Below, piece after piece: positions 1-64,000 of a DNA stretch of 64,000 bases. The notes beneath the pieces were generated by a model that saw only the letters and a list, made by a program, of their open reading frames with translations, ran no database searches and had not been told where the DNA came from. The translations under genes were made by a program, and so were the position numbers. Positions within the stretch are counted from its first letter, which is position 1, and the number at the start of each line of letters is the position of its first letter. This stretch comes from a virus. The stretch is taken from the IMG/VR virus record IMGVR_UViG_3300045988_084534, positions 1 through 64,000 of that record; one strand, written 5' to 3'.

Positions 1-65
1 CTGTAGCGGCTCTAGTGGACGTATATGGCGCGAACTATACCGGGAATATAGGAACATAGGGAAGC

Positions 66-98
66 AAAAAAAAAGCCCGTCAACGACCGTCAACGGGC
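66..98 (-). terminator. rho-independent terminator ending the leftward gene string
   Basis: Plus strand gcccgt(75-80)/acgggc(93-98) form a 6-bp stem. The A run 66-74 becomes a 9-nt U tract on the minus strand, just downstream of the stop of 108..395. Confidence 0.6.
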
Positions 99-107
99 AT
101 GATTCTA

Positions 108-395
108 TTATCGCCGTAAAACATACGGAGAAAATTCGTTCCCAGTATATTCGGGAATTTCTTCTAGCAATGGGAGCAACTGCCCGCACATATCACGCCC
201 GTGATTCGGCATTTCTTTGCGCGCTTCATCAGTGATGGGAGCCACGGCGCAACATCCACATGAACACTCAGGATTTCTGTATTTTTTCGCGGCTTTTTCA
301 GCTGCGGCAAGCGACTTGTGTACACTCACCACGCCGCCTCCGTGAAAAGCGGTGCGCACTACGGCATATTTTGTATTCTTGCTTGTGATTTTCAT
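108..395 (-). CDS. hypothetical Cys-rich protein (95 aa)
   Basis: ORF track; CSCGCC cluster; last gene before the terminator. Confidence 0.55.
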   Translation of the reverse strand: MKITSKNTKYAVVRTAFHGGGVVSVHKSLAAAEKAAKKYRNPECSCGCCAVAPITDEARKEMPNHGRDMCGQLLPLLEEIPEYTGNEFSPYVLRR

Positions 396-512
396 TTTAT
401 TTCACTCCTTTTAATTCTCAGACCGTCAGCGCCTTGCTACGGGCTTTTCAGCGCGTCCGGCTATATTTATATGATTTTTCTATTTGCGGCGTGTCGGGCT
501 TGCTATGGCGTT

Positions 513-746
513 TTAAGACAATTCAAGTTTGACAAGCTCCACGGCGGCAGCGTGCAACTGAGACGGCACGCTTGCAATATAGTCATATAACTCAGACGGA
601 AGCAAGTCGCAACCGACCGCTATATATCCGGCGCGTTCCGTCCAACGTGTATAAATATGGCACTTGTCACAATGGCGGCAATCTCCGCCGCATTTTTCTA
701 GTTTTCTTCCAGCCGTTTCCAGCTGTTTAATCTGTTTTTTCGTCAT
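513..746 (-). CDS. hypothetical protein with CGGDCRHCDKCH Cys cluster
   Basis: ORF track 513..761. I prefer the internal ATG (MTKKQ) because GGAGG lies 8 nt upstream. The alternative start is 761. Confidence 0.55.
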   Translation of the reverse strand: MTKKQIKQLETAGRKLEKCGGDCRHCDKCHIYTRWTERAGYIAVGCDLLPSELYDYIASVPSQLHAAAVELVKLELS

Positions 747-760
747 AGTAAAATCCTCCA

Positions 761-985
761 TTATTTACAATTTTTTACACTCTGTACCCGTCCGACCACC
801 TTGTAAAAAAGTGACAGAATTTCCGGGCGCGGATACTTCATTTTACAAAACTCATTAAACGTTGCAGGTTGGCAAGCACAAGCGGCTATATAATTCGTGT
901 CACTGTCTATATCATAGCCCACGGAGTCGGCCAGACGTTGCAGGGATAGCAATTTCTTATCCCAATATTTTACAGTATGTTTCAT
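761..985 (-). CDS. hypothetical protein (74 aa)
   Basis: ORF track 761..1051; the internal ATG (MKHTVKYW) is preceded by AGGAGG. Confidence 0.5.
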   Translation of the reverse strand: MKHTVKYWDKKLLSLQRLADSVGYDIDSDTNYIAACACQPATFNEFCKMKYPRPEILSLFYKVVGRVQSVKNCK

Positions 986-989
986 TTCT

Positions 990-1118
990 TTAACCTCCTG
1001 AAATAATTTTCTCCACCAAATACGGCACAAAGAACATAAACAATAAGCCAATTCCAGCTCCCAAAAATTGGAATGCCCAATAAATGGGATTCAAGCGGCG
1101 TTTGCGTCTTTTTTGCAT
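990..1118 (-). CDS. small putative membrane protein (42 aa; MQKRRKRRLNPIYWAFQFLGAGIGLLFMFFVPYLV...)
   Basis: Hand translation; below the 60-aa cutoff of the track. It has a basic N-terminus plus a hydrophobic helix, and its stop sits 4 nt from the next start. Confidence 0.4.
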   Translation of the reverse strand: MQKRRKRRLNPIYWAFQFLGAGIGLLFMFFVPYLVEKIISGG

Positions 1119-1199
1119 GATTACATCATCCTTTTTTATAAAATGTTCGTGGAATAGGGCTTTTTGAACGGAAACCCTTTAGAAACCGCGCGAAAATGT

Positions 1200-1538
1200 T
1201 TAACGTTCCATTTCCATATACTCTGCAATGATATTTTCGAGTTCGTCGCAAGCGTCCCAGTCGAGCGGAAATTCTTCTCGATCTCCGCCCCATGCACAAA
1301 CAACGGCGTGCAGCTCCGTGTCAACATAACAAGTCGGCCCGCCCAGTGTGACATAAAGCCGGACAAACTCAACCGTTTTCGTGCTGGAAATAAGAGCCGT
1401 ATAATCGAGCGCATCTGTCACATAGTCGTATAGACTCATTTTTTCGCCGTCGTCGTTTTCTAATTCCGTCGTGCCATTGTAAATGGTTTCGATCTCTTCT
1501 GCGACGCGCTGCGCGTATTCTCTGCATTCTTTTTTCAT
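1200..1538 (-). CDS. hypothetical acidic protein (112 aa)
   Basis: ORF track 1200..1553; the ATG (MKKECREY) is preceded by GGAGG. Confidence 0.6.
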   Translation of the reverse strand: MKKECREYAQRVAEEIETIYNGTTELENDDGEKMSLYDYVTDALDYTALISSTKTVEFVRLYVTLGGPTCYVDTELHAVVCAWGGDREEFPLDWDACDELENIIAEYMEMER

Positions 1539-1583
1539 TTTAGTTACCTCCATAAAATGTTTTGTTTGTTTGTTTGTGCCTTA

Positions 1584-1612
1584 AGTATAACCGATATTTT
1601 CTAGTATGTCAA
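1584..1612 (-). promoter_or_regulatory. sigma-A-type promoter for the leftward genes 1538<-
   Basis: Minus strand reads TTGACA (1612-1607), 17 nt, TATACT (1589-1584). The palindrome gtcaatcggcatattgac (1608-1625) overlaps the -35. Confidence 0.6.
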
Positions 1613-2032
1613 TCGGCATATTGACTAAATTTTATCGGTTGTTTTTGTTTATTTTAGCGGTCAGCCGGATATTTCACCGGCTTTTCCCGCGTCACTGCTG
1701 AGATATAATTTCTAGCAGTTTTTATACGGTTTGGATATTCACTGTTTTGATAGTAAATAGCTATGTTATGCAAGTAAAAAGTTAGAATATACTAGAATTA
1801 TATTGATTATTGTATAGATATGATATGTATATACTGTATAAATATTTATTGTATTCTATTAATTATAATAATTACAATATGGTAACAAGTAGTAACAGTT
1901 GTAATATGGTGTGATAGTACAATGTGGATAATTGTAAAGATATGGTAAATGGTATTTATTGAGAGAGTAAATGTGTGTTACTAAAATATGTAAACGAGTG
2001 TTTACCAAAAAGTGCATAATACCTAATACGCG

Positions 2033-2066
2033 CGTATGTGTCCCATTTTTTGGACACATATTTTTT
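2033..2066 (+). terminator. intrinsic terminator inside the ORF-free AT-rich region
   Basis: tatgtgtcc / ggacacata form a 9-bp stem with an 8-nt loop, followed by ttttttcg. Confidence 0.6.
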
Positions 2067-2256
2067 CGTGGTTATGACCACGGAATGATCTGATCAATAA
2101 GAAAAAATCATACTTTTTCACACTTTATCCTACTTTTTTACTAATACGCCCGCAAAGTGTTATTTTCCGGCGTTTTTTAAGATAACAACATTTTCCAGAA
2201 GGGGGCATAGTTATGGATGAAAGAAATTGAAATGGATGAAAATGGTATTTAGCACA

Positions 2257-2358
2257 ACAAGCCACATACCCTGTAATATCACATAGATTTTAACAAGCCA
2301 CATAGCCTGTAATCAGATGCGTATTATCACAAGTAACAATAAATCACAGAGCATGTAA
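2257..2358. repeat. direct repeats acaagccacata[c/g]cctgtaat (2257-2277, 2293-2313) plus a degenerate third copy (about 2340-2358)
   Basis: Read directly; the two good copies differ at 1 of 21 nt and are 36 nt apart. Confidence 0.7.
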
Positions 2359-2429
2359 TGGATTGGGGGGATTTTTATTTTTCTTATAAGTATCAAAAAA
2401 TTTCCCCCATCATAATAATTTACAATTTG

Positions 2430-2461
2430 TTAACAAATAAATGATTGAAATATGGTATAAT
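2430..2461 (+). promoter_or_regulatory. extended -10 promoter (TGgTATAAT) upstream of the rightward cassette
   Basis: tatggTATAAT with TATAAT at 2456-2461. The -35 is poor at 17-nt spacing (TTAACA sits at 20 nt). Confidence 0.45.
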
Positions 2462-2515
2462 TAGATAGTGAAAGTAAAAAAGTCTATATTCTATATGGGC
2501 GAATTGGACTTCAAA

Positions 2516-2583
2516 AAAATCTGCCCCAAAACGCCATATATGTAATATAGTATAATCATATATAGGGTTTGGGGGCAGATTTT
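2516..2583. terminator. long hairpin, copy 1 of a repeated bidirectional-terminator-like element
   Basis: aaaatctgccccaaa ... tttgggggcagatttt. The stem sequence and the loop segment catatatagggt recur at 4396-4446. Confidence 0.6.
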
Positions 2584-2671
2584 CAATCTGTTATATTTTA
2601 TAAGGCAACGTTTGCTGCCGCAAGCCGTTGTGAGTGATATGGGGCAGATTCGATTATTAGAAAGGAATGAT

Positions 2672-3769
2672 ATGTTGTATAATTTTAGCAAAGAGCAAGA
2701 AGGCACGATTTTGAATAAAGCAAAAAATCTTATTGGACAGTCAATGCGTTATTCAGAATTATGCCGTGCATTAGGAATAGTACCAGAAACAGCCGGTAAA
2801 AAGAAAGCAAGGCAACTCAGAGATTTCAATAATCTATTTGAGTACAGCGTTGAGCCAAACGGAAAACAAGTTAAATATGTTATTAATAAAGTTTATTCTG
2901 AGCCGCTTTTGCCATACTATGATAAAGATGAATGGTATATAGCCATCAAAACTCGCATTTGCGAAATATTACGAGACAATAATTATCAAGTGACATGGTT
3001 TACGAAAACGCCGTTACTGAGAAATTTAGGCGCAGTCAATGATAACTATGCCGTCATTATGAATTTGACCAAGCGGTTGCAGCTTGAAGATGTACTTGGG
3101 CGCGATATGTCAGTAGACCATGATGTATGTAGAATATTTGGGAATTTGCTGTCCGATAGAATATATGATGCTCTTAACCGAATGGCAGAGAAAGAAAAAA
3201 TCATAGCTTATTCAGATGGATATGTTGTAAGATACATAAAAGACGATATAACGCAATATCATTTAGTTCCTATGATGAGAGCTGAAGATAGTCAATTGGT
3301 AAAATCAGAACTTGGAGAATATTTACGCAACCTTGAAATAAAGGCGATAGATTATGCCATAGAGCAAAACAATCCAGATATTATAAAATACCAGCATTCT
3401 TTCAATAGAGATTTTTATAAGCACTTATATTATGATGATGTAGAGTCCTACTTAAATCAAGCATTTCTAACATCAGATGTTCAAAATTATTTATATGACA
3501 ACGGAATACATTTTGATAAAATAAAGGGGATATATTCAGTCAAATTTATTACTCCCATTCAGCGTCAAGTTGAATCTGAACTGAGATGGTTTGGTCAATC
3601 TCAGAAAATTATAAACAATGCGGCAAAAGAAAAACTACTTACAAGTAAAAGCAAAGAATTGAAAAGATATGAAGCAATGAAAAAAGGACTTATTGATATT
3701 TGTATTGATTTGTCAACTGAAACAAAATATGAAGATATGATAAAGGAGAATAACAATGCAGAAAATTAA
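2672..3769 (+). CDS. hypothetical protein (365 aa), first gene of the hairpin-bounded cassette
   Basis: ORF track 2612..3769; ATG at 2672 (MLYNFSK) follows gaaagga. No family recognised. Confidence 0.6.
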   Translation: MLYNFSKEQEGTILNKAKNLIGQSMRYSELCRALGIVPETAGKKKARQLRDFNNLFEYSVEPNGKQVKYVINKVYSEPLLPYYDKDEWYIAIKTRICEILRDNNYQVTWFTKTPLLRNLGAVNDNYAVIMNLTKRLQLEDVLGRDMSVDHDVCRIFGNLLSDRIYDALNRMAEKEKIIAYSDGYVVRYIKDDITQYHLVPMMRAEDSQLVKSELGEYLRNLEIKAIDYAIEQNNPDIIKYQHSFNRDFYKHLYYDDVESYLNQAFLTSDVQNYLYDNGIHFDKIKGIYSVKFITPIQRQVESELRWFGQSQKIINNAAKEKLLTSKSKELKRYEAMKKGLIDICIDLSTETKYEDMIKENNNAEN

Positions 3770-4388
3770 AACAAAACAAAATCTAGTTGGACAGAAATTC
3801 GGAATGTTGACTGTTATAGAAAGAGCTGACGATATTGGCGATAGAGTAGGCTGGCGTTGCAGATGTGATTGCGGAAATGTCATAGTAGTTAGAGATAATA
3901 ATTTAAAGCAAGGTTGCACAAAAAGTTGTGGGTGTTTATTAGGAAAATGGGAGCGCGGTACAGTCCGTCTCCCAAACACATATGAATTTGTAGATGATTA
4001 TGTTATTGGTCACGACCCAAAAGGAAAAGAATTTTATTTCGACAGACAAGATTATGATTTGGTGTCGCAGTATAAATGGACAATTCATCAGTACGGATAT
4101 GCAAGAACAAAAGTATGGAATGACGATGGAACATGGCAATTCATTTATATGCACCGCTTATTGATGGGATTCCCTGAAGGAATGGATATAGATCATATTA
4201 ACCACAAGCGGCACGATAATAGACGAGCCAATTTAAGAGTTGTTCCACACGGTGTAAATATGAAAAATACTACTAGAAGTCCAAGTGTTATTATCAAGAA
4301 ATATTGTGTCAAAGATCATGAAGAACTTGGATATTTTGACAACCGTAAAGAAGCAATTAAAGCATATCAAGAATATATTAGCCAATAA
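3756..4388 (+). CDS. HNH endonuclease with N-terminal Cys cluster and AP2-like C-terminus
   Basis: IYMHRLLMG..DIDHINHKRHDNRRANLRVV (HNH_3-type motif); CRCDCGN..CTKSCGC; the C-terminal GYFDNRKEAIKAYQEY resembles AP2. Confidence 0.8.
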   Translation: MQKIKTKQNLVGQKFGMLTVIERADDIGDRVGWRCRCDCGNVIVVRDNNLKQGCTKSCGCLLGKWERGTVRLPNTYEFVDDYVIGHDPKGKEFYFDRQDYDLVSQYKWTIHQYGYARTKVWNDDGTWQFIYMHRLLMGFPEGMDIDHINHKRHDNRRANLRVVPHGVNMKNTTRSPSVIIKKYCVKDHEELGYFDNRKEAIKAYQEYISQ

Positions 4389-4395
4389 TCAATAA

Positions 4396-4446
4396 AAAAT
4401 CTGCCCCAATTTCTTCCCTACATATATAGGGTCTTGGGGCAGATTT
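4396..4446. terminator. bidirectional terminator, copy 2 of the repeated hairpin
   Basis: aaaatctgccccaa / ttggggcagatttt, A tract upstream and T tract downstream, between convergent genes ending at 4388 and 4451. Confidence 0.75.
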
Positions 4447-4450
4447 TATT

Positions 4451-4726
4451 TTATTCAGTTTTTCCTATTCCATAATTGCAAAATCCATTTGGTTCAGGGT
4501 CATTCAGTCCAAACTTATTAAGACAATATGGCACATTTTCATCATTCAATCCGAAATATTCACAATCCTTACATCTCACTACCGGCACAGCATCAATAGT
4601 TGGTGCTTGGTCAACAGCGGTGTGAATAAGCCGAATTGCCGTACCGCCAGTTACGCTCCAATATTCGTCTGATAATTCATACGGTTTAGTATGCTCAAGT
4701 ACCCAATCAGCATCAATCAGTCGCAT
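4451..4726 (-). CDS. hypothetical protein (91 aa)
   Basis: ORF track; RBS aggagag. Confidence 0.65.
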   Translation of the reverse strand: MRLIDADWVLEHTKPYELSDEYWSVTGGTAIRLIHTAVDQAPTIDAVPVVRCKDCEYFGLNDENVPYCLNKFGLNDPEPNGFCNYGIGKTE

Positions 4727-4780
4727 TTTTCAACTCTCCTATTCCATGCTTTAATAATTGATGCACATCCACTCACCGTA

Positions 4781-5002
4781 TTACCAAAATGCACCTTCAT
4801 CATAATTTTCAACTCTTCTATTCCATGCGTCAATAGCATTTCTTTTTGTAACACCAAGAAAATATTCATAGCATTTTGTCTGGCATCCACAATTTTTACA
4901 AATTACAACGCAACATTTGCAACTATCCTTACCATCGCTATCTATAAATTCATTGATAACTGCTTCACCACCGCAAAACGGACATCTTTTCAACTCATCC
5001 AT
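4781..5002 (-). CDS. Lar-family restriction-alleviation-like Zn-ribbon protein
   Basis: CPFCGG ... CKNCGC ... AIDAWNRR, the pattern typical of Lar-like proteins. Confidence 0.6.
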   Translation of the reverse strand: MDELKRCPFCGGEAVINEFIDSDGKDSCKCCVVICKNCGCQTKCYEYFLGVTKRNAIDAWNRRVENYDEGAFW

Positions 5003-5005
5003 TTT

Positions 5006-5422
5006 TTAATCAATCCTTTCTTCAGCAATTCCATCAGCCGTACTATAACAAATATGCTTAATTCCCAATTCTTTTATATATTTCATACAAGCAGGACATG
5101 GACGCGCCATTGCCTTATTGCCATTTGCATATTCACGATATACATATAGCGTCGATTTGCTAAAATCAATATCCAGATATTTTACTTTGCTCAATGCCCT
5201 GATTTCAGCATGGAGCGAATTTATCACGCCGCTTTGATTGGGGTCAAATTCACGCTCTGCATTAAGCCGCTTTTGCAACGGGCTTGTTTTGGTGCTGTTG
5301 CATCCTGTAGCAAGCAATACGCCCTTATAATACAAAGCTGCGCCAAGGTGGTATCTAGGAAATTCAGATTCTTTGCTTGCTCTACAAGCTGATTCAATGC
5401 CGCGCTTAGTTCTCTGGTTCAT
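5006..5422 (-). CDS. dCMP (deoxycytidylate) deaminase
   Basis: HAE (SLHAEIRAL) and PCPAC zinc-ligand motifs of the cytidine/dCMP deaminase fold; 138 aa. Confidence 0.8.
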   Translation of the reverse strand: MNQRTKRGIESACRASKESEFPRYHLGAALYYKGVLLATGCNSTKTSPLQKRLNAEREFDPNQSGVINSLHAEIRALSKVKYLDIDFSKSTLYVYREYANGNKAMARPCPACMKYIKELGIKHICYSTADGIAEERID

Positions 5423-5579
5423 AATCTTTACTTAAATATTTATGACATTTGCAGATAATATCAATAGCTCTTTCTGCTGGAAAACAATCAATAATCCAAC
5501 ATCCGTATCGCTTAATGTCATCTACTTCAGCTTTCTTAAACGCCTCTACCGCATCATTAAGTTTGATATATTCAACCAT
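5406..5579 (-). CDS. small hypothetical protein (57 aa; MVEYIKLNDAVEAFKKAEVDDIKRYGCW...)
   Basis: Hand translation; below the track cutoff. It fills the gap between two genes and overlaps both neighbours (8 nt and 17 nt). Confidence 0.45.
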   Translation of the reverse strand: MVEYIKLNDAVEAFKKAEVDDIKRYGCWIIDCFPAERAIDIICKCHKYLSKDYEPEN

Positions 5580-6033
5580 TCTCAAGCTCCTTAATCAATC
5601 TATCAATATACCATCTTGCTTTTTTAACATCCTCAATACCATTCTTTTCTTCATAACGAAATAGGTACTTAATAGCATTCCCTACGCAAAACGCTTCAAT
5701 TCCTACTTTCCCAACTATTGCAGATTTAATACAATCAATACATTCAATGCCTCCCTGATTGTAGTGAGACGGATGATTGACCATATCAACATCAGGCTCT
5801 TTGTTGCAACAGTCGCCTTCATCATCTTCGCAAGCTGTTGGCTCAAGCTCTTTATACCAATTATAGCATTTGTTAAGCATATCGTCGCTCATTTCATCAA
5901 AGACACAAGCATAGGTATCTGTATATTCATCAGTTTCTTCGTCATATTTTTTAATCAATTCACATTCTTCGCATTTTTGACATTTGCTATCACAATAGTC
6001 TTCCAGCGCATTAACTTTTTCATCTCTTGTCAT
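5572..6033 (-). CDS. DUF3310-family protein
   Basis: NHPSHY..GGIECIDCI..GNAIKYLFRY..KARWYIDRL matches the DUF3310 signature as I remember it. Confidence 0.65.
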   Translation of the reverse strand: MTRDEKVNALEDYCDSKCQKCEECELIKKYDEETDEYTDTYACVFDEMSDDMLNKCYNWYKELEPTACEDDEGDCCNKEPDVDMVNHPSHYNQGGIECIDCIKSAIVGKVGIEAFCVGNAIKYLFRYEEKNGIEDVKKARWYIDRLIKELENG

Positions 6034-6035
6034 AT

Positions 6036-6236
6036 TTATTCATCCTCCATTATCCAATCTTCATCGAGTTTAGTTTTAACTGGCTCAAATGGGCGATATT
6101 CAATCTCGTCTTTTTCTTCATGTCGCCATCCACATCGCCCGCATTCATGTACAGTAATTGGTGGATAGGTATCAATACAAAAACATTGCAATTCGCATCC
6201 GCATTTAGGACAAGTAAAAATAATTATATTATTCAT
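6036..6236 (-). CDS. Zn-ribbon protein (66 aa)
   Basis: ORF track 6036..6254; the internal ATG follows GAGGAGG. Two CxxC pairs (CPKCG, CGRCG). Confidence 0.55.
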   Translation of the reverse strand: MNNIIIFTCPKCGCELQCFCIDTYPPITVHECGRCGWRHEEKDEIEYRPFEPVKTKLDEDWIMEDE

Positions 6237-6543
6237 CCTCCTCAGTTTTATCACGATCCATCAAAGCGTGACAATGCGGACACTGCTTTGGAGGATTAGT
6301 ATACTCTGCATCAAAAATCTTGTGGCAACAACTACACTCTCTAGTATCAAAACCCTGATTTCCCTCAATCCATCTTGCGTGTGCGCACATTGGATTTTCA
6401 CTTATGGTATAATATGTCATTTTATTAATAATCCAATTAAGCACGAACTTAGAATAACCATGTACATTTGGGCCATCATGGATGTCACATTCGTTATTAT
6501 TGAGCGTATCCATCAATTCATCAAGTTCAATATATTTTTTCAT
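6229..6543 (-). CDS. hypothetical Cys/His-rich protein (104 aa)
   Basis: ORF track; RBS GAGGAGG; CSCCH..CPHCH. Confidence 0.65.
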   Translation of the reverse strand: MKKYIELDELMDTLNNNECDIHDGPNVHGYSKFVLNWIINKMTYYTISENPMCAHARWIEGNQGFDTRECSCCHKIFDAEYTNPPKQCPHCHALMDRDKTEEDE

Positions 6544-6702
6544 TTATTCATCCTCCTCAACTGGAATAAAATTCTTTGCGCTGATATATCGCCATTCTTT
6601 AGCCACATAGATTAAAAATTGAGGATAACCAGCTTTATCATCTCGCACATTATAGACTGTGTAAATGTCGTTATCATATTGACTCTTAAATTTAACTTTC
6701 AT
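6544..6702 (-). CDS. small hypothetical protein
   Basis: ORF track 6544..6726. Several in-frame ATGs exist; 6702 has the best spacing to a GAGGA, so the start is uncertain. Confidence 0.45.
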   Translation of the reverse strand: MKVKFKSQYDNDIYTVYNVRDDKAGYPQFLIYVAKEWRYISAKNFIPVEEDE

Positions 6703-7489
6703 CTTCATCATCCTCACAATCTTCATCTACAAAATGGACATCTACATCTGTTGCGTATTTCCAAATATAGCCCTTGCATTGTTTTCTTTTACCCCTACAT
6801 ACATCCGATATATGAGAACCATTATACAAACCCAATGAATTTGCAGCTTCTACAATAGAGCCAAATTTTTGTATGAATTTTCCATCTAGCGCATATTGGT
6901 TGACGGAAACAGCGGACGGACATTTAGAACCTGTCTTTCCAAACATTGGATTCTTTTCACCAACAAACATATGATTTCCTTTCATGGGATTTTCATGCGT
7001 TTTATGCCATTCTTTAGACCTCTTAGATTGTTCTAGTTTCCATTCTTCTGTATGTTTAACACCTTTGCGTTGTTCACTCATACGTTTCTTTGCTTCTTCA
7101 GTATGATGCTTTCCATAGAAGGCGTTGTGTTCTCCTTTACGGGTTTCAGAGAATTTTTTCTTTGCTTCTTCGGTGTGATGCCTTCCAGCCATTGGAGCTG
7201 TGCCACCAATAGAGATATTAAATCCAATATTTTTGTCAGTAGATTTATATTCTGCTATATGCTTTATTTCCTCTGCACACGCTTCATCTTTTGTTAAATT
7301 GTCTAGCACCACTTCTCGAATGAACCCGTCCTCGCCATATTTATTTATGGTGTTTTGTAGTCGCGGATTTTCTCTATATCCAGCTTTCCATCTCTGTTGC
7401 AATGTCTTACTTGTAATTCCAAAATAAATTAGTCCGTTATGCTTACAAGTATATTTATATAGCTTCCATATTCTTTCTTCGTTATTCAT
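6692..7489 (-). CDS. free-standing GIY-YIG homing endonuclease with NUMOD3-like repeats
   Basis: LIYFGITS..QRW..NKYGEDGF..E..I (GIY-YIG core); repeated GxHHTEEAKKK..RKG modules. Confidence 0.85.
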   Translation of the reverse strand: MNNEERIWKLYKYTCKHNGLIYFGITSKTLQQRWKAGYRENPRLQNTINKYGEDGFIREVVLDNLTKDEACAEEIKHIAEYKSTDKNIGFNISIGGTAPMAGRHHTEEAKKKFSETRKGEHNAFYGKHHTEEAKKRMSEQRKGVKHTEEWKLEQSKRSKEWHKTHENPMKGNHMFVGEKNPMFGKTGSKCPSAVSVNQYALDGKFIQKFGSIVEAANSLGLYNGSHISDVCRGKRKQCKGYIWKYATDVDVHFVDEDCEDDEDES

Positions 7490-7629
7490 ATTTATCTCCC
7501 TTAAAGATTATTAAATTTTGGTAGTTAGCTTGTAGTTAAGGGCAACAAGCAAGTATGCGCATACCTGTCCTACCATCATTTAATTATACCACATTTTAGG
7601 AGATAATAGATGAACAATTAGTGAATTAT

Positions 7630-8793
7630 TTATGAATTTTCTGTGAACCAATCTTCATCAATAAAATGTACTTCTACGTTAAATTCATTACGAAGAATAT
7701 TAATTGCGTCAACCGGCTCACCGTAGAAAAATTCTTTACGAGTATTGTCTTTATTTACTCTATATTTATCAAGTCTCTTGTGCAACTGAGCTTCAAGCTC
7801 AAATACTGATTCAGAGAAAACAAGCCCGCGACATTTAAAAACAAATGGAACTGATGCCGATGATAATTCAGATAACCTAGTTAGAGGATTTAATCTTCTG
7901 GTACAACCTGCCTTGTAGATTCCGAGCATTGATTGAGTGGTAGCAATATATAACCAACCAGCGTTTGCATGAGATACGCGCCAATCAATATTTTTAATGC
8001 GCTTATCTACATTGCTCAGTTTTTCTTTTATTTTATCCTGTTCTTCCCTTGTGACGGCCTGTGCAAATAGTTTTTGAAGGTTTTTACGTTCTTCTTCAAG
8101 TCTTTGCTGTTCACGCTCAGCCTCAGCAAGCAACTGTTCTTGTTCTCTCAGTCTGCGCTTTTCTTCACGGATTCGCGCCTTTTCTTCTTTCTGTTTGACC
8201 TTGATAGCTAAGTTAATATCTAGCATATCAAGCCGCGCTTTGACATATTCAGCATTAAGCGCCAATCCGACTTTATTTGCTTTAGATTGATAAGAATTAA
8301 ATTTATTCTTAATCAATTCTTTGTTTTTTGCAATATTGCCTGTTGTCACAGATTTTTCCTTGCTGTCAATATATGCGTTACAACTGTAAACTAATCCGCG
8401 CCCATACACGTCCTGCACTTCTTTTCCGCGCCTATCTGATCCGTTTAGCGTATATCCTTGCTCAATGCGATATAGACCAGTATTCACAGCAGATTCAATT
8501 TTTCTTTGTAGCTCATATCTCTTATGCTCAAGTTCTTCTAGTGAATCCTGATAATATGGAATATTATAATCCTGCATTTCTTCAATGACATGGATTTGCC
8601 CGTTTAGAGCATCAAGGACGGATTGAGCTTCTTTTGCGGCGATTTCGGCACAATTAGCTTTATTCTGTCTAGCTGTAGTTAGGTCATCTAGTGCTTTAAT
8701 TTTTTCTTGCATTGCTTTTTGCCTAGCTTCAAGCAGAGCAATATTTTCTTCAATTGCCGCTTTCTTCTTGTTTAGCTTGAAAATCTCGAACAC
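7630..8793 (-). CDS. coiled-coil (DUF4041-like) protein with C-terminal T5orf172/MUG113 (GIY-YIG superfamily) domain
   Basis: GWLYIATT..GIYKAGCTRRLNPLTRLSEL..FELEAQLHKRL..EFF. The long E/K/Q-rich middle section looks coiled-coil. GTG at 8793 follows AAGGAGG. Confidence 0.65.
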   Translation of the reverse strand: MFEIFKLNKKKAAIEENIALLEARQKAMQEKIKALDDLTTARQNKANCAEIAAKEAQSVLDALNGQIHVIEEMQDYNIPYYQDSLEELEHKRYELQRKIESAVNTGLYRIEQGYTLNGSDRRGKEVQDVYGRGLVYSCNAYIDSKEKSVTTGNIAKNKELIKNKFNSYQSKANKVGLALNAEYVKARLDMLDINLAIKVKQKEEKARIREEKRRLREQEQLLAEAEREQQRLEEERKNLQKLFAQAVTREEQDKIKEKLSNVDKRIKNIDWRVSHANAGWLYIATTQSMLGIYKAGCTRRLNPLTRLSELSSASVPFVFKCRGLVFSESVFELEAQLHKRLDKYRVNKDNTRKEFFYGEPVDAINILRNEFNVEVHFIDEDWFTENS

Positions 8794-8980
8794 GTCTAGC
8801 CGCCTCCTTACCAAAAATCTTATCTATATGCTTATCAAAATCCAATGGATTGTTGCTCTTTGCTAAAATCTGCTTGGTGCTGGTATTATATAGCTCAAAT
8901 TGCACATTGCCGCAATCGTTGATAATCCAACCAGTATCACCATATCGGACTACAGCGTTAATTTTCTTTGTTCTTGGCAT
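8750..8980 (-). CDS. hypothetical protein (76 aa), first gene of the leftward operon
   Basis: ORF track; RBS gaggtgag; about 15 nt downstream of the predicted TSS of the 9001-9029 promoter. Confidence 0.65.
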   Translation of the reverse strand: MPRTKKINAVVRYGDTGWIINDCGNVQFELYNTSTKQILAKSNNPLDFDKHIDKIFGKEAARRVRDFQAKQEESGN

Positions 8981-9000
8981 TTATCTCACCTCACACTATG

Positions 9001-9029
9001 ATTATATCACATCAATTTGTACTTGTCAA
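9001..9029 (-). promoter_or_regulatory. consensus sigma-A promoter, leftward
   Basis: Minus strand reads TTGACA (9029-9024), 17 nt, TGaTATAAT (TATAAT at 9006-9001). Confidence 0.8.
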
Positions 9030-9064
9030 GCATAATTTTTGATGAATTGATTTTTCACATCAAT

Positions 9065-9104
9065 TTAACTATTATCTACGAATTTATGAGTAGATAATAG
9101 TTAA
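9065..9104. promoter_or_regulatory. perfect 15-bp inverted repeat with 10-nt spacer (candidate operator) in the divergent control region
   Basis: ttaactattatctac (9065-9079) and gtagataatagttaa (9090-9104). tcacatcaattt also occurs twice (about 9007 and 9054). Confidence 0.55.
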
Positions 9105-9189
9105 ATTGTAATTATATATTATTATATATACTAGATATTATAGCATAGAAAGTGTATAATGTCAATAGAAAAATTTTTTATTTTACTAC

Positions 9190-9218
9190 TTGACAAAGTT
9201 ATTAATATATGGTATAAT
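9190..9218 (+). promoter_or_regulatory. consensus sigma-A promoter, rightward
   Basis: TTGACA (9190-9195), 17 nt, TGgTATAAT (TATAAT at 9213-9218). Confidence 0.8.
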
Positions 9219-9313
9219 ATAGTAAATAAGTAAATACGTTAGTATTTACTTATACATTATTTCTTTCTTTTTGGTTCTTTTTCTTTCTTAGAATTTATAG
9301 ATAGGAGATAAAT

Positions 9314-9886
9314 ATGGAAAATAATAACATTGTATATAAGCATACGAATTTAGAGAATGGATTAGTGTACTATGGAATTACGGATAATTATGATACCAGA
9401 TGGGACAACGGCAAAGGTTATCAAGGTAATAAACAATTTTGGGATGATATTGTAAAATACGGATGGAAAAATTTTAAGCACGAAATAATTAAAAGCGGAC
9501 TTACTAGAGATGAGGCTAAATTTCTTGAGGCGCTCTTGATTCAAGAAACAAAATCATATTTGCCTGAAATTGGATATAATAAACAACTTGGCGAAAAATT
9601 AGAATATGAGGAAATTGGAGCACGAACAAGAAAAGAGAGAAAGAATAAAGCATATGGATTCAATGGGAATAAAAAAGCTGTTGTTTATAAAAACATAACA
9701 TATATGTCAATAACTGAGTTAGCAAATAAAATTGGAGACGACCCAATCGCATTGTCACAGATGCTAAGCCCTGCAAATAGTAGAAAGATGAGAGATGAAT
9801 ATGTTGCCAACGGTCTTAGATATGCAACAGAAGAAGAAGCATATGCTTGTATGAATGATAGATTCGAGCGTTATATTTTGGGCTAA
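9314..9886 (+). CDS. free-standing GIY-YIG homing endonuclease
   Basis: IVYKHTN..NGLVYYGIT..TRW..GKGY..KYGWKNF..EAKFLEALLI. Confidence 0.8.
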   Translation: MENNNIVYKHTNLENGLVYYGITDNYDTRWDNGKGYQGNKQFWDDIVKYGWKNFKHEIIKSGLTRDEAKFLEALLIQETKSYLPEIGYNKQLGEKLEYEEIGARTRKERKNKAYGFNGNKKAVVYKNITYMSITELANKIGDDPIALSQMLSPANSRKMRDEYVANGLRYATEEEAYACMNDRFERYILG

Positions 9887-9894
9887 TTTTAATA

Positions 9895-9923
9895 TTGACA
9901 AATAATTAATTATATGGTATAAT
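9895..9923 (+). promoter_or_regulatory. consensus sigma-A promoter upstream of the RNA polymerase operon
   Basis: TTGACA (9895-9900), 17 nt, TGgTATAAT (TATAAT at 9918-9923). Confidence 0.8.
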
Positions 9924-9952
9924 AGCATTAAGCTCAAGGAGGTGGTAAGAAA

Positions 9953-10096
9953 TTGTGGAGCGAAATGAGCTATAACTGGTATGTATCAACAGATACAGAG
10001 CCGGAAGTATGGGATAATGAATATGAGCCAACTGAGCGTGATTGGGCGCTTTGGATATATGGTAGTTCAGAGAATGAATTAGAGGTGATTTTTTGA
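9953..10096 (+). CDS. small acidic hypothetical protein (47 aa)
   Basis: Hand translation; TTG start 10 nt after AAGGAGG. Its stop overlaps the TTG start of the next gene (TTTTGA). Confidence 0.4.
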   Translation: MWSEMSYNWYVSTDTEPEVWDNEYEPTERDWALWIYGSSENELEVIF

Positions 10097-11793
10097 GCCT
10101 ACAGACGCAAATTTATTTACATTCAGTAGATACTAGCGCATTTTATGATAACAATGAGTTGTTAATACATAATCGGCTTGTAAGACTGTATTCTTTGAGA
10201 AAGCGATTATCAGATATTGATAAACCGAAAAAGAAAAAGTCTGGTGAACAATCGGATAAAAAAATATATAAACCAAAGAAATCTGCTGAACGCAAAGGAT
10301 GGGAGAAATCGCTTGAGGGTAAACTTAGTTGGAAAGTAAAATCTGTAAATCGTTTACTCAAAAAAGAAAAGGCGCGGCTATCTGAATTGCTCGATGACGC
10401 AGTAAGCCGAAATGTAACTAGAGAATTGCGTCAAGATGCTGTGACTGATAAGACAGTTGTTAATCTATTTGAATCCGATTTAACGCGCAGCTTAGGTCTT
10501 GAACCATTCAAGTTGACCGATGAGCTATTCATCATTAACGTATTTTTCTTTCAGGTGTTTAACAATCTAGTTCATCAAGGGTTTATCTACAATGGTGAAA
10601 AATATGTGTTTCTTACAGCATCAGCAGGACAGATAAGAACGAAAAGAGCTGTATTTGTTAAAGAATCGTCGTTTAAACGCATTGAGCAAAAATTGATGTG
10701 TGGTTTGACCATAGACGAGATCAATGAACGGGGAGGCATGAATCAGAATAAATTCCTTGCCTATTTAGCGCTTATGAACTCTGCTACTGATGTTTGGCAA
10801 GATTTCGATATTGACAAATCAATAGTAGTAGACGATTGGGAAACGGCTGTTCCGGGATTGGTTGACCACATTGACGGCGTGTCATATGAGATTCGGCGCG
10901 AAATGACAGAGACGATTATTCCTCATATGGACGGATGCGGCATCATGCTCAATGAAACAACAAGAATGGTGCGTATGCCATGGATAAAGGGATTGCTTGT
11001 TACATTTCCATTTGACAAGTTTATCAAAGAGAAATGCGGCGGGGAAGCGACTGTAACAGATATTTATGGCAACGAGCATAAAATCATAGAGGAAGATATA
11101 CGGTATATATTCACAAAAAGTCAATTTAAACTATGGAAATTTTATGATTCGTGGGATTGTTATAAGGCGCGATTCAAAAATTTTGGATGTAATGCTTGTT
11201 ATTGCAATATAGAAGAATCATATATTCCAAAAAGCCGTATTAACTATCAGATGCTACAGACATTAAGTGATATGACTGATAATGAGATTGACCGCATTAT
11301 CTCTAAGACGATACAAGAGATTGATGATGTTGGTAAAGATTATCAAGTTACTATGAGATTCCTTGGCGCAACAGAGAACAATCGTTATAAATCAGCTATG
11401 CAAGAGGCGTTGTTAATATACCCTGAGCTTTTCAAGGATTCATATAATCGAGAAATTCTGAAACAGACCAAAAAGAGTCTAGTTAAGCAAGCCAAGGGTG
11501 GGCGGCTTAGAGTAAATGGAAAATATTTGTTCTTAGCGCCTGACCTATATGCGTTTTGTGAATGGTTGTTCCAAGGACAACAGAACCCACAAGGATTGCT
11601 GGCAGATGGGGATGTATATACAAACCAGTATCGAGATGAGGAAACATTGGCTTGTTTGCGTTCGCCGCATCTATATCGAGAATGGGCAATTAGGACGAAT
11701 CGGCGCAGCTTAGAGCTTGATTATTGGTTTGGCGGAACTAAGTGTATATATACTAGTTGTCATGATTTAATCAGTAGATACTTAATGTTCGAT
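10093..11793 (+). CDS. YonO/QDE-1-like single-subunit RNA polymerase, exon 1 of 3
   Basis: 567 codons ending ..CLRSPHLYREW..LISRYLMFD. The ORF stops one codon after the proposed 5' splice site. Confidence 0.6.
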
Positions 11794-12762
11794 TAGTTAG
11801 TCGCAGTCGAACCCTATGGAAACATAGGGATATAAAACGGTGTGAAGGCGTAAATGCGCCATGTCAGAAATGGCAACGGGGAAAGTGAGTGCAACCCCGT
11901 AGGAAATAGAATGAATGAATTATTAAACTATAAGGAGGTGGAAAGATGTATAAAGAAGGAATTTATTGCCATTGTGCATATCGAGTAAATGAAAATGGTG
12001 ATTGCTATACACAAAATGGCAAATTTGAGTGGGTGCATAGAAAGTGGCGATATAACAGTGATGGGTATGCTGTTGTATCAGCTTGTGGTCTAAAGTCAGA
12101 CGGTACTAAAACATTCCGCTCACTTCATGTTCATGTATTAGTTGCGCGAGAATTTGTTGATGGATGGTTTGAAGGAGCAGAAGTAAATCATAAAGATTTT
12201 AACCGTGCCAATCCTGCTTGGTGGAATCTTGAGTGGTTAAGTCATAAAGATAATATTGCTTATTCGCATAAAGCTGGTAAGTATAAAGGACGGTTTGGTG
12301 AGGACAATCCAAACTATGGCAATGACACACTACACAAGAGATACGTCGCCGAGCCTGAATTTGCCAAAGAAAAGCAGTCTCGTCCAAGAGGACAAAACGG
12401 ACGTTCTGTGAAATGCTTATTATATTGTCATCAAAATATGTGTTTTGAGCATTGGTTTGATTGTCAGCGCGACGCAGTTGATTTTCTTGTTGATTATAAT
12501 GTTGTAAAGCCAACTTGTAATAAAGAGAGTATAATTAGTAAGCTGAAACAAGAAGATGGATATAAGGGTTGGTATCTTATTCAAGATAAATAATTCATTT
12601 ATTCAAAAACCTCTATCGACTATCGAAAGGATATAAATTAACCCGTACGGGTTAATTTAGAATAACCGAGTAGAGTAGGAGATGGGTGAAATTCCCATCT
12701 CCGAAGCGCACCGAGCCTAAACGGGAAACCGCATGGCTATGATATAGTCAGTAACTCCTATG
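11794..12762 (+). mobile_element. group I intron (RNAP intron 1) carrying an HNH endonuclease gene
   Basis: P1: ttcgaT (11788-93) pairs with Gtcgaa (11806-11), with U.G at the splice site. P7: gactatc (12618-24) / gatatagtc (12741-49). Ends in G12762. Removal restores the frame. Confidence 0.8.
11946..12593 (+). CDS. intron-encoded HNH homing endonuclease
   Basis: LHVHVLVAREF..GAEVNHKDFNRANPAWWNLEWLSHKDN (HNH_3-type); RBS AAGGAGG. Confidence 0.8.
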   Translation: MYKEGIYCHCAYRVNENGDCYTQNGKFEWVHRKWRYNSDGYAVVSACGLKSDGTKTFRSLHVHVLVAREFVDGWFEGAEVNHKDFNRANPAWWNLEWLSHKDNIAYSHKAGKYKGRFGEDNPNYGNDTLHKRYVAEPEFAKEKQSRPRGQNGRSVKCLLYCHQNMCFEHWFDCQRDAVDFLVDYNVVKPTCNKESIISKLKQEDGYKGWYLIQDK

Positions 12763-13041
12763 TGCGACGGAGATAAGGCACTTGTAGTTAAAGACCGTAC
12801 TTTGTCTACAGTTGCCAAACGCAATATGCAAGATATAGTCCCTCTAGCATATGACCTCAAAAAAGCCAAGGGCGGCTTATTAAATCCAGACAGTATGTAT
12901 AATGGAATGGTCAATGCTTATACTAAGGGCAATATCGGGCCGGTTAGTAATAACATTACAAAAATATGGAATAGTGGTGAAATTACACAAGAAGAACTAG
13001 ATGTAGTGAAATGGCTTTGTTTCGAGAATAATGCTGTGATT
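12763..13041 (+). CDS. RNA polymerase, exon 2 of 3
   Basis: Begins CDGDKALVV; joined to exon 1 it gives FD|CDGD (DxDGD motif). The 3' boundary is supported by P1 of intron 2. Confidence 0.6.
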
Positions 13042-14139
13042 AAGAATCGGTCACCTTACACAGTAATGTGTATGTAAAATCTGGTGAACCTACAAATGTA
13101 GGGTGTGCGGCGTATGCCGTGCTAACAGGGAAAGCTAAAATGTTTGTTAAAAGATACTAATAGGGAGAGGAGGTGTTTATGATGAAATTTATTAACGAAC
13201 AGGCAATGAAAAATAAGATTGGCATTTATAAGATTTCCAACATTGTGTCCGGGCGGGTATATGTCGGTCAGACCAGAGAACGATTTCAAAGAAGATATTG
13301 GCTACATCAATGGGAGTTAAGGAATGGATGCCATGACAATAAATATTTGCAGAACGCTTGGAACAAATACGGAGAAGATAGCTTTATATTTGAAGTAATA
13401 GAGATTTTACCACGAGAAGAAATAGATGAACGCGAGAGATATTGGATAGCATATTATCGTGAGAATGGTGGTTGCTATTGTATTCAAGATGGCGGGCAAC
13501 CAACAAATCTTGTGAAGTATGTATCACCTGAAGTTCGTAAGAGAGTTGGTGAAATGAACCGACAACGTATGCTTGGGTCTAAGTTGAGTGAAAAGACTAA
13601 GCAGAAAATGGCTGAAATTCGTACTGGTAAGCATCCGATTAGGAAGAATGATTTAATGACCGAAGATGAGGCAAGAACTGTTAAAGAAATGCTCGTTGCT
13701 GGTTATTCTAGTGGTGACATTGTAAAAATAACAGGTGTACCATATAAGGGCATAAACAGTATTATATCAAATAATAACTATGCTGCTATTAAGGTTGATG
13801 GTTGGGACGTATATATTGCCAATAGAATGAAATCTGTAAAGCATCGACTTACAAAAGAGCAGATTCTTCAGCTTGTTGAAGATTCAAAGAACGGAATGAG
13901 CAATGCGGAGTTGGCTAAAAAATATAGCATCGGTGAATGCTCAGTGCGCCGTCATATTAGATTAAATAAATAACAAACATCATGCCAATCTTGTGCCAAG
14001 CCTCGAAAGAGGAAGGTTAAACGACTATCCTGAAAAGGAGTACAGATGGGGTGAAATTCCCCATTTGGAAGTGCCAGACCCCTTGAATATCAAGGGTGAA
14101 GATATAGTCTAAACCCCTAATAAATATCGGGAAACCGAG
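13042..14139 (+). mobile_element. group I intron (RNAP intron 2) carrying a GIY-YIG endonuclease gene
   Basis: P1: gtgatT (13036-41) / Ggtcac (13049-54). P7: gactatc (14023-29) / gatatagtc (14101-09). Terminal G14139. It shares the tggggtgaaattcccca hairpin with intron 1. An alternative in-frame boundary pair is 13038/14141. Confidence 0.75.
13179..13973 (+). CDS. intron-encoded GIY-YIG homing endonuclease with C-terminal HTH-like region
   Basis: GIYKISN..GRVYVGQT..RR..H...L..G.H.N..LQNAWNKYGE..F; RBS GAGGAGG. Confidence 0.85.
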   Translation: MMKFINEQAMKNKIGIYKISNIVSGRVYVGQTRERFQRRYWLHQWELRNGCHDNKYLQNAWNKYGEDSFIFEVIEILPREEIDERERYWIAYYRENGGCYCIQDGGQPTNLVKYVSPEVRKRVGEMNRQRMLGSKLSEKTKQKMAEIRTGKHPIRKNDLMTEDEARTVKEMLVAGYSSGDIVKITGVPYKGINSIISNNNYAAIKVDGWDVYIANRMKSVKHRLTKEQILQLVEDSKNGMSNAELAKKYSIGECSVRRHIRLNK

Positions 14140-14844
14140 GGTATATATTACGATTGTGCAAAGACGCAGTGGTTACCACAGCGTCCAAAGAGAGTTAATT
14201 CAATTATCAAGCAATATACAAAAGCTCGTGTTCCAAATTTCTTCCAATATGCCAAAGACAAAGACCCGGATACCCAAGTAGAACCTCTCAACAATTCCAC
14301 GATGAATCGTATATCGGCTAAAATCCCTGCTTCCCGCATCCGCTATAATAACAAGATTGGGAAGTTCGACTGGACTATGCTGATAAATAAATCAGTCGAT
14401 TATACCACTAGAGAAAATTCCCCAATCATTGAACGTTATAATTGGTGGATGTGGAATCAGCGTCGATTTGATTATGGAGATGACCCGCATATCAATGAGG
14501 ATGATTTATATAAATATCGTCGAATTGCACAAGATATAGTGGAATATAGCAATGAGACGCTAGATGTTGTGGTTAATAGTTTGGTGGCTTATCTATATAC
14601 GGTCAAAAAATCAAGTAATAAGAAAATGCTGTGGGCTTGTTTTGGTTGGACGATTGTAGAGAATTTAAGAATCAATACGGCGCAACTTAATCCAATCTGC
14701 CCCATTTGCGGTAAGCGGTTCAAGCCGCGCGATATATGCCAGCATTATTGCTCAGAGGAATGCTATAAGAAAGCAGATAATCAGAGGCGCACTGAATCGC
14801 GTGAAGCCCCACCTGTCCGCACGGGGGATATGTTAAAACAGTAG
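14140..14844 (+). CDS. RNA polymerase, exon 3 of 3
   Basis: The frame is open from 14113. Exon 2 plus exon 3 join in frame (..NNAVI|GIYYDCAKTQW..). C-terminal CPICG..CQHYCSEEC Zn motif. Confidence 0.55.
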   Translation, partial: GIYYDCAKTQWLPQRPKRVNSIIKQYTKARVPNFFQYAKDKDPDTQVEPLNNSTMNRISAKIPASRIRYNNKIGKFDWTMLINKSVDYTTRENSPIIERYNWWMWNQRRFDYGDDPHINEDDLYKYRRIAQDIVEYSNETLDVVVNSLVAYLYTVKKSSNKKMLWACFGWTIVENLRINTAQLNPICPICGKRFKPRDICQHYCSEECYKKADNQRRTESREAPPVRTGDMLKQ

Positions 14845-14913
14845 GAAATATATGGATAAAATGAACTCACCACAATATGTTGTGGTAGACTAATAGGGAA
14901 AGGAACGATATAA

Positions 14914-15333
14914 TTGCATAAAAACAAATATCCTCGGCTTGGTAAAGCTGATATGAAAAAAGAGCTGATTCGGCGCACAGGGGTTGATTCAAAGATTATT
15001 GAAACTGTGCTAACGGCATATCATGACATCATCCGCGAGACACTACAGCATGGCGTGGAGTATTCTTTGCCCGATATTGGCGTTATTACATTCCGTGACT
15101 ACCCACCAAAGCCAGCCGGTGAATATTGGAACGGTTTCCAAAAGCGGCGTATGTACTACCCTGACAGGCGGGGTTATTATCGGCTGGAATTTAAGGCTGA
15201 GAAACATATGGCAAGTGCTGTTAAAAGCGGCACACTGTATGGGAAAGGCTCAACTAAAGAGGAATGGGATGCTTGGGTGTTGGAGAATTATCCTGATAAT
15301 CCAAAGTTTATGAAGGAAGAAGAAGATGGCTGA
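14914..15333 (+). CDS. HU/IHF-family DNA-binding protein
   Basis: MKKELI..VLTAYHDIIRETLQHGVEYSLPDIGVITFRD follows the HU helix-helix-beta-arm pattern. Start uncertain (TTG 14914 or ATG 14953). Confidence 0.6.
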   Translation: MHKNKYPRLGKADMKKELIRRTGVDSKIIETVLTAYHDIIRETLQHGVEYSLPDIGVITFRDYPPKPAGEYWNGFQKRRMYYPDRRGYYRLEFKAEKHMASAVKSGTLYGKGSTKEEWDAWVLENYPDNPKFMKEEEDG

Positions 15334-15889
15334 ACATAATAAACTGAATCAGCAATTTTATGAATATGCGGCTAATCTACTTGAATCTAAACCAGAGACA
15401 GTAAAGAAATATTGGCAAGCTTGTGTTGACACCATTGTTCATATGTTGCATTTTGATGGTAGATGCCAAATGCCGGGAGTTGGAACATTCGAGTTGAAAG
15501 AAGTCCCATCTTGGACTGGAATGGCAAAAGATGATAATGGTGAGCTTGTAGAGAGAACAATCCCGGCGTGGTTCAAAATTACATATAAAAGCAATGATGA
15601 TTTCATCAATAACGTCAATGGGCGTGGCGTTACAAAGAGATACCGTAAGCGTGTCCGTGAGCGTAAGTTGACACCTAACGATCTCAAGCTAATTACTCAA
15701 GCAGAAGCAGAACGAACAGCAAAACGCACACTAAAGCAGATGCAAGATGATCGCATTGAGCAAGCAAAGCAACAGAGTTATGATGATTTTATCAATGTAA
15801 TCAACAAGAAAAAAGAAGATTATGAACGGAAAAAGAAGGAAAAGGAACAGAAATTGAATGAATCTACAGAAGATACGACAAGCAACTGA
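15326..15889 (+). CDS. second HU/IHF-like protein with Lys/Glu-rich C-terminal tail
   Basis: ..YWQACVDTIVHMLHFDGRCQMPGVGTFELKEV..; overlaps the previous gene by 8 nt. Confidence 0.5.
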   Translation: MAEHNKLNQQFYEYAANLLESKPETVKKYWQACVDTIVHMLHFDGRCQMPGVGTFELKEVPSWTGMAKDDNGELVERTIPAWFKITYKSNDDFINNVNGRGVTKRYRKRVRERKLTPNDLKLITQAEAERTAKRTLKQMQDDRIEQAKQQSYDDFINVINKKKEDYERKKKEKEQKLNESTEDTTSN

Positions 15890-17042
15890 GCTGCTAGATA
15901 GCAAGTTGATTGACTTGCAGGAATGGACGGCGCGTTGTCTTGGTGAAGATTATAGGGGTGTTTGGTCAGAGGAATATTTACGGCGTTGTGCTGTATTTGT
16001 TCGCAATATGCTTAATAGCGCGGACGATTGTGAATCAGACGAAAAAGACAACAATATTCTATCACAGCTTAGAGAAGCTAAGATTGAGCTAGAGAAAGAA
16101 CGTAAGAAATTACAGAGTGAGAATATCCAGTATGTTCAGAATCAGCGTCTTGATGCAAGAGCAGACTTGATTCAAGAGAAGATTGCTGAGTCAATTAAGA
16201 ACCTTGAGCCGTTTACCATTCGAGATTTTAATAAGCTGCCACAAATGAATGTAAGTGGGCTTCTTTGTATTTCTGACCTTCATGCTGGCTCAACCTATGA
16301 AATCAAGGGTGCATATAATGAAATTGTAAATAAATACGATTTTGACATTATGAGGGCGCGGCTTGATGGGTTGCTCAATAAGATGTGCAATGATGACAAC
16401 TGCATCTGGCTTGATGATATTACTGTTGCCATACTTGGTGATTGCGTAGAGAATATTTTACGCACATCTAGCTTAACTAAGCTGAGAGAGCCGGTCCTTG
16501 ATACGGTTATCAAGTTGTCTGAATATCTAGCTGATTGGTTTGTTGAGTTACATGATCGGCTTGAAATTCCTGTTAATGTGGTGATGGTTGGTGGCAACCA
16601 TGATGTGTGCCGTCCATTGACATCTAAGCCTCAGTTTGAGGAAGAAAATTTAGGTAAAATCATTGTATGGTATCTACAAGAGCGGCTAAAGTCGGTAGAT
16701 GGCATTACAGTTGATGATTATACGGATTGTGCTATTAAATACATTAAGAATAATGCAATCATGCTTCATCATGGAGATGGCGGTGATATAGCTGAGACAA
16801 TGCGATATTTTGAAAATTTATATAATATTGACATTGACGAATGCTATGTTGGGCATCTACACAGACAAGAAATGAAAAATGCTGGCATTACTGAACTGGG
16901 TGATAAACTATGTTGGCGTGTTGGTTCGGTATGCGGCGTTGATGGATTTGCCAAGTCTATTCGTAAAGCATCAAGACCATCTTGTATGTTTACTACATAT
17001 TCAGAAGATGGCGCAGAGTGGCGCAAAACATTTTATCTTTAA
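15858..17042 (+). CDS. calcineurin-like metallophosphoesterase (SbcD/Mre11-like motifs)
   Basis: Ordered motifs ISDLHAG, ILGDCVEN, GGNHD, HHGDG, GHLHR. Confidence 0.75.
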   Translation: MNLQKIRQATELLDSKLIDLQEWTARCLGEDYRGVWSEEYLRRCAVFVRNMLNSADDCESDEKDNNILSQLREAKIELEKERKKLQSENIQYVQNQRLDARADLIQEKIAESIKNLEPFTIRDFNKLPQMNVSGLLCISDLHAGSTYEIKGAYNEIVNKYDFDIMRARLDGLLNKMCNDDNCIWLDDITVAILGDCVENILRTSSLTKLREPVLDTVIKLSEYLADWFVELHDRLEIPVNVVMVGGNHDVCRPLTSKPQFEEENLGKIIVWYLQERLKSVDGITVDDYTDCAIKYIKNNAIMLHHGDGGDIAETMRYFENLYNIDIDECYVGHLHRQEMKNAGITELGDKLCWRVGSVCGVDGFAKSIRKASRPSCMFTTYSEDGAEWRKTFYL

Positions 17043-17044
17043 TA

Positions 17045-17073
17045 TTGACAATCAATAGATTGTGTGATATAAT
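17045..17073 (+). promoter_or_regulatory. consensus sigma-A promoter firing into an ORF-free region
   Basis: TTGACA (17045-50), 17 nt, TGaTATAAT (TATAAT at 17068-73), starting 3 nt after the stop of the preceding gene. Confidence 0.8.
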
Positions 17074-17079
17074 ACAACC

Positions 17080-18056
17080 ATGGAATTGCGGCTAATATCT
17101 GCGGAGTTAGCCTTGGCTTGGGGATGCGTCCTACAAGTTTCATAATAGAGGAAAAGCCTGAACGCTTTTCGCTGTCATATGACAGAATTTATCTTATCGG
17201 TAGCGTCAGTTGCAAATGGCGCTACCAACCTTAATTCGATTCATTCTTTGCTAGGTGATTTGTGTTAATCATGCTTGCGGGGCGATTAACCCGCCTAGCA
17301 GAGTTGAATATAATCTAAGCCGTAATCTGCAATTCAGCAGAGCCTAATACGAGCATGACGTTGGTTGTGGCGGGCTACGTCAACATAGTATCGTAAACTG
17401 TATCGGCTCAGTTTTCATCTCGACCACGCAATCTCTAAAGTATCCCGTTTAAGTGAGCAACGGCGAATCTGTAAGTGGGCGTGTTGGAGATTTATAACCG
17501 ACAAAATCCTATCCTTGACGATAGGCATATAACAACAGGTGTGTTATATGAGCGTATGAAGCATATGGCTCGGTTGTCTTTGAGTTATATGTGGACGTTT
17601 ACATTGGGTTCTCAGCGCACCACAAGGCAACAAGAAAGCGCTGACCGACTATGCGGTAAAGATGGGACAACAGGCATTCATAGGAGCTGATGACGAACCA
17701 TGTAATTCCCAACATAGCGCCATGCGTGGGTGAAATAAGATGAGGCGCAAAAAACATAACAGTGAGTGGCGCTAGATGCCCGATGGCGCTTAATAAATGG
17801 GGTTTTAATAGTTGTATCTAGGTATATACTAAAACTGCCTGTCGCTACTACTCATTGGCGGCTATGAATATCCGAAAGGAGGTCACTTTCTCTTGAATTA
17901 TCCACTGGTTTATCCGAAGCATAATTGACGAAAGGAGGTGACAGTGGCGATAGCCACATATCTACAATAAGCCCAACTCAATGGGAACTGTTGTTTAACT
18001 GAATATTGAACCTTGACAAATACGAAGCAGCTAAGAGCAATCTTGGCTGCTTCGTC
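17080..18056 (+). ncRNA. candidate large structured noncoding RNA (about 975 nt), class unknown
   Basis: No credible ORF. At least 13 hairpins or nested stems were read by eye (e.g. 17090-17112, 17151-17170, 17199-17226, 17250-17299, 17526-17550, 17612-17644, 17716-17790, 18022-18055). It is locally GC-richer than its flanks. Confidence 0.5.
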
Positions 18057-18097
18057 ATATTTATAGGAAAATAAACGGAACGGAAAGGAATGAGAAT

Positions 18098-18922
18098 ATG
18101 TTTTGCCCATATTGTGGCAAGGAAAAGCAAGATAGCCAATTCTATAAAAGTCCAATCAAAACGGGCGAATATATTAAACCATGCAAATCATGTGTAACTG
18201 AGCTATATAAGCAAGCTCTTGAATCCACTAAAGACCAAGGCGCGGCATTATGGTCAACCTGTATGCAGACCGGCATTCCTATGAGACGGGCTGAATATAC
18301 TGCTTGCCTTGATACGCTAGAAAAGGCGGCTAAAGGCAAAAAGCCTAGTCTATTTATATTGTATCACACATATTTGTCTACATCGCCTGATAAATTAACA
18401 GGTGTATGGGATAGTGATATGGAGTTGTCTAATTTCAAGGATTTGGGCGATGTGGCTAAAGGTGAAACTGATGAAGTTGCGCTTAAAGCAAGATGGCGCA
18501 AACAATGGGGCGGCGACTATGAAGATGAGGACTGTCAGTGGCTAGATGATATGTTTGATAGTTATACATCTGGTGTATTTGAAATGGACACCGCCATGGA
18601 AATGCGCTATCGTGATTTGTGTAAGCTAGAACTTGAACAATATAAAAATGGTGTAAATAAAGATACACAGTCGCAGATTAAAACGCTTATGTCTCTACTT
18701 AAACTTGATGATTTTAAGAGCAATCAGAAGTCGGACGCTGAACGAGCATTTGAGAAACGAGTTGCAATTATAGAATCAACTAGACCGGCTGAATGTGAGG
18801 AATTAAAAGAATTTCTTGATAAAGTTGGCTATGAAAAAGAAAAAGCTATGATGATGCGTAGCTTGCGAAATGCAATTTGCAACACCCGCGAATATCCTGA
18901 TGTGAGCAAGGAGGAAGCTTGA
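18098..18922 (+). CDS. possible small terminase subunit (Zn-ribbon N-terminus)
   Basis: Called by position immediately upstream of, and coupled to, the large terminase. CPYCG..CKSC. No motif-level support for function. Confidence 0.4.
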   Translation: MFCPYCGKEKQDSQFYKSPIKTGEYIKPCKSCVTELYKQALESTKDQGAALWSTCMQTGIPMRRAEYTACLDTLEKAAKGKKPSLFILYHTYLSTSPDKLTGVWDSDMELSNFKDLGDVAKGETDEVALKARWRKQWGGDYEDEDCQWLDDMFDSYTSGVFEMDTAMEMRYRDLCKLELEQYKNGVNKDTQSQIKTLMSLLKLDDFKSNQKSDAERAFEKRVAIIESTRPAECEELKEFLDKVGYEKEKAMMMRSLRNAICNTREYPDVSKEEA

Positions 18923-20763
18923 TGGGGCGCTCTCAAATGGGTGGCATTCGTAGGGCGTACATGGCTGACAAGCTGCGTGGAACTGTATCTGGCAATGAGA
19001 ATATTGACACTGAAATAGAAGAACGAATAATAGATTGGAACACATTATATCGGTATAATTGGGACATCTATACAGAATTTCACCTTGATATATCATTAAA
19101 GCCGTATCAGCGTGACGCAATACACGAGATTGGAGTTAGTGACACATTTTTTTGGAGAGCGGGTCGTGGTGGCGCAAAATCGTTTGTTACAGCTTGTGCA
19201 GCAATGTGTAAGCTCATGCTCTATCCAAACTGTTGGATCGTTGTCACTGCATCCACAGTAGACCAAGCAAATGCTATTGTTGAAGATAAAATTCAAAGAG
19301 AATTGATAAACAAACTCTCACCTTATTTGAGATACTGTTACGAAAAACAATGGCTAGTTATTACTAAACCGGGTGATGGATATAGAATTGAAAACACACT
19401 TAACAACTCTGTTCTTCGTGTATTAGCGCCTGTTGAATCTAGCCGTCGTAGTCGTTCTAATTTTACAATTTATGATGAAGCGGCAGTTATGAAAAAATCT
19501 GCAATCGACCAGATTTTTGAAGGTATGGCGTTCCCAAGACAACCTCTTTATCTCAATAATCCAAAATACGCAAACAATAAAAGATGGCTTGAAGAACCAA
19601 AGAGCATCTATCTCACATCTTCTAAATATAAGTACCAGTGGTGGTATCGTACTTGGAAAGATTGTGTAACAGGATATTATATGGATAAAAAGTCTAGGTA
19701 TAATGTATTTGCGTCTGACTTCTTTGATAACATAGAGAACGGATTAAAAACATGGGGTGATTATCGCCAAAAGAAGCGCACTATGAACGACCAAGATTTC
19801 AGAATGGAAATGTTAAATGAGGCAATAGGCGAGAATGAAGATGCGTTTTTTACAATTAAGCAATTCAAAGAGAGTCAAATTATTGAGCGGTGCTTCCGTC
19901 CACCTACTGCGTTACAGTTCTTTGCTGGTGAACAACCTGACTTCCCAGAAAAGAAAGAGGATGAGATACGGTTGGTAATCATGGATATTGCTTTTGCGAA
20001 CACCACTGGTTGCACAAAGAATGATAATACTATTATCACGCTTATGTCGGCGCATTGGAATAGTAAAAAGAATAGATTTGAACGGCACATTGATTATATA
20101 GAAGGACATAACGCATCTGATACAATCGGTGCATCTGATAGATTTAGATACCTTAAATGGGTATATGACGCAGATTATGCCGCATTTGATGGAAGAAGTG
20201 GTGGCGAGGTTATATATAACCACTTAACCGAGCCATTGCCGATGCCTAATCTTGGTGCAAGGTGGAATGGTTGTGGGTTGAGTCCTGCTGAAAAATATCA
20301 TGTTGTATCTGATGCAAAGTTGACTGATTATCATAGTCGCGTTGTTGATAAAAATGCTGTTCCGTGCTTAATCCCGGTTATAGCTACTCCTGAAATAAAT
20401 AGCCAAGGTTGGCTATCATTGCGTAAACAGCTTGAAACCAATAATATGAAATTCCTTATTTCCATGCAAGATTATCAGAATGAGCTAACAGATAGCGGTG
20501 AATATTATCAATATACTGCTGAAGAATTAGCTAATCAGCTTGAGCCGTATGGTCAAACTGATATGATGGTTATAGAGGCGGTTAATCTAAAGACGGTCAT
20601 TAAGCAGGATAAAATCAAACTAGAAGAACCGCGCACAGGCACAAAGGATAGAATTGTAACCATTATGTATGGAAACTATATTATTGATTTGATTGAGAAC
20701 GCATGGCAGCAACAGTTGCAAGAAGATGAGTTTGATATAGACTCCATTCAATTAGTATATTGA
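18922..20763 (+). CDS. terL: terminase large subunit
   Basis: Walker A-like WRAGRGGAKS, Walker B-like FTIYDEAA; 613 aa; ATG follows AAGGAGGA. Confidence 0.8.
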   Translation: MGRSQMGGIRRAYMADKLRGTVSGNENIDTEIEERIIDWNTLYRYNWDIYTEFHLDISLKPYQRDAIHEIGVSDTFFWRAGRGGAKSFVTACAAMCKLMLYPNCWIVVTASTVDQANAIVEDKIQRELINKLSPYLRYCYEKQWLVITKPGDGYRIENTLNNSVLRVLAPVESSRRSRSNFTIYDEAAVMKKSAIDQIFEGMAFPRQPLYLNNPKYANNKRWLEEPKSIYLTSSKYKYQWWYRTWKDCVTGYYMDKKSRYNVFASDFFDNIENGLKTWGDYRQKKRTMNDQDFRMEMLNEAIGENEDAFFTIKQFKESQIIERCFRPPTALQFFAGEQPDFPEKKEDEIRLVIMDIAFANTTGCTKNDNTIITLMSAHWNSKKNRFERHIDYIEGHNASDTIGASDRFRYLKWVYDADYAAFDGRSGGEVIYNHLTEPLPMPNLGARWNGCGLSPAEKYHVVSDAKLTDYHSRVVDKNAVPCLIPVIATPEINSQGWLSLRKQLETNNMKFLISMQDYQNELTDSGEYYQYTAEELANQLEPYGQTDMMVIEAVNLKTVIKQDKIKLEEPRTGTKDRIVTIMYGNYIIDLIENAWQQQLQEDEFDIDSIQLVY

Positions 20764-21000
20764 TATTTGCCTATGAAGCGGCGGCTATGTTGGTGTGTTG
20801 CCGTTGAGGTACTATTAGGGTTGTGTGAAATCCAAGTTCCAACTTAGGTTTAGTCAAAAGCCGAAAATAAAAACACTCAAAAATATAAAACGAGCAGATA
20901 GGGAGGACAAGTAGCTCAATGAACTTTGGCATACGTTAATGAAGTCCATAATCTAACTGCTCTAATATATAAACAATAAAACAAAGAAAGGAGGTTGAAG

Positions 21001-22578
21001 ATGCCAAAAAATAATAAAGATGTGAAGCTGTCTAAAAATGACCTTCAGGACATTATTGATTTTAGTGCAGGTCTGATGGCGGTTGATAATTTCTATTCAC
21101 CATTTCTGAGCAATCAGCTATTGACTAATCTAAACAATAATCCGCGCTTACCTAATGCGGAAGCGGTAAAAAAGGCACTCAATGATTATAAGAATAGCGG
21201 CGCTGATTTACAGGGGTTTGTAGAATTTGCATCAGCGTTTGATATGATTTTCAAGCGCACTTTATATTCTTATGCAAATGCGCTATCTTTCGACCTTCAG
21301 ATAACGTGCAAAAACGCATATACAAAAGGCGACTATGAATCAGAGGAATATAAGAAAGATCGACAGACAGTAGATAATTTTCTTACTAACTTTGATTATA
21401 AGAAAGAGTTCTACAATGTTCTGCTAAACGTTCTAAAGCGCGACTCATATTTTACTTGGTTTAGAAAAACTAAGAGCGGCAATCGCGGTAAGATGAAGTA
21501 TGCTCTACAAATTATGCCGCAGGATTATTGTATGCTTACAGGATACTTTGAAAAAGGACTGCTGTGGTCTTTTAACGTAATGTATTTCGTACAGCCGGGC
21601 GTAGATATTGAGGGGTTTGACCCAAGTCTTAAAAAGACGTATCTCGATGCGATTGAAAATGCGGAGCTAAATTATAGACCATCTGCACCACTAGACCAAC
21701 GAACTGGCTCATATGCTCTATGGGCAGATGTATCACCACTTAATGGTGCTTATGCTTGGAAATTTTCTACAGACAACTTTGCCAGCAATCCCTTCTTAGC
21801 ACCATATGTAGCAAATGTTCTACGCAGTGATGAGGTTGGCGAATTACAGTATAATAAAGACCTTATCTCTGCTGCTGGTATTCTAGCTGGTGAGATTAGA
21901 TTATTTGATTCAGCCAAGTCGGGTACGAAGGCGAATCAGTTCGCTATTGACCCGAAAACGCTTGGAGCATTTATGCAAAAGGCTGCTAATGGATTAAAGA
22001 ATACTGTCAAATTGGCAGCTATGCCGCTTGAGAATATTAAGTTCTTCCAATTTGAGGACAAGAACCCAAATAGCTATACAAATGAACTAACTACAACGGC
22101 TGGCATTGGTACTGGCATTAGCCGTGTTATCTATTCATCTGATAAGATGAGCAATGCAGAACTAGAGGCGGCGCTTAACGAGGTTTATCAGACTATGAAG
22201 CCAATGTATGCTCAGTTTAATAATTTCCTTGATTTCTATGTAAATCAAATGACGAGCAAATATAAGTTCAAGTTTGAGTTCGTTGGCTCTAACTATCAAT
22301 TTGAGCGAGATGCCCGATTTGATAAGATGATGAAGATGGCTGATAAGGGGCTTGTGCTCAATTCGTCTGCATGGGCTAGTGCTGTTGGCATGAATCCTGT
22401 TACATTTGATAGGATGCTTGCTGAGAGTAAATATACTGGATGGATTGATAAGTATTCAACTATGATGCTTAATGCTAATACATCGTCTTACAAAGATAAT
22501 GAGGGTGGTAGACCGCGCAAATCAGGCTCGTCTTTAACTGAATCAGGCGAAGCAAGCCGAGAAACATTAGAGGAATGA
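21001..22578 (+). CDS. portal protein (by position and size)
   Basis: 525 aa, first large ORF after terL, RBS AAGGAGG. No specific motif recognised. Confidence 0.55.
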   Translation: MPKNNKDVKLSKNDLQDIIDFSAGLMAVDNFYSPFLSNQLLTNLNNNPRLPNAEAVKKALNDYKNSGADLQGFVEFASAFDMIFKRTLYSYANALSFDLQITCKNAYTKGDYESEEYKKDRQTVDNFLTNFDYKKEFYNVLLNVLKRDSYFTWFRKTKSGNRGKMKYALQIMPQDYCMLTGYFEKGLLWSFNVMYFVQPGVDIEGFDPSLKKTYLDAIENAELNYRPSAPLDQRTGSYALWADVSPLNGAYAWKFSTDNFASNPFLAPYVANVLRSDEVGELQYNKDLISAAGILAGEIRLFDSAKSGTKANQFAIDPKTLGAFMQKAANGLKNTVKLAAMPLENIKFFQFEDKNPNSYTNELTTTAGIGTGISRVIYSSDKMSNAELEAALNEVYQTMKPMYAQFNNFLDFYVNQMTSKYKFKFEFVGSNYQFERDARFDKMMKMADKGLVLNSSAWASAVGMNPVTFDRMLAESKYTGWIDKYSTMMLNANTSSYKDNEGGRPRKSGSSLTESGEASRETLEE

Positions 22579-22582
22579 TATT

Positions 22583-23095
22583 ATGATGTTATCAGAAAGA
22601 ACAAGTGAAGCCCTAGATATTCTAGTTGGGCAGTATTTCCAGTTGAACCGCACGTTCGATAGGTGCGTGTCGTGGATGGAAGTAAAATTTGCTATGCCAA
22701 ATGCCGCAAATATTATCCATCATAAATTAGCGCATCTATGGCCGCTTATGGCTGATACTGTGAGCGACTTTAAGCATCAGTGGAATATTACCACATATTA
22801 TCCTGAGACGCGCGGCGATAAGCGCACATATGATAATCTTGAGCAAATGATGGGTACTATGCTTAGAGAAACGCTTGACCTATATCAAGTTATTAAGCAG
22901 ACGTATTATATTGCTAAAGAAGAAAAAGATTTTAACGCAAATGCTATGCTACAAGATTTGATGGAAGATATGAACAAAGTCGTAGCGCAGATTATTCTAT
23001 TGGATGATAAAGCTAAACAAATGCCAACAGAATATGATGAATATGATCGGCATATTGACAGTTGGGGAATTGTTGGCTTGGAGGATTATCAATGA
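22583..23095 (+). CDS. hypothetical protein (170 aa)
   Basis: ORF track; RBS. Confidence 0.65.
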   Translation: MMLSERTSEALDILVGQYFQLNRTFDRCVSWMEVKFAMPNAANIIHHKLAHLWPLMADTVSDFKHQWNITTYYPETRGDKRTYDNLEQMMGTMLRETLDLYQVIKQTYYIAKEEKDFNANAMLQDLMEDMNKVVAQIILLDDKAKQMPTEYDEYDRHIDSWGIVGLEDYQ

Positions 23096-23268
23096 TTATC
23101 CTTGGAATCCCAAAGAATCCAGAAGATTATTTCATTGCTGATAGCGCGCTTGCTTGGGAACTTGATAAGGCTGGATTTTCCGCTAAATACCTAGACGAGG
23201 ACGCGCATTATTATAAGCGCAATGCAAAATTGCTAAAATGGTTAAATAAGAATGGAATGGAAGGATAA
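23092..23268 (+). CDS. small hypothetical protein (58 aa)
   Basis: ATGA overlap with the previous stop; GGAGG 7 nt upstream. The track start at 23062 is less likely. Confidence 0.5.
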   Translation: MIILGIPKNPEDYFIADSALAWELDKAGFSAKYLDEDAHYYKRNAKLLKWLNKNGMEG

Positions 23269-23294
23269 TACGCCGAGAAAGGAGGAGGCTATGA

Positions 23295-23714
23295 TTGGAA
23301 ACAGTCAAGAATATTGCCGCAATTTTAGGAGCAATCCTTTCGCTAGCAGCGGTTATTACCCTATGTTGCAAACCTATTAAACTCTATATTGCGAATGCTC
23401 TAAAGAAATATCAGAGTGAACAAGATGATAAATTAAAGCAAAATACCCTCAAAGCGACGCTCAAGAGAATTGAGAGTAAGCTAGATGCAACTGTAGCATA
23501 TACAACTGAGGCGTGTCGTGGTGAAATCAAAAATATGTTCTACAGATATATGGAAAACAAGACACTGCCATATTATGAAAAGATGCACATGTTGCAGATT
23601 GAGGATATTTATGTCAATAAGCTGCAAAAGAACCATTATACTAAGGGGCTTATTGAAGAAATGAAAACGTGGTCTGTTGACTATACTGGTGTTGATTCAC
23701 AAAATGTCAATTAA
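23295..23714 (+). CDS. hypothetical protein with N-terminal TM helix
   Basis: TTG start 6 nt after GGAGGAGG; the hydrophobic stretch IAAILGAILSLAAVITLCC. Confidence 0.6.
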   Translation: METVKNIAAILGAILSLAAVITLCCKPIKLYIANALKKYQSEQDDKLKQNTLKATLKRIESKLDATVAYTTEACRGEIKNMFYRYMENKTLPYYEKMHMLQIEDIYVNKLQKNHYTKGLIEEMKTWSVDYTGVDSQNVN

Positions 23715-23805
23715 CCATAAATGGGCGGCTTGGGCATAGTGCTCTTTGGGCCACTGTAGACGGGATGAATATCTCGTTATATCCTTGAAGAAAGGAGGAA
23801 GATGA

Positions 23806-25317
23806 TTGGAAAAAACAATTAAATTTGAAGCATCAAGTATCAAGCATATTGATATGAGCGAATACGATAATGATGATTATATGGTAGGTCGGACGGCATT
23901 TTTATCAACACGTCCAAACTCGCATGATATTGTCATTCCAGAAAATGTACTCAGAGAATATGCGCCGTCTGTACTAGGTAAATGGGTCACTGCTGAGGTT
24001 AAATTTAATGATTGCACTACACATACCAATGGGCAATCAATCGTAGGGATTGTGCCGAAAGAACAGGACGTTGAGTTTGTCGAAGCTGATGATGGTTATC
24101 TTGATGCTTATGTTGATTGTATTATTAGTAAACGATATGCTAAAGAATATTGTAATGTTTTCTCAGAAGATGATGCACAACGCTCTGTAAGTATTGAGGC
24201 TACATTCTCAATGGTTGACGAACATGAATGTGATGGATTTGATATCAAAACGATAACAACCCTCGGAAGAACAGTGCGCCCATCTGTGCCTGACGCAAAT
24301 ATTACAATCGTTAGATTCTCAGAGGAAGATGCGGAGAGCTATTACAGTAATCTACATAAATCTGATTCTCTATCTAATCTAAAGCAATTTGTCGAAGAAA
24401 GGAAACAATCAATGGCTGAAAAGAAAACGTATAAGATTGACAAGTCTAAAGAAGCCATGTCTACGGCTGATTGGGGCGATTATGATAAGGCGGCTATGAG
24501 AGATAAAATCATGGAGGCTAAGAATCGTGACACACTTGTTAAATCTGTATATCTACTTGTAGAAGATGGTTGGAAAGATGCGCCATCTGAACACCTCAAG
24601 TACCCAGTTATGATGCTTGAAGGTGACAAATTCATCTATAACCGAAACGCTCTGAGCGCTGCACTAGCATATGCAAAGCAGAATGATGAGACTGAGGTTG
24701 TAAATAAAATTAAGGCTATCTATAAGAAGTTAGACCTTGATGACGATTCTGAAAGAAAGGAGGAGGCTAAAATGGAAGAAATTAAAGAACTCGCCGCCAC
24801 TGAGGTTGAGGCTGAATCCACTCTTGAGGAAAAGAAAGAAGAAATGGCCGAGACAGAGACTGAGGTTAAGGCTGAAGAACCAAACTGTGACGATTGCGAT
24901 GAGCATGACCACGATGATGGGCATGAGGAAGAAATGTCTGCAGACGAAATGAAGGCAAAGATGGCTGAACTCGAAAAGGACATTGAATCCCGCGATAATA
25001 TCATCATGGAAAAGGACGCAGAACTAGAAGAACTGCGCAAGTTTAAGGCAGAAGTTGAGGAACAGCGTAAGGCTGCAACCGTTGAATCTATTATGGCTGA
25101 ATGCAAGGAATATATGTCTGATGAGCAGTATAAGGAAATGCGCGAAGAAGGCATGGCTTGCAAGATGGCTGAGATTGATGGCTGGACAAATAAGGTCAAG
25201 GCTGTATCTTTCTCTGCTGTAAAGAAGAATGTAAAGAAAACAAATGATGGGCTGTTCCGCTTTGCGGCTCCTATCGACAACAACAAGAAATCCAACTCTG
25301 TTTGGGATAGAATTTAA
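23806..25317 (+). CDS. head-morphogenesis protein: possible prohead protease/scaffold-type protein with acidic coiled-coil C-half
   Basis: Lies upstream of the capsid gene. The E/K-rich C-terminal half (EELRKFKAEVEEQRK..) is typical of scaffolds. The protease assignment is not motif-supported. Confidence 0.45.
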   Translation: MEKTIKFEASSIKHIDMSEYDNDDYMVGRTAFLSTRPNSHDIVIPENVLREYAPSVLGKWVTAEVKFNDCTTHTNGQSIVGIVPKEQDVEFVEADDGYLDAYVDCIISKRYAKEYCNVFSEDDAQRSVSIEATFSMVDEHECDGFDIKTITTLGRTVRPSVPDANITIVRFSEEDAESYYSNLHKSDSLSNLKQFVEERKQSMAEKKTYKIDKSKEAMSTADWGDYDKAAMRDKIMEAKNRDTLVKSVYLLVEDGWKDAPSEHLKYPVMMLEGDKFIYNRNALSAALAYAKQNDETEVVNKIKAIYKKLDLDDDSERKEEAKMEEIKELAATEVEAESTLEEKKEEMAETETEVKAEEPNCDDCDEHDHDDGHEEEMSADEMKAKMAELEKDIESRDNIIMEKDAELEELRKFKAEVEEQRKAATVESIMAECKEYMSDEQYKEMREEGMACKMAEIDGWTNKVKAVSFSAVKKNVKKTNDGLFRFAAPIDNNKKSNSVWDRI

Positions 25318-25343
25318 TTTATTATAAAGGAGATTATATAATT

Positions 25344-25829
25344 ATGGCACATACTATTGTGAACGGTATGCACTGTGCATATATGAACGTTGATGCTTAC
25401 AATTTCTGCGGTATCGCCAATGCTGATATTGATAACGGCACTATTCTTACTCTTGGTGATATGAAGCTCAAGACTAATGATGGCGGCTTTGAGTTTGCTG
25501 TTACCGCTGGTGGCGACGGTGAGTTTATTGCTATTACCCCTGAAGTTGGTTATGGTCTTGAAGCTCAGATTTATGCTGACCCCCGCTACTTTACTAACAA
25601 GGCTGGCAAGCCTATCTCTGTAAAGCGTCTAGTCAAGGGCGACTCCATTGAGATTACTGTCGATGGTTTTACTGCTGACCCCGCTGATTCTGCTTATGCT
25701 AAGGTTGATGCTACTGGTAAGCTAACCGGTCAGGCGACTGCTACTGGTGCTGCATTCAAGGTTCTTTCCACTCATAATATGGATGTTGGTTCTGAAATCG
25801 TCAAGACTTGGATTCTAATGAAGATTTAA
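25344..25829 (+). CDS. head-associated protein (161 aa), possibly decoration/auxiliary
   Basis: Called by position. Its codon usage (gct/ggt/ctt-rich) is the same as the adjacent capsid gene. Confidence 0.45.
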   Translation: MAHTIVNGMHCAYMNVDAYNFCGIANADIDNGTILTLGDMKLKTNDGGFEFAVTAGGDGEFIAITPEVGYGLEAQIYADPRYFTNKAGKPISVKRLVKGDSIEITVDGFTADPADSAYAKVDATGKLTGQATATGAAFKVLSTHNMDVGSEIVKTWILMKI

Positions 25830-25867
25830 TCTTGCGATATTGAATAATATATAAAGGAGATAATACT

Positions 25868-26959
25868 ATGATTTCTAATGAACTAATCACCTTTGCCAAG
25901 GGCAATGCTGATTTCTATACTGCATACGAAGATTATCATAATCATAAGGCTGCTACTCAGTGGAACGAGAAGCTAGGCGCATACGATACTAATGTTGCTC
26001 TTTCCGAGAAGTCTGAGAAGGTATATCATGCTTACTTTGCAGAAATTGAAAAGATGTCCAACTGCCCTCTAACTGAGGCTAACCGCGACGCATGGTTTGC
26101 TAACCCAGTTGTTCGTTGGGCAGAGCTTGCTGTTGAGAATGCAATGCTCAACCTTATTCTTCCTGCATATGTTCAGGCTGCATTTGCTCCATTCGTCAAT
26201 ATGCGTCTAACTGGTTACGCTGATGCTATTCATGTTGAAGTTCCTGCCAAGACTCTATTCACTAATAGCCTTGGTGCAAAGGGTGAGCGTGTAACTCATC
26301 GTCAGAGAAAGTTCCGTGGCGACCTCGTTCTAAGCCCTGTTGAGCATATCATTACCGAGTATGTTGATATGGCTCGTGTTTATGCTCGTAAGGATGATAT
26401 TGCTGAAGCTATGCACCGTGTCGTTATTTCTGCCGAAATCGGCATGAATAACGAAATCAACAAGGCTCTCAATGCCGGTCTAGCTGGCGCTTCTCAGCCT
26501 TCTCAGTTCAAGGAGTCTGGCGCATTTGATGCTAAGAAGCTAGTTCAGCTTGCACAGCGAGTTCAGGCTTATAACGGCATGGCAAAGCCCATCATTCTTG
26601 GTACTGCTGCCGCTCTTATGAATGTTCTACCTGATAGTGCTATGGGTTATCGTGTGAACATTGATGGTAAGGAAGGCGTTGTTTCCTTCGTCAAGAATTT
26701 CTACGGTTTTGATGTTTATGAACTACCTCAGGCTCCTACTGGCACTGCTGATTTCGGCATGGCTCTATCCGATACTGCTCTTTACGTTGTCAGCCCCGCT
26801 GTCAACAAGGTCATCGAAGGCGCTGTTGTTACCGCTATGACCAACGGCAATCAGTTCTATGATAATGCTGACCTTACCTCTAATGGTACTCTCCGCAAGG
26901 CATATGACTTCCAGTTCTCTGGTGGCGCGTTCATCGGTTACTACAATATTACCGAGTAA
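25868..26959 (+). CDS. major capsid protein (by position, size, codon bias)
   Basis: 363 aa, strong RBS, distinctive highly-expressed-type codon usage, followed directly by a strong terminator. Confidence 0.6.
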   Translation: MISNELITFAKGNADFYTAYEDYHNHKAATQWNEKLGAYDTNVALSEKSEKVYHAYFAEIEKMSNCPLTEANRDAWFANPVVRWAELAVENAMLNLILPAYVQAAFAPFVNMRLTGYADAIHVEVPAKTLFTNSLGAKGERVTHRQRKFRGDLVLSPVEHIITEYVDMARVYARKDDIAEAMHRVVISAEIGMNNEINKALNAGLAGASQPSQFKESGAFDAKKLVQLAQRVQAYNGMAKPIILGTAAALMNVLPDSAMGYRVNIDGKEGVVSFVKNFYGFDVYELPQAPTGTADFGMALSDTALYVVSPAVNKVIEGAVVTAMTNGNQFYDNADLTSNGTLRKAYDFQFSGGAFIGYYNITE

Positions 26960-26970
26960 TTTATATATTT

Positions 26971-27000
26971 GAGAGGGGTTAATAGCCCCTCTCTATTTAT
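26971..27000 (+). terminator. intrinsic terminator after the capsid gene
   Basis: gagagggg ttaatag cccctctc followed by a T-rich tail. Confidence 0.75.
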
Positions 27001-27029
27001 AACGGAAATAAGAAAGGAAAATAAAAGGA

Positions 27030-27677
27030 ATGGCAAACACTACTAATAAATCTACTACAACTACATCAAAGACAACCACAAAGAAAGAAGCCGTGCCTGT
27101 TGTTGATACAGAGAAGGAACAGCTCAAGGCGCAGCTTGCAGAACAGCAGAAGCGCATGGAAGAAATGATGGCGCAGATGCAGGTTCTTATGCAAGCACAG
27201 AGCAATACTGTAGCACCTGTTAGCTCAGCTAATCCTAACAAGCAGATTGTATTTATCAATATGACCGCTGGTGGTTTGAACCTCAAGGGAACTCGTATGT
27301 ATCATATTGATAATCAGTTTGGCACTAAGAGCGTACAGGAATCTGAGGCTCGTGTTATTGTGGCAAATATGCCCAATACTATTGCTAGTGGCTATGTATA
27401 TATTCCAGATAATGAGTTCCTAGAATCTTGTAACATGGGCGGCGTATATGATGGTATGCTCAATGATGAGCAGATGAAAACGCTACTTAATCAGGACGCG
27501 AATTATGTCTGTGATGTATTTGAAAATGCGACTGATTCTCAAAAGCGCATCATTATTGACATGGTTTCTGATAGACAGCTTAACGGTAAGCCTGTTGACG
27601 CTAATATTCTAGTTCGTCTTGGCAAGCTGACAGGAGTAGATTTCTTAGATATTGAACCCCTTGATGACAAGGAGTGA
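27030..27677 (+). CDS. hypothetical structural protein with Thr-rich N-terminus
   Basis: ORF track; RBS. Confidence 0.6.
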   Translation: MANTTNKSTTTTSKTTTKKEAVPVVDTEKEQLKAQLAEQQKRMEEMMAQMQVLMQAQSNTVAPVSSANPNKQIVFINMTAGGLNLKGTRMYHIDNQFGTKSVQESEARVIVANMPNTIASGYVYIPDNEFLESCNMGGVYDGMLNDEQMKTLLNQDANYVCDVFENATDSQKRIIIDMVSDRQLNGKPVDANILVRLGKLTGVDFLDIEPLDDKE

Positions 27678-27683
27678 TAAATT

Positions 27684-28124
27684 ATGGCAACATCATTTGA
27701 TGTTATTGGACAAAGAGCATTAAGTGTAATTGATGACTATAAATTGCGCAAGCTATATGATGCAAACATTGAGCTGTTTTACGACAAGATTGATGGTTGG
27801 GTCATTAGTTCAGCCGCAAAGTTTATAGAATGTGAGCAACCCCTAACATACGATTTAGAGCTTAGACAATTTGACGCAGATTTAACAGATTTAGAGATTC
27901 AGATTCTTGCCGAATATTGGGTTATATACTGGTGGCGCGGCGAGACGGACGTAGCAACACAGATTGCGCAAAAACTTAAAGTTCCATCATCTTTCCAGAT
28001 GGATGGTGTATCCTCGCAGAATTTCAAAGAAAAACAGAACGTCATTGATAAGCTAGAAGAAGATGTAGATAGGCTCATTCACGATAAATATCAGCTCTTA
28101 TATCTATCCTCCTATAATTATTAA
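27684..28124 (+). CDS. head-tail connector/adaptor candidate
   Basis: Position only. Confidence 0.4.
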   Translation: MATSFDVIGQRALSVIDDYKLRKLYDANIELFYDKIDGWVISSAAKFIECEQPLTYDLELRQFDADLTDLEIQILAEYWVIYWWRGETDVATQIAQKLKVPSSFQMDGVSSQNFKEKQNVIDKLEEDVDRLIHDKYQLLYLSSYNY

Positions 28125-28138
28125 AGAGGGGTGGATAT

Positions 28139-28405
28139 ATGAGTAGAACAGACAAGCAAGATAAAATTCATGCTTTATATAAAGTCCTGTTGTTGTTTGA
28201 AGATTTGACCAGTCTTGAGCCGACAATCGAAGAAGCCGACTATACAGCATATTGTGAGCGGCTATCTGTGCGATTTAGGGCGGTTGATGGAGAAATCGCT
28301 GATACATTGGCAGGATTAAGCAAAATGGGGCTTGAGCTTACTCATCCTATTATTCGTTCATGTGTATTGCGCATGACGAACAGGATTGAAAGGATGGGTG
28401 ATTGA
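28139..28405 (+). CDS. hypothetical protein (88 aa)
   Basis: ORF track; RBS. Confidence 0.6.
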   Translation: MSRTDKQDKIHALYKVLLLFEDLTSLEPTIEEADYTAYCERLSVRFRAVDGEIADTLAGLSKMGLELTHPIIRSCVLRMTNRIERMGD

Positions 28406-28406
28406 T

Positions 28407-29159
28407 ATGGCATATGAGGTGTTCCAATATCAATCAAACCCTAATGATTATTACCGCGATTTGACGCAAGAATACATTTGTGCGCAATGGGATAACACGT
28501 CTGCTAAAACTCCTGAAAATGGCGGTGAATTACTAGAACAAAATGGAATAGGATATAATGAATATAGTTGTGTTCAAGCATGGGTTGCGCCTACTGTGGC
28601 AACTACGAGTACAGGTTACAAGGATACTGCTGATTTCCTACAGCTAATATTCAGAGATATTAACCATCTATCAATTAGAGGACTATATTATCAATTCCAT
28701 AACGATTTTTGGATTGCCCATGATTCTGGTGAATTTGATGGCTTGCCTCGTGGTGTCGGTGTGCGCCGTTGCAACAATGTTATGCGGATTAAAGATGAGG
28801 TCAATGACACAACCTTTAGTGCACCATGCGTTGTTGAATATGATATGCAATCGCCATCCCCACAGGTAAGTACACCTATTATTACGCCAAATAACCATGC
28901 CGTTGTTATGGTACAGGGCAATGAGGATGTATATAGACTATTCAAGCTAAATACCAGATATATTCTAGGCGGCAGACCATTTAAGCTGTTATCATATCAG
29001 AATGCAATCAATTCTGTTGGTATAAAAAAGCCAACGCTGCTTTATCTTGACCTATATCTTGATGAGGCTCATGCTGGTGATGATATTGAGAATCAGCTTG
29101 CGGATAATAGCTCTGTTGATTATCCAATGGATGAAAACACGCCATTTCCAATGGGCTAA
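28407..29159 (+). CDS. hypothetical structural protein (250 aa)
   Basis: ORF track 28386..29159; ATG 28407 (MAYEVFQY) is preferred. Confidence 0.6.
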   Translation: MAYEVFQYQSNPNDYYRDLTQEYICAQWDNTSAKTPENGGELLEQNGIGYNEYSCVQAWVAPTVATTSTGYKDTADFLQLIFRDINHLSIRGLYYQFHNDFWIAHDSGEFDGLPRGVGVRRCNNVMRIKDEVNDTTFSAPCVVEYDMQSPSPQVSTPIITPNNHAVVMVQGNEDVYRLFKLNTRYILGGRPFKLLSYQNAINSVGIKKPTLLYLDLYLDEAHAGDDIENQLADNSSVDYPMDENTPFPMG

Positions 29160-29173
29160 AGGAGGGCGGTTAG

Positions 29174-29752
29174 ATGTATAATTCATTAAGTCGTTTACCG
29201 ACAATACCATATAATATTATGGTATACCTAGCAAAATCGACCGACCCTATTGCTGAGGTCTTTTGGAAGATGCTGGCATATAAGGACTATAAGGCGTTGA
29301 GCCATGAGCCGCTTACATTTCAACAGAAGATGAAGCTAGTATGGGCACAGAATAAGCAGGACACATATAGTGTATTTTTAACCAATCTGATTGAGGATGC
29401 TATGGCTGAATCTAAGCAGATCGTTAAGATATATCAGTATTATATTCATGCTTCTGAACTATATACTAGTACAGTAGTCTATGCGTTTGATTGTCTATAT
29501 GGCGGTCAAATGAGCCTAGTTGAATATAACGGCATTCCTGTTAATCGTGGCGATTTATTCATTCATTGTGTATTATCGCTACTCAACGGCGCAGAAGTAG
29601 GTGGTGTTGGGCAGATAGTATTTTTAGATGATATGAGCCGATATAATGCGGCGAGATCAACAATTGGCAATAATAAAACATTTACAGGCGTACAACTATA
29701 TATGAGCGTAAAGGTAGGGGACACAGGAAGGAAGGACGGCTGTGGCGCTTGA
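29174..29752 (+). CDS. hypothetical structural protein (192 aa)
   Basis: ORF track; RBS AAGGAGG. Confidence 0.6.
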   Translation: MYNSLSRLPTIPYNIMVYLAKSTDPIAEVFWKMLAYKDYKALSHEPLTFQQKMKLVWAQNKQDTYSVFLTNLIEDAMAESKQIVKIYQYYIHASELYTSTVVYAFDCLYGGQMSLVEYNGIPVNRGDLFIHCVLSLLNGAEVGGVGQIVFLDDMSRYNAARSTIGNNKTFTGVQLYMSVKVGDTGRKDGCGA

Positions 29753-30566
29753 TTTTAAGCTATTAGAAAAAGCCTATTTCTATTTTGATAAGCCAGTTCC
29801 CTACAAGCTGAATAATGAAAAAAATGTTTTAATAAAGCCTATATATGTACCAGATGAGGAGATTTTTTTGGCAAGCGCTAACATCTTGCAAATAGACAAG
29901 AACTCGTCCTCATCTGTTGAAATAATCCAGATGTCCTATTTGGACTTTTTAATTGATATATTGCTACCAGCAGACGAATCCGGCACATTATGTGATAAAC
30001 TGTATAACATCCTGCATCTTTGCTTGGGTATTGAGGATTTTTGGATAAAGACAGATGACAAGGGGCGGCATTCTCTATATGCGAAGAAAGAAGATATAGA
30101 AATTAACCGCAGACAATTTGACGATATTCGGCGCATTATCATGTATCAGAATATTTTAGGATATGATGATGAATATATCGATCCAGAGATTAAAGCAATG
30201 ATGGCAAAGGTAGATCAGATAAAGGGCGGCGATATAGAGATGCCATCTATTGAGCGGCAGTTCGCTATTGTCACGGCTCATTGTGGCTTATCTAAATCAG
30301 AGCAGATGAAAATGACTATGCGTTCACATCAATTGCTATTCAAGGAATGCGCGGCAGAAGTGGACTTTATCACGATTCGACCCATTGCCTTGAATAATGG
30401 CAAAGCAAAAGATTTGGAACACTGGATTTTCCGCAAAAAGCACGACAAATTTGATGGATACATGGTATCTATGAAAGATTATAAAAAGAGCTTTGGCGGT
30501 GAAGGTAATATATCTCAAATGAATCCTAATAGCGAAATAGCTAAATTATTAAGCAAACAAAATTAA
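29742..30566 (+). CDS. hypothetical structural protein (274 aa)
   Basis: GTG start after aggaaggaagga; overlaps the previous gene by 11 nt. Confidence 0.6.
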   Translation: MALDFKLLEKAYFYFDKPVPYKLNNEKNVLIKPIYVPDEEIFLASANILQIDKNSSSSVEIIQMSYLDFLIDILLPADESGTLCDKLYNILHLCLGIEDFWIKTDDKGRHSLYAKKEDIEINRRQFDDIRRIIMYQNILGYDDEYIDPEIKAMMAKVDQIKGGDIEMPSIERQFAIVTAHCGLSKSEQMKMTMRSHQLLFKECAAEVDFITIRPIALNNGKAKDLEHWIFRKKHDKFDGYMVSMKDYKKSFGGEGNISQMNPNSEIAKLLSKQN

Positions 30567-30580
30567 GGAGGAAAAATTTA

Positions 30581-31645
30581 ATGAGCGAAAGATTCCTTGC
30601 CAATGTTGGCACTGCGCTTATTTTTAAGGGCGACGAATTTGTTGCGGTTGCGGATACCCTGACAGAAAACACATTCTCTTTCAGTGCAACTCCTAACGAA
30701 GTTCGTGGCGGCAAGTCTAATCCGCTACTCGGTCGTTGGTTTAGCGACTCTACAATGAATGTCACTCTTACTAACGCTACTTTTAAGCTAGAGTATCTAG
30801 CATGGACTCTTGGCACGACTATTGAACAGGGCGGTACTGGTATCTATGAATCCACTGGTGACGGTGAGAAGGTCGTTACCGCTGGTAGCATTGAGCTGAC
30901 CCAGAAGCCCGCCGCATTCAATGGCACAATGATTGGCTGGTACAAGAAGCCCGCTGATGTTGCTTGGTCTATTGGTCAGATTACTACAACTGCAAATAAG
31001 TATTATCTTGGGATTCCTAATTCTCAGGTCAATGAGTTCTACTGCGTTAAGTATCCATATATGGACGAGAATGCCCGTATGATTACGATTCCCGCTGACT
31101 TCAATCCAGAAGAGCTGCACGTTGTTATTCTTAATGACGAGTATAATGCTGATGCTGGCTCTAGCTCTCGTTCTGTTGTTGGTCGTCTAATCACAGATAT
31201 TCCTCGTCTTGGTCTTGACCCCTCACAGGATTTGACGCTAAATGCGACCAGCTCTGCGCCTACTCAGCTAAGTGGTACTGCATTCCGTTACAACCTTGGT
31301 GGCGGCTGTACTTCTGAGGCGGCATATGGCACGATGACCGAGCAGGTCTATGATGCTAAGTGGCAGGACAATGTAATTGCTCTAGCCGCTGAGAACGTTG
31401 ATGTTTCACTAGCCGCTAATGAGACTGAAACCGCTGTCATTCGCGCCGTCTTTGGTGCTGGCGTGGCTTCTAAGGTGTATGACAACTCTTATTTCACTTT
31501 CACTAGCTCTGCGGATGGTACTGCCACTGTGGATAACAAGGGTGTTATCAAGGGTGTTGCGGCAGGCACGGCTTACATTTCTGCACAGCTAACCGGCTAT
31601 GATAAGGTTGCTCCTGCAATCATTGAGGTAGAGGTTACTGCTTAA
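30581..31645 (+). CDS. major tail (tube) protein with C-terminal Big_2-like Ig domain
   Basis: Called by position. The C-terminus TVDNKGVIKGVAAGTAYISAQLTG..IEVEV is Big_2-like. A strong terminator follows. Confidence 0.55.
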   Translation: MSERFLANVGTALIFKGDEFVAVADTLTENTFSFSATPNEVRGGKSNPLLGRWFSDSTMNVTLTNATFKLEYLAWTLGTTIEQGGTGIYESTGDGEKVVTAGSIELTQKPAAFNGTMIGWYKKPADVAWSIGQITTTANKYYLGIPNSQVNEFYCVKYPYMDENARMITIPADFNPEELHVVILNDEYNADAGSSSRSVVGRLITDIPRLGLDPSQDLTLNATSSAPTQLSGTAFRYNLGGGCTSEAAYGTMTEQVYDAKWQDNVIALAAENVDVSLAANETETAVIRAVFGAGVASKVYDNSYFTFTSSADGTATVDNKGVIKGVAAGTAYISAQLTGYDKVAPAIIEVEVTA

Positions 31646-31654
31646 TTCATTTAA

Positions 31655-31685
31655 TAGGGAGGGCAATAGTCCTCCCTATTTTTTA
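31655..31685 (+). terminator. intrinsic terminator after the major tail gene
   Basis: tagggagg gcaatagt cctcccta + tttttt. Confidence 0.8.
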
Positions 31686-31698
31686 ACTTGGAGGATAT

Positions 31699-32016
31699 AT
31701 GTGTAAATATGCTAAAGAAAACATATGTACCGTGACAAATGAAATATGCCCATGGATGTTTTTATGCTCTAAAGATGGGCAATGGAAGCCAAATAAATAT
31801 ATGCCGCAAGATTGCCCACAAGCAAGCAAAGCTGAGATTCCAAGCGGATATTATAATGTGCGCATGATTAAGGGTGACTGGCTATATGTGGATCTAGGCG
31901 ACAGAACAATCAAGCTAAAGAACACATTATCATATGTGCCGAAATTTGTCAAGCTGATTAAAAGAAACGGTGAATATAGGATTAAAAAGGAAGGTAAAGG
32001 AAATGAAGGAAATTAA
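31699..32016 (+). CDS. hypothetical Cys-containing protein (105 aa)
   Basis: ORF track; RBS ggagga. Confidence 0.55.
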   Translation: MCKYAKENICTVTNEICPWMFLCSKDGQWKPNKYMPQDCPQASKAEIPSGYYNVRMIKGDWLYVDLGDRTIKLKNTLSYVPKFVKLIKRNGEYRIKKEGKGNEGN

Positions 32017-32395
32017 GAAAGAAAACAAACTATATCTAAATGATTACGACATCAATGTTAGCCCATATTTGACATATGCTGAGATTCAGACGATTGCCAA
32101 CAAGGTCAAGGCGCTGGATTCTTGGGCAGAGCGTGAAGAAACGATTGATATGTATGTGCTATATTTTGCCACTGATATTGGCAAGGCAAATATTGATAAT
32201 TACAATCACGATACATGGCTAAAATCTGGTATCATTGATGCCGTCAAGAGTTGTATTAAGAATCTTGAGCAAATTACAGAAGCAATCAAATATGAGGAAA
32301 GCCCGATGCGCATTCTAATGCAGATTTCTAAGGAAATGCCGGAATTTAGCAAGAAGCTGGATGAGGTGCTTAAAGATGCCCCAAGCAAAAAATGA
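32003..32395 (+). CDS. hypothetical protein (130 aa), possible tail assembly chaperone by position
   Basis: ORF track 31970..32395; ATG 32003 is preferred. Confidence 0.45.
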   Translation: MKEIKKENKLYLNDYDINVSPYLTYAEIQTIANKVKALDSWAEREETIDMYVLYFATDIGKANIDNYNHDTWLKSGIIDAVKSCIKNLEQITEAIKYEESPMRILMQISKEMPEFSKKLDEVLKDAPSKK

Positions 32396-32930
32396 GGAAG
32401 AGCTAAGAAAGGCGCTAAGGCCAGCCATTCAAAAGGCGTGTAATTATGTCATCCAAAAGATATGGAATGAAAACAGGGAAATTGTGCGTGTTGTAGTATA
32501 TGAAGCTGGTATACCAGAAGAATATAATAGAACTATGGGATTTTTGAATGCGTGGGAATATACCCAAGAATCACATAATCCGACAAACAAAGATGGCTAT
32601 GCTAAATTTTATTACAAGCCAAACGAAATGAATGTTGGTAGTACGAATTATGGCGCTTCTGACTATGCTCAACATATTGGCGTATCTGGTGAATATCAAG
32701 GTAAGGATGCAAGATATTATCTAGCTGACATTATATATCATATGAACGGATGCAAAGGCGCGGGTGATGCGTTTGGCGATGGATATTGGCGCAAAGCTAG
32801 AAACGCATGGATTGAACTCAACAAGCGCATAGGTAGGCGCAAAATAAAGCAATGGTTCAAAGAGGGCTTTGAGAAAGCTGGTCTTACTGTAAAAATGCAC
32901 AATGAGCCTATTAAAGTGACGGAGAGTTAG
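32376..32930 (+). CDS. hypothetical protein (184 aa)
   Basis: ORF track 32361..32930; ATG 32376 follows gaggtg. Confidence 0.55.
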   Translation: MPQAKNEEELRKALRPAIQKACNYVIQKIWNENREIVRVVVYEAGIPEEYNRTMGFLNAWEYTQESHNPTNKDGYAKFYYKPNEMNVGSTNYGASDYAQHIGVSGEYQGKDARYYLADIIYHMNGCKGAGDAFGDGYWRKARNAWIELNKRIGRRKIKQWFKEGFEKAGLTVKMHNEPIKVTES

Positions 32931-32931
32931 T

Positions 32932-33435
32932 ATGATTATATGTGGTATTGATGCAAGCACCTCTTGCACTGGATGGAGCATTTTCAAAGATGACAAATTG
33001 ATTACATATGGTGCGATTAAGCCGCATGGTGAAGATTGGCGCGGCAGAGTTATGGATTTAACTATGGCGCTTTCAGAGATATTCAAAATCCATAGACCAA
33101 ATATTATATATATGGAAGATGTGCCAATGAAAAAAGGCTCTTTGACCATTGAAAAGCTAGGAGCGGTTCAAGGTGTTGTATTGGCATTATGTGCGGCATG
33201 TAAAATCAAGCCATGCTTCTTGTTGCCAAGTAAATGGCGTAGCGACCTTAATCTTTTTGATGGAACTAGAGCTGGTCTACAAAGAGATGTTCTGAAGAAA
33301 AAAGCCATAGAGATGGTGAATGAGGAATTTGGATTAAATTTAACATGGGTTGCTCCAAGTAGCAAAAAAAACGACGATGATATAGCAGAGTCCATTTTGA
33401 TTGCTTACTCACAGATAAAACAAAGGGGAGTGTGA
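32932..33435 (+). CDS. RuvC-like Holliday junction resolvase
   Basis: ICGIDASTSCTGW, IYMEDV and DDDIAESILIA are the acidic catalytic positions of the RuvC/RNase H fold. Confidence 0.75.
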   Translation: MIICGIDASTSCTGWSIFKDDKLITYGAIKPHGEDWRGRVMDLTMALSEIFKIHRPNIIYMEDVPMKKGSLTIEKLGAVQGVVLALCAACKIKPCFLLPSKWRSDLNLFDGTRAGLQRDVLKKKAIEMVNEEFGLNLTWVAPSSKKNDDDIAESILIAYSQIKQRGV

Positions 33436-33438
33436 TGA

Positions 33439-33730
33439 ATGGCAAAAACAAACAGTAATTACTCCATCATTGCTGATGTTGAGCTTGAGCTAAAAAATGC
33501 GCAAAAACAATTAAACGAGTTTAGGAAAGATAATAAATTAAATCTTGACTTAAATGTTAAAGGTTCTAAAAGTTTATCTGACGCAGATGGTAAAGTAAAA
33601 AAATTAGATGATTCTACCAGAGACCTAGTTTTTACATATCAGCAATTTAGACAGGTGCTAGATTCTGTTGTTGATGTTACTGGCAAAATGGTGGAACAAG
33701 TCAAGACGCTGGATGCGGCACAGACAGAGT
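33439..33730 (+). CDS. tail tape measure protein, exon 1 of 5
   Basis: Coiled-coil N-terminus. The ORF terminates 8 codons after the proposed splice site. Confidence 0.7.
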
Positions 33731-34997
33731 TAATCTTTAGCTCGCTTTCGTTGTAAAACGATTGAAAAATAACCCATTGAATTGCTGGAAACCCCTTAGA
33801 GCTGTCATGCTAAAGCGGAGAGATGAAATACGCTCAAACGTAAATGCTTGAAAAGTTGATAGATTGGGCAATCAGCAGCTAAGACCCGAATAGGGTAAAG
33901 TTCAACGACTATCCCGTAAGGGAGTACACTACAAGCGATTGGTAGTGGAAGTGGTGGGTATCCTAATAGGATAAAGATATAGTCTGGTCTTATAAGAAAT
34001 TATAAGCGCGTAAGCGAATGTAGGAGTAGCGTCCTTTTAATGTAATGATAAGACAAATATTCATAAGGAGGTGAATATGTGTATAGAAGAAAAATAGATT
34101 ATAATTTAGTAAAATCTGAGTTTGATGAGCGTGGATACGAATTATTATCTACAGAATATGTGAATAATGTTACGAAATTGCAATATGTTTGCCCAAAACA
34201 CAGAAACAAAGGTATTTTAGAAACTACATTTGCTAATTTTACAAAGGGAAAAGGATGCCCATATTGTGCAAATAGAGTAAAAAAGACACAAGAAGAATAT
34301 GAGGCAGAGTTAGCAATAAAAAAGCCAACAATTAAAGTAATTGGGAAATATATAAATCTTAAAACAAAGATAGAACATGAATGTGTTGTCTGTGGCTATC
34401 GTTGGGATGTATTGCCAGATAATATGCTACATATGTCAAACGGTTGTCCTAAATGCGGGAAAAGAGCACCATTGAATCAAAATGAGTTAATAAATAGGAT
34501 TGCTAAAATAGATGATTCTATTGAGGTTGTTGGAGAATATTATAATACTGCAACGAAAATGTCTTTTAGGTGTAAGAAATGTGGAAATGTTTGGGAGGCT
34601 AAACCAAATAATATATTGAATGGCAAAGGATGTCCAAATTGCAAATCGTCTAAAGGAGAAAAAGAGGTTGCACGCATTCTTGATGAACTCGATGTATTGT
34701 ATAAACCACAATTTAAGTTTCAGGATTGTAAAGATGAATTGCCACTTCCATTTGACTTTTATCTTCCAGATTATAATATTTGCATAGAATATGATGGTGG
34801 ACAACATTATAAGCCATGCACATTCGGTGGTATTTCTAAAGAGCAAGCAAGAGTGAATTTTGAGCTTGCTAAGAAACATGATAGAATCAAAGATGCGTAT
34901 TGCAAACAACACAACATAAAATTAGTAAGAATCCCGTATTGGGAATATAAAAATATAAGAAATATATTATCATTACATTTACATTAAACACAAAACG
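33731..34997 (+). mobile_element. group I intron (TMP intron 1) with PD-(D/E)XK-type endonuclease gene
   Basis: P1: gagT (33727-30) / Gctc (33740-43). P7: gactatc (33907-13) / gatatagtc (33976-84). Ends in G34997. The join gives ..AAQTEFKKVSDLSG.., which is in frame. Confidence 0.8.
34079..34987 (+). CDS. intron-encoded endonuclease: three Zn-ribbon modules plus C-terminal Vsr/PD-(D/E)XK-like nuclease
   Basis: Repeated C..H/CPxC modules (CPKH..CPYC, CVVCG..CPKCG, CKKCG..CPNC). C-terminal FDFYLP..ICIEYDGGQHY..DRIKDAYC..NIKLVRIPY. Confidence 0.65.
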   Translation: MYRRKIDYNLVKSEFDERGYELLSTEYVNNVTKLQYVCPKHRNKGILETTFANFTKGKGCPYCANRVKKTQEEYEAELAIKKPTIKVIGKYINLKTKIEHECVVCGYRWDVLPDNMLHMSNGCPKCGKRAPLNQNELINRIAKIDDSIEVVGEYYNTATKMSFRCKKCGNVWEAKPNNILNGKGCPNCKSSKGEKEVARILDELDVLYKPQFKFQDCKDELPLPFDFYLPDYNICIEYDGGQHYKPCTFGGISKEQARVNFELAKKHDRIKDAYCKQHNIKLVRIPYWEYKNIRNILSLHLH

Positions 34998-35086
34998 TTA
35001 AGAAGGTCTCTGACCTGTCTGGTAAAGCATTAGACGCTTATCAAGACAAATTATCAAAAGCCGGTAAGACGGTAGGACGAACTGGT
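34998..35086 (+). CDS. tail tape measure protein, exon 2 of 5 (89 nt)
   Basis: Encodes (F)KKVSDLSGKALDAYQDKLSKAGKTVGRTG. Exons 1+2 total 381 nt, which is in frame. Confidence 0.65.
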
Positions 35087-35423
35087 AAACCAAATCGGTC
35101 TGAGCCAGTATGTACAGATGGTAAATGTGCATAAGGAACAGCCCCTAAACCCTTGAAAGCCTCAAGAGCCTTATCACTACAACATGAGGATGAGATATGC
35201 CTGAGTGTGAATGATTCATTAGTAATGAACAATTAGTGCGAAAGCAGAAAGACGATAAGGATGATTCCATGGGCGAAAGACCTAAAGAATCTGTCATAAA
35301 TAATGTATGATAAAAGGGCAGATTGGGCGCGAAGCCGTGATGAGCGGTGTGTCAACAGAATATACAGGGCGGCCCTCCAAATATATAGGGTGAAGAATTA
35401 TTCGGGAAGGGATTGAAAACCTC

Positions 35424-35452
35424 TTGACAAATTATCTAAGATGTGCTATTGT
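35424..35452 (+). promoter_or_regulatory. sigma-A-like promoter inside the intron, upstream of the cargo ORF
   Basis: TTGACA (35424-29), 17 nt, TGcTATTGT (35447-52). Confidence 0.55.
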
Positions 35453-35487
35453 ATAGATACAATAAATAAAGAAACGAGGTATCTATT

Positions 35488-35703
35488 ATGTTCTTGTCTG
35501 TTATGACCTTTATTATCATTGGCCCGATGCTTGTTATCTCTGGGATTGTCGCGCTGATTAAGGAGCTTTCAAACAGCGGGAAAGGCGATAATCAGAGTCA
35601 GTCGAATCAGAATAAATATAACATTCGCTATGAAACGCCGGAAGAAGAAGAGCGGCGAATCAATGAATGGGGTTATGATGATGAAAGGTGGGGCAGATTG
35701 TGA
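35488..35703 (+). CDS. intron-borne small membrane protein (71 aa), function unknown
   Basis: RBS acgaggt 7-8 nt upstream of the ATG. The N-terminal hydrophobic stretch MFLSVMTFIIIGPMLVISGIVALI looks like a TM helix, followed by a charged tail. The stop lies 5 nt before P7'. Confidence 0.6.
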   Translation: MFLSVMTFIIIGPMLVISGIVALIKELSNSGKGDNQSQSNQNKYNIRYETPEEEERRINEWGYDDERWGRL

Positions 35704-35784
35704 TTTTTGTATATATCTGGTTTGCTATTATGATTGTATTTACCATTCTTTGTGTATTTGATTTTAGATAATTTGTAATCACTG

Positions 35785-35997
35785 TCAGAAATGATTTCTG
35801 CTGCATCGCAGTTCAGAAAATCAGGTTTCAATGATGAAGATGCGGCGACATTAGCCAAGGTTGCGGCGCAGTATCAGAACGTAGCCGACACAGCGGTATC
35901 AGCAGAAGATGCAGCAGCTTCTATTACTTCTCAGATTCGTGCATTTGGTGAAGATGCGGCATTTGCTACTACTGTAATTGATGCTTACAACGAGGTT
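35785..35997 (+). CDS. tail tape measure protein, exon 3 of 5
   Basis: SEMISAASQFRKSGFNDEDAATLAKV..AYNEV; 213 nt, in frame. Confidence 0.7.
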
Positions 35998-37233
35998 TAA
36001 TTTTGTAGACCTCTATAAACAGGGTGAATTGCTGGAAACCTAAACTCATATAGAGCATGGTAATCAGCAGCCAAGATTGAGATGAAATGCTCAATAAGGT
36101 TCAGAGACTATCGAAAGCATAATAAATAAAAGTGGGAATATACCACTTGAAGTGAGTAGAGTACACAGTAGTGCTAACTGTGGAAGTGCCCTGCCCTCAT
36201 ATTATATGAGGTGATGATATAGTCCATTCCTATGAGAAATCATAGGCGAGAACTCTATAATAGGTATAATATTTGAAAGAAAAGAAGTTTTGTGTATATG
36301 TGCATATGTTTCCAAATGGGAAAAGATACATTGGTATAACCAGCAAGCGCCCAAATGACAGATGGGAGAGAGGTAGTGGGTATCGTGATAGCTTACCAAT
36401 GCGTAATGCAATAAATAAATATGGATGGGATAATATAGAGCACATAATACTATTTGATGGATTGACACAAGAAGAGGCTTGCAAAAAGGAAGTTGAACTT
36501 ATAGAGAAATATAAAACAAACATTCATAAATACGGCAATCAATATGGATACAACTTAACTGATGGAGGCGAAGGCACTACTGGGCATAAGGTGTCAGAAG
36601 AAAGAAAAGAAATTATGCGCCAACTAAAATTGGGTAAAGTTGGAAAGGATTGTCCAAATTCTCGCCCGATTGTTTGTGATGGGGTTGAGTATGAGAGTTT
36701 AACTGACTTTAAGAATAAGAATAATCATCCAAAAGGCAATATCGCAGCTTGGTTAAATGGTACAGTAGGAATGCCAGAATATTGGTATAATAAACGACTA
36801 CATTATAAAGATTTGGGATTCGATGTTGTTAAATTAGCAGACAATAAAAACCGTGCTAAAAAAGTTGTTGCAGATGGAATTATGTTTGATACGTTAGAAG
36901 ATTGTGCTAATTATTTTGGAGTAGATGCACCAAGGATATGTAATTATCTAAATGGTAAAAATGCTACACCAGACAGAATCATAAATGCAGGACTTAGATA
37001 TGAAGATGAAGATGTGCATGAATTTAAAAGGCAAACTAAAAGAAGTAAGAATAAAATAAAATGTGAAATAGATGGCATTCAATTTAATACACAAGCAGAC
37101 TTAGCGAAATATATAAAAGAAAATAAGGCGACTTTATGGGCTTGGTTTGCTGGGAAAAATCCAATGCCAGAGAAATATGTAAAGAGAGGAATAAAAATTA
37201 TAGAGTAATCTCGGCTCAACTTAGCAAATTGAG
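35998..37233 (+). mobile_element. group I intron (TMP intron 3) with GIY-YIG endonuclease gene
   Basis: P1: gaggtT (35992-97) / Gacctc (36008-13). P7: gactatc (36106-12) / gatatagtc (36216-24). Ends in G37233. Confidence 0.8.
36273..37208 (+). CDS. intron-encoded GIY-YIG homing endonuclease
   Basis: FCVYVHMFPNGKRYIGITS..RW..GSGY..NAINKYGW..EEACKKEVELI; TTG start with a weak RBS. Confidence 0.8.
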   Translation: MKEKKFCVYVHMFPNGKRYIGITSKRPNDRWERGSGYRDSLPMRNAINKYGWDNIEHIILFDGLTQEEACKKEVELIEKYKTNIHKYGNQYGYNLTDGGEGTTGHKVSEERKEIMRQLKLGKVGKDCPNSRPIVCDGVEYESLTDFKNKNNHPKGNIAAWLNGTVGMPEYWYNKRLHYKDLGFDVVKLADNKNRAKKVVADGIMFDTLEDCANYFGVDAPRICNYLNGKNATPDRIINAGLRYEDEDVHEFKRQTKRSKNKIKCEIDGIQFNTQADLAKYIKENKATLWAWFAGKNPMPEKYVKRGIKIIE

Positions 37234-37709
37234 TCAAATATCAAGGCAAACAATTTTAGTGTAGGCACTAATGATTTAGCAAGTGCCATGGAAGTTGCGT
37301 CTAGTGGGCTTGCAACATATGGGAATGAATTTTCTGAGGTACTAGGATTAGTAACAGCAGGCACAGAAATTATGCAAGGGAGATCATTGCAGGTTGCACG
37401 CGGGTTATCAACGATTGCCTCCCGCATTGCAAAAAATCAAGATGCCCTTGCAGAATATGGAATAGCAGTTCAAGATGCCAATGGCAATCTAAAGAGCACA
37501 TATGATGTTCTTGCAGAATTAAAGCCAAAATGGGATCAAATGACCGATGCTCAAAGAGTAGCATTGGGTGACACTCTTGCTGGAACCAATCAATACAAAG
37601 TCCTTGCCGCCGTACTCCAGAATTTTGAGCACGCAACAGCGGCGACTGAAACAGCCCTTAATTCCGCTGGCTCTGCGGCACAGGAAAACGCGAAGTACCT
37701 AGAGAGCCT
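37234..37709 (+). CDS. tail tape measure protein, exon 4 of 5
   Basis: SNIKANNFSVGTNDLASAMEVASSGLATYG..GRSLQVARGLSTIASR..LGDTLAGTNQYKVL is typical of the TP901-type TMP core. Confidence 0.75.
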
Positions 37710-38033
37710 TAACAAAATGGGGTTCTATAAACAAGTCTAATTGCGGGAACACCCTTAGAGCCTTATCAACCAAGTTTTAATAGGAATATTAAGATGGCGA
37801 GGTTAGTGACCGAGGTATGGTAAAATTGATAAGGATTGGGCAACCAGACGCAACCAAGCGTCCAGAACGGACGAAGGCTCATCGACCATCCCTTAATATG
37901 GGAGTAGGAGAAAGTGCTAGTCTCCGAAATGGCTTGACTTGCATAAGCAAGTATGATATGGTCAGTTCTCATATGAAAATATGAGCGGTAGATGTCTACG
38001 ACTAAGATTTAGCACATCTTAGTGAACATAAAG
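37710..38033 (+). mobile_element. ORF-less group I intron (TMP intron 4, 324 nt)
   Basis: P1: agccT (37705-09) / Gggtt (37720-24). P7: gaccatc (37884-90) / gatatggtc (37955-63), which is a compensated variant of the family P7. Ends in G38033. The join gives ..YLESLEAREQSIKAEF.. Confidence 0.7.
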
Positions 38034-41000
38034 CGAAGCCCGCGAACAATCCATCAAAGCAGAATTTGAGGATTTTGCAAATCGCGTATTATCCAAAGAA
38101 GTAGTAGCAGGATTTTATGATGCTACTGAAGCGGCATTACAATTTATTAACACAGATTTTGGTGCAGCCACCACGAGAATCATAGGCACAACAACGGCTA
38201 TTACAAGTCTGGTTGGTATTCTTGGCACAATGGGCGCAAAATTGGTGCTTGTTGGTAAACAGCTACAGGCGGCTGGTGCGGCTAATGGCGTTCTTGGATT
38301 CCTTACTACGCCTAAGACACTGCTTATTATAGCTGGCGTGGTAGCCGCTATTGCTGGCTTAGTTGAGGTTATTAAGTCGGTTGAAAAAGCTCAATATGAG
38401 GCAAATCATGCTTTTGAGATAGCAAATCAAAAATTATCTGAGACACAAAACGAAATTAAGTCTACTGAGGAAAATTTACAAAGTTATAAAAATTCTCTTA
38501 AAGAACTTAATGATGTGGCTGAAAAAGATAGAGGTCTTGCTTGGCAACAAGAACGTGCTGAAATTGAATTAAATATTCAAAGTACAGAGACATACTTAAA
38601 GCTGTTAGAGCAAAAAGCCAAGTTAGAAGCGCAAACGGCGTATGAATCTAAGTTGCCAACTGGTTATACACTTGCAGGCAACCTAAACGAAAATAAATAT
38701 AAGACCGAAGATTATTTTGGCGACTATTTTGCACCTGGCAATTCCCAAGTACAGTTGTCTATGGAGCAAGCTGGTGTTATAACGGCTGTGTATGACAGCG
38801 AATACGAGGCATTATCTAACATCGTTTTAGCACTTGCAAATGCTACAGATGAGCGCTATAGATACATCGAGGCAGAAGATTTAGCTCAACTTGAAGGCAA
38901 ATCAACTGAAGAACAAATTCAGATTATGACTGATTTGTTAGGTAATTTGGGAATCAAGTTGTCCGCTACCACTGAAACGGCTACGCAATCTTTTGCCGCA
39001 ATGGATAATCTTGCCAATAAATCTGGAGAACTTTCAACTAAAGAGAAAGATTTGGCGCAACGATACTTAGACCTGTATCGAAATATTGTTATCCTTGGTG
39101 TGGCAACCGATGAACAAACAAACAGCTATATTCAACTATTGGCTAGAATGTCTGCATTTGACTTGGAGACGGCTAGCACAACAGAAAAGATTAGTTGGTT
39201 AGCAAATGCTTTTGGTATAACAGCTAGTGAATCTGCAAATCTATTATATGCAACTGGTCAATTATCTCTGATTCAGGCTCAAGCTGCACGCGACATGGTA
39301 CAACTTTCTAACGGTATGTGGGCTGCTAAATCTGCGTGTAAACAACTTGACGATGGGACATGGGAATTAAAAGAAAATTTAGACGAAACCGACGATTCAG
39401 CAGAAGACTTGTCCGATTCTCTCAATGCCTATCAAAAATCCATCAAGCAAGTAACCGATGATGAAAAAGCATTTGTCAATTCGCTATTTGATATGAATGG
39501 CAATTTGACCAAAGCGGCTCAACAAGCTCTTACCGCTGATAGTGCTATGGCGAGTTATGCACAGAAAATCCTAGAGGCTCAACAAGCACAAACGCAGTCT
39601 GATTATTCTAATTTAATACTTCAAATTGGTAAGGTTGGAGAAGCAGCTTACGTTAGTAGTAATAGATTACAGTCTTTGATTGCTAGCATTCCGGGCGTTA
39701 CTTCTAGTACATGGTCTGCTGAAAATCAGGAATCTGTGATGCGCCGATTGTTTAACAAGCAAACGGGCAAGAACTGGAAACAAGACGCGGCAGCATATAG
39801 TGAATGGTCATCGAATTATTTGTTAAATTTGAGCCAAAAAAAATATGAAGAACGCTTAAAAGAGCTACAAAATCAAGCAAATGCTATATCTTCATTTGTT
39901 CCATCTACAGGTGGCGGAGGTGGCTCATCTTCTACAACATCTCAAAAATCCCCGGCTCAAATTGCGGCAGAAGCGGCAACGAAAGCGGCTAAGTATAGAC
40001 TAGATGCCTTACAAGATGAGCTTGATGCGCTCAACGATGAAAAATCGGCACTAGAAGATGAAATTCAGCGAATCCAAGATGAGGTCAAGGCTGAATATCA
40101 GGCTGAGATTGATATTCTCAACGATAAGAAAGAGGCTATCCAAGAGGCATATGAGGCATGGGAAGAAGATGCTGATGCTGTACTTGATAGACTCAAAGCA
40201 GAAAAGGACGCTATTCAAGCAGTCATTGACGCTATTGACAAAGAGAAAGAACAACTTGAAGCGGCGACCGCCTATGCTACTGAATATGCCTCTAGGCAGA
40301 TTGATGAAATTGACGCGCGGCTAGATGAGCTAGATGCCCGTGAAGCCGAAATCAATAAAAAATATGATGACGAGCTAGACAAGCTAAAAGCGACCAATAA
40401 AGAGCTGGACAAGCAAATTGAGCGCGAGAAGCTGCTACAAAATCTAGCATCTGCTAAAAATAAGAAAAAGCGGGTATATTCGGCGCAACAGGGTTATATC
40501 CTAGTTGATGATATTGCCGCAATTTCTAAAGCACAGGCAGAGCTTGATAAATTTGACCGTCAGCAAAAACAATCTCTTGAGAAACAGGAGATTGAAAATA
40601 AACGCAAACAAGAGCTGTTAGCATCTGGTGTCGAGGCTGAACGCGCGGCATTAGAAGAGCAGAAAAAGCTCTGGGAAGAATATAGTAAAAAATGGTCTAG
40701 TATTGTTTCTGACTATGAGTTCAAGCAAAATAGACTAGCTTATATTCAGCGATATGGTAAGGCTATTGAGCAACAGAACTGGCAACAGCGCAATAGAACG
40801 GTTGACCAAGCTACCAAAGAATACGCTGATATTATGGCGCGGCTATTGGCTGAACAAGAGCGGATGGCGGCTAAAGAGGCTGAAATTGCGGCTCAAGAGG
40901 CGGCAATGGACGAAGCCAGAATTGCCAATCAGAAAGCAACTGCCGCTATTGAAAAGCAAATCAGCGACCTACAAGATGAAATGGTGGCGGCTCAAGAAGC

Positions 41001-41652
41001 CAGAACTCGCAAGCAAGTAGAATCTCTAAATGCACTGGCTGATGCTATCGAGGACGCTCAAAGGCGTGTTAATCAAGCGCAGAAAGATTATGACTCCGCA
41101 CAAGAAGATGAGGGCGCATATGATGTAGATAAGCCGCGTGTTCTAAAGCAAGTGGGCGGCAAAGCTCCCGATGATGCCAAGGTAGGCGATTATATTGCTA
41201 CGGCAGATGGCATTTATCATATTACTGGCGGATACGCTGGACATTGGAAGAGTAGACGAGTGAGCGGTACTGAGGGGCGTTCCGACTTAAATAATGCGAG
41301 AGCAGCGGCTAATTGGCTAGTTAAAAATGGCTATTTGACCGCTGGCGAATTTGGCTATAGGAGCGGAACAACATCTGCCACACCGGGCTTACATATGCTC
41401 GGTGAAAATGGCCCAGAGCTAGGCGTGTTAAGTCGCGGCGATGGGGTCATCCCAGCCGATATAACCAGAAACCTGATGAACATAGGCAAGAATCCAGAGA
41501 AATTTGCAAATGCCGCTGTTGCCAGAAATGGCGGCGATATTATCATGCAAGGCGTTACTTTGGCATTCCCCAATGTGCGTGATGGCAGTGATGCCGCAAC
41601 ATTCACTAAGAATTTTGTCAACTTGGCGCATCAATATGCCTATAAGCGATAA
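38034..41652 (+). CDS. tail tape measure protein, exon 5 of 5
   Basis: The frame is open from 38032. TM segment (LLIIAGVVAAIAGLV), very long coiled-coil, C-terminal GENGPELGVLSRGDGVIP. The spliced total is 4689 nt, or 1562 aa. Confidence 0.8.
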
Positions 41653-41659
41653 ATTGAAT

Positions 41660-41694
41660 AAGAGGGGTTGGGCATCCCGCCCCTCTTATATATT
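41660..41694 (+). terminator. hairpin terminator after the tape measure gene
   Basis: aagagggg..cccctctt with an inner ggg/ccc stem; the T tract is weak. Confidence 0.55.
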
Positions 41695-41715
41695 AAAACA
41701 AGGAGGCAATGATAT

Positions 41716-41958
41716 ATGACATCTGCAAAAGATTTACTAGATGCTATAAATTTGCTGATAGATAAAAAGCTAGAAAAAACGGCGCAAATATATACCTGTA
41801 TCGTTACCTCTGTGAACACGACCACAAAAAAATGTACAGTTACAATGGGCGGTGTTAGCATCAATGTGCAATATTACGGGAATGCGCCGACACCGGGAAA
41901 AGCATATCGTGTATTTGTACCACAGGGCAATACCAGTGATGCTTTTATTATCAATTAA
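41716..41958 (+). CDS. hypothetical tail protein (80 aa)
   Basis: ORF track; RBS AAGGAGG. Confidence 0.6.
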   Translation: MTSAKDLLDAINLLIDKKLEKTAQIYTCIVTSVNTTTKKCTVTMGGVSINVQYYGNAPTPGKAYRVFVPQGNTSDAFIIN

Positions 41959-41972
41959 GGAGGCGCAATATA

Positions 41973-43079
41973 TTGGCATTAACTATACCAACATTAAATC
42001 AGGTTGCCGCATTTGATGCGGGGTATCCGCAGACATTTACATTCAATGTTATTGGCGGCGACCAAGTAACGGGCAGTATATTGACCATTAAAACAAATGA
42101 TGCGGCGGCAACCACAGTTTCTACGATTGAAACCACGTCATTTGATTATATAGTAACATTGCCAGCGGGTAGATTGACCAATGGCACATATTATCAGGCA
42201 TATATTCAGACTAAGAACGCGGCGGGTGATACATCCGACCCGTCCAACATCATCCAGTTCTATTGCTATACAACGCCTGTCTTTGAGTTCGACCCAGCCG
42301 TTGTTACAGTAGGCAATTCTAGCGCGTCATTTAATGTGACATATGATCAGCTTCAGAAAGAGCCGCTTGTTCAATATAGATTCTATCTATATAATCAGGC
42401 TGGTATTAGAATTTCAGACAGTGGCGTGATTTACACAAATAGTACAGATGTGCCGTTTAGCGGCTCATATCTATTCACAGGATTTTCTAATAATACAACA
42501 TATCAGATTGAATGTGTGGGCGTTACATCTGGTAATACATCTATCACTACGGGGCGTTCTACATTTACTGTATCATATGAATCGCCATCTGTCTACTCAG
42601 ATTTTATAGTCACTAATAACTGCGAAGGCGGCTATATGACCATAACATCTAATGTTGTCGGCATTGATGGTACAGTATTCCCAGAGCCGCCAAAATATGT
42701 AGATGACCCATATTCAACACAGGTAGTTCCAAAGAAAGAGTTGGATGTTACAGATAGTGACTCATATGTCGTATGGGATACTGGATATATCGTTACGGAC
42801 AATTATGCTCTTGGTGCGTGGATTAGAAACCCCAATCCAAACAGTATGCTAATAGAGCTAAAGAATAATGACGGCGATATGGTGCAATTATGGTATATGA
42901 CTAATGATGAAAAATCATGGATGGAACTATATGTAACACCAAGCGGCGATTTATGGAAATATGAAATTAAGAGCGCAGAAATCGCCGCACCGTCACATGA
43001 TGAACAGCTATTTATCAAGCTGATATGTGAGAACAACCTATACGATATTAGTATAACTAATAGGGGGGCAGTGGTATGA
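41973..43079 (+). CDS. tail/baseplate structural protein (368 aa; distal-tail candidate by position)
   Basis: First large ORF after the TMP; TTG start after AAGGAGG. Confidence 0.5.
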   Translation: MALTIPTLNQVAAFDAGYPQTFTFNVIGGDQVTGSILTIKTNDAAATTVSTIETTSFDYIVTLPAGRLTNGTYYQAYIQTKNAAGDTSDPSNIIQFYCYTTPVFEFDPAVVTVGNSSASFNVTYDQLQKEPLVQYRFYLYNQAGIRISDSGVIYTNSTDVPFSGSYLFTGFSNNTTYQIECVGVTSGNTSITTGRSTFTVSYESPSVYSDFIVTNNCEGGYMTITSNVVGIDGTVFPEPPKYVDDPYSTQVVPKKELDVTDSDSYVVWDTGYIVTDNYALGAWIRNPNPNSMLIELKNNDGDMVQLWYMTNDEKSWMELYVTPSGDLWKYEIKSAEIAAPSHDEQLFIKLICENNLYDISITNRGAVV

Positions 43080-43987
43080 TTGGTATTCTAGGATATAATT
43101 TTTGTCGTGATGAAGATTGCCTAAATCCATATCCTACTCATGCTAATACGGTGCAATTTACTAGAGCGAGCAATGCTGTTTATGGGCATCTTAATATCAC
43201 ATCGAATATAGCCAATCCATATCCTGACGAAAATCCACCAACAGCATGGGATTTTAATACCATCATCAATATTGATTTTGATGGGGATGTATCTGGCGGC
43301 TCGTCTGAAGGCGTAGAGGATATTATTGCTGTAAGAATCAAGCGGCGCATTCATGGTGAATTTGATTGGATGACAATTAAGGAATTTACAATCACCAGTT
43401 CAGACCAGCTCAAATTTACCACTACAGATAATCTTGGGCTGAATTTCACCACATATGATTATGCTTTTGTTCCCGTTACGAATCAGGGTGAGGGCAATTA
43501 TATTATTGCTGAAAGCAAGCTGTCAGAATTTGATGGTGTATTCATTTGTGACCAAGAGACCATCCATAAATTTGAGGCGGGTGTTGAATATGGCACTAAT
43601 GATTATGTCCAGAAAATCGGCACGTTTGAGCCATATGGCAGGCAATATCCAGTTGTTATTAGTAATGGTCTAATCAATTATCAGACTGGTTCATTGACTG
43701 GCACAATTCTACCAGTTGATTATACATCCAATGGTAGGCTCAATCGCCAAGAAATGGTTGAAATTAAAAAGACGCTGGCGGCATTCATGACCAATAAGAA
43801 GCCAAAAATCATCAAGGATTTTAATGGCAACGCATGGCTCATTTATATTATTGATAATGTGTCTATTGATTACAAGAACAATTGGGGAATGGGCATTGCC
43901 GACATTACAGCCACATGGATTGAAACGGGTGATGTAAATAACAAGAGCGACCTGTATAAAAACGGATTAATTCCAACGGAGGTATAA
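43076..43987 (+). CDS. tail/baseplate structural protein (303 aa)
   Basis: ATGA coupling. Confidence 0.55.
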   Translation: MIGILGYNFCRDEDCLNPYPTHANTVQFTRASNAVYGHLNITSNIANPYPDENPPTAWDFNTIINIDFDGDVSGGSSEGVEDIIAVRIKRRIHGEFDWMTIKEFTITSSDQLKFTTTDNLGLNFTTYDYAFVPVTNQGEGNYIIAESKLSEFDGVFICDQETIHKFEAGVEYGTNDYVQKIGTFEPYGRQYPVVISNGLINYQTGSLTGTILPVDYTSNGRLNRQEMVEIKKTLAAFMTNKKPKIIKDFNGNAWLIYIIDNVSIDYKNNWGMGIADITATWIETGDVNNKSDLYKNGLIPTEV

Positions 43988-43988
43988 T

Positions 43989-45443
43989 ATGGCATATAAT
44001 GTTGTAACCTCTGATTTAGATATTATCCGGCAACAGAGCATCAAGAAAATAATTCGGCTATATATACTAGATTTTAACTATGCTCGTGTTGCTGAAATCA
44101 GCGGTAATATGTTGGCTATGAATGTATCTATTGATTCAGAGTCAGATTTGCGCCGTAGCTGTAGCATTGAGCTTGTAGTAGTAGATGATTCATATAATGT
44201 AGCCGCTGGTGGACGTATATGGTTAGACAAATATATCCAACCATATATTGGCTATGAGAACATTCATACTGGTGAAGTACAGTGGTATAATCAGGGCATA
44301 TATTTAATCAATGCTCCAAGCTGGCAATATGACGCTGAAACAAAGGTGCTCTCTTTTGCTGGGCTTGATTTGATGAGCAAATTGACGGGTTTGCGCAATG
44401 GGCAGCTAGAGGGCTTGACATATAGTATCCCAGCAGGACAAAATGTGCGCAATGTTATCATTGACACGATTAAATTGGCTGGATTCAATAATTATATTGT
44501 ATCAGAATGTAGAAGCAAGAACGGCGCAATCGTGCTTACTCCATATAATATAGAAATATCGGCAGGCGGCACAGTATATGATATTTTGAGCGAATTGCGC
44601 GACATTATGCCCAATTATGAGATATTCTTTGATGTTGACGGCGTGTTTATTTATCAACCAATTCCAACTGGACAGAATGTTCCTGTTAAAATTGATGACA
44701 CAATGTTAAAAAATGTGCTGCTCAATGAAGCCGTAGATACAGATTTTGAGACAGTTAAGAACTATATTGAGGTATATGGGCAAACATATGACCCCGATTA
44801 TTATTCGGCTACGACCACATATTCAGGCGGCGTATTGAATCTAACCGTGTCCAGCTTGTCTACAGCAGCGGCTAGTGTTCCAAATGGTATATTGATTGGA
44901 TTTACAGCGCCACAAGATATTAACGGCGCAATCAATGTTAAATTAAACAATCTGACATCTGCAATGCCGCTAATTGACCAATATGGTGAATCGACATATA
45001 GTCTTGTATCAGGTGGCTATTACATTATCCAATGGAATTATACAGATGCGTCAACATCGCCATACTATTATATTGGCAAGCAACAAATCAGCGCCATAGC
45101 AAAAGACGATAATCCAGATAGCCCATTTTATATTAGTGGTTCAGTCGGCATGATTAGAGAGGTACTGTCTGGAGGCGAATATGATAATATTATCACAGAT
45201 TCATTAGCCCAGCAACAGGCAGATTATTCTTTGTGGCAAAAGACCCGATTACAGGATTCTATTGCATTAAGCATTACGCCTGTACCATGGCTTGATGTCA
45301 ATGATATTATCGGGCATAAGGCTGTTGGCGCATCAGAAGCAAAAAAATATATAGTGAAAAACATATCAACGGATTATGGGCAGGTCGATGGTATGCAGAC
45401 AATCACGGCTATTACCTATTATCCGTTATATCCAGATATTTAA
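43989..45443 (+). CDS. tail/baseplate structural protein (484 aa)
   Basis: ORF track; RBS. Confidence 0.55.
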   Translation: MAYNVVTSDLDIIRQQSIKKIIRLYILDFNYARVAEISGNMLAMNVSIDSESDLRRSCSIELVVVDDSYNVAAGGRIWLDKYIQPYIGYENIHTGEVQWYNQGIYLINAPSWQYDAETKVLSFAGLDLMSKLTGLRNGQLEGLTYSIPAGQNVRNVIIDTIKLAGFNNYIVSECRSKNGAIVLTPYNIEISAGGTVYDILSELRDIMPNYEIFFDVDGVFIYQPIPTGQNVPVKIDDTMLKNVLLNEAVDTDFETVKNYIEVYGQTYDPDYYSATTTYSGGVLNLTVSSLSTAAASVPNGILIGFTAPQDINGAINVKLNNLTSAMPLIDQYGESTYSLVSGGYYIIQWNYTDASTSPYYYIGKQQISAIAKDDNPDSPFYISGSVGMIREVLSGGEYDNIITDSLAQQQADYSLWQKTRLQDSIALSITPVPWLDVNDIIGHKAVGASEAKKYIVKNISTDYGQVDGMQTITAITYYPLYPDI

Positions 45444-45459
45444 TAAGGAGGGAATATAA

Positions 45460-45786
45460 GTGAGTACGGTTTTCCCCTCGGAAATTCAAACTTTTCCAAC
45501 AATGCAAGATATGAGCGCCAGTGATGCCGCGCTGGTTAAGCAATATCAAGAGTTAATGAAGCAAGGCAGAATCAATTCTGCTAGAGATGTATTGGCGCAA
45601 ATCAGCAATTATCAGAATAAGCTAGTGACCGCAGAATTACTCAATACAATGAACGATACCATTGTGGCGCTAGAAGGATATTATACAACGAGATTTAGCC
45701 CAGCATATGTTGTATCTGCCACACAGCCAGCTAAACAGGATGTCGGTGATTTCTGGTTTAAGGTCAATAAGGAGACAAGTGTCTGA
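45460..45786 (+). CDS. hypothetical structural protein, paralog A
   Basis: GTG start after AAGGAGG; its pattern is related to the next ORF. Confidence 0.55.
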   Translation: MSTVFPSEIQTFPTMQDMSASDAALVKQYQELMKQGRINSARDVLAQISNYQNKLVTAELLNTMNDTIVALEGYYTTRFSPAYVVSATQPAKQDVGDFWFKVNKETSV

Positions 45787-46094
45787 TGAAATATCAAGAT
45801 ATACATAGAAGTGATGCGGCAATTTGGGCACAATATAAACAATATATTGACGAAGGAAAATATACTGAGGCTGCTAGTTTGATTGATGGGCTTGATGATA
45901 AGGCGCTCATTGCTAATGTATTTAATTACATGACAGGGCAAGATGGCGATTATAGTAAACCCAATCTCAAGACGCTACAAGAGCACCAAAGTAGCACATT
46001 CAAGCAAGACAGGATTCAAGTTGCTACTGAGCCGCCAGCCAATATGAAAGCAGGGGATGTATATTTTCATTTCGACAGAGAAATAAGAGGGTGA
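45786..46094 (+). CDS. hypothetical structural protein, paralog B
   Basis: TGATG coupling. Shares the ..QY...GK/R...A..L.. pattern and the C-terminal GD.(W/Y)F motif with 45460..45786. Confidence 0.55.
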   Translation: MKYQDIHRSDAAIWAQYKQYIDEGKYTEAASLIDGLDDKALIANVFNYMTGQDGDYSKPNLKTLQEHQSSTFKQDRIQVATEPPANMKAGDVYFHFDREIRG

Positions 46095-46098
46095 ATAT

Positions 46099-46407
46099 AT
46101 GGCGACAACAAAACAAATTACAATGACAGAATATAATGGCACGGATTATGACGTGATATTGCCAAAATCTGTATATACAGTGACTGGCACGTTATTAGGT
46201 ACGGGATGGTCGAACAATCAGCAAACAATCAATATCCCGCAGGTTATGGCTGATAGTGCAGTTATCGTATCCTCTACACCTGCTGATGCTGACAAGTATA
46301 CCAATTCTGGCATTCTATGCACGGCTCAGGGTGATGGTACATTGACATTTACAAGAAAGAGGGCGGCAACATCCGCCAATATTGGAGTTAATATTTTCAT
46401 TCTTTAA
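46099..46407 (+). CDS. hypothetical structural protein (102 aa)
   Basis: ORF track; RBS. Confidence 0.55.
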   Translation: MATTKQITMTEYNGTDYDVILPKSVYTVTGTLLGTGWSNNQQTINIPQVMADSAVIVSSTPADADKYTNSGILCTAQGDGTLTFTRKRAATSANIGVNIFIL

Positions 46408-46422
46408 TAAGGAGGCGATGTC

Positions 46423-47298
46423 ATGTTAATGAATGTTCGCCCATCTTATCCAGAATTAGAGTATATCAATATTATTGACATCACGCCAGAAGATAGAACA
46501 TTTACAAGTGATATAGGTATAAGAAGCGTAAGTACATGGGGGCCTCTATATTATGAGGGTGAAGCATATCCACAAAAAGATACAGCGACATATTATCCGA
46601 GCGGACACACACCTCCGGGATATATAAGGTATGGTTTCAGAAATTTTACTGTTCATCCAATATCACAAGCCGAATTAACTGTTGCTGGCACTGAATCAGA
46701 GCAGACATTTCAGCCAAGCAACAATGATGCTTTCTTATATAACAAAGTGACCGTTACTCCAAATCTATTACAGTCAAAACCACCAGTTACGCCATCTGCG
46801 ACATCTCAACCTGTTACACCAGATAGTGGATATTATGCGTTGAATAGTGTTACCGTTAAGGGCTTGCCACTTGAAACAAAGAATGTTCCAAGCATTACGC
46901 AAAACGACCAAGTTTTTACGCCATCTAGCGGATATTATGGCTTTAAGCAAATCAATGTTCCAGCTAGTACCACATTGAAGATGTTGACCGTTACGCGCAA
47001 TAGACCAGATAATATTCCAAATACTGTGGGATTTTCAACGATATATACAATATCTATTTTGACCACTAATAGCATGGGATATACAGAGTATCAGAACGGA
47101 GTAAATATGATAACGGGCAGTTCTAGTCTAGGTGGTGTGGCAACAATTATTTGGGGTTATGGTGGAGATAGTATGCTTCAACAAGTGGTCAATTTCAATG
47201 AATTGGTAACTGTGACTAGTTCAACTATCAACATAAATATAAGTCAATTTGATCTTCGGTTCTCTGGCGAATATCAAGTGTTTATAACGGGGGCGTAA
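46423..47298 (+). CDS. SGYYG-repeat structural protein 1
   Basis: Modules ..QPVTPDSGYYALNSVTVKG.. and ..QVFTPSSGYYGFKQINVPA.. Confidence 0.6.
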   Translation: MLMNVRPSYPELEYINIIDITPEDRTFTSDIGIRSVSTWGPLYYEGEAYPQKDTATYYPSGHTPPGYIRYGFRNFTVHPISQAELTVAGTESEQTFQPSNNDAFLYNKVTVTPNLLQSKPPVTPSATSQPVTPDSGYYALNSVTVKGLPLETKNVPSITQNDQVFTPSSGYYGFKQINVPASTTLKMLTVTRNRPDNIPNTVGFSTIYTISILTTNSMGYTEYQNGVNMITGSSSLGGVATIIWGYGGDSMLQQVVNFNELVTVTSSTININISQFDLRFSGEYQVFITGA

Positions 47299-47300
47299 AT

Positions 47301-48182
47301 ATGATTATTAACAAAAGCCCCAAGGAACTGCTTGGGTTACAAGAGAAAACAATGGAATATGGTGAACATATAACCCCAGATGCAGGTTATATGGGTTTTA
47401 GCAAGGTCACTATCAAAGGAATAACAAAGAGCGACGAATATGTTACGCCGGGAACGACTGAAATCGTGCTAACTACGCCAAGTGGCGGCGCAGATACGAT
47501 TGGCAGTGTGACAGTAAATGGAGTAAAGACGGATACGCTTACTGTATCCCCTAGTCAACAGACACAGGAATTTACGCCAACAGCGCCGTCATCAGGATAT
47601 GATAAGGTGGTTGTTAAAGCTGCTCCAAAATCTATTCTATTTGCCAATCCACAAGAATCCGATGTAACATACACAAAGAATGTCGGCGATTATGGTATTG
47701 GCAGCTTGCTTGTAAAATCTGCGGCGCTACAAGAGAGGACGATATATCCTTCAACATCACCGCAGACCATTAAGCCGGAATCTGGATATTATGGTATTAG
47801 CAAAGTGACTATCAAAGGCGGCACGACCTTAAAAAGCTATGAAAGGATATATCGTGGAGCTGGCGATTATTCTTATTGGGATGCTAATGTACCAATAAAT
47901 GAATTTATAGCAAATCCTACTTGTATTATAGTGTATGCTATCAACGATATGGACGCAGAGGGTGATGTCTATAATCTATTTTCATTAACGGCATATCAAT
48001 CCAATGGACGAATGTATGTAGATGATGGATATATGAGAACAAGGACTGCAAGCATTGCTGATATGTCATATACAACGATTGGCAATAATAGGATGGGCTT
48101 TAATCTGCCTATATATAATAGTAATGATAGAGCGCTATATAAATCTGGGATGTTTTATTTCATTGGTATTTATGGTACATAA
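47301..48182 (+). CDS. SGYYG-repeat structural protein 2
   Basis: Modules HITPDAGYMGFSKVTIKG, EFTPTAPSSGYDKVVVKA, TIKPESGYYGISKVTIKG. Confidence 0.6.
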   Translation: MIINKSPKELLGLQEKTMEYGEHITPDAGYMGFSKVTIKGITKSDEYVTPGTTEIVLTTPSGGADTIGSVTVNGVKTDTLTVSPSQQTQEFTPTAPSSGYDKVVVKAAPKSILFANPQESDVTYTKNVGDYGIGSLLVKSAALQERTIYPSTSPQTIKPESGYYGISKVTIKGGTTLKSYERIYRGAGDYSYWDANVPINEFIANPTCIIVYAINDMDAEGDVYNLFSLTAYQSNGRMYVDDGYMRTRTASIADMSYTTIGNNRMGFNLPIYNSNDRALYKSGMFYFIGIYGT

Positions 48183-48203
48183 AAGGATAAGGAGGGAAAA
48201 TAC

Positions 48204-48410
48204 ATGACAAATATTGAATTGGCAAAAAAGCACGAAGATGTAGCTAAGAAATATAAGACAGTATATATGTGGGGCTGTTTTGGTCATCCAGTGACCGAGG
48301 CGATTATCAGAGAAAAGGCGGCGCAATATCCTAGTTGGTATACAGCGGCAAAGCAGAGAGAACTAAGAAAGCTGGTCGGCAAGGGATATTTTGCATTTGA
48401 CTGTGTAAAT
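48204..48410 (+). CDS. NlpC/P60-like cell-wall endopeptidase (endolysin), exon 1 of 2 (3' boundary +/-15 nt)
   Basis: ..YMWGCFG..GYFAFDCVN contains the catalytic-Cys FDC motif. The ORF stops 8 codons later. Confidence 0.6.
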
Positions 48411-50064
48411 CTCACTGACTTTAGTGCGCAATAATAGTAATGTTATTGTGTGTTTATTTGAATTGCTGGAAACCCCTTAGAGACATATCAACCACAACGT
48501 AGCTATGAAATATGGGCAAGCGTGATGGTTTGAAAATGATATAGATTGGGCAATCAGCAGCGAAGCTCCGAATAGGAGAACGTTCAACGACTATCCTGTT
48601 AGAGGGAGTACAACGCAAACGATTGGCGTTGGAAGCGGATAAGACCCTATTATATAGGGTGATGATATAGTCTCATCTCATATGAAAGTATGAGGAAAAT
48701 TGTTTGAGTTCACTTATAATACTATAAAAGCAAGGAGGTGGGTATGTGGACAAAAACAGACAACATTACAAGATGTCATTGCTTAAATGGTGTGAATCGA
48801 ATAATAGTAATTTGGTTTACGAATGGGATGAAGCAAATGAAATGGCTATGAACGAGATTGGGTCAAGTAGTGGAATAAAAGTGAAATGGATATGCTCTAG
48901 GTGTGGTTTTCATTTTGAGCAAAGACCTTCAGATAGGGTGAGGGGGCATGGTTGTCCAAAGTGTGCTAGAAAATCTCATTCAAGCGTCCCCGAAACGATA
49001 TGTTATTTGGCTATCAAGCAGTATTTTTCAGATGCGATACATGGATATAAAACCGATTGGCTTGGACGTAAAGAATTGGACATCTTTATCCCATCTATTA
49101 GTGTTGGCATTGAATATGATGGAAATTCTTGGCATAATAAATCCAGAAAACGAACAGATAATGACAAGACGTGGCTATGCGCCCAGCATAATATCTTGAT
49201 CTATCGTATAAGAGAAAACGGATGCGAACCAATGGACGACGAGTCAAATAATATTTATTACAAGCCAAGCAAACAATACAATGCTCTTAAGTATTCTATT
49301 ATAGATGTACTAATGAGGCTTGGACATAATAATGTTGCTTTTGATGACTGGGAGTCGCTTATTAATAAGTCTAAATGTGAATTTTCCAGTATTGAAAGAA
49401 GTAAATCTATTGGTGTAATAAATCCAGAATTTAGTGCAAAATGGGATTACGACAAAAATTATCCTTTAACGCCATATGATATATTGGCTCATTCCAATCA
49501 TAAAGTATGGTTAAGATGTGATAAAGGACATTTGTATAAAAGAGCGCCAAACTATTCAAATCAAAAAGAATGCCCCATATGTATAAATAAAATTGTGCTT
49601 GAGGGCTATAATGATTTGGCAACAATAAGACCAGATTTGGCGTTGGATTGGAATTATGATAGAAATGGCGAATTAAAGCCAACGGAAATAACGTTCGGTT
49701 CTAATCGACGTATTTGGTGGAAATGCCATGCTTGCGGAAACGAATTTCAATCATCTCCAAATGCTAGAAAAGATAATATGGGACATTGTTCAAAATGTGT
49801 GTTCACCAATGGCAATGAAACATTATCAAAAAACAAAGCGGTTAATAATAGTCTTGCTGAGTTTTATCCAGAAATCGCAAAAGAATGGGATTATAACAAT
49901 AATGAAAGAACGCCAGACAATGTTGCAAGGATGTCTGGATTGGAAGCGTGGTGGATTTGTTCAAACGGTCATTCTTGGAAGGCTAGTGTTCATAGTCGAA
50001 CGCATGATGGGAAAAAGTGTCCATATTGTAAACAAACTCAAACAATAAACTGCTAGGCGTAGTG
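48411..50064 (+). mobile_element. group I intron in the endolysin gene with a large Zn-ribbon/PD-(D/E)XK endonuclease gene (boundaries approximate)
   Basis: Core elements match TMP intron 1: a 23-nt identity at 48460-82 and the agattgggcaatcagcagc segment at 48543-61. P7: gactatc (48589-95) / gatatagtc (48664-72). The best P1 is gtaaaT (48405-10) / Gtttat (48452-57). Confidence 0.7.
48746..50056 (+). CDS. intron-encoded endonuclease: N-terminal Zn-ribbon plus Vsr/PD-(D/E)XK-like nuclease, then three W-D-Y/Zn-ribbon repeats
   Basis: CSRCG..CPKC; ELDIFIPSISVGIEYDGNSWH..; the repeats (WDYDKN..CPIC, LDWNYDRN..CHACG..CSKC, KEWDYNNN..CPYC) resemble the DUF4379-type zinc-ribbon. Confidence 0.65.
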   Translation: MDKNRQHYKMSLLKWCESNNSNLVYEWDEANEMAMNEIGSSSGIKVKWICSRCGFHFEQRPSDRVRGHGCPKCARKSHSSVPETICYLAIKQYFSDAIHGYKTDWLGRKELDIFIPSISVGIEYDGNSWHNKSRKRTDNDKTWLCAQHNILIYRIRENGCEPMDDESNNIYYKPSKQYNALKYSIIDVLMRLGHNNVAFDDWESLINKSKCEFSSIERSKSIGVINPEFSAKWDYDKNYPLTPYDILAHSNHKVWLRCDKGHLYKRAPNYSNQKECPICINKIVLEGYNDLATIRPDLALDWNYDRNGELKPTEITFGSNRRIWWKCHACGNEFQSSPNARKDNMGHCSKCVFTNGNETLSKNKAVNNSLAEFYPEIAKEWDYNNNERTPDNVARMSGLEAWWICSNGHSWKASVHSRTHDGKKCPYCKQTQTINC

Positions 50065-50565
50065 AACCTAGTTGAAAGAAAATGTAAAGGAATTTTATGG
50101 GGCTGGAATGGTAATGCTAGGTCATATACAGGCGGCGCAAGATATGCTAGTAATGGCGTACCAGATGTTAGCGCAGATGGCATGATTGGCAAATGTAAGA
50201 ATGTATCAACCACTGGCTGGGATAAGCTGGAAATTGGCGAAGGGCTATGGATGCCCGGACACTGGGGTCTATATATTGGCAATGGTCTAGCAGTAGAATG
50301 CACGCCTATTTGGAAGAATGGTGTGCAAATCACGGCTGTTGGCAACATTGGTAATAAAGCAGGATATAATAGCCGCAAATGGACTAAACATGGAAAATTA
50401 CCATATATTACCTATGTTCAGCCAGAGCCAGATACAGATGATAAGCATGAGGCGAATAAAGCCAAAGTAAAGGCGCGATTCGGCTTTACAGACAGCACTA
50501 TTAAATGGCTTGATTCTTATAAATATAATAAAGACATCATGGACAAGCTGGCTAATAAAGGCTAA
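50065..50565 (+). CDS. NlpC/P60-like endolysin, exon 2 of 2 (5' boundary +/-15 nt)
   Basis: ..KGILWGWNG..GGARYASNGVPD..WMPGHWGLYIGNGLAVECTP.. supplies the His of the NlpC/P60 catalytic set. Confidence 0.6.
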   Translation, partial: NLVERKCKGILWGWNGNARSYTGGARYASNGVPDVSADGMIGKCKNVSTTGWDKLEIGEGLWMPGHWGLYIGNGLAVECTPIWKNGVQITAVGNIGNKAGYNSRKWTKHGKLPYITYVQPEPDTDDKHEANKAKVKARFGFTDSTIKWLDSYKYNKDIMDKLANKG

Positions 50566-50576
50566 GAGGTGAATCT

Positions 50577-51335
50577 ATGATTATCAATGCAAATCAAGGT
50601 GGTGGCGGTAATCTACAAGAAAAGACCGCCACCCCATCTACTGCACAACAGATTATTACCCCAGATAGTCAATATGATGGCTTGAGCAAGGTGACTATTG
50701 CGCCTACGCCGCTAGAGGAAAAAACCGTAAAATCATCAACAGCGCAACAGACAATCACACCAACATCGCCTAATATCGGATTTAGTAGTATTACTGTCGA
50801 GCCTAATCTATTACAAACAAAATCTGTGACATTGCCTACTAGCCAGCCGATTCAACCAGATACTGGATATTATGGATTATCGGGAGTCAATGTATTAGCG
50901 CCACTATATCCATTAAACGTAACACCCACATCAACACAGCAAACATTTAATGTTCCTAGTGGATATTATGGGCATGGTACTGTTACTGTTGGAGCAGCAC
51001 CGCAGAATACGGGTTGGTATAAATATTTAACTCTGACAAACACAACCTCTTTATCTATATCGAATCCGGGAATTGATGAAATTCTTATCTGTATGATAAT
51101 GTCACAAGGAACAAATTTACAATATAACTATATTAAAAGTCTACAAATTGTCGGAGACCAATTCTGGAAGGGAGTTTCTGGCAGTGGAGAATTTATTAAC
51201 AGTTCGGATTTTTCTGGTGGTAGTATTTCTATCAATAGTTCAACAATTTCTATTATATTACCACAATATAACGGCACACAATTATATTTTAATGACTCAT
51301 ATTGTATAACATTTAGCGGAACTAAGATACCATAA
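50577..51335 (+). CDS. SGYYG-repeat structural protein 3
   Basis: Modules QIITPDSQYDGLSKVTIAP, TITPTSPNIGFSSITVEP, IQPDTGYYGLSGVNVLA, NVPSGYYGHGTVTVGA. Confidence 0.6.
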   Translation: MIINANQGGGGNLQEKTATPSTAQQIITPDSQYDGLSKVTIAPTPLEEKTVKSSTAQQTITPTSPNIGFSSITVEPNLLQTKSVTLPTSQPIQPDTGYYGLSGVNVLAPLYPLNVTPTSTQQTFNVPSGYYGHGTVTVGAAPQNTGWYKYLTLTNTTSLSISNPGIDEILICMIMSQGTNLQYNYIKSLQIVGDQFWKGVSGSGEFINSSDFSGGSISINSSTISIILPQYNGTQLYFNDSYCITFSGTKIP

Positions 51336-51357
51336 TTGATAAAGGAGGTCGGTAGAG

Positions 51358-52068
51358 GTGAATATAACATTAACGGGCACAAAAGTCAAGCTCGATAATC
51401 GCACATTAGCATTTGAGGGCAATAATGGCGTTGATGATATTATTGTCACTGTGGACACTGACCCGTCATGGACATATAAACTAGACATTGATTACGCAAA
51501 TGAGAATTGTTGTTGCGGCGACGAGCATTATAATATCATTCAGCTAAATAGAGAGGGTGATGTGTGCTCGGTTACGCTAACAATGGGTATGTTGCCGCAT
51601 AATGGCAGATATATCATGCAGTTGCGCGGAATCAATGAGGACGGACGGGTGTATCACAGTGATTTATTTGAAGTATGGGTAAAGAAATCAATCAACCCGT
51701 GGAAAATATATACGCCTGTTCCAAGCGAATTTTTACAAATTGAACAAAATATTACAGAGGCGAATCAGCATCCTCCTTATCCAGACCCCAATGGTTCAGG
51801 CTACTGGATGATATGGAATACTGAGAAGCGGCAATACGAGCTTAGTGATATTCCTATAACAGGTGGGAGTGGCGATAAAACTTTTACGTTCGCCCAAGTA
51901 ACAGCATCGGATACATGGGTTATTCATCACGGATTAAATAAGCATCCGTCTGTAACCGTGGTAGATTCAGGGAACAATGTTGTCTTGGGCGCAGTGGAAT
52001 ATGTTGATTTGAATAATTGTATATGTAAATTCAACGCGCCTTTTTCTGGTAAGGCGTATTTGAATTAA
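51358..52068 (+). CDS. hypothetical tail-associated protein (236 aa)
   Basis: GTG start after AAGGAGG. Confidence 0.55.
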   Translation: MNITLTGTKVKLDNRTLAFEGNNGVDDIIVTVDTDPSWTYKLDIDYANENCCCGDEHYNIIQLNREGDVCSVTLTMGMLPHNGRYIMQLRGINEDGRVYHSDLFEVWVKKSINPWKIYTPVPSEFLQIEQNITEANQHPPYPDPNGSGYWMIWNTEKRQYELSDIPITGGSGDKTFTFAQVTASDTWVIHHGLNKHPSVTVVDSGNNVVLGAVEYVDLNNCICKFNAPFSGKAYLN

Positions 52069-52088
52069 ATAAGGAGGAAGTATAAATT

Positions 52089-53837
52089 ATGGCTACAAAG
52101 AAAATTCTAGCAAATTTAGACCTTGTGCAAAATGAGTTACAAAATGCCGTGATTCAGGTGTTAGCTAGTGACCCTGCTACTGGCAAATTAGGGCAAATTT
52201 ATTACAATAGCGCAAGTAAGGCGCTCATGCAATATGATGGTGCAAAGTGGAATAGGGTTGGTGTTGTATATCAGCAAGAATCAACCACTGGCGCTGTTAT
52301 TACAGGACTTGATGATGCTGGCAATGTTACCACTACTAATGTAACCGGCTTAACTCTTGCTGATTATACACCTGTTGAGGGTGGCTATGTCAGCACAAAT
52401 ATGAGTCTAGAGGACGCGCTTAACGCTCTTGATACAGCCGTTAAGAATGCCGTAGCTGGTGGTGGTGAAGAGAACCAGAACGCATGGTCTAAAATTTCTA
52501 TTCCGGCTCAGAGTAAGGCTGATACGGCAGTTGCTGGTCAGCTTGAGGATACAACGCTAAGCTCTGATGCTAAAGTTGATACGTTCACAATCAAGACTGG
52601 GAATAAGTGGATTGATGTCAATGGCTCTGGCAAAACGGTTAATATTGGGCATAGCCTATCTGGCGCAACGGCTGGTGTATATGGCGCATCAAATACTGTT
52701 GCCAAAATTACGGTTGATAAAGCTGGTCATGTGACCGAAGTAAATAACGTAGAAATCACCCCAGAGGCTATTGGAGCGGCTACTACAGCAGAGGTAGAGG
52801 CAGCACAGAATGCGGCTACTGCGGCACAAGCAAGCGCAGATGCAAAGGTGGCTTCTGTCACTGCTACTGAAAATGGCGGCATTGATATTGGCGGCACTAA
52901 GACAGCTCCTACTGTTGGTATCAAGCTAGACCCAACACAGGGAAATGCGGCTACTCTAGGAGCGGCTGGTTTAATGGTCACGATCCCAGAAGTAAATATT
53001 CCTGATTATACCATTGTCAAGCTAGGCACAGCAACAGAGGGCTATATTGCCACATACCAGCTTCAGAAAGATGGCGTTCAGGCTGGTGTAAATATTGATA
53101 TTCCAAAGGATTATCTAGTCAAATCGGCTGAAATCAAAACATCTACAGGTGAGGGCGACCCATCTGGTCTACCTGAAGGCTCTAAATATATTGATTTTGT
53201 CATCAATACTAAGGTCGGCACAGGTGAAGAAAGCCATATTTACCTAGACGTTCAGAGCCTAGTTGACGCTTATACAGCTGGCAATGGCATCGAGATTAGT
53301 GAAGCTAATGTTGTCTCAGCAAAGGTCGTTGCGGCTAATGGTCTGTCTGTTGATACAGATGGCATTAAGATGGGTGTGGCTTCTACTACTGAGGCAGGTG
53401 CAATGAGCGCGACTGACAAGACCAAGCTAGATGGTATTGATACTGGCGCTACTGCCAACACCATCACCCTGAATGGCACAGCGACTAAAACTCCTAGCTT
53501 CTATGCACCTACTACGGCTGGTACTAAGGGGCAACAGCTAGTATCTAATGGCACAGACGCACCTGTATGGCAGGATATGCCAACCAACCTCAAGAAATAT
53601 ACGGCAACTAATGGTGCTATTACGGCGGCTGGTGGTGCATTCTCTTGGACTATTGCTGCCGCTACTCATGGCGTTTCTAGCCCTATCACAGTACAGGTAT
53701 ATGAGGTGGCAACTGGCGGCATGGTGCTAACAGATGTTGGCGTTGCCGCAAATGGCGATGTGACTATTGGTATTAACGACACTGCGTCTGTTGGCACATT
53801 GACTGCTGGTACATATCGCGTAGTTATTATCGGATAA
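52089..53837 (+). CDS. tail fibre protein
   Basis: N-terminal LDLVQNELQNA; Ala/Gly/Thr-rich shaft; the TEAGAMSATDKTKLDGI motif is common in phage fibres. Confidence 0.65.
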   Translation: MATKKILANLDLVQNELQNAVIQVLASDPATGKLGQIYYNSASKALMQYDGAKWNRVGVVYQQESTTGAVITGLDDAGNVTTTNVTGLTLADYTPVEGGYVSTNMSLEDALNALDTAVKNAVAGGGEENQNAWSKISIPAQSKADTAVAGQLEDTTLSSDAKVDTFTIKTGNKWIDVNGSGKTVNIGHSLSGATAGVYGASNTVAKITVDKAGHVTEVNNVEITPEAIGAATTAEVEAAQNAATAAQASADAKVASVTATENGGIDIGGTKTAPTVGIKLDPTQGNAATLGAAGLMVTIPEVNIPDYTIVKLGTATEGYIATYQLQKDGVQAGVNIDIPKDYLVKSAEIKTSTGEGDPSGLPEGSKYIDFVINTKVGTGEESHIYLDVQSLVDAYTAGNGIEISEANVVSAKVVAANGLSVDTDGIKMGVASTTEAGAMSATDKTKLDGIDTGATANTITLNGTATKTPSFYAPTTAGTKGQQLVSNGTDAPVWQDMPTNLKKYTATNGAITAAGGAFSWTIAAATHGVSSPITVQVYEVATGGMVLTDVGVAANGDVTIGINDTASVGTLTAGTYRVVIIG

Positions 53838-53855
53838 TATAAGGAATCTAATTAA

Positions 53856-53893
53856 ATATCCCCATGATTGGGATATTGTGGGGATATATTTTT
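53856..53893 (+). terminator. intrinsic terminator after the fibre gene
   Basis: atatcccca / tggggatat form a 9-bp stem, followed by attttt. Confidence 0.7.
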
Positions 53894-53909
53894 AGAAAGG
53901 AGGAATTTT

Positions 53910-54197
53910 ATGAAGGAGACATGGGTATGGAATAAAGCTATCCCGCAACGAGATACAAACTATAGTATTGGTTTTATTTCAAATGGTAAAAATTTTAACA
54001 CGATATATTTTTATGCTGATATAACAAGCAGTATGTCATATGATAGTGTAACGGTTGTAACTGGTACAGAAAATATGAGTCATTGGACGAATGAAGCATA
54101 TCGAACCGTTACATTTTCAACCTCGCCAACAGGCGACCTATTAACATACCTACAAGCTAATGCCACAAAACAATCTGCGGGGGGGGTATTGGCTTGA
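53910..54197 (+). CDS. hypothetical protein (95 aa)
   Basis: ATG after AAGGAGG. The track start at 53868 lies inside the terminator. Confidence 0.5.
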   Translation: MKETWVWNKAIPQRDTNYSIGFISNGKNFNTIYFYADITSSMSYDSVTVVTGTENMSHWTNEAYRTVTFSTSPTGDLLTYLQANATKQSAGGVLA

Positions 54198-55252
54198 AGA
54201 ATCTATCATCGTATAATCAAGATGTATCTGTACCTCGTAAAAAAGATGTTGATGCAAAACAAGATAAAATAACTGTCAACGGAATCGTCCAAGGAGATGG
54301 CAACGGCAATTTTTCTGCGGCGCAAACGGTCAATGGCGAGACCATCGAATTAAACGCCACCGCTGTTGGGCTTGGAAATGTTGATAACACGAGCGATGCC
54401 AATAAGCCGATCAGCACAGCGACACAAGAGGCATTGGACGGCAAACAGGACAAAATCACCGCCTCCGGCATTCTCAAGGGCGATGGTGCTGGTGGTGTAT
54501 CAGCGGCTGTTGCCAATACGGATTATGCTACTTGCACGAATTTGAGGAATGGTAGTGCTGAAGGTAGCATAAGAACTATAAGTGCAACAGAGGAAAGCTC
54601 GACATATACTATAGGAGGATATGCATTAGCGGAAGGATATGATACACGTTCGTCTGGAAACTATAGTCATGCTGAAGGATTTAAAACAAATGCTTCTGGA
54701 GAATATAGTCATGCCGAAGCATATAGAACAAAGGCTTCTGGTGCACAGAGTCACGCAGAAGGATCTTGGACACAAGCCTTGGATAGCAGCAGCCACTCAG
54801 AAGGGAATCGCACAATAGCTTCCGCTGAATTTAGCCATGCAGAAGGAGATAGTACAAAAGCTCAAGGTAAAACTTCTCATTCCGAAGGAACAGGAACAAT
54901 AGCTAATCATCTCTCTCAACATGTTCAAGGTGAATACAATATTCCTGACGCTTCTACTACTGTTGCTACAGAGCGTGGTAATTACGCCCATATTGTGGGT
55001 AACGGCACATCTTCTGCAAGTTCCAACGCCCACACTCTTGATTGGTCAGGTAATGCTTGGTTTGCTGGTGATGTATATGTGGGCAGCACAAGCGGCACGA
55101 ATAAAGATGATGGAAGCAAAAAGCTGATAAAAGAGGGCGATGCTGGATTATTGCCTACCGTTACGACCGCTGACAACGGGAAATTCCTGCGAGTAGTCAA
55201 TGGCGCGTGGGCGGCGGCTACGGTCGATAATGCGAATGGAGGTGCATTCTGA
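54194..55252 (+). CDS. tail fibre protein with YadA-head-like SHAEG repeats
   Basis: VGLGNVDNTSDANKPIS motif; about 6 tandem units of roughly 14 aa (SHAEG/SHSEG..T.A.G). Confidence 0.6.
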   Translation: MKNLSSYNQDVSVPRKKDVDAKQDKITVNGIVQGDGNGNFSAAQTVNGETIELNATAVGLGNVDNTSDANKPISTATQEALDGKQDKITASGILKGDGAGGVSAAVANTDYATCTNLRNGSAEGSIRTISATEESSTYTIGGYALAEGYDTRSSGNYSHAEGFKTNASGEYSHAEAYRTKASGAQSHAEGSWTQALDSSSHSEGNRTIASAEFSHAEGDSTKAQGKTSHSEGTGTIANHLSQHVQGEYNIPDASTTVATERGNYAHIVGNGTSSASSNAHTLDWSGNAWFAGDVYVGSTSGTNKDDGSKKLIKEGDAGLLPTVTTADNGKFLRVVNGAWAAATVDNANGGAF

Positions 55253-56661
55253 TGGCAGCACCTGAACCTTCCTCCATCATTGAATATCTGACAAACAGCA
55301 CTGACCTGACAAAGGTCGCAGATGCAATCCGCGCGAAGGGCGGTACAACCGAACAGCTTATCTACCCGGACGGCTTTGTAACGGCGATTGAGGATATTCC
55401 GACTGGCGGCACGCCATCTGAACCGCCTGCGGAGGCGGACATCAACTTTTACGATTACGACGGCACATTACTCTACGCGTGGACGCTCGCCGAGCTGGCG
55501 GGCAAGACGGCGCTGCCAGACCTGCCGACACGCACGGGGCTGATTTGTCAGGGCTGGAACTGGACGCTGGAAAACATTAAGGCGCAGGGGACACCGATCA
55601 ATGTCGGCGCGAATTACATCACGGACGACGGCGCGACGCGATTTTATCTGGACATCCCGGAGGGCGGCGTGCTGACGATGCCGCTGATGATCGCACAATC
55701 GGTATCAGGAGGCGTGACGATCTCATGGGGCGATGGACAGACGGAAACCATCTCCGGCACGGGAAATGTACAGACCTCGCACACCTATGCAACGCCCGGC
55801 AAGTACACACTCAGTCTCCTGCCAGCAGAGGGCTGTGAAATCAATTTTGGGCATTCTGTTGCCGAGCAGAACGTATTCGGAAGCATCAGCAACAATAATC
55901 TTGCACTGCAAGCAAATGTGAAAAAAGTGGAGCTAGGGCGTGGATTTTCAGGACTTCGCGCATTCTCGCTCCAGAATATGCGGGCGGTAACGTGCATCTC
56001 AATGCCTGCCGGAATTACATCCATGAATAGCGCCTGTGTTGCACAGTGTGAAGCGCTGAAAGCGATCGCGCTGCCAAAAAACCTTACTACACTGGGCGGA
56101 TCGGTGCTTACTTCGTGCACAAGCCTTGCCGTCGTTGCGGCATCGGACAGCACATATCCAGCGAATAACTTTTTGAGAGGTGCTTACGCCGCTCATAAGC
56201 TCATATTCCGCAAAGCGCTGAAAAGTATCGGAAACCTTGCGTTCCAGAACTGCTATGCTTTGTCTGCGGTGTATGGGATCGGCAACGTCACAAGCATGGG
56301 GAACAATGCTTTCCAAAACTGCCGGAACTTGTGCAATGATCTGCCTGCTCTAAAAATCACAAGCGTTCCGGCGAGTTGCTTCAGTGGATGCTATTCCCTC
56401 AGCAGACTGAGATTCACAGGGGCAATTACCAACATTGCGGCAGGTGCATTCACGAACTGTTATGGCATTATGCTCTACGACTTTACGGGATGTACCGCCG
56501 TGCCGACATTGGCGAACACCAACGCGTTCACGGGTATCAATGCAAATTGTAAAATCCAAGTTCCGGCGTCGTTGGTGGACGAATGGAAAGCCGCCACGAA
56601 CTGGGCGACGTATGCAGACTACATCGTGGGTATCGCGCAAGGTGGAGGGAGTGCAAATTAA
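55252..56661 (+). CDS. BspA-type leucine-rich-repeat protein (candidate receptor-binding protein) in a GC-rich island
   Basis: Repeats of the form ..I(G/A)..AF..C..L..I.LP..(I/V)T.I.. (AFQNCYALSAV, AFQNCRNL, CFSGCYSLSRL, AFTNCYGI). Confidence 0.65.
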   Translation: MAAPEPSSIIEYLTNSTDLTKVADAIRAKGGTTEQLIYPDGFVTAIEDIPTGGTPSEPPAEADINFYDYDGTLLYAWTLAELAGKTALPDLPTRTGLICQGWNWTLENIKAQGTPINVGANYITDDGATRFYLDIPEGGVLTMPLMIAQSVSGGVTISWGDGQTETISGTGNVQTSHTYATPGKYTLSLLPAEGCEINFGHSVAEQNVFGSISNNNLALQANVKKVELGRGFSGLRAFSLQNMRAVTCISMPAGITSMNSACVAQCEALKAIALPKNLTTLGGSVLTSCTSLAVVAASDSTYPANNFLRGAYAAHKLIFRKALKSIGNLAFQNCYALSAVYGIGNVTSMGNNAFQNCRNLCNDLPALKITSVPASCFSGCYSLSRLRFTGAITNIAAGAFTNCYGIMLYDFTGCTAVPTLANTNAFTGINANCKIQVPASLVDEWKAATNWATYADYIVGIAQGGGSAN

Positions 56662-57018
56662 ATGATAATCAGAGAACACTACAAAACGCGCAGTGACGGC
56701 GTGGAGCTGTATAGGACGTATTCGGACGCAGGTTATCTCATCCGGCAGGTGGAAACCGGCGCGGAATACTCCGAGGCGATTGATATTGCGGACGCGCCAT
56801 ATACCTACACGGAAACGGACAAGCCGGATGTGAGCGGCATTGAGCCGATCCCCGCAGAGCGCGGCATGGAGTACACCTATGGGCAGTATTACGCCGACCC
56901 GGAGGACGGCGCGCTGTACCTCTGCGGAGTGCCCGGACAGGAGAGCACAGGGACGGTCGTGCTGGACTATCTGCCGCATGAGCTAGTTGGACAATATTTC
57001 GAGGCGGTGAAGCAATGA
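56662..57018 (+). CDS. hypothetical protein (118 aa), GC-rich island
   Basis: ORF track; adjacent ATG; same high-GC composition as 55252..56661. Confidence 0.55.
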   Translation: MIIREHYKTRSDGVELYRTYSDAGYLIRQVETGAEYSEAIDIADAPYTYTETDKPDVSGIEPIPAERGMEYTYGQYYADPEDGALYLCGVPGQESTGTVVLDYLPHELVGQYFEAVKQ

Positions 57019-57488
57019 ATATACTTGGAGTAAACGGAAAGCCTGTTGTGGTGGGCGGTAAGGTCATTTTGCCGCCGAGTGGCGTGGACGTGAGATTGAA
57101 TGCTATTACACCTGAAAGATACCAGTATGTTGAAGATGAGAATAAAGCCACTTTAGATTTGAGTGGATTGATTACGGGCAACTATTTTATATGCTTTTTT
57201 AGTTTTGAAGGAATACAAAGAATCAATGGGAAATCCGTGGAAATCACTATTTCATTTCAATCTATGGGTTCTAATTTTATGGGTGGCGCTATTCGTGGAA
57301 CAGGTGTGTTTTTCTATCGTGATGGTTCTAATGGAGCTGCATCGATAAACGCTTACTTGGAAAGCGGCAGCGATCATGTTTATGATATTTCTAACGACTT
57401 TACAACGTTGTTAGATTCTGAAGGTTATATCATGGCAAATTGTAGGATAGATCAAGTGAATGCTTCTTATGTAGTCAGTTGGAACTAA
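57015..57488 (+). CDS. hypothetical protein (157 aa)
   Basis: ATGA coupling. Composition returns to AT-rich. Confidence 0.55.
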   Translation: MNILGVNGKPVVVGGKVILPPSGVDVRLNAITPERYQYVEDENKATLDLSGLITGNYFICFFSFEGIQRINGKSVEITISFQSMGSNFMGGAIRGTGVFFYRDGSNGAASINAYLESGSDHVYDISNDFTTLLDSEGYIMANCRIDQVNASYVVSWN

Positions 57489-57512
57489 TAGTGGAGAGGA
57501 AGGTAATATAAT

Positions 57513-57836
57513 ATGTCTACAACACAAATTATTAACATTATTGTAGCAGTTCTTAGTGGACTAGCGGCTTGTATTCCACTAGTAGTTAAGCTAGTAGAAT
57601 ATGTAAAGAAAGCCACCCAAGAAAAGAATTGGGCTGGGCTACTTGGACTAGTTATGAAGTTAATTGCTCAAGCAGAGCAGAAATTTACTGATGGCGCGAC
57701 CCGTAAAGAATGGGTTATGGCTATGGTTCAGACAAGCGCAGAATATGTAAATTATCCATTAGATACTCAAGCTCTAAGCAATATGATTGATGAGCTAGTC
57801 AAGTTGACCAACAAAGTTAATGTTGACAAGAAATGA
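57513..57836 (+). CDS. holin, LL-H-like
   Basis: N-terminal hydrophobic stretch IINIIVAVLSGLAACIPLVV, then ..KLIAQAEQKF.DG..RKEWV.., resembling LL-H family holins. Confidence 0.55.
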   Translation: MSTTQIINIIVAVLSGLAACIPLVVKLVEYVKKATQEKNWAGLLGLVMKLIAQAEQKFTDGATRKEWVMAMVQTSAEYVNYPLDTQALSNMIDELVKLTNKVNVDKK

Positions 57837-58087
57837 GTAAATTAAATTATAAGCGAAAATGGCAAAAAGGGCAGATGGCTCGGACGTTAGTAATATACTG
57901 CGTCCGAGCTATTACCTTAGTGGCAGTATGGGCAGTAGCCGTCAAAACATATGCCGTCATTAGATATGGCGCAACGGATATTAGCGACGTGCTGATTTAT
58001 GTTGCATCGGCATTTGGCGGAGAATTGCTCTTACTAGCTTTTAAGCGCGTATTTGCCAAAAAGAATGAAAATACAGATATAGAATAG
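57833..58087 (+). CDS. two-TM small membrane protein (holin/antiholin candidate)
   Basis: Two hydrophobic segments; ATGA coupling to the holin-like gene. Confidence 0.5.
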   Translation: MSKLNYKRKWQKGQMARTLVIYCVRAITLVAVWAVAVKTYAVIRYGATDISDVLIYVASAFGGELLLLAFKRVFAKKNENTDIE

Positions 58088-58099
58088 AAAGGATAATGT

Positions 58100-58288
58100 A
58101 TGATAACCCTATATCGCCCAGCAGGATATGATAATCCAAGAGCGCCAGAATTTATAGGACGCTCTATTGATACTAAACCAACTGATGTAGAAAACGGCGC
58201 AAGCTACATTGAACTAGATACTGGACGCGTATACCGTTATGACAAGGAAAACAACTTATGGATTGAGGGAAAGGAACAGCGCCAATGA
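58100..58288 (+). CDS. 62-aa protein paralogous to the N-terminus of the next fibre gene
   Basis: MITLYRPAGYD..NGASYIELDTGRVYRY..NLWIE versus MITLTRPAYYD..NGDEYYEIDTAKFFRY..HEWIE. Confidence 0.55.
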   Translation: MITLYRPAGYDNPRAPEFIGRSIDTKPTDVENGASYIELDTGRVYRYDKENNLWIEGKEQRQ

Positions 58289-60177
58289 TTACATTAACCA
58301 GACCGGCTTATTACGACAAGTATAGATATGCCCAATATTGTGGATTAGAGAAAGATGACAAATCAACAATATCAGCAAACAATGGCGACGAATATTATGA
58401 AATAGATACGGCTAAATTTTTTAGATATAATGAAACAAGCCATGAATGGATAGAGCAACCAAGTGATGCCGCACCTATTGATACTGGTTTGCCGCCTATG
58501 ACCAGTGAGACAGTAGGGCATTTTCTTAGTAATGATGGTTCTGTGACAAAATGGCAACCAATAGCATCTAAGAATTTTGTGATTGGGCTTACTGAACACG
58601 TTGACAATGGTACATATACTGCGGATAAGACATGGGTCGAAATTAAGACGGCTTATGATGAATTACAGAATATAGTCATTAGGCATGATAGTGCAGAAAT
58701 GCCATTGATGAACGTGCAACTAGCAAATAATGGCGATGCGACATTCTTATTTGGTCATGTTGAGATACAAACTGGCGGTCAGCGCATTGTGACACGAGGC
58801 ATTCAATATAGTCATATAGGCGCAACAGATACATGGAGCGACTATGATATGGAGGCTGATTTATCTGAATATCTGCCATTAGCTGGCGGCAATATGCAAG
58901 GCGCATTGACTTTGGCTGGCGCTCCAACAGAAGATAATCATGCCGCAAATAAAGAATATGTGGATAAGCGCAATCTTGAAGTAAAGTTCACACAAGACGC
59001 CACTGCTGGTATTACTACACCTACTGAAATTCGTGAAATTACACAAGCGGTTATAAATAATCGTACTGTTACGGCTACTCTTGATGGTGATACATATATG
59101 CTCATGTCGGCATCTGCGGCTGATGCTTCATTTGTTAGAACTGAGGGCAATACAGTAAGCGTATTAAGATATAATATAGATGATGCTGGTTGGGCAAAAG
59201 AACAAACCACCCTGTTAGATACAAAGGGTGGCACAATGACTGGCAATATTGATATGGCGGCACATAGTATTATCAATGTGCAGAAAATTCATATTGACGG
59301 GCAAGCTAATTTGTATCTTGGCTCTGTTGCTGAAAAGGCTGGAACAACCGGCGCTCGTTTGACAGGAGCGATAAGTGGTGGTGCGGCATTCGTTAAGCCA
59401 GACAAGCAATCTGAGTATGTGCCTGTATCAGTTGGCGCACCAACTGCATCTGAGCACGCTGTCAACTTAGGGCATTTAACACAGCCACTATTAGCAGATG
59501 CGCCAGCTTCAGACGAATGTATATCCAACAAGAAATATGTTGATGACCAAGTGGCTACAAGAGTTCCATTAGTAACAGCCAATCAAGGTCAAATTAAGGC
59601 GTATGTGCAAAATGGCACTAAGCCTGATGTATGCCTAGTATCAGATGGTGGAACGGCTCTGTGTATTGCTCGATATACAGCCAAAGGACACCTGATTGAC
59701 CAGACTGCACCCACAGAGAACAATCACTTGACTAATAAGCAGTATGTAGACACAAAGGTGGCTCAGACAGGTGGTAACATATCTGGCGACTTAATGATTG
59801 GCGGTTCATTAACAATCAACGGAATTGGCTCAATGATGGGTACGCCCACACAGAATGTTGACATTGTGAATAAGGGCTACTTAGATTCATCTATAAGTGA
59901 TGTTATAAGAAAATCTAGCGTTACGGTAGGCGCAAATTCTAGTGTAAATGTTCCTTTGTCAAACGGCGCATATTTACTTACTGTATCAGATGATATGCAC
60001 GGTGGTCTAGTATTTGTATCTGTTTATCCTTCAGGCGAAACAATAAATGGTCTAGTTAATTTGAATAATTGGAAATGTGAAAGAATTAGTAGTGGTAGTG
60101 GCGTGACGTTGACAAATAGCGCCACATCCGATATGACGGTATATATTACCTCTATTGGAGAAGGAACATATAGATGA
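58285..60177 (+). CDS. tail fibre protein
   Basis: Repeated LxLxGGxMxGxL and ..H..NK.YVD motifs (at least 4 copies), typical of phage fibres. Confidence 0.65.
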   Translation: MITLTRPAYYDKYRYAQYCGLEKDDKSTISANNGDEYYEIDTAKFFRYNETSHEWIEQPSDAAPIDTGLPPMTSETVGHFLSNDGSVTKWQPIASKNFVIGLTEHVDNGTYTADKTWVEIKTAYDELQNIVIRHDSAEMPLMNVQLANNGDATFLFGHVEIQTGGQRIVTRGIQYSHIGATDTWSDYDMEADLSEYLPLAGGNMQGALTLAGAPTEDNHAANKEYVDKRNLEVKFTQDATAGITTPTEIREITQAVINNRTVTATLDGDTYMLMSASAADASFVRTEGNTVSVLRYNIDDAGWAKEQTTLLDTKGGTMTGNIDMAAHSIINVQKIHIDGQANLYLGSVAEKAGTTGARLTGAISGGAAFVKPDKQSEYVPVSVGAPTASEHAVNLGHLTQPLLADAPASDECISNKKYVDDQVATRVPLVTANQGQIKAYVQNGTKPDVCLVSDGGTALCIARYTAKGHLIDQTAPTENNHLTNKQYVDTKVAQTGGNISGDLMIGGSLTINGIGSMMGTPTQNVDIVNKGYLDSSISDVIRKSSVTVGANSSVNVPLSNGAYLLTVSDDMHGGLVFVSVYPSGETINGLVNLNNWKCERISSGSGVTLTNSATSDMTVYITSIGEGTYR

Positions 60178-60192
60178 AAGGAATGATTGAAT

Positions 60193-60723
60193 ATGGCTAA
60201 TTTTTGTGGTGGCATTCGCTTAGGCGATGGACTCAAGATTATTAACGGGGTGATTTGTGATGCAAATGCAACAACTGTTGATAGAAGTAAAGCAGTATCT
60301 ACTTGCGGTCAACTCTGGGATGGCGCATTATTTACCGTGGTTAAAGTTGGCGGCGCTGGTTATATCACTCTACATGGTTCGGAAGGCGAAGAAATTGGTG
60401 CGCCTATTGTGGGTCGTGGGAATTGCGGCGTTGGTCTTGATGGACGTTTTTTCAAGGTAGTAAAGGGCGCTGTTACGCTACAAGAGGGCTTCCTACTTAC
60501 TGTTGATGTAACACCAAAGGATGCTATTATCACCGTGACTGATGTTGATGGTGAAGTGATTGACCCAGTTAGTGGCAATGCCAAGCAATTCTTACTAAAG
60601 GGCATTGGCGACACATATACTGTTACAGCTACTAGAGAAGGATATACTACTGAAGCCAAACAAGTCAAGAATACAGGCGACCAGACGTTTACTATTGTAA
60701 TGAAAGAAGCTACTGGCGACTAA
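60193..60723 (+). CDS. protein with C-terminal PEGA/CarboxypepD_reg-like beta-sandwich
   Basis: LLTVDVTPKDAIITVTDVDGEVI..YTVTATREGYTTEAKQV. ATG 60193 is preferred over TTG 60187. Confidence 0.5.
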   Translation: MANFCGGIRLGDGLKIINGVICDANATTVDRSKAVSTCGQLWDGALFTVVKVGGAGYITLHGSEGEEIGAPIVGRGNCGVGLDGRFFKVVKGAVTLQEGFLLTVDVTPKDAIITVTDVDGEVIDPVSGNAKQFLLKGIGDTYTVTATREGYTTEAKQVKNTGDQTFTIVMKEATGD

Positions 60724-60733
60724 TATAAATTTA

Positions 60734-60783
60734 TAGGGAACATGAAATAGATAATTATATCTACCATGTTCCCTATTTTTTTT
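60734..60783. terminator. bidirectional terminator between convergent late and leftward genes
   Basis: tagggaacatg / catgttcccta form an 11-bp stem, followed by tttttttt. Confidence 0.8.
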
Positions 60784-60974
60784 CACTGCCTATCTCTTAG
60801 CCCTTGCTCATATCCAGATTCATATGCGGCATCAGCATTCCTAGCATCCTTATTGTGTTTATTGGCAATAAGCTCCAATAGATTACCAGTCGTGCCATCT
60901 TGGGTCATATAGATAGTATCGCCCCATTCATCATCTAGCTCATACCAATCACCGATTCTTCTAAATTTCCACAT
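60783..60974 (-). CDS. hypothetical protein (63 aa)
   Basis: ORF track; RBS gaggatga. Confidence 0.55.
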   Translation of the reverse strand: MWKFRRIGDWYELDDEWGDTIYMTQDGTTGNLLELIANKHNKDARNADAAYESGYEQGLRDRQ

Positions 60975-60976
60975 TA

Positions 60977-61207
60977 CTAATCATCCTCTTCATCCATTTC
61001 ATCATAGGCTGTCATATATCCTATGTCATATCCCATACCATAATTATCTACACAAATAGTCAATAAATCATACCACATAGCAACTGTATCTTCTGTTGTT
61101 GTCATAGACGTTTCGATAATAGGCTCATCATGTGGGTTGGTCAGGTCAATAAGTTCAATCCATGAGTCATTATCCGTGATATGTAGAGTAGGGATAATCA
61201 TAATCAA
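60977..61207 (-). CDS. hypothetical acidic protein
   Basis: ORF track. Start uncertain (TTG 61207 or ATG 61201). Confidence 0.5.
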   Translation of the reverse strand: MIMIIPTLHITDNDSWIELIDLTNPHDEPIIETSMTTTEDTVAMWYDLLTICVDNYGMGYDIGYMTAYDEMDEEDD

Positions 61208-61662
61208 GTACCAGTAGAGCCAAAGCCGTTTGAGCCGCGCTCAGTAGAATCTAGCTCATCTACTTCAATGATTTCTATATCATAATAATTTAGTAGAGTA
61301 AATTGGGCGATTCTATCACCTTGACGGACAATTCGTGGCGTATCGCTATCATTATATAGAGGCACTAGCCATTCGCCTGTATACTGCTCATCAATCACGG
61401 CTACACAGTTAGCTGGTCTTAGCCCCTGTTTAGTAGCAAGCCCAGAGCGGGCAAATACAGCCGCCCAATAGCCATGAGGGATATTAGTGGCAAATCCGGC
61501 TGGGATTTTTACTGTACTATGAGGCTCAATGACCACTGTATCAAAATACATAGATTGAACATCGGCATAAATATCGAAGCAAGCATCTGTGGGATGACTT
61601 TTTTGTGGTAGTTTGGCGGTATTTGATAGTCGCTTAATTTTTAATTCAAGCATTGGCATCAT
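61204..61662 (-). CDS. dut: dUTP diphosphatase (trimeric dUTPase)
   Basis: DACFDIYA, FARSGLA, GDRIAQ and ERGSNGFGSTG are the canonical dUTPase motifs. The start could be 61659 or 61653. Confidence 0.85.
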   Translation of the reverse strand: MMPMLELKIKRLSNTAKLPQKSHPTDACFDIYADVQSMYFDTVVIEPHSTVKIPAGFATNIPHGYWAAVFARSGLATKQGLRPANCVAVIDEQYTGEWLVPLYNDSDTPRIVRQGDRIAQFTLLNYYDIEIIEVDELDSTERGSNGFGSTGT

Positions 61663-62263
61663 ATCCTCTCTGTGTCAATTCCATGAACATTGGTAATTTT
61701 TCAATTGCATCACATAGACAAGCCCAGTCAGGTAGGGCATGATTGCGGCGCTGTTGATAAATTGTCTTGAGTTGTCTATAATTAGTGGTCATTGCAGCTG
61801 TAAGCTCAAAACCGCTGGGAATATTATATAGCATTTCAAGCCGCGCCTCTTTAATCATATCATCAAAGACAGAAATGCCCATTTTCTTTAGTTTAACAAG
61901 TCGATTATATTCAGCAATCTTTTCATTTAGAATATCAATAGCTCTAGGGTCTACATAGCGATTACACTGCATTCTTGGGTTCATATTTTGAAGTTTGTGC
62001 ATTGTAGAGCATGAAGATACAAAATCTAACCAGTGGTAGCGCTCAAATTCGACCCATGCTTTCTCGCTAATTGTTAGGTCAAACTGGACAATAATACCAG
62101 TCAAGAATTGGTCATGTCCAGTACCAGTAGGGCAAGTAGAGCAAGCCTTAATGCCATCTGTGAGGTCGGCGGTCAAGCCGTCAAGCTCAACCGCCTTTGG
62201 ATACTTAGCCGCCCTAATCGCCTCATCTAGTCCATATACACGAACATTAGATACATTAGGCAA
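61646..62263 (-). CDS. ThyX-fold-like protein with degenerate active-site motif (function uncertain)
   Basis: TGHDQFL..VQFDLTISEKAWVEFERYHWLDFVSSCS aligns by eye to ThyX GHES..F.I.GVSR....Q..RHR..S....S.R, but RHR is RYH here. Confidence 0.3.
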   Translation of the reverse strand: MPNVSNVRVYGLDEAIRAAKYPKAVELDGLTADLTDGIKACSTCPTGTGHDQFLTGIIVQFDLTISEKAWVEFERYHWLDFVSSCSTMHKLQNMNPRMQCNRYVDPRAIDILNEKIAEYNRLVKLKKMGISVFDDMIKEARLEMLYNIPSGFELTAAMTTNYRQLKTIYQQRRNHALPDWACLCDAIEKLPMFMELTQRGYDANA

Positions 62264-62539
62264 TTAGTAGTCCTCCTCCTCCATGATTTCATCGGTCACA
62301 TCCACTACTTCAACATCGACAAGTGTCAGATTTGACCCATCTTCAATCATATCGTATGTAACACGCACTACCTCACAGCACATCTCTGGCATATCAGTGT
62401 CGTCATGTTCATTGGTCGGTAGCCACACATATTCGCCAACACGCGGAATAATCATACGGGCGGCATGGGTGTATTCAAATGTATGCTCAGGACGGCACTC
62501 CACTGAGCCGTCAACAAAATATCTTAGCTTAAATGTCAT
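62264..62539 (-). CDS. hypothetical acidic protein (91 aa)
   Basis: ORF track 62264..62590; the internal ATG follows GGGAGG. Confidence 0.55.
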   Translation of the reverse strand: MTFKLRYFVDGSVECRPEHTFEYTHAARMIIPRVGEYVWLPTNEHDDTDMPEMCCEVVRVTYDMIEDGSNLTLVDVEVVDVTDEIMEEEDY

Positions 62540-62543
62540 ATTT

Positions 62544-62768
62544 TTAATCCTCCCAATTATATGGCTTGCAGAAATAGCTAATCTCATCACCTGAGATATA
62601 TTTCTGCATAATCACATACATCTCTCTATCTTCATCTTTGCCATCTAGTGGTAGCCACACTAGGTCGCCTTTGCACGGTTCTGACATAAAGTCAAATTCA
62701 TCACATGAGCAAATCCAGTCCTCATTGCCTGGCTTACCTAGATAAAAATTGATACGATTTTCTGTCAT
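62544..62768 (-). CDS. hypothetical protein (74 aa)
   Basis: ORF track; RBS gggaagg. Confidence 0.6.
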   Translation of the reverse strand: MTENRINFYLGKPGNEDWICSCDEFDFMSEPCKGDLVWLPLDGKDEDREMYVIMQKYISGDEISYFCKPYNWED

Positions 62769-62784
62769 TTTAGTTTACCTTCCC

Positions 62785-63201
62785 TTATTCACATTTTGTC
62801 CAGCCACATGACTTACAAATTTTGCAACCGCCCTCAAACATAACGGGTTCACCGCATTCAGGGCATACCTCTGTTGAAATTGTGGCTAGTGCATTGCTCA
62901 ACTTTTTAATGCTGTCTGTTGCTTTATTAGTAGCCTCTCTTAGATTCTTAGTCACATTAACCACATCATCCTCTTTATCATCTAGTTCACTCTGCATCTC
63001 ATTATACATATCTACTAGAGCATTACCAATAGCCATAGGACAACAAGACCCCTTACTGGTATCATGGTGAGTTGCCTTGCGAGTAGCATAAGATGGGCAT
63101 ACACCAGTTGAATCAAGCTGGTCTTTGATGGTCATAATATCCACACCAGCGCGGCATAGTAGACTGACCATGCGGCTTAGACCTGTCATGAAATTTGCAC
63201 A
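62785..63201 (-). CDS. nrdJ: ribonucleotide reductase (class II, NrdJ-like) C-extein
   Basis: Starts at Cys+1 after the intein. GLSRMVSLLCRAGVD..QL plus the C-terminal CPECGEPVMFEGGCKICKSCGWTKCE tail is as in B12-dependent RNRs (from memory). Confidence 0.5.
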   Translation of the reverse strand, partial: CANFMTGLSRMVSLLCRAGVDIMTIKDQLDSTGVCPSYATRKATHHDTSKGSCCPMAIGNALVDMYNEMQSELDDKEDDVVNVTKNLREATNKATDSIKKLSNALATISTEVCPECGEPVMFEGGCKICKSCGWTKCE

Positions 63202-64000
63202 ATTTCCAGTAATAAAGATTTTACCATTACGACGCAACACAAGCAAACCGCTTGGAACTGTAAAACAATAAGATTTGCCGTCGATTGGTTTATAATCTTC
63301 AATAGTTGCAGTTGATAAGCCATGTACGTTTTGGGTTGTCCAACGCACTCTATAACTATCTTGAATATTTTGTGTTCCGTTGTTCAATGAAATTGTAGCT
63401 CTAAAACCAAGCCTTGTCAATGCAAACTGGATAAAATCAGCTTCGTGCTTTTTTGACGTATAATAAGAACCAAGTCGGTTTCCTTCGCCAACAGAGCCAT
63501 CCCAATATACACACTCATCCACAATACATTTTAATTGCTCATCATTACAAGCATACCATTTTGGTGTAAATTGCTTGTCAATAAACCATTGTTTAACACT
63601 TGGAATTGGATGAATATAAAACACGGTATATTCGGTATTGTTGATGTTTTTTTCAGTCCATCCAATATCACAATTTGTTAGTAGTTGACGAATACGAATT
63701 TTCTTTCTATCTTTTTTTACGTTAATAACAATTTTATTTCCATCAAATGTACCATCCGCATAAATTGCAACAAGTAGTCTAATTATCTCATTACTAAGCG
63801 GAATACCATTTGTATTCATAGAGAAGGTGGTTGGAATATGACGATTTTTAGAACCAGCCATGAAATCTTTTACAGTAATAATTTCATGGGTTAATTTGCT
63901 TCTAATTCCAGACATATATTTTGCATAATTTTTATACAAATACATTCTATGATCTTCTGAAAGAACCATATCCAATCCAGTTGTATTGTGGAAATATTTC
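63202..64000 (-). mobile_element. intein with LAGLIDADG homing endonuclease (N-terminal part outside the window)
   Basis: LLVAIYADGTF and CVYWDGSVG dodecapeptide motifs. C-terminal ..LVLRRNGKIFITGN|C junction. The ORF is open to the window edge. Confidence 0.7.

Follow-up and report, generated by a model that had tools for sequence, protein, structure and literature searches.

Introduction

The closest described relative of the enzyme reported here is YonO of the Bacillus prophage SPbeta, which carries RSPH...DxDGD motifs and a C-terminal zinc ribbon, and whose gene lies among an HU-like gene (yonN), yonJ and late genes. Its Asp triad is required for activity, and its role in late-gene transcription has been established experimentally (Forrest et al. 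2017, PMC5467207). SPbeta yonO is uninterrupted. However, GenBank holds split yonO genes from phi3T, SPR, Goe11, Goe14, BUCT083 and SPbetaL3-L7, where each appears as a pair of proteins labelled hypothetical or "yonO_1/yonO_2"; the literature that we searched does not call these interruptions introns. Introns are on record in the multisubunit RNA polymerase (RNAP) genes of jumbo phages, namely 201phi2-1 gp273/274 (PMC2919709) and PhiPA3 gp210, whose intron targets the PhiKZ RNAP and whose endonuclease reportedly hampers a competing phage (PMC11620839). More generally, phage IA2 introns (T4 td/I-TevI, Twort orf142, SPO1 DNA polymerase/I-HmuI, SPbeta bnrdE/F) have a P7.1/P7.2 extension, carry an endonuclease gene in a peripheral loop and sit at invariant codons of essential enzymes, with several introns per gene.

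Here we analysed 64,000 nucleotides of viral DNA (the window; positions 1 to 64,000 of the IMG/VR record IMGVR_UViG_3300045988_084534). The source is an uncultured phage with an SPbeta-like gene order that is only distantly related to SPbeta, its TerL sharing about 28% identity with the SPbeta group and 40% with Enterocloster phages. Positions 10093-14844 very probably encode a YonO-type DNA-dependent RNA polymerase with a single subunit and two barrels, in a gene split by two mobile group I introns (Table 1). As in the jumbo phages, a mobile intron with an endonuclease would reside in a phage two-barrel RNAP gene, but here the enzyme is a single chain and its gene has two insertions, one of them within the Mg-binding motif.

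Table 1. Features of the split polymerase gene and its surroundings in the window; the two strands of a helix are separated by a slash
Feature	Position	Strand	Details
Interrupted YonO-like RNAP gene	10093-14844	+	ORF fragments 10093-11796, 12760-13077, 14302-14844
Exon 1	10093..11793	+	567 aa, TTG start; colinear with SPbeta YonO and uninterrupted homologs P0001-P0003
R-S-P-H motif	11659-11670		exon 1
First catalytic Asp, D567	11791-11793		exon 1
Intron 1, IA2-like group I	11794..12762	+	969 nt; between D567 and C568 of DCDGD; terminal G at 12762
Intron 1 P1	11788-93/11806-11		ttcgat/gtcgaa, 6 bp; U11793.G11806 at splice site
Intron 1 P10	11800-05/12763-68		6 bp
Intron 1 P2	11812-18/11823-29
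Intron 1 P3	11838-44/12707-13
Intron 1 P4	11876-81/11895-900
Intron 1 P6	11901-03/12610-12
Intron 1 P6a	11909-22/12591-604		14 bp
Intron 1 P7	12618-23/12744-49
Intron 1 P7.2 hairpin	about 12678-12702
Intron 1 P8	12714-17/12735-38
HNH homing-endonuclease gene (predicted)	11946..12593	+	215 aa; in intron 1 loop closed by P6a stem
Exon 2	12763..13040	+	93 codons; starts C-D-G-D (12763-12774), completing DCDGD; last codon Ile660
Intron 2, IA2-like group I	13041..14150 (equivalently 13042-14151)	+	1110 nt; insertion relative to intron-less alleles
Intron 2 P1	13036-40/13050-54
Intron 2 P10	13045-49/14151-55		5 bp
Intron 2 P2	13057-62/13067-72
Intron 2 P3	13080-86/14072-78
Intron 2 P4	13125-30/13989-94
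Intron 2 P5a	13140-49/13971-80		10 bp
Intron 2 P6	13995-97/14015-17
Intron 2 P7	14023-28/14104-09
Intron 2 P7.2	about 14044-14068
Intron 2 P8	14080-86/14090-96
Intron 2 P9 region	14113-14141
GIY-YIG homing-endonuclease gene (predicted)	13173..13973	+	in intron 2 P5 loop, closed by P5a stem
Exon 3	14151..14844	+	230 codons and stop, including third base of Ile codon if the junction is 14150/14151
Two HU-like (Bac_DNA_binding) genes	14914..15889	+	immediately downstream; the place of yonN beside yonO in SPbeta

The polymerase

Each of the three exons aligns colinearly with intact homologs, free of frameshifts. In tblastn searches, the fused product was 42.3% identical to SPBc2 yonO over 96% of the query and 45.7% identical to Clostridium phage D-1873 over 99%. 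The family phrog_8308 matched it end to end (E 3.6e-242, 3-874 against 2-845 of 847), and Pfam RdRP (PF05183) scored 35.7 bits against a curated cut-off of 23.8. Judging by the matches to phrog_8308 and SPbeta YonO, the observed features are far beyond chance. Exon 1 contains the first barrel region along with the R-S-P-H motif and the first catalytic Asp; exon 3 has an invariant D-x-A-K-T at its start and a CxxC...CxxxC zinc ribbon at its end. Aligned with SPbeta YonO, DCDGD falls on DNDGD and LRSPHLYRE on LRSPHLFRE, R-x-P standing about 45 residues upstream of the triad, and the homolog alignment showed R523, S524, P525, H526, D567, D569, G570 and D571 to be invariant in 55 sequences. Near its N-terminus the window protein carries an insert of 38 residues, rich in Lys, that SPbeta YonO lacks; residues 46-75 there are modelled with low confidence.

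The AlphaFold model of the product (pLDDT 83, pTM 0.76) found RDR2 (E 1.3e-19) and QDE-1 (E 4e-15, TM 0.46-0.52) as its top PDB matches, and P74 gp62 was matched as well (E 1.7e-6). By this whole-model match, the protein is predicted to adopt a two-barrel (double-psi beta-barrel) fold. The two eukaryotic enzymes belong to the same Pfam family and have the R-x-P ... DxDGD spacing in common with it (R962, P964 and D1007-D1011 in QDE-1), although they are RNA-dependent, whereas YonO-type enzymes are DNA-dependent, and only 11-14% identical to the window protein. An earlier note, made from the letters alone, had proposed a YonO/QDE-1-like polymerase with a DxDGD signature; the SPbeta homology, the profile matches, the invariant motifs and the predicted fold all agree with that proposal.

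Purifying selection was seen on all exons. For example, a comparison in the exon 3 frame among five intron-bearing copies gave 46 synonymous and 10 non-synonymous codon differences. Exon 3 is thus under purifying selection, and in-frame removal of intron 2 must therefore occur. The protein of the spliced transcript was not found in the protein database searched.

The two introns

An intron-less allele (L004/P0004, ..LMFDVDGDK..) defines the insertion of intron 1 to the nucleotide and places it inside DxDGD exactly where the earlier note had drawn it. In the covariation analysis of intron 1, 98.8% of the cells of 83 pairs were paired and 25 pairs had changed on both sides; none of 500 shuffles reached as high, and slid controls were 31-43% paired. 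P10 of intron 1 covaries with the Cys codon in the contig L225, which bears a copy of the intron without the HNH ORF. Of the 120 protein clusters that matched best, 90 start with MCDGD, and the DxDGD intron heads at least 90 metagenomic clusters. Intron 1 is widespread among metagenomic YonO genes.

In both introns, P1 with its U.G pair stands at the position first given for it, and each insert contains gactatc and gatatagtc, the P7 strands. P3 appears in seven different 7-bp versions across both introns, and compensatory changes in P7 and P8 were observed in phi3T, L225 and L168. The hairpin (t)gggtgaaattccc(a), originally described as P8-like, is indeed common to both; because it lies between the P7 5' strand and the P3 3' strand, it is the P7.2 of an IA2-type intron, and the true P8 helices are those of Table 1. 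Neither intron reached the gathering score of RF00028 (cut-off 50), intron 2 giving a partial match (32.6 bits, E 7e-6) and intron 1 none. RF00028 also misses the ORF-less L225 copy, and introns that have the P7-P7.2 module in common with intron 1 score 87-97 bits on this model. Between P3 and P4, each intron contains two additional hairpins, for which no fit to a standard element was found. These hairpins, the RF00028 scores below cut-off and the missing G at the comparative boundary of intron 2 set the window introns apart from the phage IA2 introns named above. Megablast with the intron 3' core returned matches in Listeria, Staphylococcus and Enterococcus myophage genomes.

Both intron-borne ORFs are recognised by profiles and lie inside peripheral intron loops, so that the HNH and GIY-YIG genes assigned to introns 1 and 2 stand as predicted intron-encoded homing endonucleases. 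The HNH ORF, with AGGAGG 8 nt upstream of its ATG, matched phrog_59 (E 4.9e-19) and Pfam HNH_3 (23.2 bits, 1.6 below its cut-off of 24.8). The GIY-YIG ORF is I-TevI-like with NUMOD3 and HTH, matched Pfam GIY-YIG (32.2 bits, cut-off 22.6) and phrog_314 (E 8.6e-29), and likely starts at ATG 13179 after GGAGG at 13168-72.

The split yonO genes of phi3T and its relatives contain a homologous group I intron in the same helix as intron 2, with the same 3' module ..ATCGGGAAACCGAGGGTAT.. and, in some copies, a GIY-YIG gene. In contrast to the window gene, they have one intron only, inserted 4 nt downstream of the intron 2 position, after the Asp codon (TID^FAKT), and with a canonical terminal G. As interrupted yonO was already in GenBank (phi3T, Goe11, Goe14, BUCT083), split near the intron 2 site in many SPbeta-like phages, the interrupted gene is less unusual than had been claimed. 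The metagenomic abundance of the DxDGD intron and the recorded introns in phage two-barrel RNAP genes (PMC2919709, PMC11620839) also make "unusual" an overstatement. The kind of element is already known; yonO as a host gene for it is new to the literature that we searched.

The 3' end of intron 2

The empty site in L005 (GCT GTT ATA^GAT TGC), an allele lacking intron 2 (L005/P0121), defines this insertion to the nucleotide as well. The 5' splice site lies after U13040 or U13041, inside or after the Ile660 codon, with U13040.G13050 or U13041.G13049 as the splice-site pair. The latter belongs to a longer P1 (gtgatt/ggtcac, 13036-41/13049-54), and in the relatives L225 and L168 the site is fixed after GTGAT. 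The interval 13042-14139 initially proposed began within 1 nt of the insertion but ended too early, the inserted DNA running to 14150/14151. Its removal together with 11794-12762 does leave a single open frame that encodes 894 aa, with the joins ..RYLMFD^CDGDKALVV and ..NNAVI^GIYYDCAKT. However, that product is probably wrong, as the end at 14139 leaves 12 nt (GIYY) that are missing in every uninterrupted homolog. On the strength of the intron-less alleles and the 5-bp P10, we place the junction between 14150 and 14151, which probably yields a colinear product of 890 aa.

At this boundary the last intron base is A14150 (or C14151) and not G, whereas the related copies in L225, L168, L041 and phi3T do end in G. 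To our knowledge, a terminal G is treated as a universal rule for group I introns, with which the boundary conflicts. Splicing at an upstream G is a serious possibility, which we hold at somewhat below even chances: U13041 with G14139 would add GIYY, or U13040 with G14141 would add IYY, 9-12 nt of former intron tail becoming coding. Only these in-frame combinations retain a splice-site U.G, a terminal G and the invariant Asp, and some in-frame removal happens, given the purifying selection on exon 3. Moreover, P7 retains its G-binding pair, at which a non-G terminal base is expected to bind poorly. However, none of 54 uninterrupted homologs has an insertion at this point, nor do intron-less alleles that are 94-96% identical. 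The added residues would fall directly before the invariant D665, at a predicted helix end where model confidence drops to 59; G14139-41 is part of a P9 stem conserved in >200 related introns; and P10 would have 1-3 bp there against 5 bp at the colinear site.

As for the colinear junction itself, the clade of intron 2 copies in the window, L004, L226, L228 and L245 reads TA where L225 and L168 have GG. We consider it unlikely that this clade lost the terminal G yet ligates its exons precisely at GTGAT^CGATT, the newly acquired 5-bp P10 setting the 3' site instead of guanosine binding. If true, G-less splicing of intron 2 would depart from a rule taken to be universal for group I introns.

Proposed splicing and function

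It is very improbable that separate polypeptides (an exon 1 product, an "MCDGDK..." product and an exon 3 product) assemble without splicing, as with the split beta/beta' genes of jumbo phages. An ATG does stand exactly at the intron 1 end, MCDGD starts are frequent among the clusters, and gene callers give separate ORFs, such as yonO_1 and yonO_2 in Goe14. But this ATG has no Shine-Dalgarno sequence (upstream is ..agtaactcctATG) and belongs to the conserved 3' tail of intron 1, the split would run through the Asp triad, and the first in-frame start of exon 3, M714, is downstream of the invariant D-x-A-K-T. In addition, even without an endonuclease gene the RNA between the exons retains a covarying ribozyme core. 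Least probable of all is a decaying pseudogene wrecked by endonuclease cassettes and devoid of functional splicing, for although no canonical terminal G stands at the comparative boundary of intron 2 and exons 1 and 2 both run into stops, the exons are colinear and frameshift-free, exon 3 (five contigs) has many more synonymous than non-synonymous changes, every invariant catalytic residue is retained, and several divergent phages have the same arrangement.

Downstream of the polymerase gene, the two HU-like genes are followed by a YonJ-like gene and then by terminase and late/structural genes, retaining the yonO-HU-yonJ order. This gene order is consistent with late-gene transcription by the window enzyme, which, by analogy with SPbeta, would be the polymerase for the late operon downstream of its gene. 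The pre-mRNA is presumably made by the host polymerase, and two splicing events would be needed for an active enzyme because intron 1 parts D567 from the C-D-G-D of the metal-binding triad. The bipartite guide of intron 1 (GTCGCA-GTCGAA) could pair with both exons through P10 and P1, and a self-splicing reaction started by guanosine would then ligate the exons precisely as TTCGAT^TGCGAC. Intron 2 sits one helix downstream of the intron 1 site, directly before D-x-A-K-T. Both endonucleases may cut intron-less yonO alleles in co-infecting relatives, with repair copying the intron in (homing). A distinct exon 3 tract, QRPKRVNSI, is common to the intron-2-bearing alleles and looks like co-conversion.

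The interrupted gene encodes a YonO-type RNA polymerase

Excision of the two inserts that the earlier note had proposed as introns fused three ORF fragments into one open frame of 894 aa, with the joins LMFD/CDGDK and NNAVI/GIYYDCAKT (slashes between sequences mark junctions). The fused product is a full-length YonO homolog, with 42.3% identity over 96% to SPBc2 yonO and 45.7% over 99% to Clostridium phage D-1873; 25 records reached a query coverage of at least 80% (all by tblastn). In a pairwise alignment with SPbeta YonO, DCDGD falls on DNDGD and LRSPHLYRE on LRSPHLFRE, and join 1 is ungapped.

The profile and structure comparisons suggested in the earlier note bore out this identity. Pfam RdRP scored 35.7 bits against a cut-off of 23.8, and phrog_8308 aligned product residues 3-874 to profile positions 2-845 of 847. 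A PDB sequence search with the product returned no polymerase match, just a weak zinc-ribbon match, so that a fold search was needed. For the AlphaFold model (pLDDT 83, pTM 0.76), the best solved-structure matches were RDR2 (E 1.3e-19), QDE-1 (E 4e-15, TM ~0.46-0.52) and Thermus phage P74 gp62, while matches in the viral library were phage 'RNA-dependent RNA polymerase' models.

Conservation of DCDGD, a point on which the note had made its reading depend, was confirmed in an alignment of 55 homologs: D567, D569, G570 and D571 are invariant, together with R523, S524, P525, H526, I660, D665, K668, T669 and four C-terminal cysteines. R523/P525 and the DxDGD residues match two-barrel polymerases at R-x-P and DxDGD, positions that a published list includes in the eight residues invariant in these enzymes (PMC2919709). 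The Asp triad is needed for the activity of YonO, which transcribes the SPbeta late operon (PMC5467207). Near the N-terminus lies a Lys-rich insert of ~35 residues, KPKKKKSGEQSDKKIYKPKKSAERKGWEKSLEGK (residues 44-78, window 10222-10326), which is missing from SPbeta YonO and the homologous entries P0001-P0003 and is predicted to be disordered (pLDDT <50).

Features of the polymerase gene and of the further introns in the window
Feature	Position	Strand	Remark
ORF fragments of polymerase gene	10093-11796, 12760-13077, 14302-14844	+	two inserts between, each with an endonuclease-like ORF
Intron 2 P3	13080-86/14072-78	+
Intron 2 P4	13125-30/13989-94	+
Intron 2 P6		+
Intron 2 P7	14023-28/14104-09	+
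Intron 2 P8	14080-86/14090-96	+
Group I intron	33721-34006		Rfam, 98.6 bits, above cut-off
Endonuclease-like ORF after it	34079-34987		phrog_559 HNH, CapR/DUF4379 zinc fingers
Group I intron	35988-36246		Rfam, 82.7 bits, above cut-off
Endonuclease-like ORF after it	36273-37208		GIY-YIG and I-TevI DNA-binding domain
Group I intron	48397-48694		Rfam, 93.9 bits, above cut-off
Endonuclease-like ORF after it	48746-50056		four DUF4379 repeats

Intron 1 lies within the DxDGD motif

The first insert, intron 1, spans 11794-12762. It is absent from the related contig L004 and from the protein cluster P0004, both of which read LMFDVDGDK at this place. Its P1 has 6 bp, with U11793 paired to G11806, and its terminal base is G12762. 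The guide bases 11800-05 (GTCGCA) form a perfect P10 with TGCGAC, the six bases that open exon 2; in L225, a relative with an ORF-less copy, both strands are altered jointly (GTCACA with TGTGAC).

We aligned five copies (window, L005, L230, L244 and L225) and assigned by hand P1, P10, P2, P3, an extra hairpin, P4, P6, P6a, P7, two P7.1/P7.2 hairpins and P8. Standard pairs filled 98.8% of cells and 25 of the 83 pairs had changed on both sides, which none of 500 shuffles reached; as these are five sequences and the structure was drawn from the same copies, the control with slid partners, in which pairing fell to 31-43%, is more meaningful than the shuffles. The HNH ORF sits in a loop closed by the 14-bp P6a.

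Rfam at gathering threshold, run over the whole window, reported nothing within 10093-14844 but found three other introns. In E-value mode, the group I model RF00028 matched neither intron 1 nor the ORF-less L225 copy; it recovered intron 2 in part and gave the phi3T intron only 19.7 bits. RF00028 thus models this subtype poorly, and comparative analysis was used instead. The P7-P7.2 module of intron 1 (GACTATCGAAAGGATA...GAATAACCRAGTAGAGTAGG) is found again in introns with RF00028 scores of 87-97 bits. Inteins were ruled out because both inserts open with in-frame stops and possess ribozyme cores, and group II introns because neither such a structure nor a reverse-transcriptase gene is present.

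Among the best 120 database clusters matching exons 2 and 3, 90 start with 'MCDGD', which corresponds to the ATG of the intron 1 tail followed by the Cys codon. Intron 1 is common. It is also present, with its HNH gene, in one MCDGD lineage that is only 56% identical. None of 40 GenBank phage matches (tblastn) was split at the DxDGD site.

Intron 2 and its apparently missing terminal G

The guide GGTCAC of intron 2 permits a U.G pair at both U13040 and U13041. In L225 and L168, more distant copies of this intron, the guide reads AGTCAC and thereby places cleavage after GTGAT; the 5' end given in the earlier note was right to within one base. Across both intron types P3 takes seven different 7-bp forms, and compensatory changes at P7 and P8 are found in phi3T, L225 and L168. 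A perfect 10-bp P5a closes the loop that holds the GIY-YIG gene. RF00028 matched the 3' half only (32.6 bits, E 7e-6, under the cut-off, in E-value mode). The P1 pairings, gactatc with gatatagtc and the hairpin shared by both introns were all present as the note described; the label 'P8-like' was wrong, since this hairpin comes after the 5' strand of P7 but before P3 closes with its 3' strand, and is therefore P7.2.

At the 3' end, the proposed junction at G14139 leaves GIYY in the product, whereas all uninterrupted homologs read AVI-D-x-AKT with no insertion, including P0001 (89% identity) and intron-less alleles (94-96% identity). The empty site in L005 (GCT GTT ATA/GAT TGC) defines the inserted DNA as 1110 nt, ending in TATATATTA(C). 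In the clade of the window, AATCG (13045-49), just before the P1 part of the guide, pairs with CGATT (14151-55) as P10; this pairing would align the exons as GTGAT/CGATT, yielding Val-Ile-Asp and the colinear product. The base preceding this colinear site is A, not G. A G lies three or four bases past the conserved GGGTAT in L225, L168, L041, the phi3T-type introns and 175 of 224 family members. P7 of intron 2 is unchanged, its G-binding pair included.

This leaves three possible junctions: the exons are ligated at the colinear site with a terminal base other than G, or G14139 is used, adding GIYY, or G14141, adding IYY. Junctions at G14152, which gives frameshifts, and at U13040 with G14156, which deletes the invariant Asp-Cys, were rejected. 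A database search for a protein from a spliced transcript spanning junction 2 gave intron-less alleles and fragments only. Five contigs, which come from different samples (window, L004, L226, L228 and L245), have the variant with no G at the colinear site. Their exon 3 differences are mostly synonymous (e.g. 46 versus 10); exon 3 is therefore translated in frame and the gene is alive. The apparent lack of the G could be the one feature here that proves surprising, and this clade is a natural test case for how strict the need for G is when a 3' splice site is chosen.

Between P3 and P4, each intron has two extra hairpins (11847-11875; 13089-13124), neither of which could be matched to a standard group I helix: a 5-bp stem that carries an AAAU loop is followed by GUGU-hairpin-GCUAAC. 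The copies differ in the first stem in a fully compensatory way, and we know of no counterpart for this stem among standard group I elements. An exact match to the 19-mer ATCGGGAAACCGAGGGTAT, which lies in the P9 region of intron 2 (window 14113-14146), is present in more than 200 contigs, a minimum count (loci L007-L224, viral and genome contigs of very diverse taxa). The 19-mer marks a very widespread intron family that RF00028 recognises only in part.

YonO genes as recurrent intron targets

In phi3T, SPR, Goe11, Goe14, BUCT083 and SPbetaL3-L7, a homologous intron splits yonO after the Asp codon, at a site 4 nt downstream of that of intron 2, and the pieces of the gene are annotated as separate proteins. 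These phages qualify the view of the earlier note that a doubly interrupted polymerase is unusual. L225, a 60%-identical relative, has both window introns, and L246 carries a different intron at the phi3T-type site. In the YonO homolog of L170 (reverse strand, ~3560-4810), a member of the intron 2 family lies between invariant N219 and K220 (GGINTN/KFLAYLSLNNSAT). YonO genes thus have at least four insertion points: N219/K220, D/xDGD, inside the Ile codon that precedes D-x-AKT, and after the Asp of this motif.

Our results show that the YonO gene is a recurrent target for mobile introns, at invariant positions. The finding of the earlier note is real and its interpretation correct; it does not reveal a new kind of system but places a well-known type of element in a new host gene and at new insertion sites. 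To our knowledge, no single-chain relative of the cellular multisubunit RNA polymerases other than YonO has been characterised. Mobile introns are known in the two-barrel polymerase genes of phages 201phi2-1 (PMC2919709) and PhiPA3/PhiKZ (PMC11620839); we found no paper describing those of yonO. Automatic annotation breaks the intron-bearing genes into pieces labelled 'hypothetical'; as a result, catalogues of phages and metagenomes contain too few YonO-type polymerases and give wrong sizes for them. Late transcription in doubly interrupted phages is predicted to hinge on two ribozyme reactions. By analogy with PhiPA3 and PhiKZ, where endonuclease action against a co-infecting phage was shown (PMC11620839), the intron endonucleases could act against co-infecting relatives.

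Genomic context

With the three further introns, the window holds at least five. Those at 33721-34006 and 35988-36246 appear to interrupt the tape-measure gene; the fragment 37288-37740 matches tape-measure PHROGs. Downstream of the polymerase gene follow two HU-like genes, a YonJ-like gene, terminase and structural genes, an order resembling the surroundings of yonO in SPbeta. The phage is not close to any isolate: its TerL shares 40% identity with Enterocloster phages and 28% with the SPbeta group. Megablast of the polymerase region against the phage collection matched only ~55 nt of intron core, which indicates that none of the isolates is closely related. In the Enterocloster phage records OP172753-OP172757, the closest terminase genes are themselves in three pieces with 'intron-associated endonuclease' annotated between. 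A load of introns seems to be typical of this phage group in general.

The polymerase gene is immediately preceded by a free-standing GIY-YIG endonuclease gene (9314-9886, 190 aa); the corresponding place in L004 is taken by a NUMOD3 ORF. Also upstream, and divergent, 7630-8814 (- strand) encodes a 394-aa protein with T5orf172/MUG113 domains, whose counterpart in the relatives L005 and L006 is a SNIPE-like nuclease. The gene for the terminase large subunit (18919-20763) is immediately followed by a match to the 'drum' RNA motif RF02958 (20768-20881), with 53.5 bits against a cut-off of 43.

Follow-up and report, generated by a model that had tools for sequence, protein, structure and literature searches.

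The window analysed here, a 64-kb stretch of viral DNA, contains a non-coding interval between an exonuclease gene and a TerS-like (terminase-small-subunit-like) gene, at the boundary of the middle and late genes, where functions of DNA metabolism give way to packaging. The gene order is RdRP-like polymerase gene (PF05183), HU-like genes, exonuclease, TerS-like gene, TerL and portal, and both the HU genes and the gene for a YonO-type RNA polymerase precede the interval in this SPbeta-like phage. The exonuclease, of the metallophosphatase type, is encoded by an open reading frame (ORF) at 15858-17042 that ends with a TAA stop codon; a predicted promoter starts 3 nt beyond it. At the other end, the ATG of the TerS-like gene lies at 18098, 42 nt beyond a terminator-like hairpin (18022-18055). 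The interval had been described as richer in G+C than its surroundings; its content is raised, but only modestly (0.42-0.46 versus 0.37-0.41 in the flanks). No tRNA or tmRNA was detected in the window with ARAGORN. The features of the locus are the following:

17045-17073, + strand: predicted sigma-70-type promoter (sigma-A in Firmicutes) with extended −10 element, 12/12 match with TG
17075-17146, + strand: module A1, hairpins 17090-17112 and 17116-17138 (alignment A2 and centroid fold)
17147-17235, + strand: module A2, hairpins 17151-70, 17172-85 and 17199-17226
17236-17312, + strand: module B, long bipartite hairpin 17246-57/17292-17303 with inner stems, in 23 of 26 relatives
17313-17397, + strand: module C, hairpins 17326-41 and 17357-81, in 9 relatives
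17398-17500, + strand: module D, hairpins 17417-29/17479-91 and 17443-49/17459-66, shared with relatives L016, L021 and L023 only
17501-17550, + strand: module E, hairpin 17508-25 (CCTATC/GATAGG) and 9-10-bp hairpin 17526-50
17551-17648, + strand: module F, drum-family RNA, covariance-model match to RF02958
17649-17750, + strand: modules F2 (17649-17700) and G0 (17701-17750), both variable
17751-17866, + strand: module G, proposed closing helix 17760-67/17850-57, GGCGC stem and two candidate pseudoknot helices, in 18 relatives
17867-18021, + strand: core of module H, universal (26 of 26 relatives)
18022-18055, + strand: terminator-like hairpin of 15 bp closing the non-coding unit, with compensatory G-C to A-U changes
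20768-20881, + strand: second drum RNA, between the TerL and portal genes and outside the 1-kb interval, RF02958 53.5 bits

We compared this interval with the same intergenic region of 26 related IMG/VR phages. The original prediction of a perfect TTGACA-N17-TGaTATAAT promoter directly after the exonuclease gene was borne out. The sequence consists of TTGACA (17045-50), a 17-nt spacer and TG-n-TATAAT (TATAAT at 17068-73); it is the sole 12/12 site within 16500-21200 and has a predicted transcription start at about 17080. Both hexamers and the TG are unchanged across the 14 distinct relatives that have the promoter module. This module is missing from 11 of the 26 relatives, so the promoter is itself cassette-borne, and the array can therefore do without a promoter of its own. 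At the 3' end, the T-run that follows the hairpin 18022-18055 is weak (CATATTTATA), and in relatives L001 and L026 the hairpin is swapped for a non-homologous one followed by TTTTGTTATATTT. The promoter, the terminator and any processing of the transcript are predictions. The claim that about 975 nt downstream of the promoter are free of genes also held. The only + strand ORF of at least 60 aa (17475-17690, 71 aa) has no Pfam match, and no ORF is conserved across the 26 homologous regions, where ORF position and length vary and where three relatives have no ORF of at least 40 aa.

The interval is densely structured, as had been claimed. All 13 pairings listed in the original prediction are perfect, and 10 of them are recovered by the MFE fold as well as by the centroid fold. 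Over 986 nt the fold reaches −321 kcal/mol, with z = −4.9 for the + strand and −4.4 for the − strand relative to shuffled sequences. In 200-nt windows the mean z, obtained with an approximate dinucleotide-preserving shuffle, is −2.15 inside the interval versus −0.73 outside (sd 1.33). RNA-level structure on the + strand is indicated by G-U pairs that never vary, together with some compensatory changes. The expected covariation of stems in homologs was found in part, with compensatory changes in modules A2, C, F and H and a non-significant signal in module G; covariation is sparse because the relatives differ little from one another (77-95% identity, module by module). In this phage, 28-33% of the predicted base pairs connect separate modules, and some domain-domain interaction is conceivable in this particular phage.

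The comparison of relatives revealed a marked mosaicism. The homologous region ranges from 258 to 1216 nt and is made up of about ten modules, each present or absent independently, and only the final ~230 nt (17867-18097) are found in every relative. Even where the exonucleases are 96-98% identical, module content varies from relative to relative. PMBT24, a syntenic phage, lacks the whole unit, and TR-TP1 has genes plus a mere ~350-nt gap at the corresponding place. The proposal of a giant structured RNA thus stands insofar as the interval is non-coding, fronted by a predicted promoter and structured on the + strand, but not as a single RNA, given the independent assortment of its modules.

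The modules differ in how their base pairs are maintained. In module A1, one-sided G-U to G-C changes leave the pairs intact; this module is missing from L012 and L019 although A2 is kept there. In module A2, the stem 17172-85 shows a compensatory U-A to C-G change, and the 10-bp stem 17199-17226, which includes a G-U pair, is invariant. A GCGGG/CCCGC to GTGGG/CCCAC change occurs in module B among relatives, and four pairs of module C carry compensatory changes (U-A to C-G, G-C to A-U, A-U to U-A and A-U to G-C). The position of module D is occupied in most relatives by a different cassette, called D'. Two mutually unrelated versions of module F2 exist, and just 4 of the 26 relatives have G0. 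In module G, 93% of the alignment cells pair, versus at most 48% in slid controls. Module H contains two Shine-Dalgarno-like (SD) elements: SD1 is accompanied by an 11-codon TTG mini-ORF (17893-17928), and SD2 (17929-41) is paired to 17882-95. It also has a covarying hairpin (17944-57) in three versions, GTGGC/GCCAC, GAGCC/GGCTC and GAGGC/GCCTC. A further stretch of the module, of which the TTGACA at 18013-18 is part, is invariant. The DNA of module H is 91-95% identical, while the adjacent protein is only 70% identical.

Several searches delimited the distribution of these elements. With blastn, the interval matched none of 50,697 phage records, and self-blast found no further copy of any module elsewhere in the 64-kb window. 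No riboswitch, ribozyme or large-RNA family of Rfam 15 matched, either in the window (gathering and E-value modes) or in the interval at E<=10. The core patterns of modules B and G are confined to this phage clade, and nhmmer profiles of modules A, B, C, E, G and H had no match in SPbeta, PMBT24, TR-TP1 or the other loci searched.

One module belongs to a known family. Module F matches the full-length drum model (RF02958); in a search of 1.3 kb it scores 39.8 bits (E = 1e-5), below the threshold of 43. Its orthologues in L001, L006, L008, L014 and L020, which occupy the same position, reach 43.3-44.8 bits. In the alignment of this module (A6), 84% of the cells are paired versus at most 48% in slid controls, six pairs are changed on both sides, and none of 500 shuffles reached the observed covariation. 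The P1 and P2 stems and the conserved sequence blocks of drum (UAUGAAGC and GGGUU...ACCACAA) are present in 17551-17648 (Weinberg et al. 2017, PMC5737381). Relatives carry the second drum RNA (20768-20881) at the corresponding site, with at least 43 bits (45-57.6) in 10 of the 16 scanned. In the literature as here, drum is an orphan small RNA of Firmicutes-type phages; the published family is followed by a Rho-independent terminator and associated with a nearby (DUF3800-related) protein gene (Weinberg et al. 2017, PMC5737381). Here, in contrast, the first copy stands inside a multi-cassette array without a 3' terminator of its own, and the second inside an operon. No stem with a T-run was seen past 17648, the next terminator-like site being at 18022. 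The published association with DUF3800 proteins was not reproduced here, since no such protein was found nearby: none appeared among the matches listed, which included 25 of the 28 weak families, for 65 ORFs of the window, a stretch covering about 70% of the genome, and no DUF3800 protein gene was found in the SPbeta neighbourhood either.

A second orphan motif, the DUF3800-VIII RNA (RF03075, threshold 40.2), was detected in L012, L014, L016 and L019 (47.8-54.3 bits) and in SPbeta (47.5-54.3 bits over all five), and had no match in the window. In L012, the outer stem of module E (the equivalent of 17508-25) surrounds this RNA. In L014 and L019 the 3' arm of that stem still follows the RNA and the 5' arm has diverged; in L016, the RNA lies one cassette further upstream. 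The window phage has lost the DUF3800-VIII core, and the flanking stem 17508-25 alone remains. As for D', in relatives it contains an internal terminator with no promoter downstream. In phages of 155-220 kb, drum lies 215-310 nt upstream of D'; at the two such loci examined, drum follows a beta-CASP nuclease gene and precedes a ClpP-like protease gene. D' was also found within an array of about 25 tRNA genes. The idea that D' is a universal YonO promoter was rejected, D' being missing from the window and from nine relatives.

We propose, with a probability of about 55%, that this non-coding stretch forms an "RNA moron" island, a set of accessory small-RNA cassettes, and not one RNA machine. 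The host RNA polymerase would fire from the consensus sigma-A promoter at 17045 into about 975 nt and stop at the hairpin 18022-18055. The transcript would be a string of about ten independently folding cassettes of 50-115 nt apiece, the drum-family RNA among them. These cassettes would be accessory cargo: near-identical flanking genes enclose different subsets of them in relatives, including the widespread DUF3800-VIII RNA and D', which are not in the window. The same cassette families populate non-coding RNA islands of other phage lineages, and in SPbeta YonO would transcribe the counterpart as a non-coding leader. The universal 3' module (17867-18097) may form a cis-acting core that probably insulates or stabilises late-gene expression: its terminator would halt read-through of the host polymerase ahead of the late genes, and the SD-like elements and mini-ORF of module H may stabilise or tune the downstream mRNA.

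Could the whole interval instead be a cis-acting leader of the late operon? A YonO-like polymerase would then start upstream, and the hairpins and terminators would be insulators, 5' stabilisers or processing sites and not separate RNAs. We regard this as possible but doubtful. It fits the late start of SPbeta, which is upstream of a non-coding RNA and yonK, with the DUF3800-VIII RNA likewise upstream of yonK. It also fits the location of the arrays at nuclease-to-morphogenesis gene junctions in three lineages, the universality of module H with its terminator and SD-like elements, the internal terminator without later promoter in the D' of relatives, and the second drum within the late operon. 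However, a core cis function should not tolerate such a range of lengths, or the absence of the unit from PMBT24 and its replacement by genes and a ~350-nt gap in TR-TP1, nor would it need a perfect host promoter right in front.

Drum, D', DUF3800-VIII and the clade-specific modules might all be horizontally exchanged counter-defence RNAs directed against DUF3800 or RNase H2-like host nucleases, a target type that occurs in type VII retrons and Cas12a2-linked systems, and would then act as decoys or antidotes. On this view, which we judge unlikely, the phage would hold the RNAs but not the protein, transcribe them from a strong host-type promoter and shuffle them in the manner of an anti-defence island. 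Pseudo-ToxI and RNA anti-CRISPRs are comparable cases of RNA counter-defence.

In phage lambda, the PR' promoter, 6S RNA and tR' form a terminated leader that the Q antiterminator overcomes. By analogy, the 17045 promoter might make a terminated leader that a Q-like antiterminator extends into the packaging genes. A perfect promoter and a terminator do lie directly ahead of the first late gene, and terminator function survives non-homologous replacement of the hairpin. Such a switch is nonetheless very unlikely, because 11 of the 26 relatives lack the promoter module with their late genes unchanged, the phage has its own YonO-type polymerase, which in SPbeta transcribes the late genes, and an antiterminator was not identified.

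An elaborate pac or cos region had been offered as another possibility, and a DNA-level packaging signal for the adjacent terminase could be imagined in module H, which adjoins the TerS-like and TerL genes and is better conserved than the neighbouring coding DNA. This is highly improbable. SPbeta-like phages open their genomes at a pac site situated between yonR and yonP; this site precedes yonO, which encodes the polymerase, and is distant from the terminase genes, so that by analogy a pac role seems unlikely here. No repeat array of the TerS-binding type was seen, and the G-U pairs and compensatory changes indicate selection on an RNA specific to one strand.

The hypothesis of one giant ornate RNA, of the GOLLD/ROOL type or of a new class, requires the whole ~1 kb. 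The promoter-to-terminator unit of about 975 nt folds strongly, some helices between modules are predicted, and the F2 variants CCAATGA, CTGATGA and CCGATGA are all able to pair with the invariant TCATTGG of module G. Yet GOLLD, ROOL, OLE and HEARO, suggested as candidate families, gave no covariance-model match, either in the window at the gathering threshold or on 16900-18200 at E<=10, and there are no tRNAs. The long-range pair 17716-23/17783-90, put forward as a trait of such an RNA, bridges G0, present in 4 of 26 relatives, and a module present in 18; predicted G0-G helices cannot be general, since G0 is usually absent. Architecture differs even between near-identical phages, only the 3' 230 nt being universal, and modules match small autonomous families found alone elsewhere. 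We therefore hold a giant RNA to be extremely improbable, and a false lead is thereby removed. Finally, small proteins, namely a leaderless 21-codon ORF (ATG 17080, conserved, 7 nt past the −10 element), the 71-aa ORF (17475) and the mini-ORF (17893, with a perfect SD and intact in 24 of 24 variants), scarcely deserve credence as the explanation, because substitutions in 17080-17145, most of them non-synonymous by our reading, keep base pairs (G-C to G-U), the 71-aa ORF spans the drum RNA and is neither conserved nor matched to a family, and at most the mini-ORF, spanning 36 nt, is real.

The RNA-cassette reading gives a defined genetic setting to drum and the DUF3800-associated RNAs, which have been orphan motifs since 2017 and for which a "sophisticated function" was suspected. 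Both occur as interchangeable cassettes in islands that would run from promoter to terminator, at the middle/late junction of phages with a YonO-type RNA polymerase.

Known systems resemble the interval in part. STAB-SD and polypurine 5' mRNA stabilisers are described for Bacillus and phage SP82 (Agaisse & Lereclus 1996; Hue et al. 1995; PMC3997798). Module H similarly has SD sequences that no gene follows, with up to 13 nt complementary to the 3' end of 16S rRNA in relatives, the motif 17929-41 being stronger there than in the window. Unlike a STAB-SD, SD2 is base-paired, is degenerate in about ten relatives (GGATGGTGG) and is separated from the gene by the terminator. Like GOLLD and ROOL, which sometimes lie in non-coding RNA or tRNA islands, the interval is phage-borne, non-coding and highly structured; in contrast to them, it has no covariance-model match, no conserved global architecture and no tRNAs in the window, and its length and content vary four- to five-fold between close relatives.

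The phage moron of Hendrix and colleagues is reportedly an accessory unit of promoter, cargo and terminator inserted between core genes. At the level of sequence, the interval likewise places a consensus promoter and a terminator between the conserved exonuclease and TerS-like genes, and it shows presence/absence polymorphism across otherwise similar phages. The difference resides in the cargo, a protein gene in the moron and several concatenated structured RNAs here.

Another close counterpart is the yonN-yonK gap of SPbeta, an ORF-free stretch of 1681 nt (SPBc2 59153-60833) in an SPbeta-type gene order, ahead of the morphogenesis genes. As in relatives of the window phage, it holds the DUF3800-VIII RNA (59409-59474), which shares the strand of yonK and lies 257-322 nt ahead of its start codon, and element D' (59539-59599). 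The late operon of SPbeta depends on YonO, and its start precedes both yonK and a non-coding RNA that is not annotated (Forrest et al. 2017, PMC5467207), the published transcription start being position 2225998 of the 168 genome (PMC5467207). Some differences must be considered. In SPbeta the exonuclease gene comes after the gap, and in the window phage it comes before. SPbeta shows no detectable sequence similarity to the window's own modules. The window has neither D' nor the DUF3800-VIII core. Nevertheless, the same type of island is present in SPbeta, a prophage of the tractable Bacillus subtilis 168, so that the function of these RNAs is directly testable there.

The gene-free region at 17043-18097 lies between an exonuclease gene and a TerS-like gene.

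15858-17042, metallophosphatase-type exonuclease gene (Pfam Metallophos, PHROG exonuclease)
18098-18922, TerS-like gene, 274 aa (terminase small subunit label from position alone)
18919-20763, large terminase (TerL) gene, overlapping the TerS-like gene; the portal gene is next

The original prediction described a promoter-driven, ORF-free and hairpin-dense stretch, and this observation is confirmed. The TTGACA-N17-TATAAT sequence with its upstream TG begins 3 nt past the exonuclease stop codon and is the sole 12/12 sigma-70-type (sigma-A in Firmicutes) site in 16500-21200. The only plus-strand ORF of at least 60 aa in the region (17475-17690) had no family match, and no ORF was conserved across the homologous regions of 26 relatives. 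All 13 complementarities paired by eye were perfect, and the MFE and centroid structures shared 10 of them. The native fold was stronger than that of shuffled sequences, since the 986 nt gave -321 kcal/mol (z = -4.9 for the plus strand, -4.4 for the minus strand); within 14-22 kb, the mean folding z of 200-nt windows was -2.15 inside the region versus -0.73 (sd 1.33) outside. G+C was raised only slightly.

The suggestion of a giant structured RNA was not borne out. In a covariance-model search, the region had no Rfam 15 match at gathering thresholds, and at E<=10 GOLLD, ROOL, OLE and HEARO were absent. The sole meaningful match at E<=10 was the drum RNA (RF02958) at 17551-17648, with the model matched full-length at 39.8 bits (E 1e-5; the threshold is 43 bits). 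The 64-kb window contained no tRNAs. When the proteins on either side of the region were used as queries, 26 IMG/VR loci from the same phage group were found; their homologous intergenic regions, aligned with E-INS-i, ranged from 258 to 1216 nt and displayed a mosaic of modules.

Modules of the region and their presence in the relatives
17043-17146, A1, promoter and hairpins; full A in 15/26
17147-17235, A2; also without A1 in L012 and L019
17236-17312, B; 23/26
17313-17397, C; 9 relatives
17398-17500, D; L016, L021 and L023 only
17501-17550, E; 22/26 (L014 and L019 partial)
17551-17648, F (drum); 22/26
17649-17700, F2; variable, two unrelated versions
17701-17750, G0; 4 relatives
17751-17866, G; 18 relatives
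17867-18097, H; 26/26

Module content differs even among phages whose exonuclease is 96-98% identical to that of the window. The locus with the most similar TerS-like protein (L008, 98%) nevertheless has a region of 509 nt, and module H stands essentially alone in three relatives. This mosaic, together with the variable length and the lack of a conserved ORF, is incompatible with one RNA needing a fixed ~1-kb architecture. It is very probable that the region is a mosaic of small modules, one of them a drum RNA, rather than a giant RNA.

Module F orthologues in loci L001, L006, L008, L014 and L020 scored 43.3-44.8 bits, at or above the drum threshold. Among 16 distinct copies, six pairs of the drum stems had changes on both sides, values matched by none of 500 shuffles, and pairing reached 84% versus at most 48% in slid controls; three sequence variants of the 3' stem occur (CAGCG/CGCTG, GCGGT/ACCGC and CAGGA/TCCTG). 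A second drum RNA was found further downstream.

20768-20881, drum RNA (RF02958), 53.5 bits, in the interval between the TerL and portal genes

Relatives keep it in this position: of 16 scanned, 10 have a copy that reaches the 43-bit threshold (45-57.6 bits). This drum RNA thus lies inside the late operon. The modules other than F had no Rfam match. They contain local hairpins, G-C to G-U changes on one side of a pair, G-U pairs that do not vary and a few compensatory changes, a pattern that favours an RNA of the plus strand. Strong covariation statistics are out of reach among relatives this close; in module G, 93% of cells pair and the covariation is non-significant for this reason. The core patterns of modules B and G are confined to the window's phage clade. 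Four relatives (L012, L014, L016 and L019) carry a DUF3800-VIII RNA (RF03075; 47.8-54.3 bits, threshold 40.2). In L012 it is enclosed by a CCTATC/GATAGG stem, the same as window hairpin 17508-25; L014 and L019 keep the 3' arm, the 5' arm having diverged, and in L016 the RNA lies one cassette further upstream.

The universal module H is 91-95% identical in DNA, whereas the adjacent protein is just 70% identical. A Shine-Dalgarno-like motif, SD1 (AAAGGAGGT), is a perfect SD and precedes a TTG-initiated 11-codon mini-ORF (17893-17928, MNYPLVYPKHN) that is intact in all 24 module H variants and overlaps a hairpin. The mini-ORF may serve as a leader peptide, an attenuator or a ribosome-loading site. 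A second motif, SD2, is paired to 17882-95 and is followed by no ORF in relatives. These elements resemble STAB-SD and polypurine stabilisers (PMC3997798) and may have a stabiliser role. Module H also holds one invariant block and a hairpin (17944-57) with three compensatory versions, and the last of its structures is a 15-bp hairpin (18022-55) that likewise shows compensatory changes. L001 and L026 have a different hairpin and a T-run in its place, so that terminator function at this point seems to be under selection.

The phage is SPbeta-like, with a TerL 40% identical to those of Enterocloster phages and 27% identical to SPbeta yonF. Upstream of the region lie two HU-like genes and a gene (10093-11796) whose Pfam RdRP match (E 2.4e-8) is the signature of single-subunit RNA polymerases of the type of SPbeta YonO. 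This polymerase gene looks split over 9314-14844, and introns or homing-endonuclease genes may interrupt it.

10093-11796, polymerase N-terminal part, aligning to residues 2-483 of the 831-aa PMBT24 enzyme
11946-12593, HNH endonuclease gene
12760-13077, ORF
13173-13973, GIY-YIG endonuclease gene, with a sub-threshold group I intron (13778-14132)
14302-14844, ORF whose product matches the C-terminal positions 698-845 of an 847-residue PHROG profile

Rfam also identified confident group I introns at 33721-34006, 35988-36246 and 48397-48694 and another sub-threshold one at 37700-37985. Homing-endonuclease genes number at least four of the GIY-YIG type and two of the HNH type, and the genome is thus heavily colonised by mobile elements. 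Two ORFs match PADLOC PD-Lambda-1 (E 2.6e-42) and PDC-S57 (E 3.4e-14) and are defence-type genes borne by the phage. A second ~1-kb stretch without an ORF above 70 aa (1553-2612), amid divergently oriented gene blocks, may be a regulatory or packaging-start region, as in SPbeta yonR-yonP. Enterocloster phage PMBT24 and Thomasclavelia phage TR-TP1 share the gene order polymerase, HU, exonuclease, TerS-like, TerL, portal, ferritin. At the island position, PMBT24 has gaps of only ~60-70 nt and TR-TP1 has holin and endolysin genes, then a ~350-nt gap, in both cases without an Rfam match; the island is therefore accessory.

We propose, with a probability of about 0.55, that the region is an accessory "RNA moron" (promoter-cargo-terminator unit) inserted where middle genes give way to late genes in a YonO-type phage. 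Independently folding small RNAs would be made between the predicted promoter and the predicted terminator, and module H would be the conserved cis-acting end, insulating the late genes and possibly stabilising them. Where transcription begins and ends, and what the RNAs do, is inferred here. The main rival, rather unlikely but not mutually exclusive with this proposal, is a leader that acts in cis over the entire region and is transcribed by the phage polymerase. SPbeta offers a precedent for such a leader: its YonO-dependent late operon begins upstream of yonK and of a non-coding RNA that had no annotation (PMC5467207). SPbeta has an ORF-free gap of 1681 nt from yonN (HU) to yonK-yonJ (exonuclease) that contains a DUF3800-VIII RNA (47.5 bits) on the late-gene strand; the SPbeta packaging start is elsewhere, in the yonR-yonP interval. 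Readings of the region as a leader with lambda-like antitermination, as one giant RNA, as a pac site or as a source of small proteins are all very improbable.

Beyond the RNA moron proposal, the SPbeta gap also holds a 61-nt element, D', 85-87% identical to a cassette of most gut-phage relatives (E 3e-9 to 4e-8 in the whole phage database), although the TerL proteins of these relatives and of Bacillus SPbeta-family phages are only 27% identical.

L007, 3385-3450, D' in a relative
L049 (SPbeta), 6540-6600, minus strand, D'
L079, 3690-3710, D'

D' consists of a small hairpin, AGGAG and an intrinsic terminator; its core pattern occurs in 58 IMG/VR contigs, and it is apparently a widespread RNA motif of phages that is new to description. 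A search of the window did not find it, which rules D' out as an essential promoter. Phages of 155-220 kb that are not related to the window clade have a drum RNA 215-310 nt upstream of D', both on one strand; at the two loci examined, this drum RNA has a beta-CASP nuclease gene before it and a ClpP-like protease gene after it. A 238-kb contig carries D' within an array of ~25 tRNA genes, and an SPbeta-like prophage has it ahead of DUF3800-VIII. Given this co-occurrence, drum, D' and DUF3800-VIII make up a guild of small RNA cassettes found together in the non-coding RNA islands of phages, which in the loci compared lie repeatedly where a nuclease gene meets morphogenesis genes. A 12-nt repeat (AAAATCCTATCC) flanks the DUF3800-VIII and D' pair in L016 (~3310-3470), and 8-nt direct repeats (GTAATCAG) flank the DUF3800-VIII RNA of SPbeta (L049 6397-6480); such repeats may mark where mobile cassettes inserted, or may have arisen by chance.

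Proteins of the DUF3800 type resemble RNase H2 and are found in type VII retrons and Cas12a2-linked loci. None is encoded by the window ORFs scanned, which leaves room for the speculative and improbable reading that the phage RNAs act as decoys against DUF3800 nucleases of the host. As families, drum and DUF3800-VIII were already known, though as orphans. The new points are that they are arranged, with several unnamed motifs, as exchangeable cassettes in islands, that these islands have a defined position in large Firmicutes phages, YonO-type ones among them, and that the cassettes connect to the tractable leader of SPbeta.

Follow-up and report, generated by a model that had tools for sequence, protein, structure and literature searches.

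A tape measure gene with four predicted group I introns in an SPbeta-like phage of gut Clostridia

The tape measure locus

The DNA analysed, here called the window, is a 64,000-nt stretch of a viral sequence (IMG/VR record IMGVR_UViG_3300045988_084534, positions 1 to 64,000). Five coding segments separated by four intervening blocks lie between 33439 and 41652 (Table 1). The initial annotation described them as five exons of a tape measure gene, summing to 4689 nt in one frame. A recount gives the same sum, with a lone stop at the end of the frame. Nine of the ten proposed exon boundaries agree with intron-less relatives; exon 4, placed at 37234, starts instead at 37246. As the 3′ end of intron 3 moves by 12 nt, from 37233 to 37245, the exons total 4677 nt and the protein is 1558 aa, not the 1562 aa first given, a correction drawn from the intron-less alleles and 14 homologs. 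Three introns carry ORFs and the 324-nt block is empty, as had been described. In two close relatives with the same gene order (L056 and L058), a 354-aa YomU_Tube gene is located upstream of the tape measure gene. The window also contains an ORF of 354 aa at 30581-31645.

Table 1. Exons, predicted introns and intron-borne features of the tape measure locus.
Feature	Position	Strand	Description
Exon 1	33439-33730	+	292 nt; covers aa 1-97 and one base of codon 98
Intron 1	33731-34997	+	1267 nt; group I core 33731-34006, endonuclease ORF after the core
Intron 1 ORF	34079-34987	+	302 aa; putative homing endonuclease, CapR-like zinc-finger repeats and C-terminal nuclease-like domain
Exon 2	34998-35086	+	89 nt; KKVSDLSGKALDAYQDKLSKAGKTVGRTG, gap-free against uninterrupted homologs P0013, P0031 and P0012
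Intron 2	35087-35784	+	698 nt; probable divergent group I intron, hand fold
Intron 2 P1	35081-86/35104-09	+	hand fold; U35086.G35104
Intron 2 P2	35110-16/35126-32	+	hand fold
Intron 2 P3	35141-44/35367-70	+	hand fold
Intron 2 P4	35150-54/35314-18	+	hand fold
Intron 2 P5	35169-75/35254-60	+	hand fold
Intron 2 P6	35326-30/35349-53	+	hand fold
Intron 2 P6a	35334-37/35345-48	+	hand fold
Intron 2 P7	C35356-G35404, bulged A35357, then 35358-62/35399-403	+	hand fold
Intron 2 P8	35373-76/35387-90	+	hand fold
Intron 2 J8/7	35391-98	+	hand fold; UGAAGAAU
Intron 2 P9	35407-11/35421-25	+	hand fold
Intron 2 P10	35099-103 with 35785-89	+	hand fold
Intron 2 promoter-like site	35424-35452	+	TTGACA, 17 nt, TATTGT; TG upstream of second hexamer
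Intron 2 ORF	35488-35703	+	71 aa; one N-terminal hydrophobic helix, charged tail ending RINEWGYDDERWGRL
Exon 3	35785-35997	+	213 nt, 71 aa
Intron 3	35998-37245	+	1248 nt (revised); core 35998-36246, then GIY-YIG ORF
Intron 3 ORF	36273-37208	+	311 aa; putative GIY-YIG-type homing endonuclease
Intron 3 3′ end	37215-19/37229-33	+	hairpin, then 12-nt tail ending G37245
Exon 4	37246-37709	+	464 nt; start revised
Intron 4	37710-38033	+	324 nt; no ORF, ends G38033
Exon 5	38034-41652	+	3619 nt, stop included

Exon joins and the predicted spliced product

Excision of each block yields the sequence of uninterrupted relatives, with no indel, at all four joins. Three joins (33730/34998, 35997/37246 and 37709/38034) are fixed at the DNA level by close relatives lacking individual introns, and that at 35086/35785 by alignment with a 51%-identical protein. 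In the corrected numbering the first and last interruptions fall at codons 98 and 353, and the second and third follow codons 127 and 198. The exon 1/2 join, TEF/KKVSDLSG, is the homolog consensus without an indel; the exon 2/3 join, GRTG/SEMISAA, agrees with the consensus ARTxSEMVxAA, and the exon 4/5 join, YLESL/EAREQSIKAEFEDFANRVLS, corresponds to YMESLEAKQQALKAEFEDFANRVLS in P0001 and P0002. As exon 2 lacks a start codon, separate translation of each gene piece is not possible. TIGR01760 aligns with the spliced product without a break over aa 83-373 (78.2 bits; curated cut-off 28.8), and PF10145, the TP901-type tape measure family, does so in one stretch across the joins at aa 114-315 (66.6 bits; curated cut-off 33.2).

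The splice sites share a common pattern. The final base of every 5′ exon is U, and a P1 U.G pair is present at all four 5′ splice sites (U33730.G33740, U35086.G35104, U35997.G36008 and U37709.G37720). Stops are reached 0-16 codons past these sites in the unspliced exon frames, which bears out the earlier statement that the segments terminate close to such a P1. Every intervening block ends in G, also as proposed; comparison with intron-less alleles sets these bases at G34997, G35784, G37245 (revised) and G38033. The Rfam Intron_gpI model (RF00028; gathering score 50 bits) matches all blocks except that of intron 2 (E between 2e-25 and 8e-8). These values and the single-stretch TIGR01760 and PF10145 matches place the intron observation far beyond chance.

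Introns 1, 3 and 4

Intron 1 scores 98.6 bits against Intron_gpI over 33721-34006, above the gathering score. It is found at the identical site, 92.7% identical, in L014, L025, L027, L039 and L040, and is missing from L056, whose intron-less allele reads CAGACAGAAT-TTCGCAAAGTC across the site. Pfam detects CapR in three stretches of its ORF (79.7 bits), plus DUF4379 and DUF723. PHROG 559 matches the ORF with an E value of 1.3e-79, and the other matching PHROGs are annotated as homing or intron-encoded nucleases. Homing endonucleases in which CapR-like domains are joined to EDxHD/Vsr-like ones have been described from phage introns (PMC12350094), and the ORF has their layout of CapR/DUF4379/DUF723-like zinc-finger repeats followed by a C-terminal domain of ~100 aa. 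Unlike in those enzymes, homology of the nuclease domain is not demonstrable by Pfam and PDB sequence searches, in which the C-terminal 112 aa gave sub-threshold DUF matches only and no PDB relative. As these searches do not place the domain, the PD-(D/E)XK label that the ORF had received stays at plausible. A fifth intron, at 48746-50056, contains an ORF of the same CapR/DUF4379/DUF723 and ~100-aa C-terminal domain layout (PMC12350094).

Intron 3 is also above the gathering score, with 82.7 bits over 35988-36246. Its ORF matches I-TevI_DNA-bd in Pfam (33.1 bits, cut-off 27), GIY-YIG slightly below the cut-off (22.3 against 22.6 bits) and, at E 9e-29, PHROG 314, annotated as ‘homing endonuclease’. 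In L014, L025, L027, L032 and L042 the intron occurs without its ORF, at a length of 311-366 nt that retains its first ~265 nt and its last ~60 nt.

The revised 3′ end of intron 3 follows from comparison with alleles that read GAGGTG-GCAAACAAC at the intron-less site. The 12 nt tcaaatatcaag are restricted to intron-3-bearing alleles and are missing at the DNA level from every intron-less allele (L056, L057 and L058). The resulting exon 3/4 join, NEV/ANNFSVGTNDL, equals that of 14/14 aligned homologs, all of which lack the SNIK residues that a start at 37234 would insert. It is very unlikely that all the original joins are right, with intron 3 ending at G37233 and SNIK retained in a 1562-aa protein. 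Such an ending would have a G at the required position, a 4-bp P10 between the UCAAAU that follows and the UUUG guide of the downstream site, and a reading frame that the 12 nt preserve in every allele. A weaker form, in which both 3′ sites are used alternatively, would have precedent in the alternative group I splicing documented in phages (PMC11878797). However, G37233 closes a hairpin that covaries in relatives (CUCAA/UUGAG to CUCGA/UCGAG), and P10 has 5 bp for the 37246 site against 4 bp for the G37233 site. G37245 remains the preferred end of intron 3.

Intron 4 gives a full-length model match over 37700-37985 that falls below the gathering score (40 bits, E 8e-8), and its P10 comprises 2 bp only. 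The relative L058 is without this intron and reads ...GAATCATT-AGAAGCCCGCGAACAA. The homologs P0011 and P0014 continue, as ESLNKMG, into this intron.

Intron 2, a divergent candidate ribozyme

Intron 2 returned no Intron_gpI match, even at E<=10, and none was returned for its relatives. RF00028 misses some subgroups, and subgroup-specific models were therefore used in PMC12880540. The hand fold of intron 2 has the group I helix order, a P3/P7 pseudoknot and a canonical P7 (C-G pair, bulged A, G-C pair), in which the guanosine-binding G-C pair lies beside the bulged base and which is followed by J8/7. Applied to 29 relatives, the fold pairs in 98.6% of cells, compared with 30-43% once the partners are slid, and 19 pairs have changed on both sides, compared with 0-3. 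The covarying helices are P1, P2, P5, P6a, P7 and P8, with compensatory changes in P1 (U-A to C-G) and in P7 (C-G to U-A in 5/29, A-U to G-C in 6/29). P3 and P4 are invariant in this set, so covariation neither supports nor opposes them. The five pairs of P10 are all perfect, and every relative keeps the terminal G. Three relatives have C-G in place of U.G at the splice site. The intron recurs in over 30 viral contigs, at an identical tape measure codon and always G-final before TC[AG]GA.

The missing Rfam match, the lack of an endonuclease, an unusually long P4′-P6 linker (7 nt) and the absence of covariation in P3 and P4 could all suit a different intervening element, such as a structured RNA with another excision route or an insertion that splits the gene at codon 127. 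This is very unlikely in view of the U.G pair in P1, the perfect adjacent P10 and the terminal G in every copy; the helix order, pseudoknot, bulged-A P7 and UGAAGA of J8/7 all fit group I, and the P7 changes are compensatory. In addition, the exon downstream has no ribosome-binding site and begins mid-domain. The assignment of intron 2 to group I, alongside introns 1, 3 and 4, is thus supported by its predicted fold. The proposal of four group I introns holds to this extent, each having a P1, a terminal G and a core (by Rfam for 1, 3 and 4, by a covariation-backed fold for 2).

The promoter-like site of intron 2 overlaps the 3′ strand of P9 and has the top score in its region. Its TTGACA and a TA...T hexamer are conserved in all relatives with a complete intron 2, and it may function as a promoter. 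The ORF that follows is not an endonuclease, and no family was found for it in Pfam or PHROG. It has 26 metagenomic homologs (59-93% identity) and a median pN/pS of 0.37 (13 alleles), and relatives contain one to three such small ORFs. A tentative reading, possible although doubtful, is that intron 2 represents a distinct group I lineage acting as a gene vehicle, with its own sigma-70-type promoter, a fast-diversifying membrane-protein cassette and no endonuclease. The cassette may comprise one to three small single-pass membrane proteins sharing a C-terminal (D/E)WG(Y/L).

Relatives and mobility

Insertion sites in the family number at least seven (aa 98, 127, 198, ~232, 246, 311 and 353), and each intron is present or absent independently among relatives. 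Among public viral contigs, L014 and L027 likewise carry four introns in the gene, in both cases unannotated. Gene callers split these tape measure genes, and the pieces are unnamed or labelled hypothetical. Intron cores are 90-94% identical between phages, whereas the flanking exons share only 35-60% aa identity, as would be expected of mobile elements. For intron 2 the same figures (~35-60% for the exons) would point to a recent spread, with no obvious endonuclease belonging to the intron.

The exact sequence was not found in the searched collections, which might suggest a gene that is dead or split, through prophage decay or mis-assembly, and whose fragments are never rejoined into a working protein. 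This is highly improbable. By homolog alignment all five exons retain the frame and the conserved residues; the ribozyme cores, too, are intact. Many independent viral contigs of 80-98 kb contain these introns as well, next to tail genes that are intact, and close relatives differ just by the presence or absence of whole introns.

Proposed splicing of the transcript

The preferred reading, with a probability of nearly nine in ten, is that 33439-41652 is a single tape measure gene of an SPbeta-like phage of gut Clostridia, interrupted by four group I introns and encoding a 1558-aa spliced product. This is based on the exon joins, the RNA cores, the covariation and the presence or absence of introns among relatives. 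The late transcript would be spliced four times, presumably also in vivo, to give the 4677-nt frame. At each intron an external guanosine would attack after the U in the U.G pair of P1, and the released 5′ exon would then attack after the intron-terminal G. Introns 1 and 3 would each consist of an IA-type core followed by an endonuclease gene (CapR-like/EDxHD-like and GIY-YIG, respectively), whose products probably drive homing, and intron 4 of a core alone. Intron 2 would belong to a separate lineage whose P4-P6 domain differs and which lacks a P7.1/P7.2 insert; its cargo would be the promoter-like site, which may fire internally, and a small membrane-protein gene, with no endonuclease.

Comparison with known systems

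Introns in tape measure genes are already known. The group I introns TMP-IVS1, IVS2 and IVS3 were described in Bacillus cereus-group prophages (Tourasse and Kolsto 2008, PMC2504315). In both systems IA1/IA2 group I introns occupy several positions within the long tape measure gene of Firmicutes phages, with patchy strain distribution, some copies without a complete endonuclease gene, and P1/P10 adapted to the site. The B. cereus introns occupy three sites, with at most two per gene as written, in contrast to four here and seven or more sites family-wide. The phage family that carries the introns also differs, the present ones being SPbeta-like gut phages, and one of the introns here is of a lineage missed by Rfam and carries non-endonuclease cargo. 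With these precedents, and with four introns also in L014 and L027, ‘exceptional’, the term used in the initial annotation, is too strong.

Several clustered group I introns in one phage gene are shared with Staphylococcus phage Twort, in which orf142 contains three (Landthaler and Shub 1999, cited in PMC11878797). That is a different gene, and its splicing and exon skipping were demonstrated by experiment, whereas the four introns here are predicted from sequence. In both genes, having several introns makes protein production dependent on several splicing events. In the Bastillevirinae, group I introns, two or three per gene, interrupt the DNA polymerase and large terminase genes (PMC11878797); these are replication and packaging genes with a reported maximum of three per gene, as opposed to four in a tail gene. 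No published phage gene with four introns was found, and four is one above the published maximum found. The authors of PMC11878797 regard the present subgroup scheme as falling short of the diversity of phage introns, a gap into which the escape of intron 2 from Rfam fits. As four of eight spliced Bastillevirinae genes were spliced in infected cells only and not in vitro (PMC11878797), host-factor-free self-splicing of the tape measure introns cannot be assumed.

Significance

Production of the tail-length ruler would require four RNA splicing events, with an 89-nt exon between two introns. The gene is a natural test case for splicing order, for exon skipping and for what intron load costs a structural gene. 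As gene callers fragment such genes, tape measure lengths and tail predictions would be systematically wrong in this phage group. Intron 2 would indicate that the general Rfam model misses a widespread lineage of phage introns. Were its cassette expressed without dependence on late transcription, as might happen in a prophage, the self-splicing intron would have delivered a moron-like accessory gene, which might act in superinfection exclusion or in the control of lysis. The seven or more sites, with introns present or absent independently, would make the conserved N-terminal domain a hot-spot of intron invasion in gut phages.

Reconstruction of the tape measure gene

Joined computationally, the five coding segments of the initial annotation share one frame, sum as predicted to 4689 nt and have a stop only at the end. 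The 5′ exons all end in U and the intervening blocks, as first delimited, all end in G. In the exon frames, stops are reached 0 to 16 codons beyond each proposed 5′ splice site. Three of the blocks hold ORFs and the fourth is ORF-less, also as described.

On the joined protein, PF10145 matches aa 114-315 in one stretch covering the full profile (66.6 bits; cut-off 33.2), and TIGR01760 (tape_meas_TP901) matches aa 83-373, again in one stretch (78.2 bits; cut-off 28.8). All four joins are crossed by these stretches. The tape measure protein of Enterocloster phage PMBT24 aligns in a single piece to aa 1-397. The predicted joined product is a tape measure protein. Among metagenomic proteins, 72 homologs were found. 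Many of their alignments begin exactly past join 2 and extend across joins 3 and 4, and others start at residue 1, cross joins 1-3 and end at join 4. In the phage collection, a search for near-identical DNA gave a sole match, 124 nt of the intron 1 core in a Bacillus phage, and no known close relative.

The gene directly upstream encodes a RuvC-like Holliday junction resolvase, and this position is retained in relatives. Such a neighbour is unusual next to a tail gene, and it adjoins the intron hot-spot.

Features of the tape measure locus and other elements of the window
Feature	Position	Description
Drum RNA match	20768-20881, + strand	Rfam RF02958, 53.5 bits (gathering score 43)
RuvC-like resolvase gene	32932-33435	PHROG 159, E 7e-18
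Tape measure gene	33439-41652, + strand	Five exons
Intron 1	33731-34997	Join 33730/34998
Intron 1 ORF	34079-34987	302 aa
Intron 2	35087-35784	Join 35086/35785
Intron 2 P1	U35086.G35104	Hand fold
Intron 2 P10		Perfect 5 bp, adjoins P1; hand fold
Intron 2 P2		After P1/P10; hand fold
Intron 2 P3 and P7		Pseudoknot; hand fold
Intron 2 P4, extended P5, P6/P6a		Present; hand fold
Intron 2 P7		C-G pair, bulged A, then G-C pair, like canonical guanosine-binding sites; hand fold
Intron 2 P8		After P7; hand fold
Intron 2 J8/7		UGAAGAAU, near Rfam consensus UGAAGAUA; hand fold
Intron 2 P9		Closes the core; hand fold
Intron 2 promoter-like site and ORF	35424-35703	TTGACA-17-TATTGT, TG upstream
Intron 2 ORF	35488-35703	71 aa
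Intron 3	35998-37245	Revised join 35997/37246
Intron 3 ORF	36273-37208	311 aa
Intron 3 hairpin	37215-19/37229-33	Covaries in relatives
Intron 4	37710-38033	324 nt; join 37709/38034
Fifth intron	48397-50064	Join 48404/50065
Fifth intron ORF	48746-50056	436 aa

Exon joins and the 3′ end of intron 3

Joins 1 (TEF/KKVSDLSG), 2 (RTG/SEM) and 4 (ESL/EA) stand as first drawn, each being consensus and indel-free in the multiple alignment. Join 1 is also confirmed at the DNA level because the relative L056 is without intron 1, and join 4 because L058 is without intron 4 (L numbers denote fetched loci of relatives carrying the gene).

Join 3 was misplaced. Set at 35997/37234, it yields NEV-SNIK-ANNF, whereas homologs read NEV-ANNF in 14/14. 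Every intron-bearing relative reads ...ttgagtcaaata[tc][ca]aag/GCAAACAATTT at this site, and the intron-less alleles of the close relatives L056, L057 and L058 read GAGGTG-GCAAACAAC in their DNA. From the two kinds of allele, the 12 nt tcaaatatcaag are therefore intron sequence, which places the end of intron 3 at G37245 and the start of exon 4 at 37246. The base chosen initially, G37233, closes the covarying hairpin, and P10 of intron 3 has 5 bp for the revised 3′ site versus 4 bp for the earlier one. The corrected gene is 4677 nt (1558 aa) rather than 4689 nt.

The intron-less alleles (L056 9491-9530 and 10491-10530; L058 653-692 and 1117-1156) differ from the window exons right at the insertion sites, with GAGGTG versus GAGGTT, GAATCATT/A versus GAGAGCCT/C, and TTCGCAAAG versus TTAAGAAGG. 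Such differences would fit either co-conversion tracts or cleavage-resistant target variants.

Introns 1, 3 and 4 and the putative endonucleases of introns 1 and 3

In the Rfam Intron_gpI scan (gathering score 50), the scores are 98.6 bits for intron 1 and 82.7 bits for intron 3. Intron 4 aligns to the full-length model with an E of 8e-8, but its 40 bits fall below the gathering score. These alignments put the P1 U.G pair of all three introns exactly at the proposed 5′ splice site. Each contains an insert of ~40 nt between P7 and P3′, corresponding to P7.1/P7.2 and typical of subgroup IA. The model returned zero group I matches at the gathering score or E<=0.1 in the relatives L001-L008, though the tape measure gene is split in several of them; it is insensitive to some of their introns. 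Searching viral contigs with a 23-mer of the intron 4 core brought up nine group I introns, all of them unrelated and located in other genes, and hence useless for covariation at this site.

The ORFs of introns 1 and 3 lie past P9, close to the 3′ end. In five relatives, intron 3 lacks the ORF but keeps ~265 nt at its start and ~60 nt at its end. The intron 1 ORF shows three CapR-like stretches with DUF4379 and DUF723 matches in Pfam. It also matches PHROG 559 (E 1e-79), as well as several PHROGs labelled 'homing' or 'intron-encoded nuclease'. This layout is that described for a large outgroup of EDxHD/Vsr-like homing endonucleases (PMC12350094), in keeping with the PD-(D/E)XK nuclease originally named. 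Against Pfam, however, the C-terminal domain gives DUF matches only, all sub-threshold, and the whole ORF searched against PDB sequences gives only weak, meaningless TRPV6 matches. The PD-(D/E)XK label is plausible but unproven, because the nuclease domain has no significant Pfam or PDB match. For the intron 3 ORF, annotated as a GIY-YIG nuclease, the I-TevI DNA-binding domain scores above threshold and the GIY-YIG domain just below it; an exact-sequence lookup of this ORF gave no record. Both endonucleases would presumably act in homing.

The window has a fifth group I intron beyond the tape measure gene (Rfam 93.9 bits over 48397-48694), with a core 74% identical to that of intron 1. U48404 is paired to G in P1 and the last intron base is G50064. 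Across the join the frame is kept, and the resulting 233-aa protein, ...FAFDC/NLVERKCKGILWGWNG..., matches no Pfam family. The ORF of this intron carries four DUF4379 zinc-finger repeats and is of the same endonuclease type as that of intron 1.

Distribution among relatives and published precedents

When the spliced protein was mapped onto the fetched loci, insertion sites in the family fell at aa 98, 127, 198, ~232, 246, 311 and 353, each intron being present or absent independently. L014 and L027 have four introns each, at aa 98, 127, 198 and 246; in L014, three are confirmed by Rfam and the fourth is of the intron 2 type. L025 has the same four sites within its stored DNA, which then ends. 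The close relatives L056 and L058 have fewer introns than the window. In the cultured Enterocloster phage CB457P1 (L001; OP172753.1 25265-30963), which grows on E. bolteae, the annotation of the homolog consists of three separate 'hypothetical proteins' and an ORF of 158 aa lies between them; its sister phages (PMBT24 and other CB4xx phages) give an unbroken match. The tape measure gene of CB457P1 is probably split by introns too.

In B. cereus-group prophages, three group I intron sites have been reported within tape measure genes (PMC2504315, 2008), and in jumbo gut phages terL genes occur in two or three fragments (PMC12880540). The literature maximum found per phage gene is three, in Twort orf142 and likewise in Bastillevirinae polymerase and terminase genes (PMC11878797). 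With four, the window gene is the most interrupted phage gene found described, by one intron. L014 and L027 also have four, and such a gene is not unique in public sequence data. The proposal of four group I introns is supported overall, with the 3′ end of intron 3 shifted by 12 nt; all four would be removed by splicing.

Intron 2: fold, lineage and cargo

Intron 2 gave no Rfam match even at E<=10. Its first ~370 nt are 90-94% identical across >30 viral contigs. Each copy sits directly behind the same RTG codon, in tape measure genes with flanking exons of only 35-60% aa identity, and in every copy the terminal G stands immediately before TC[AG]GA.

A group I architecture was folded by hand. 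Across 29 sequences, standard pairs occupy 98.6% of cells, against 30-43% with slid partners. Two-sided changes affect 19/60 pairs, with some in each of P1, P2, P5, P6a, P7 and P8; P3 and P4 are invariant. An alternative P3′ partner, GGGC at 35325-28, was rejected because the P7 that follows from it would be just 3 bp long and lack a G-C pair. The GUGAUGAG motif was also considered as a hammerhead, an idea dropped because this segment is the loop of the covarying hairpin P6a. P7.1/P7.2 are absent and the P4-P6 domain is different. From the group I fold and its covariation, it is concluded that intron 2 is a group I intron of a lineage outside the coverage of the general Rfam model.

The genome-collection scan for intron 2 found one MAG contig only, the 20.8-kb L046 (SFEA01000039.1), in which this tape measure gene is likewise present, interrupted at least three times. 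The contig is binned as Bacteroidales, perhaps wrongly, as all other relatives point to Clostridia phages.

Intron 2 has no endonuclease. Immediately past P9 is a putative promoter, the top-ranked promoter-like site in the region, retained in all relatives with the complete intron. Next come a ribosome-binding site and then between one and three small ORFs (62-110 aa). Each has a hydrophobic helix at the N-terminus, and its charged tail ends with a (D/E)WG(Y/L) motif. In intron 2 and the corresponding introns of relatives (L002, L009-L046), one to three tandem small membrane-protein genes sharing this C-terminus stand where a homing endonuclease would be. Homologs of the 71-aa protein are all unnamed and metagenomic; with a median pN/pS of 0.37, its ORF looks like a real gene. 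Although the intron is endonuclease-less, its core stays 90-94% identical among very divergent tape measure alleles. The most novel element of the locus is intron 2 with its non-endonuclease cargo.
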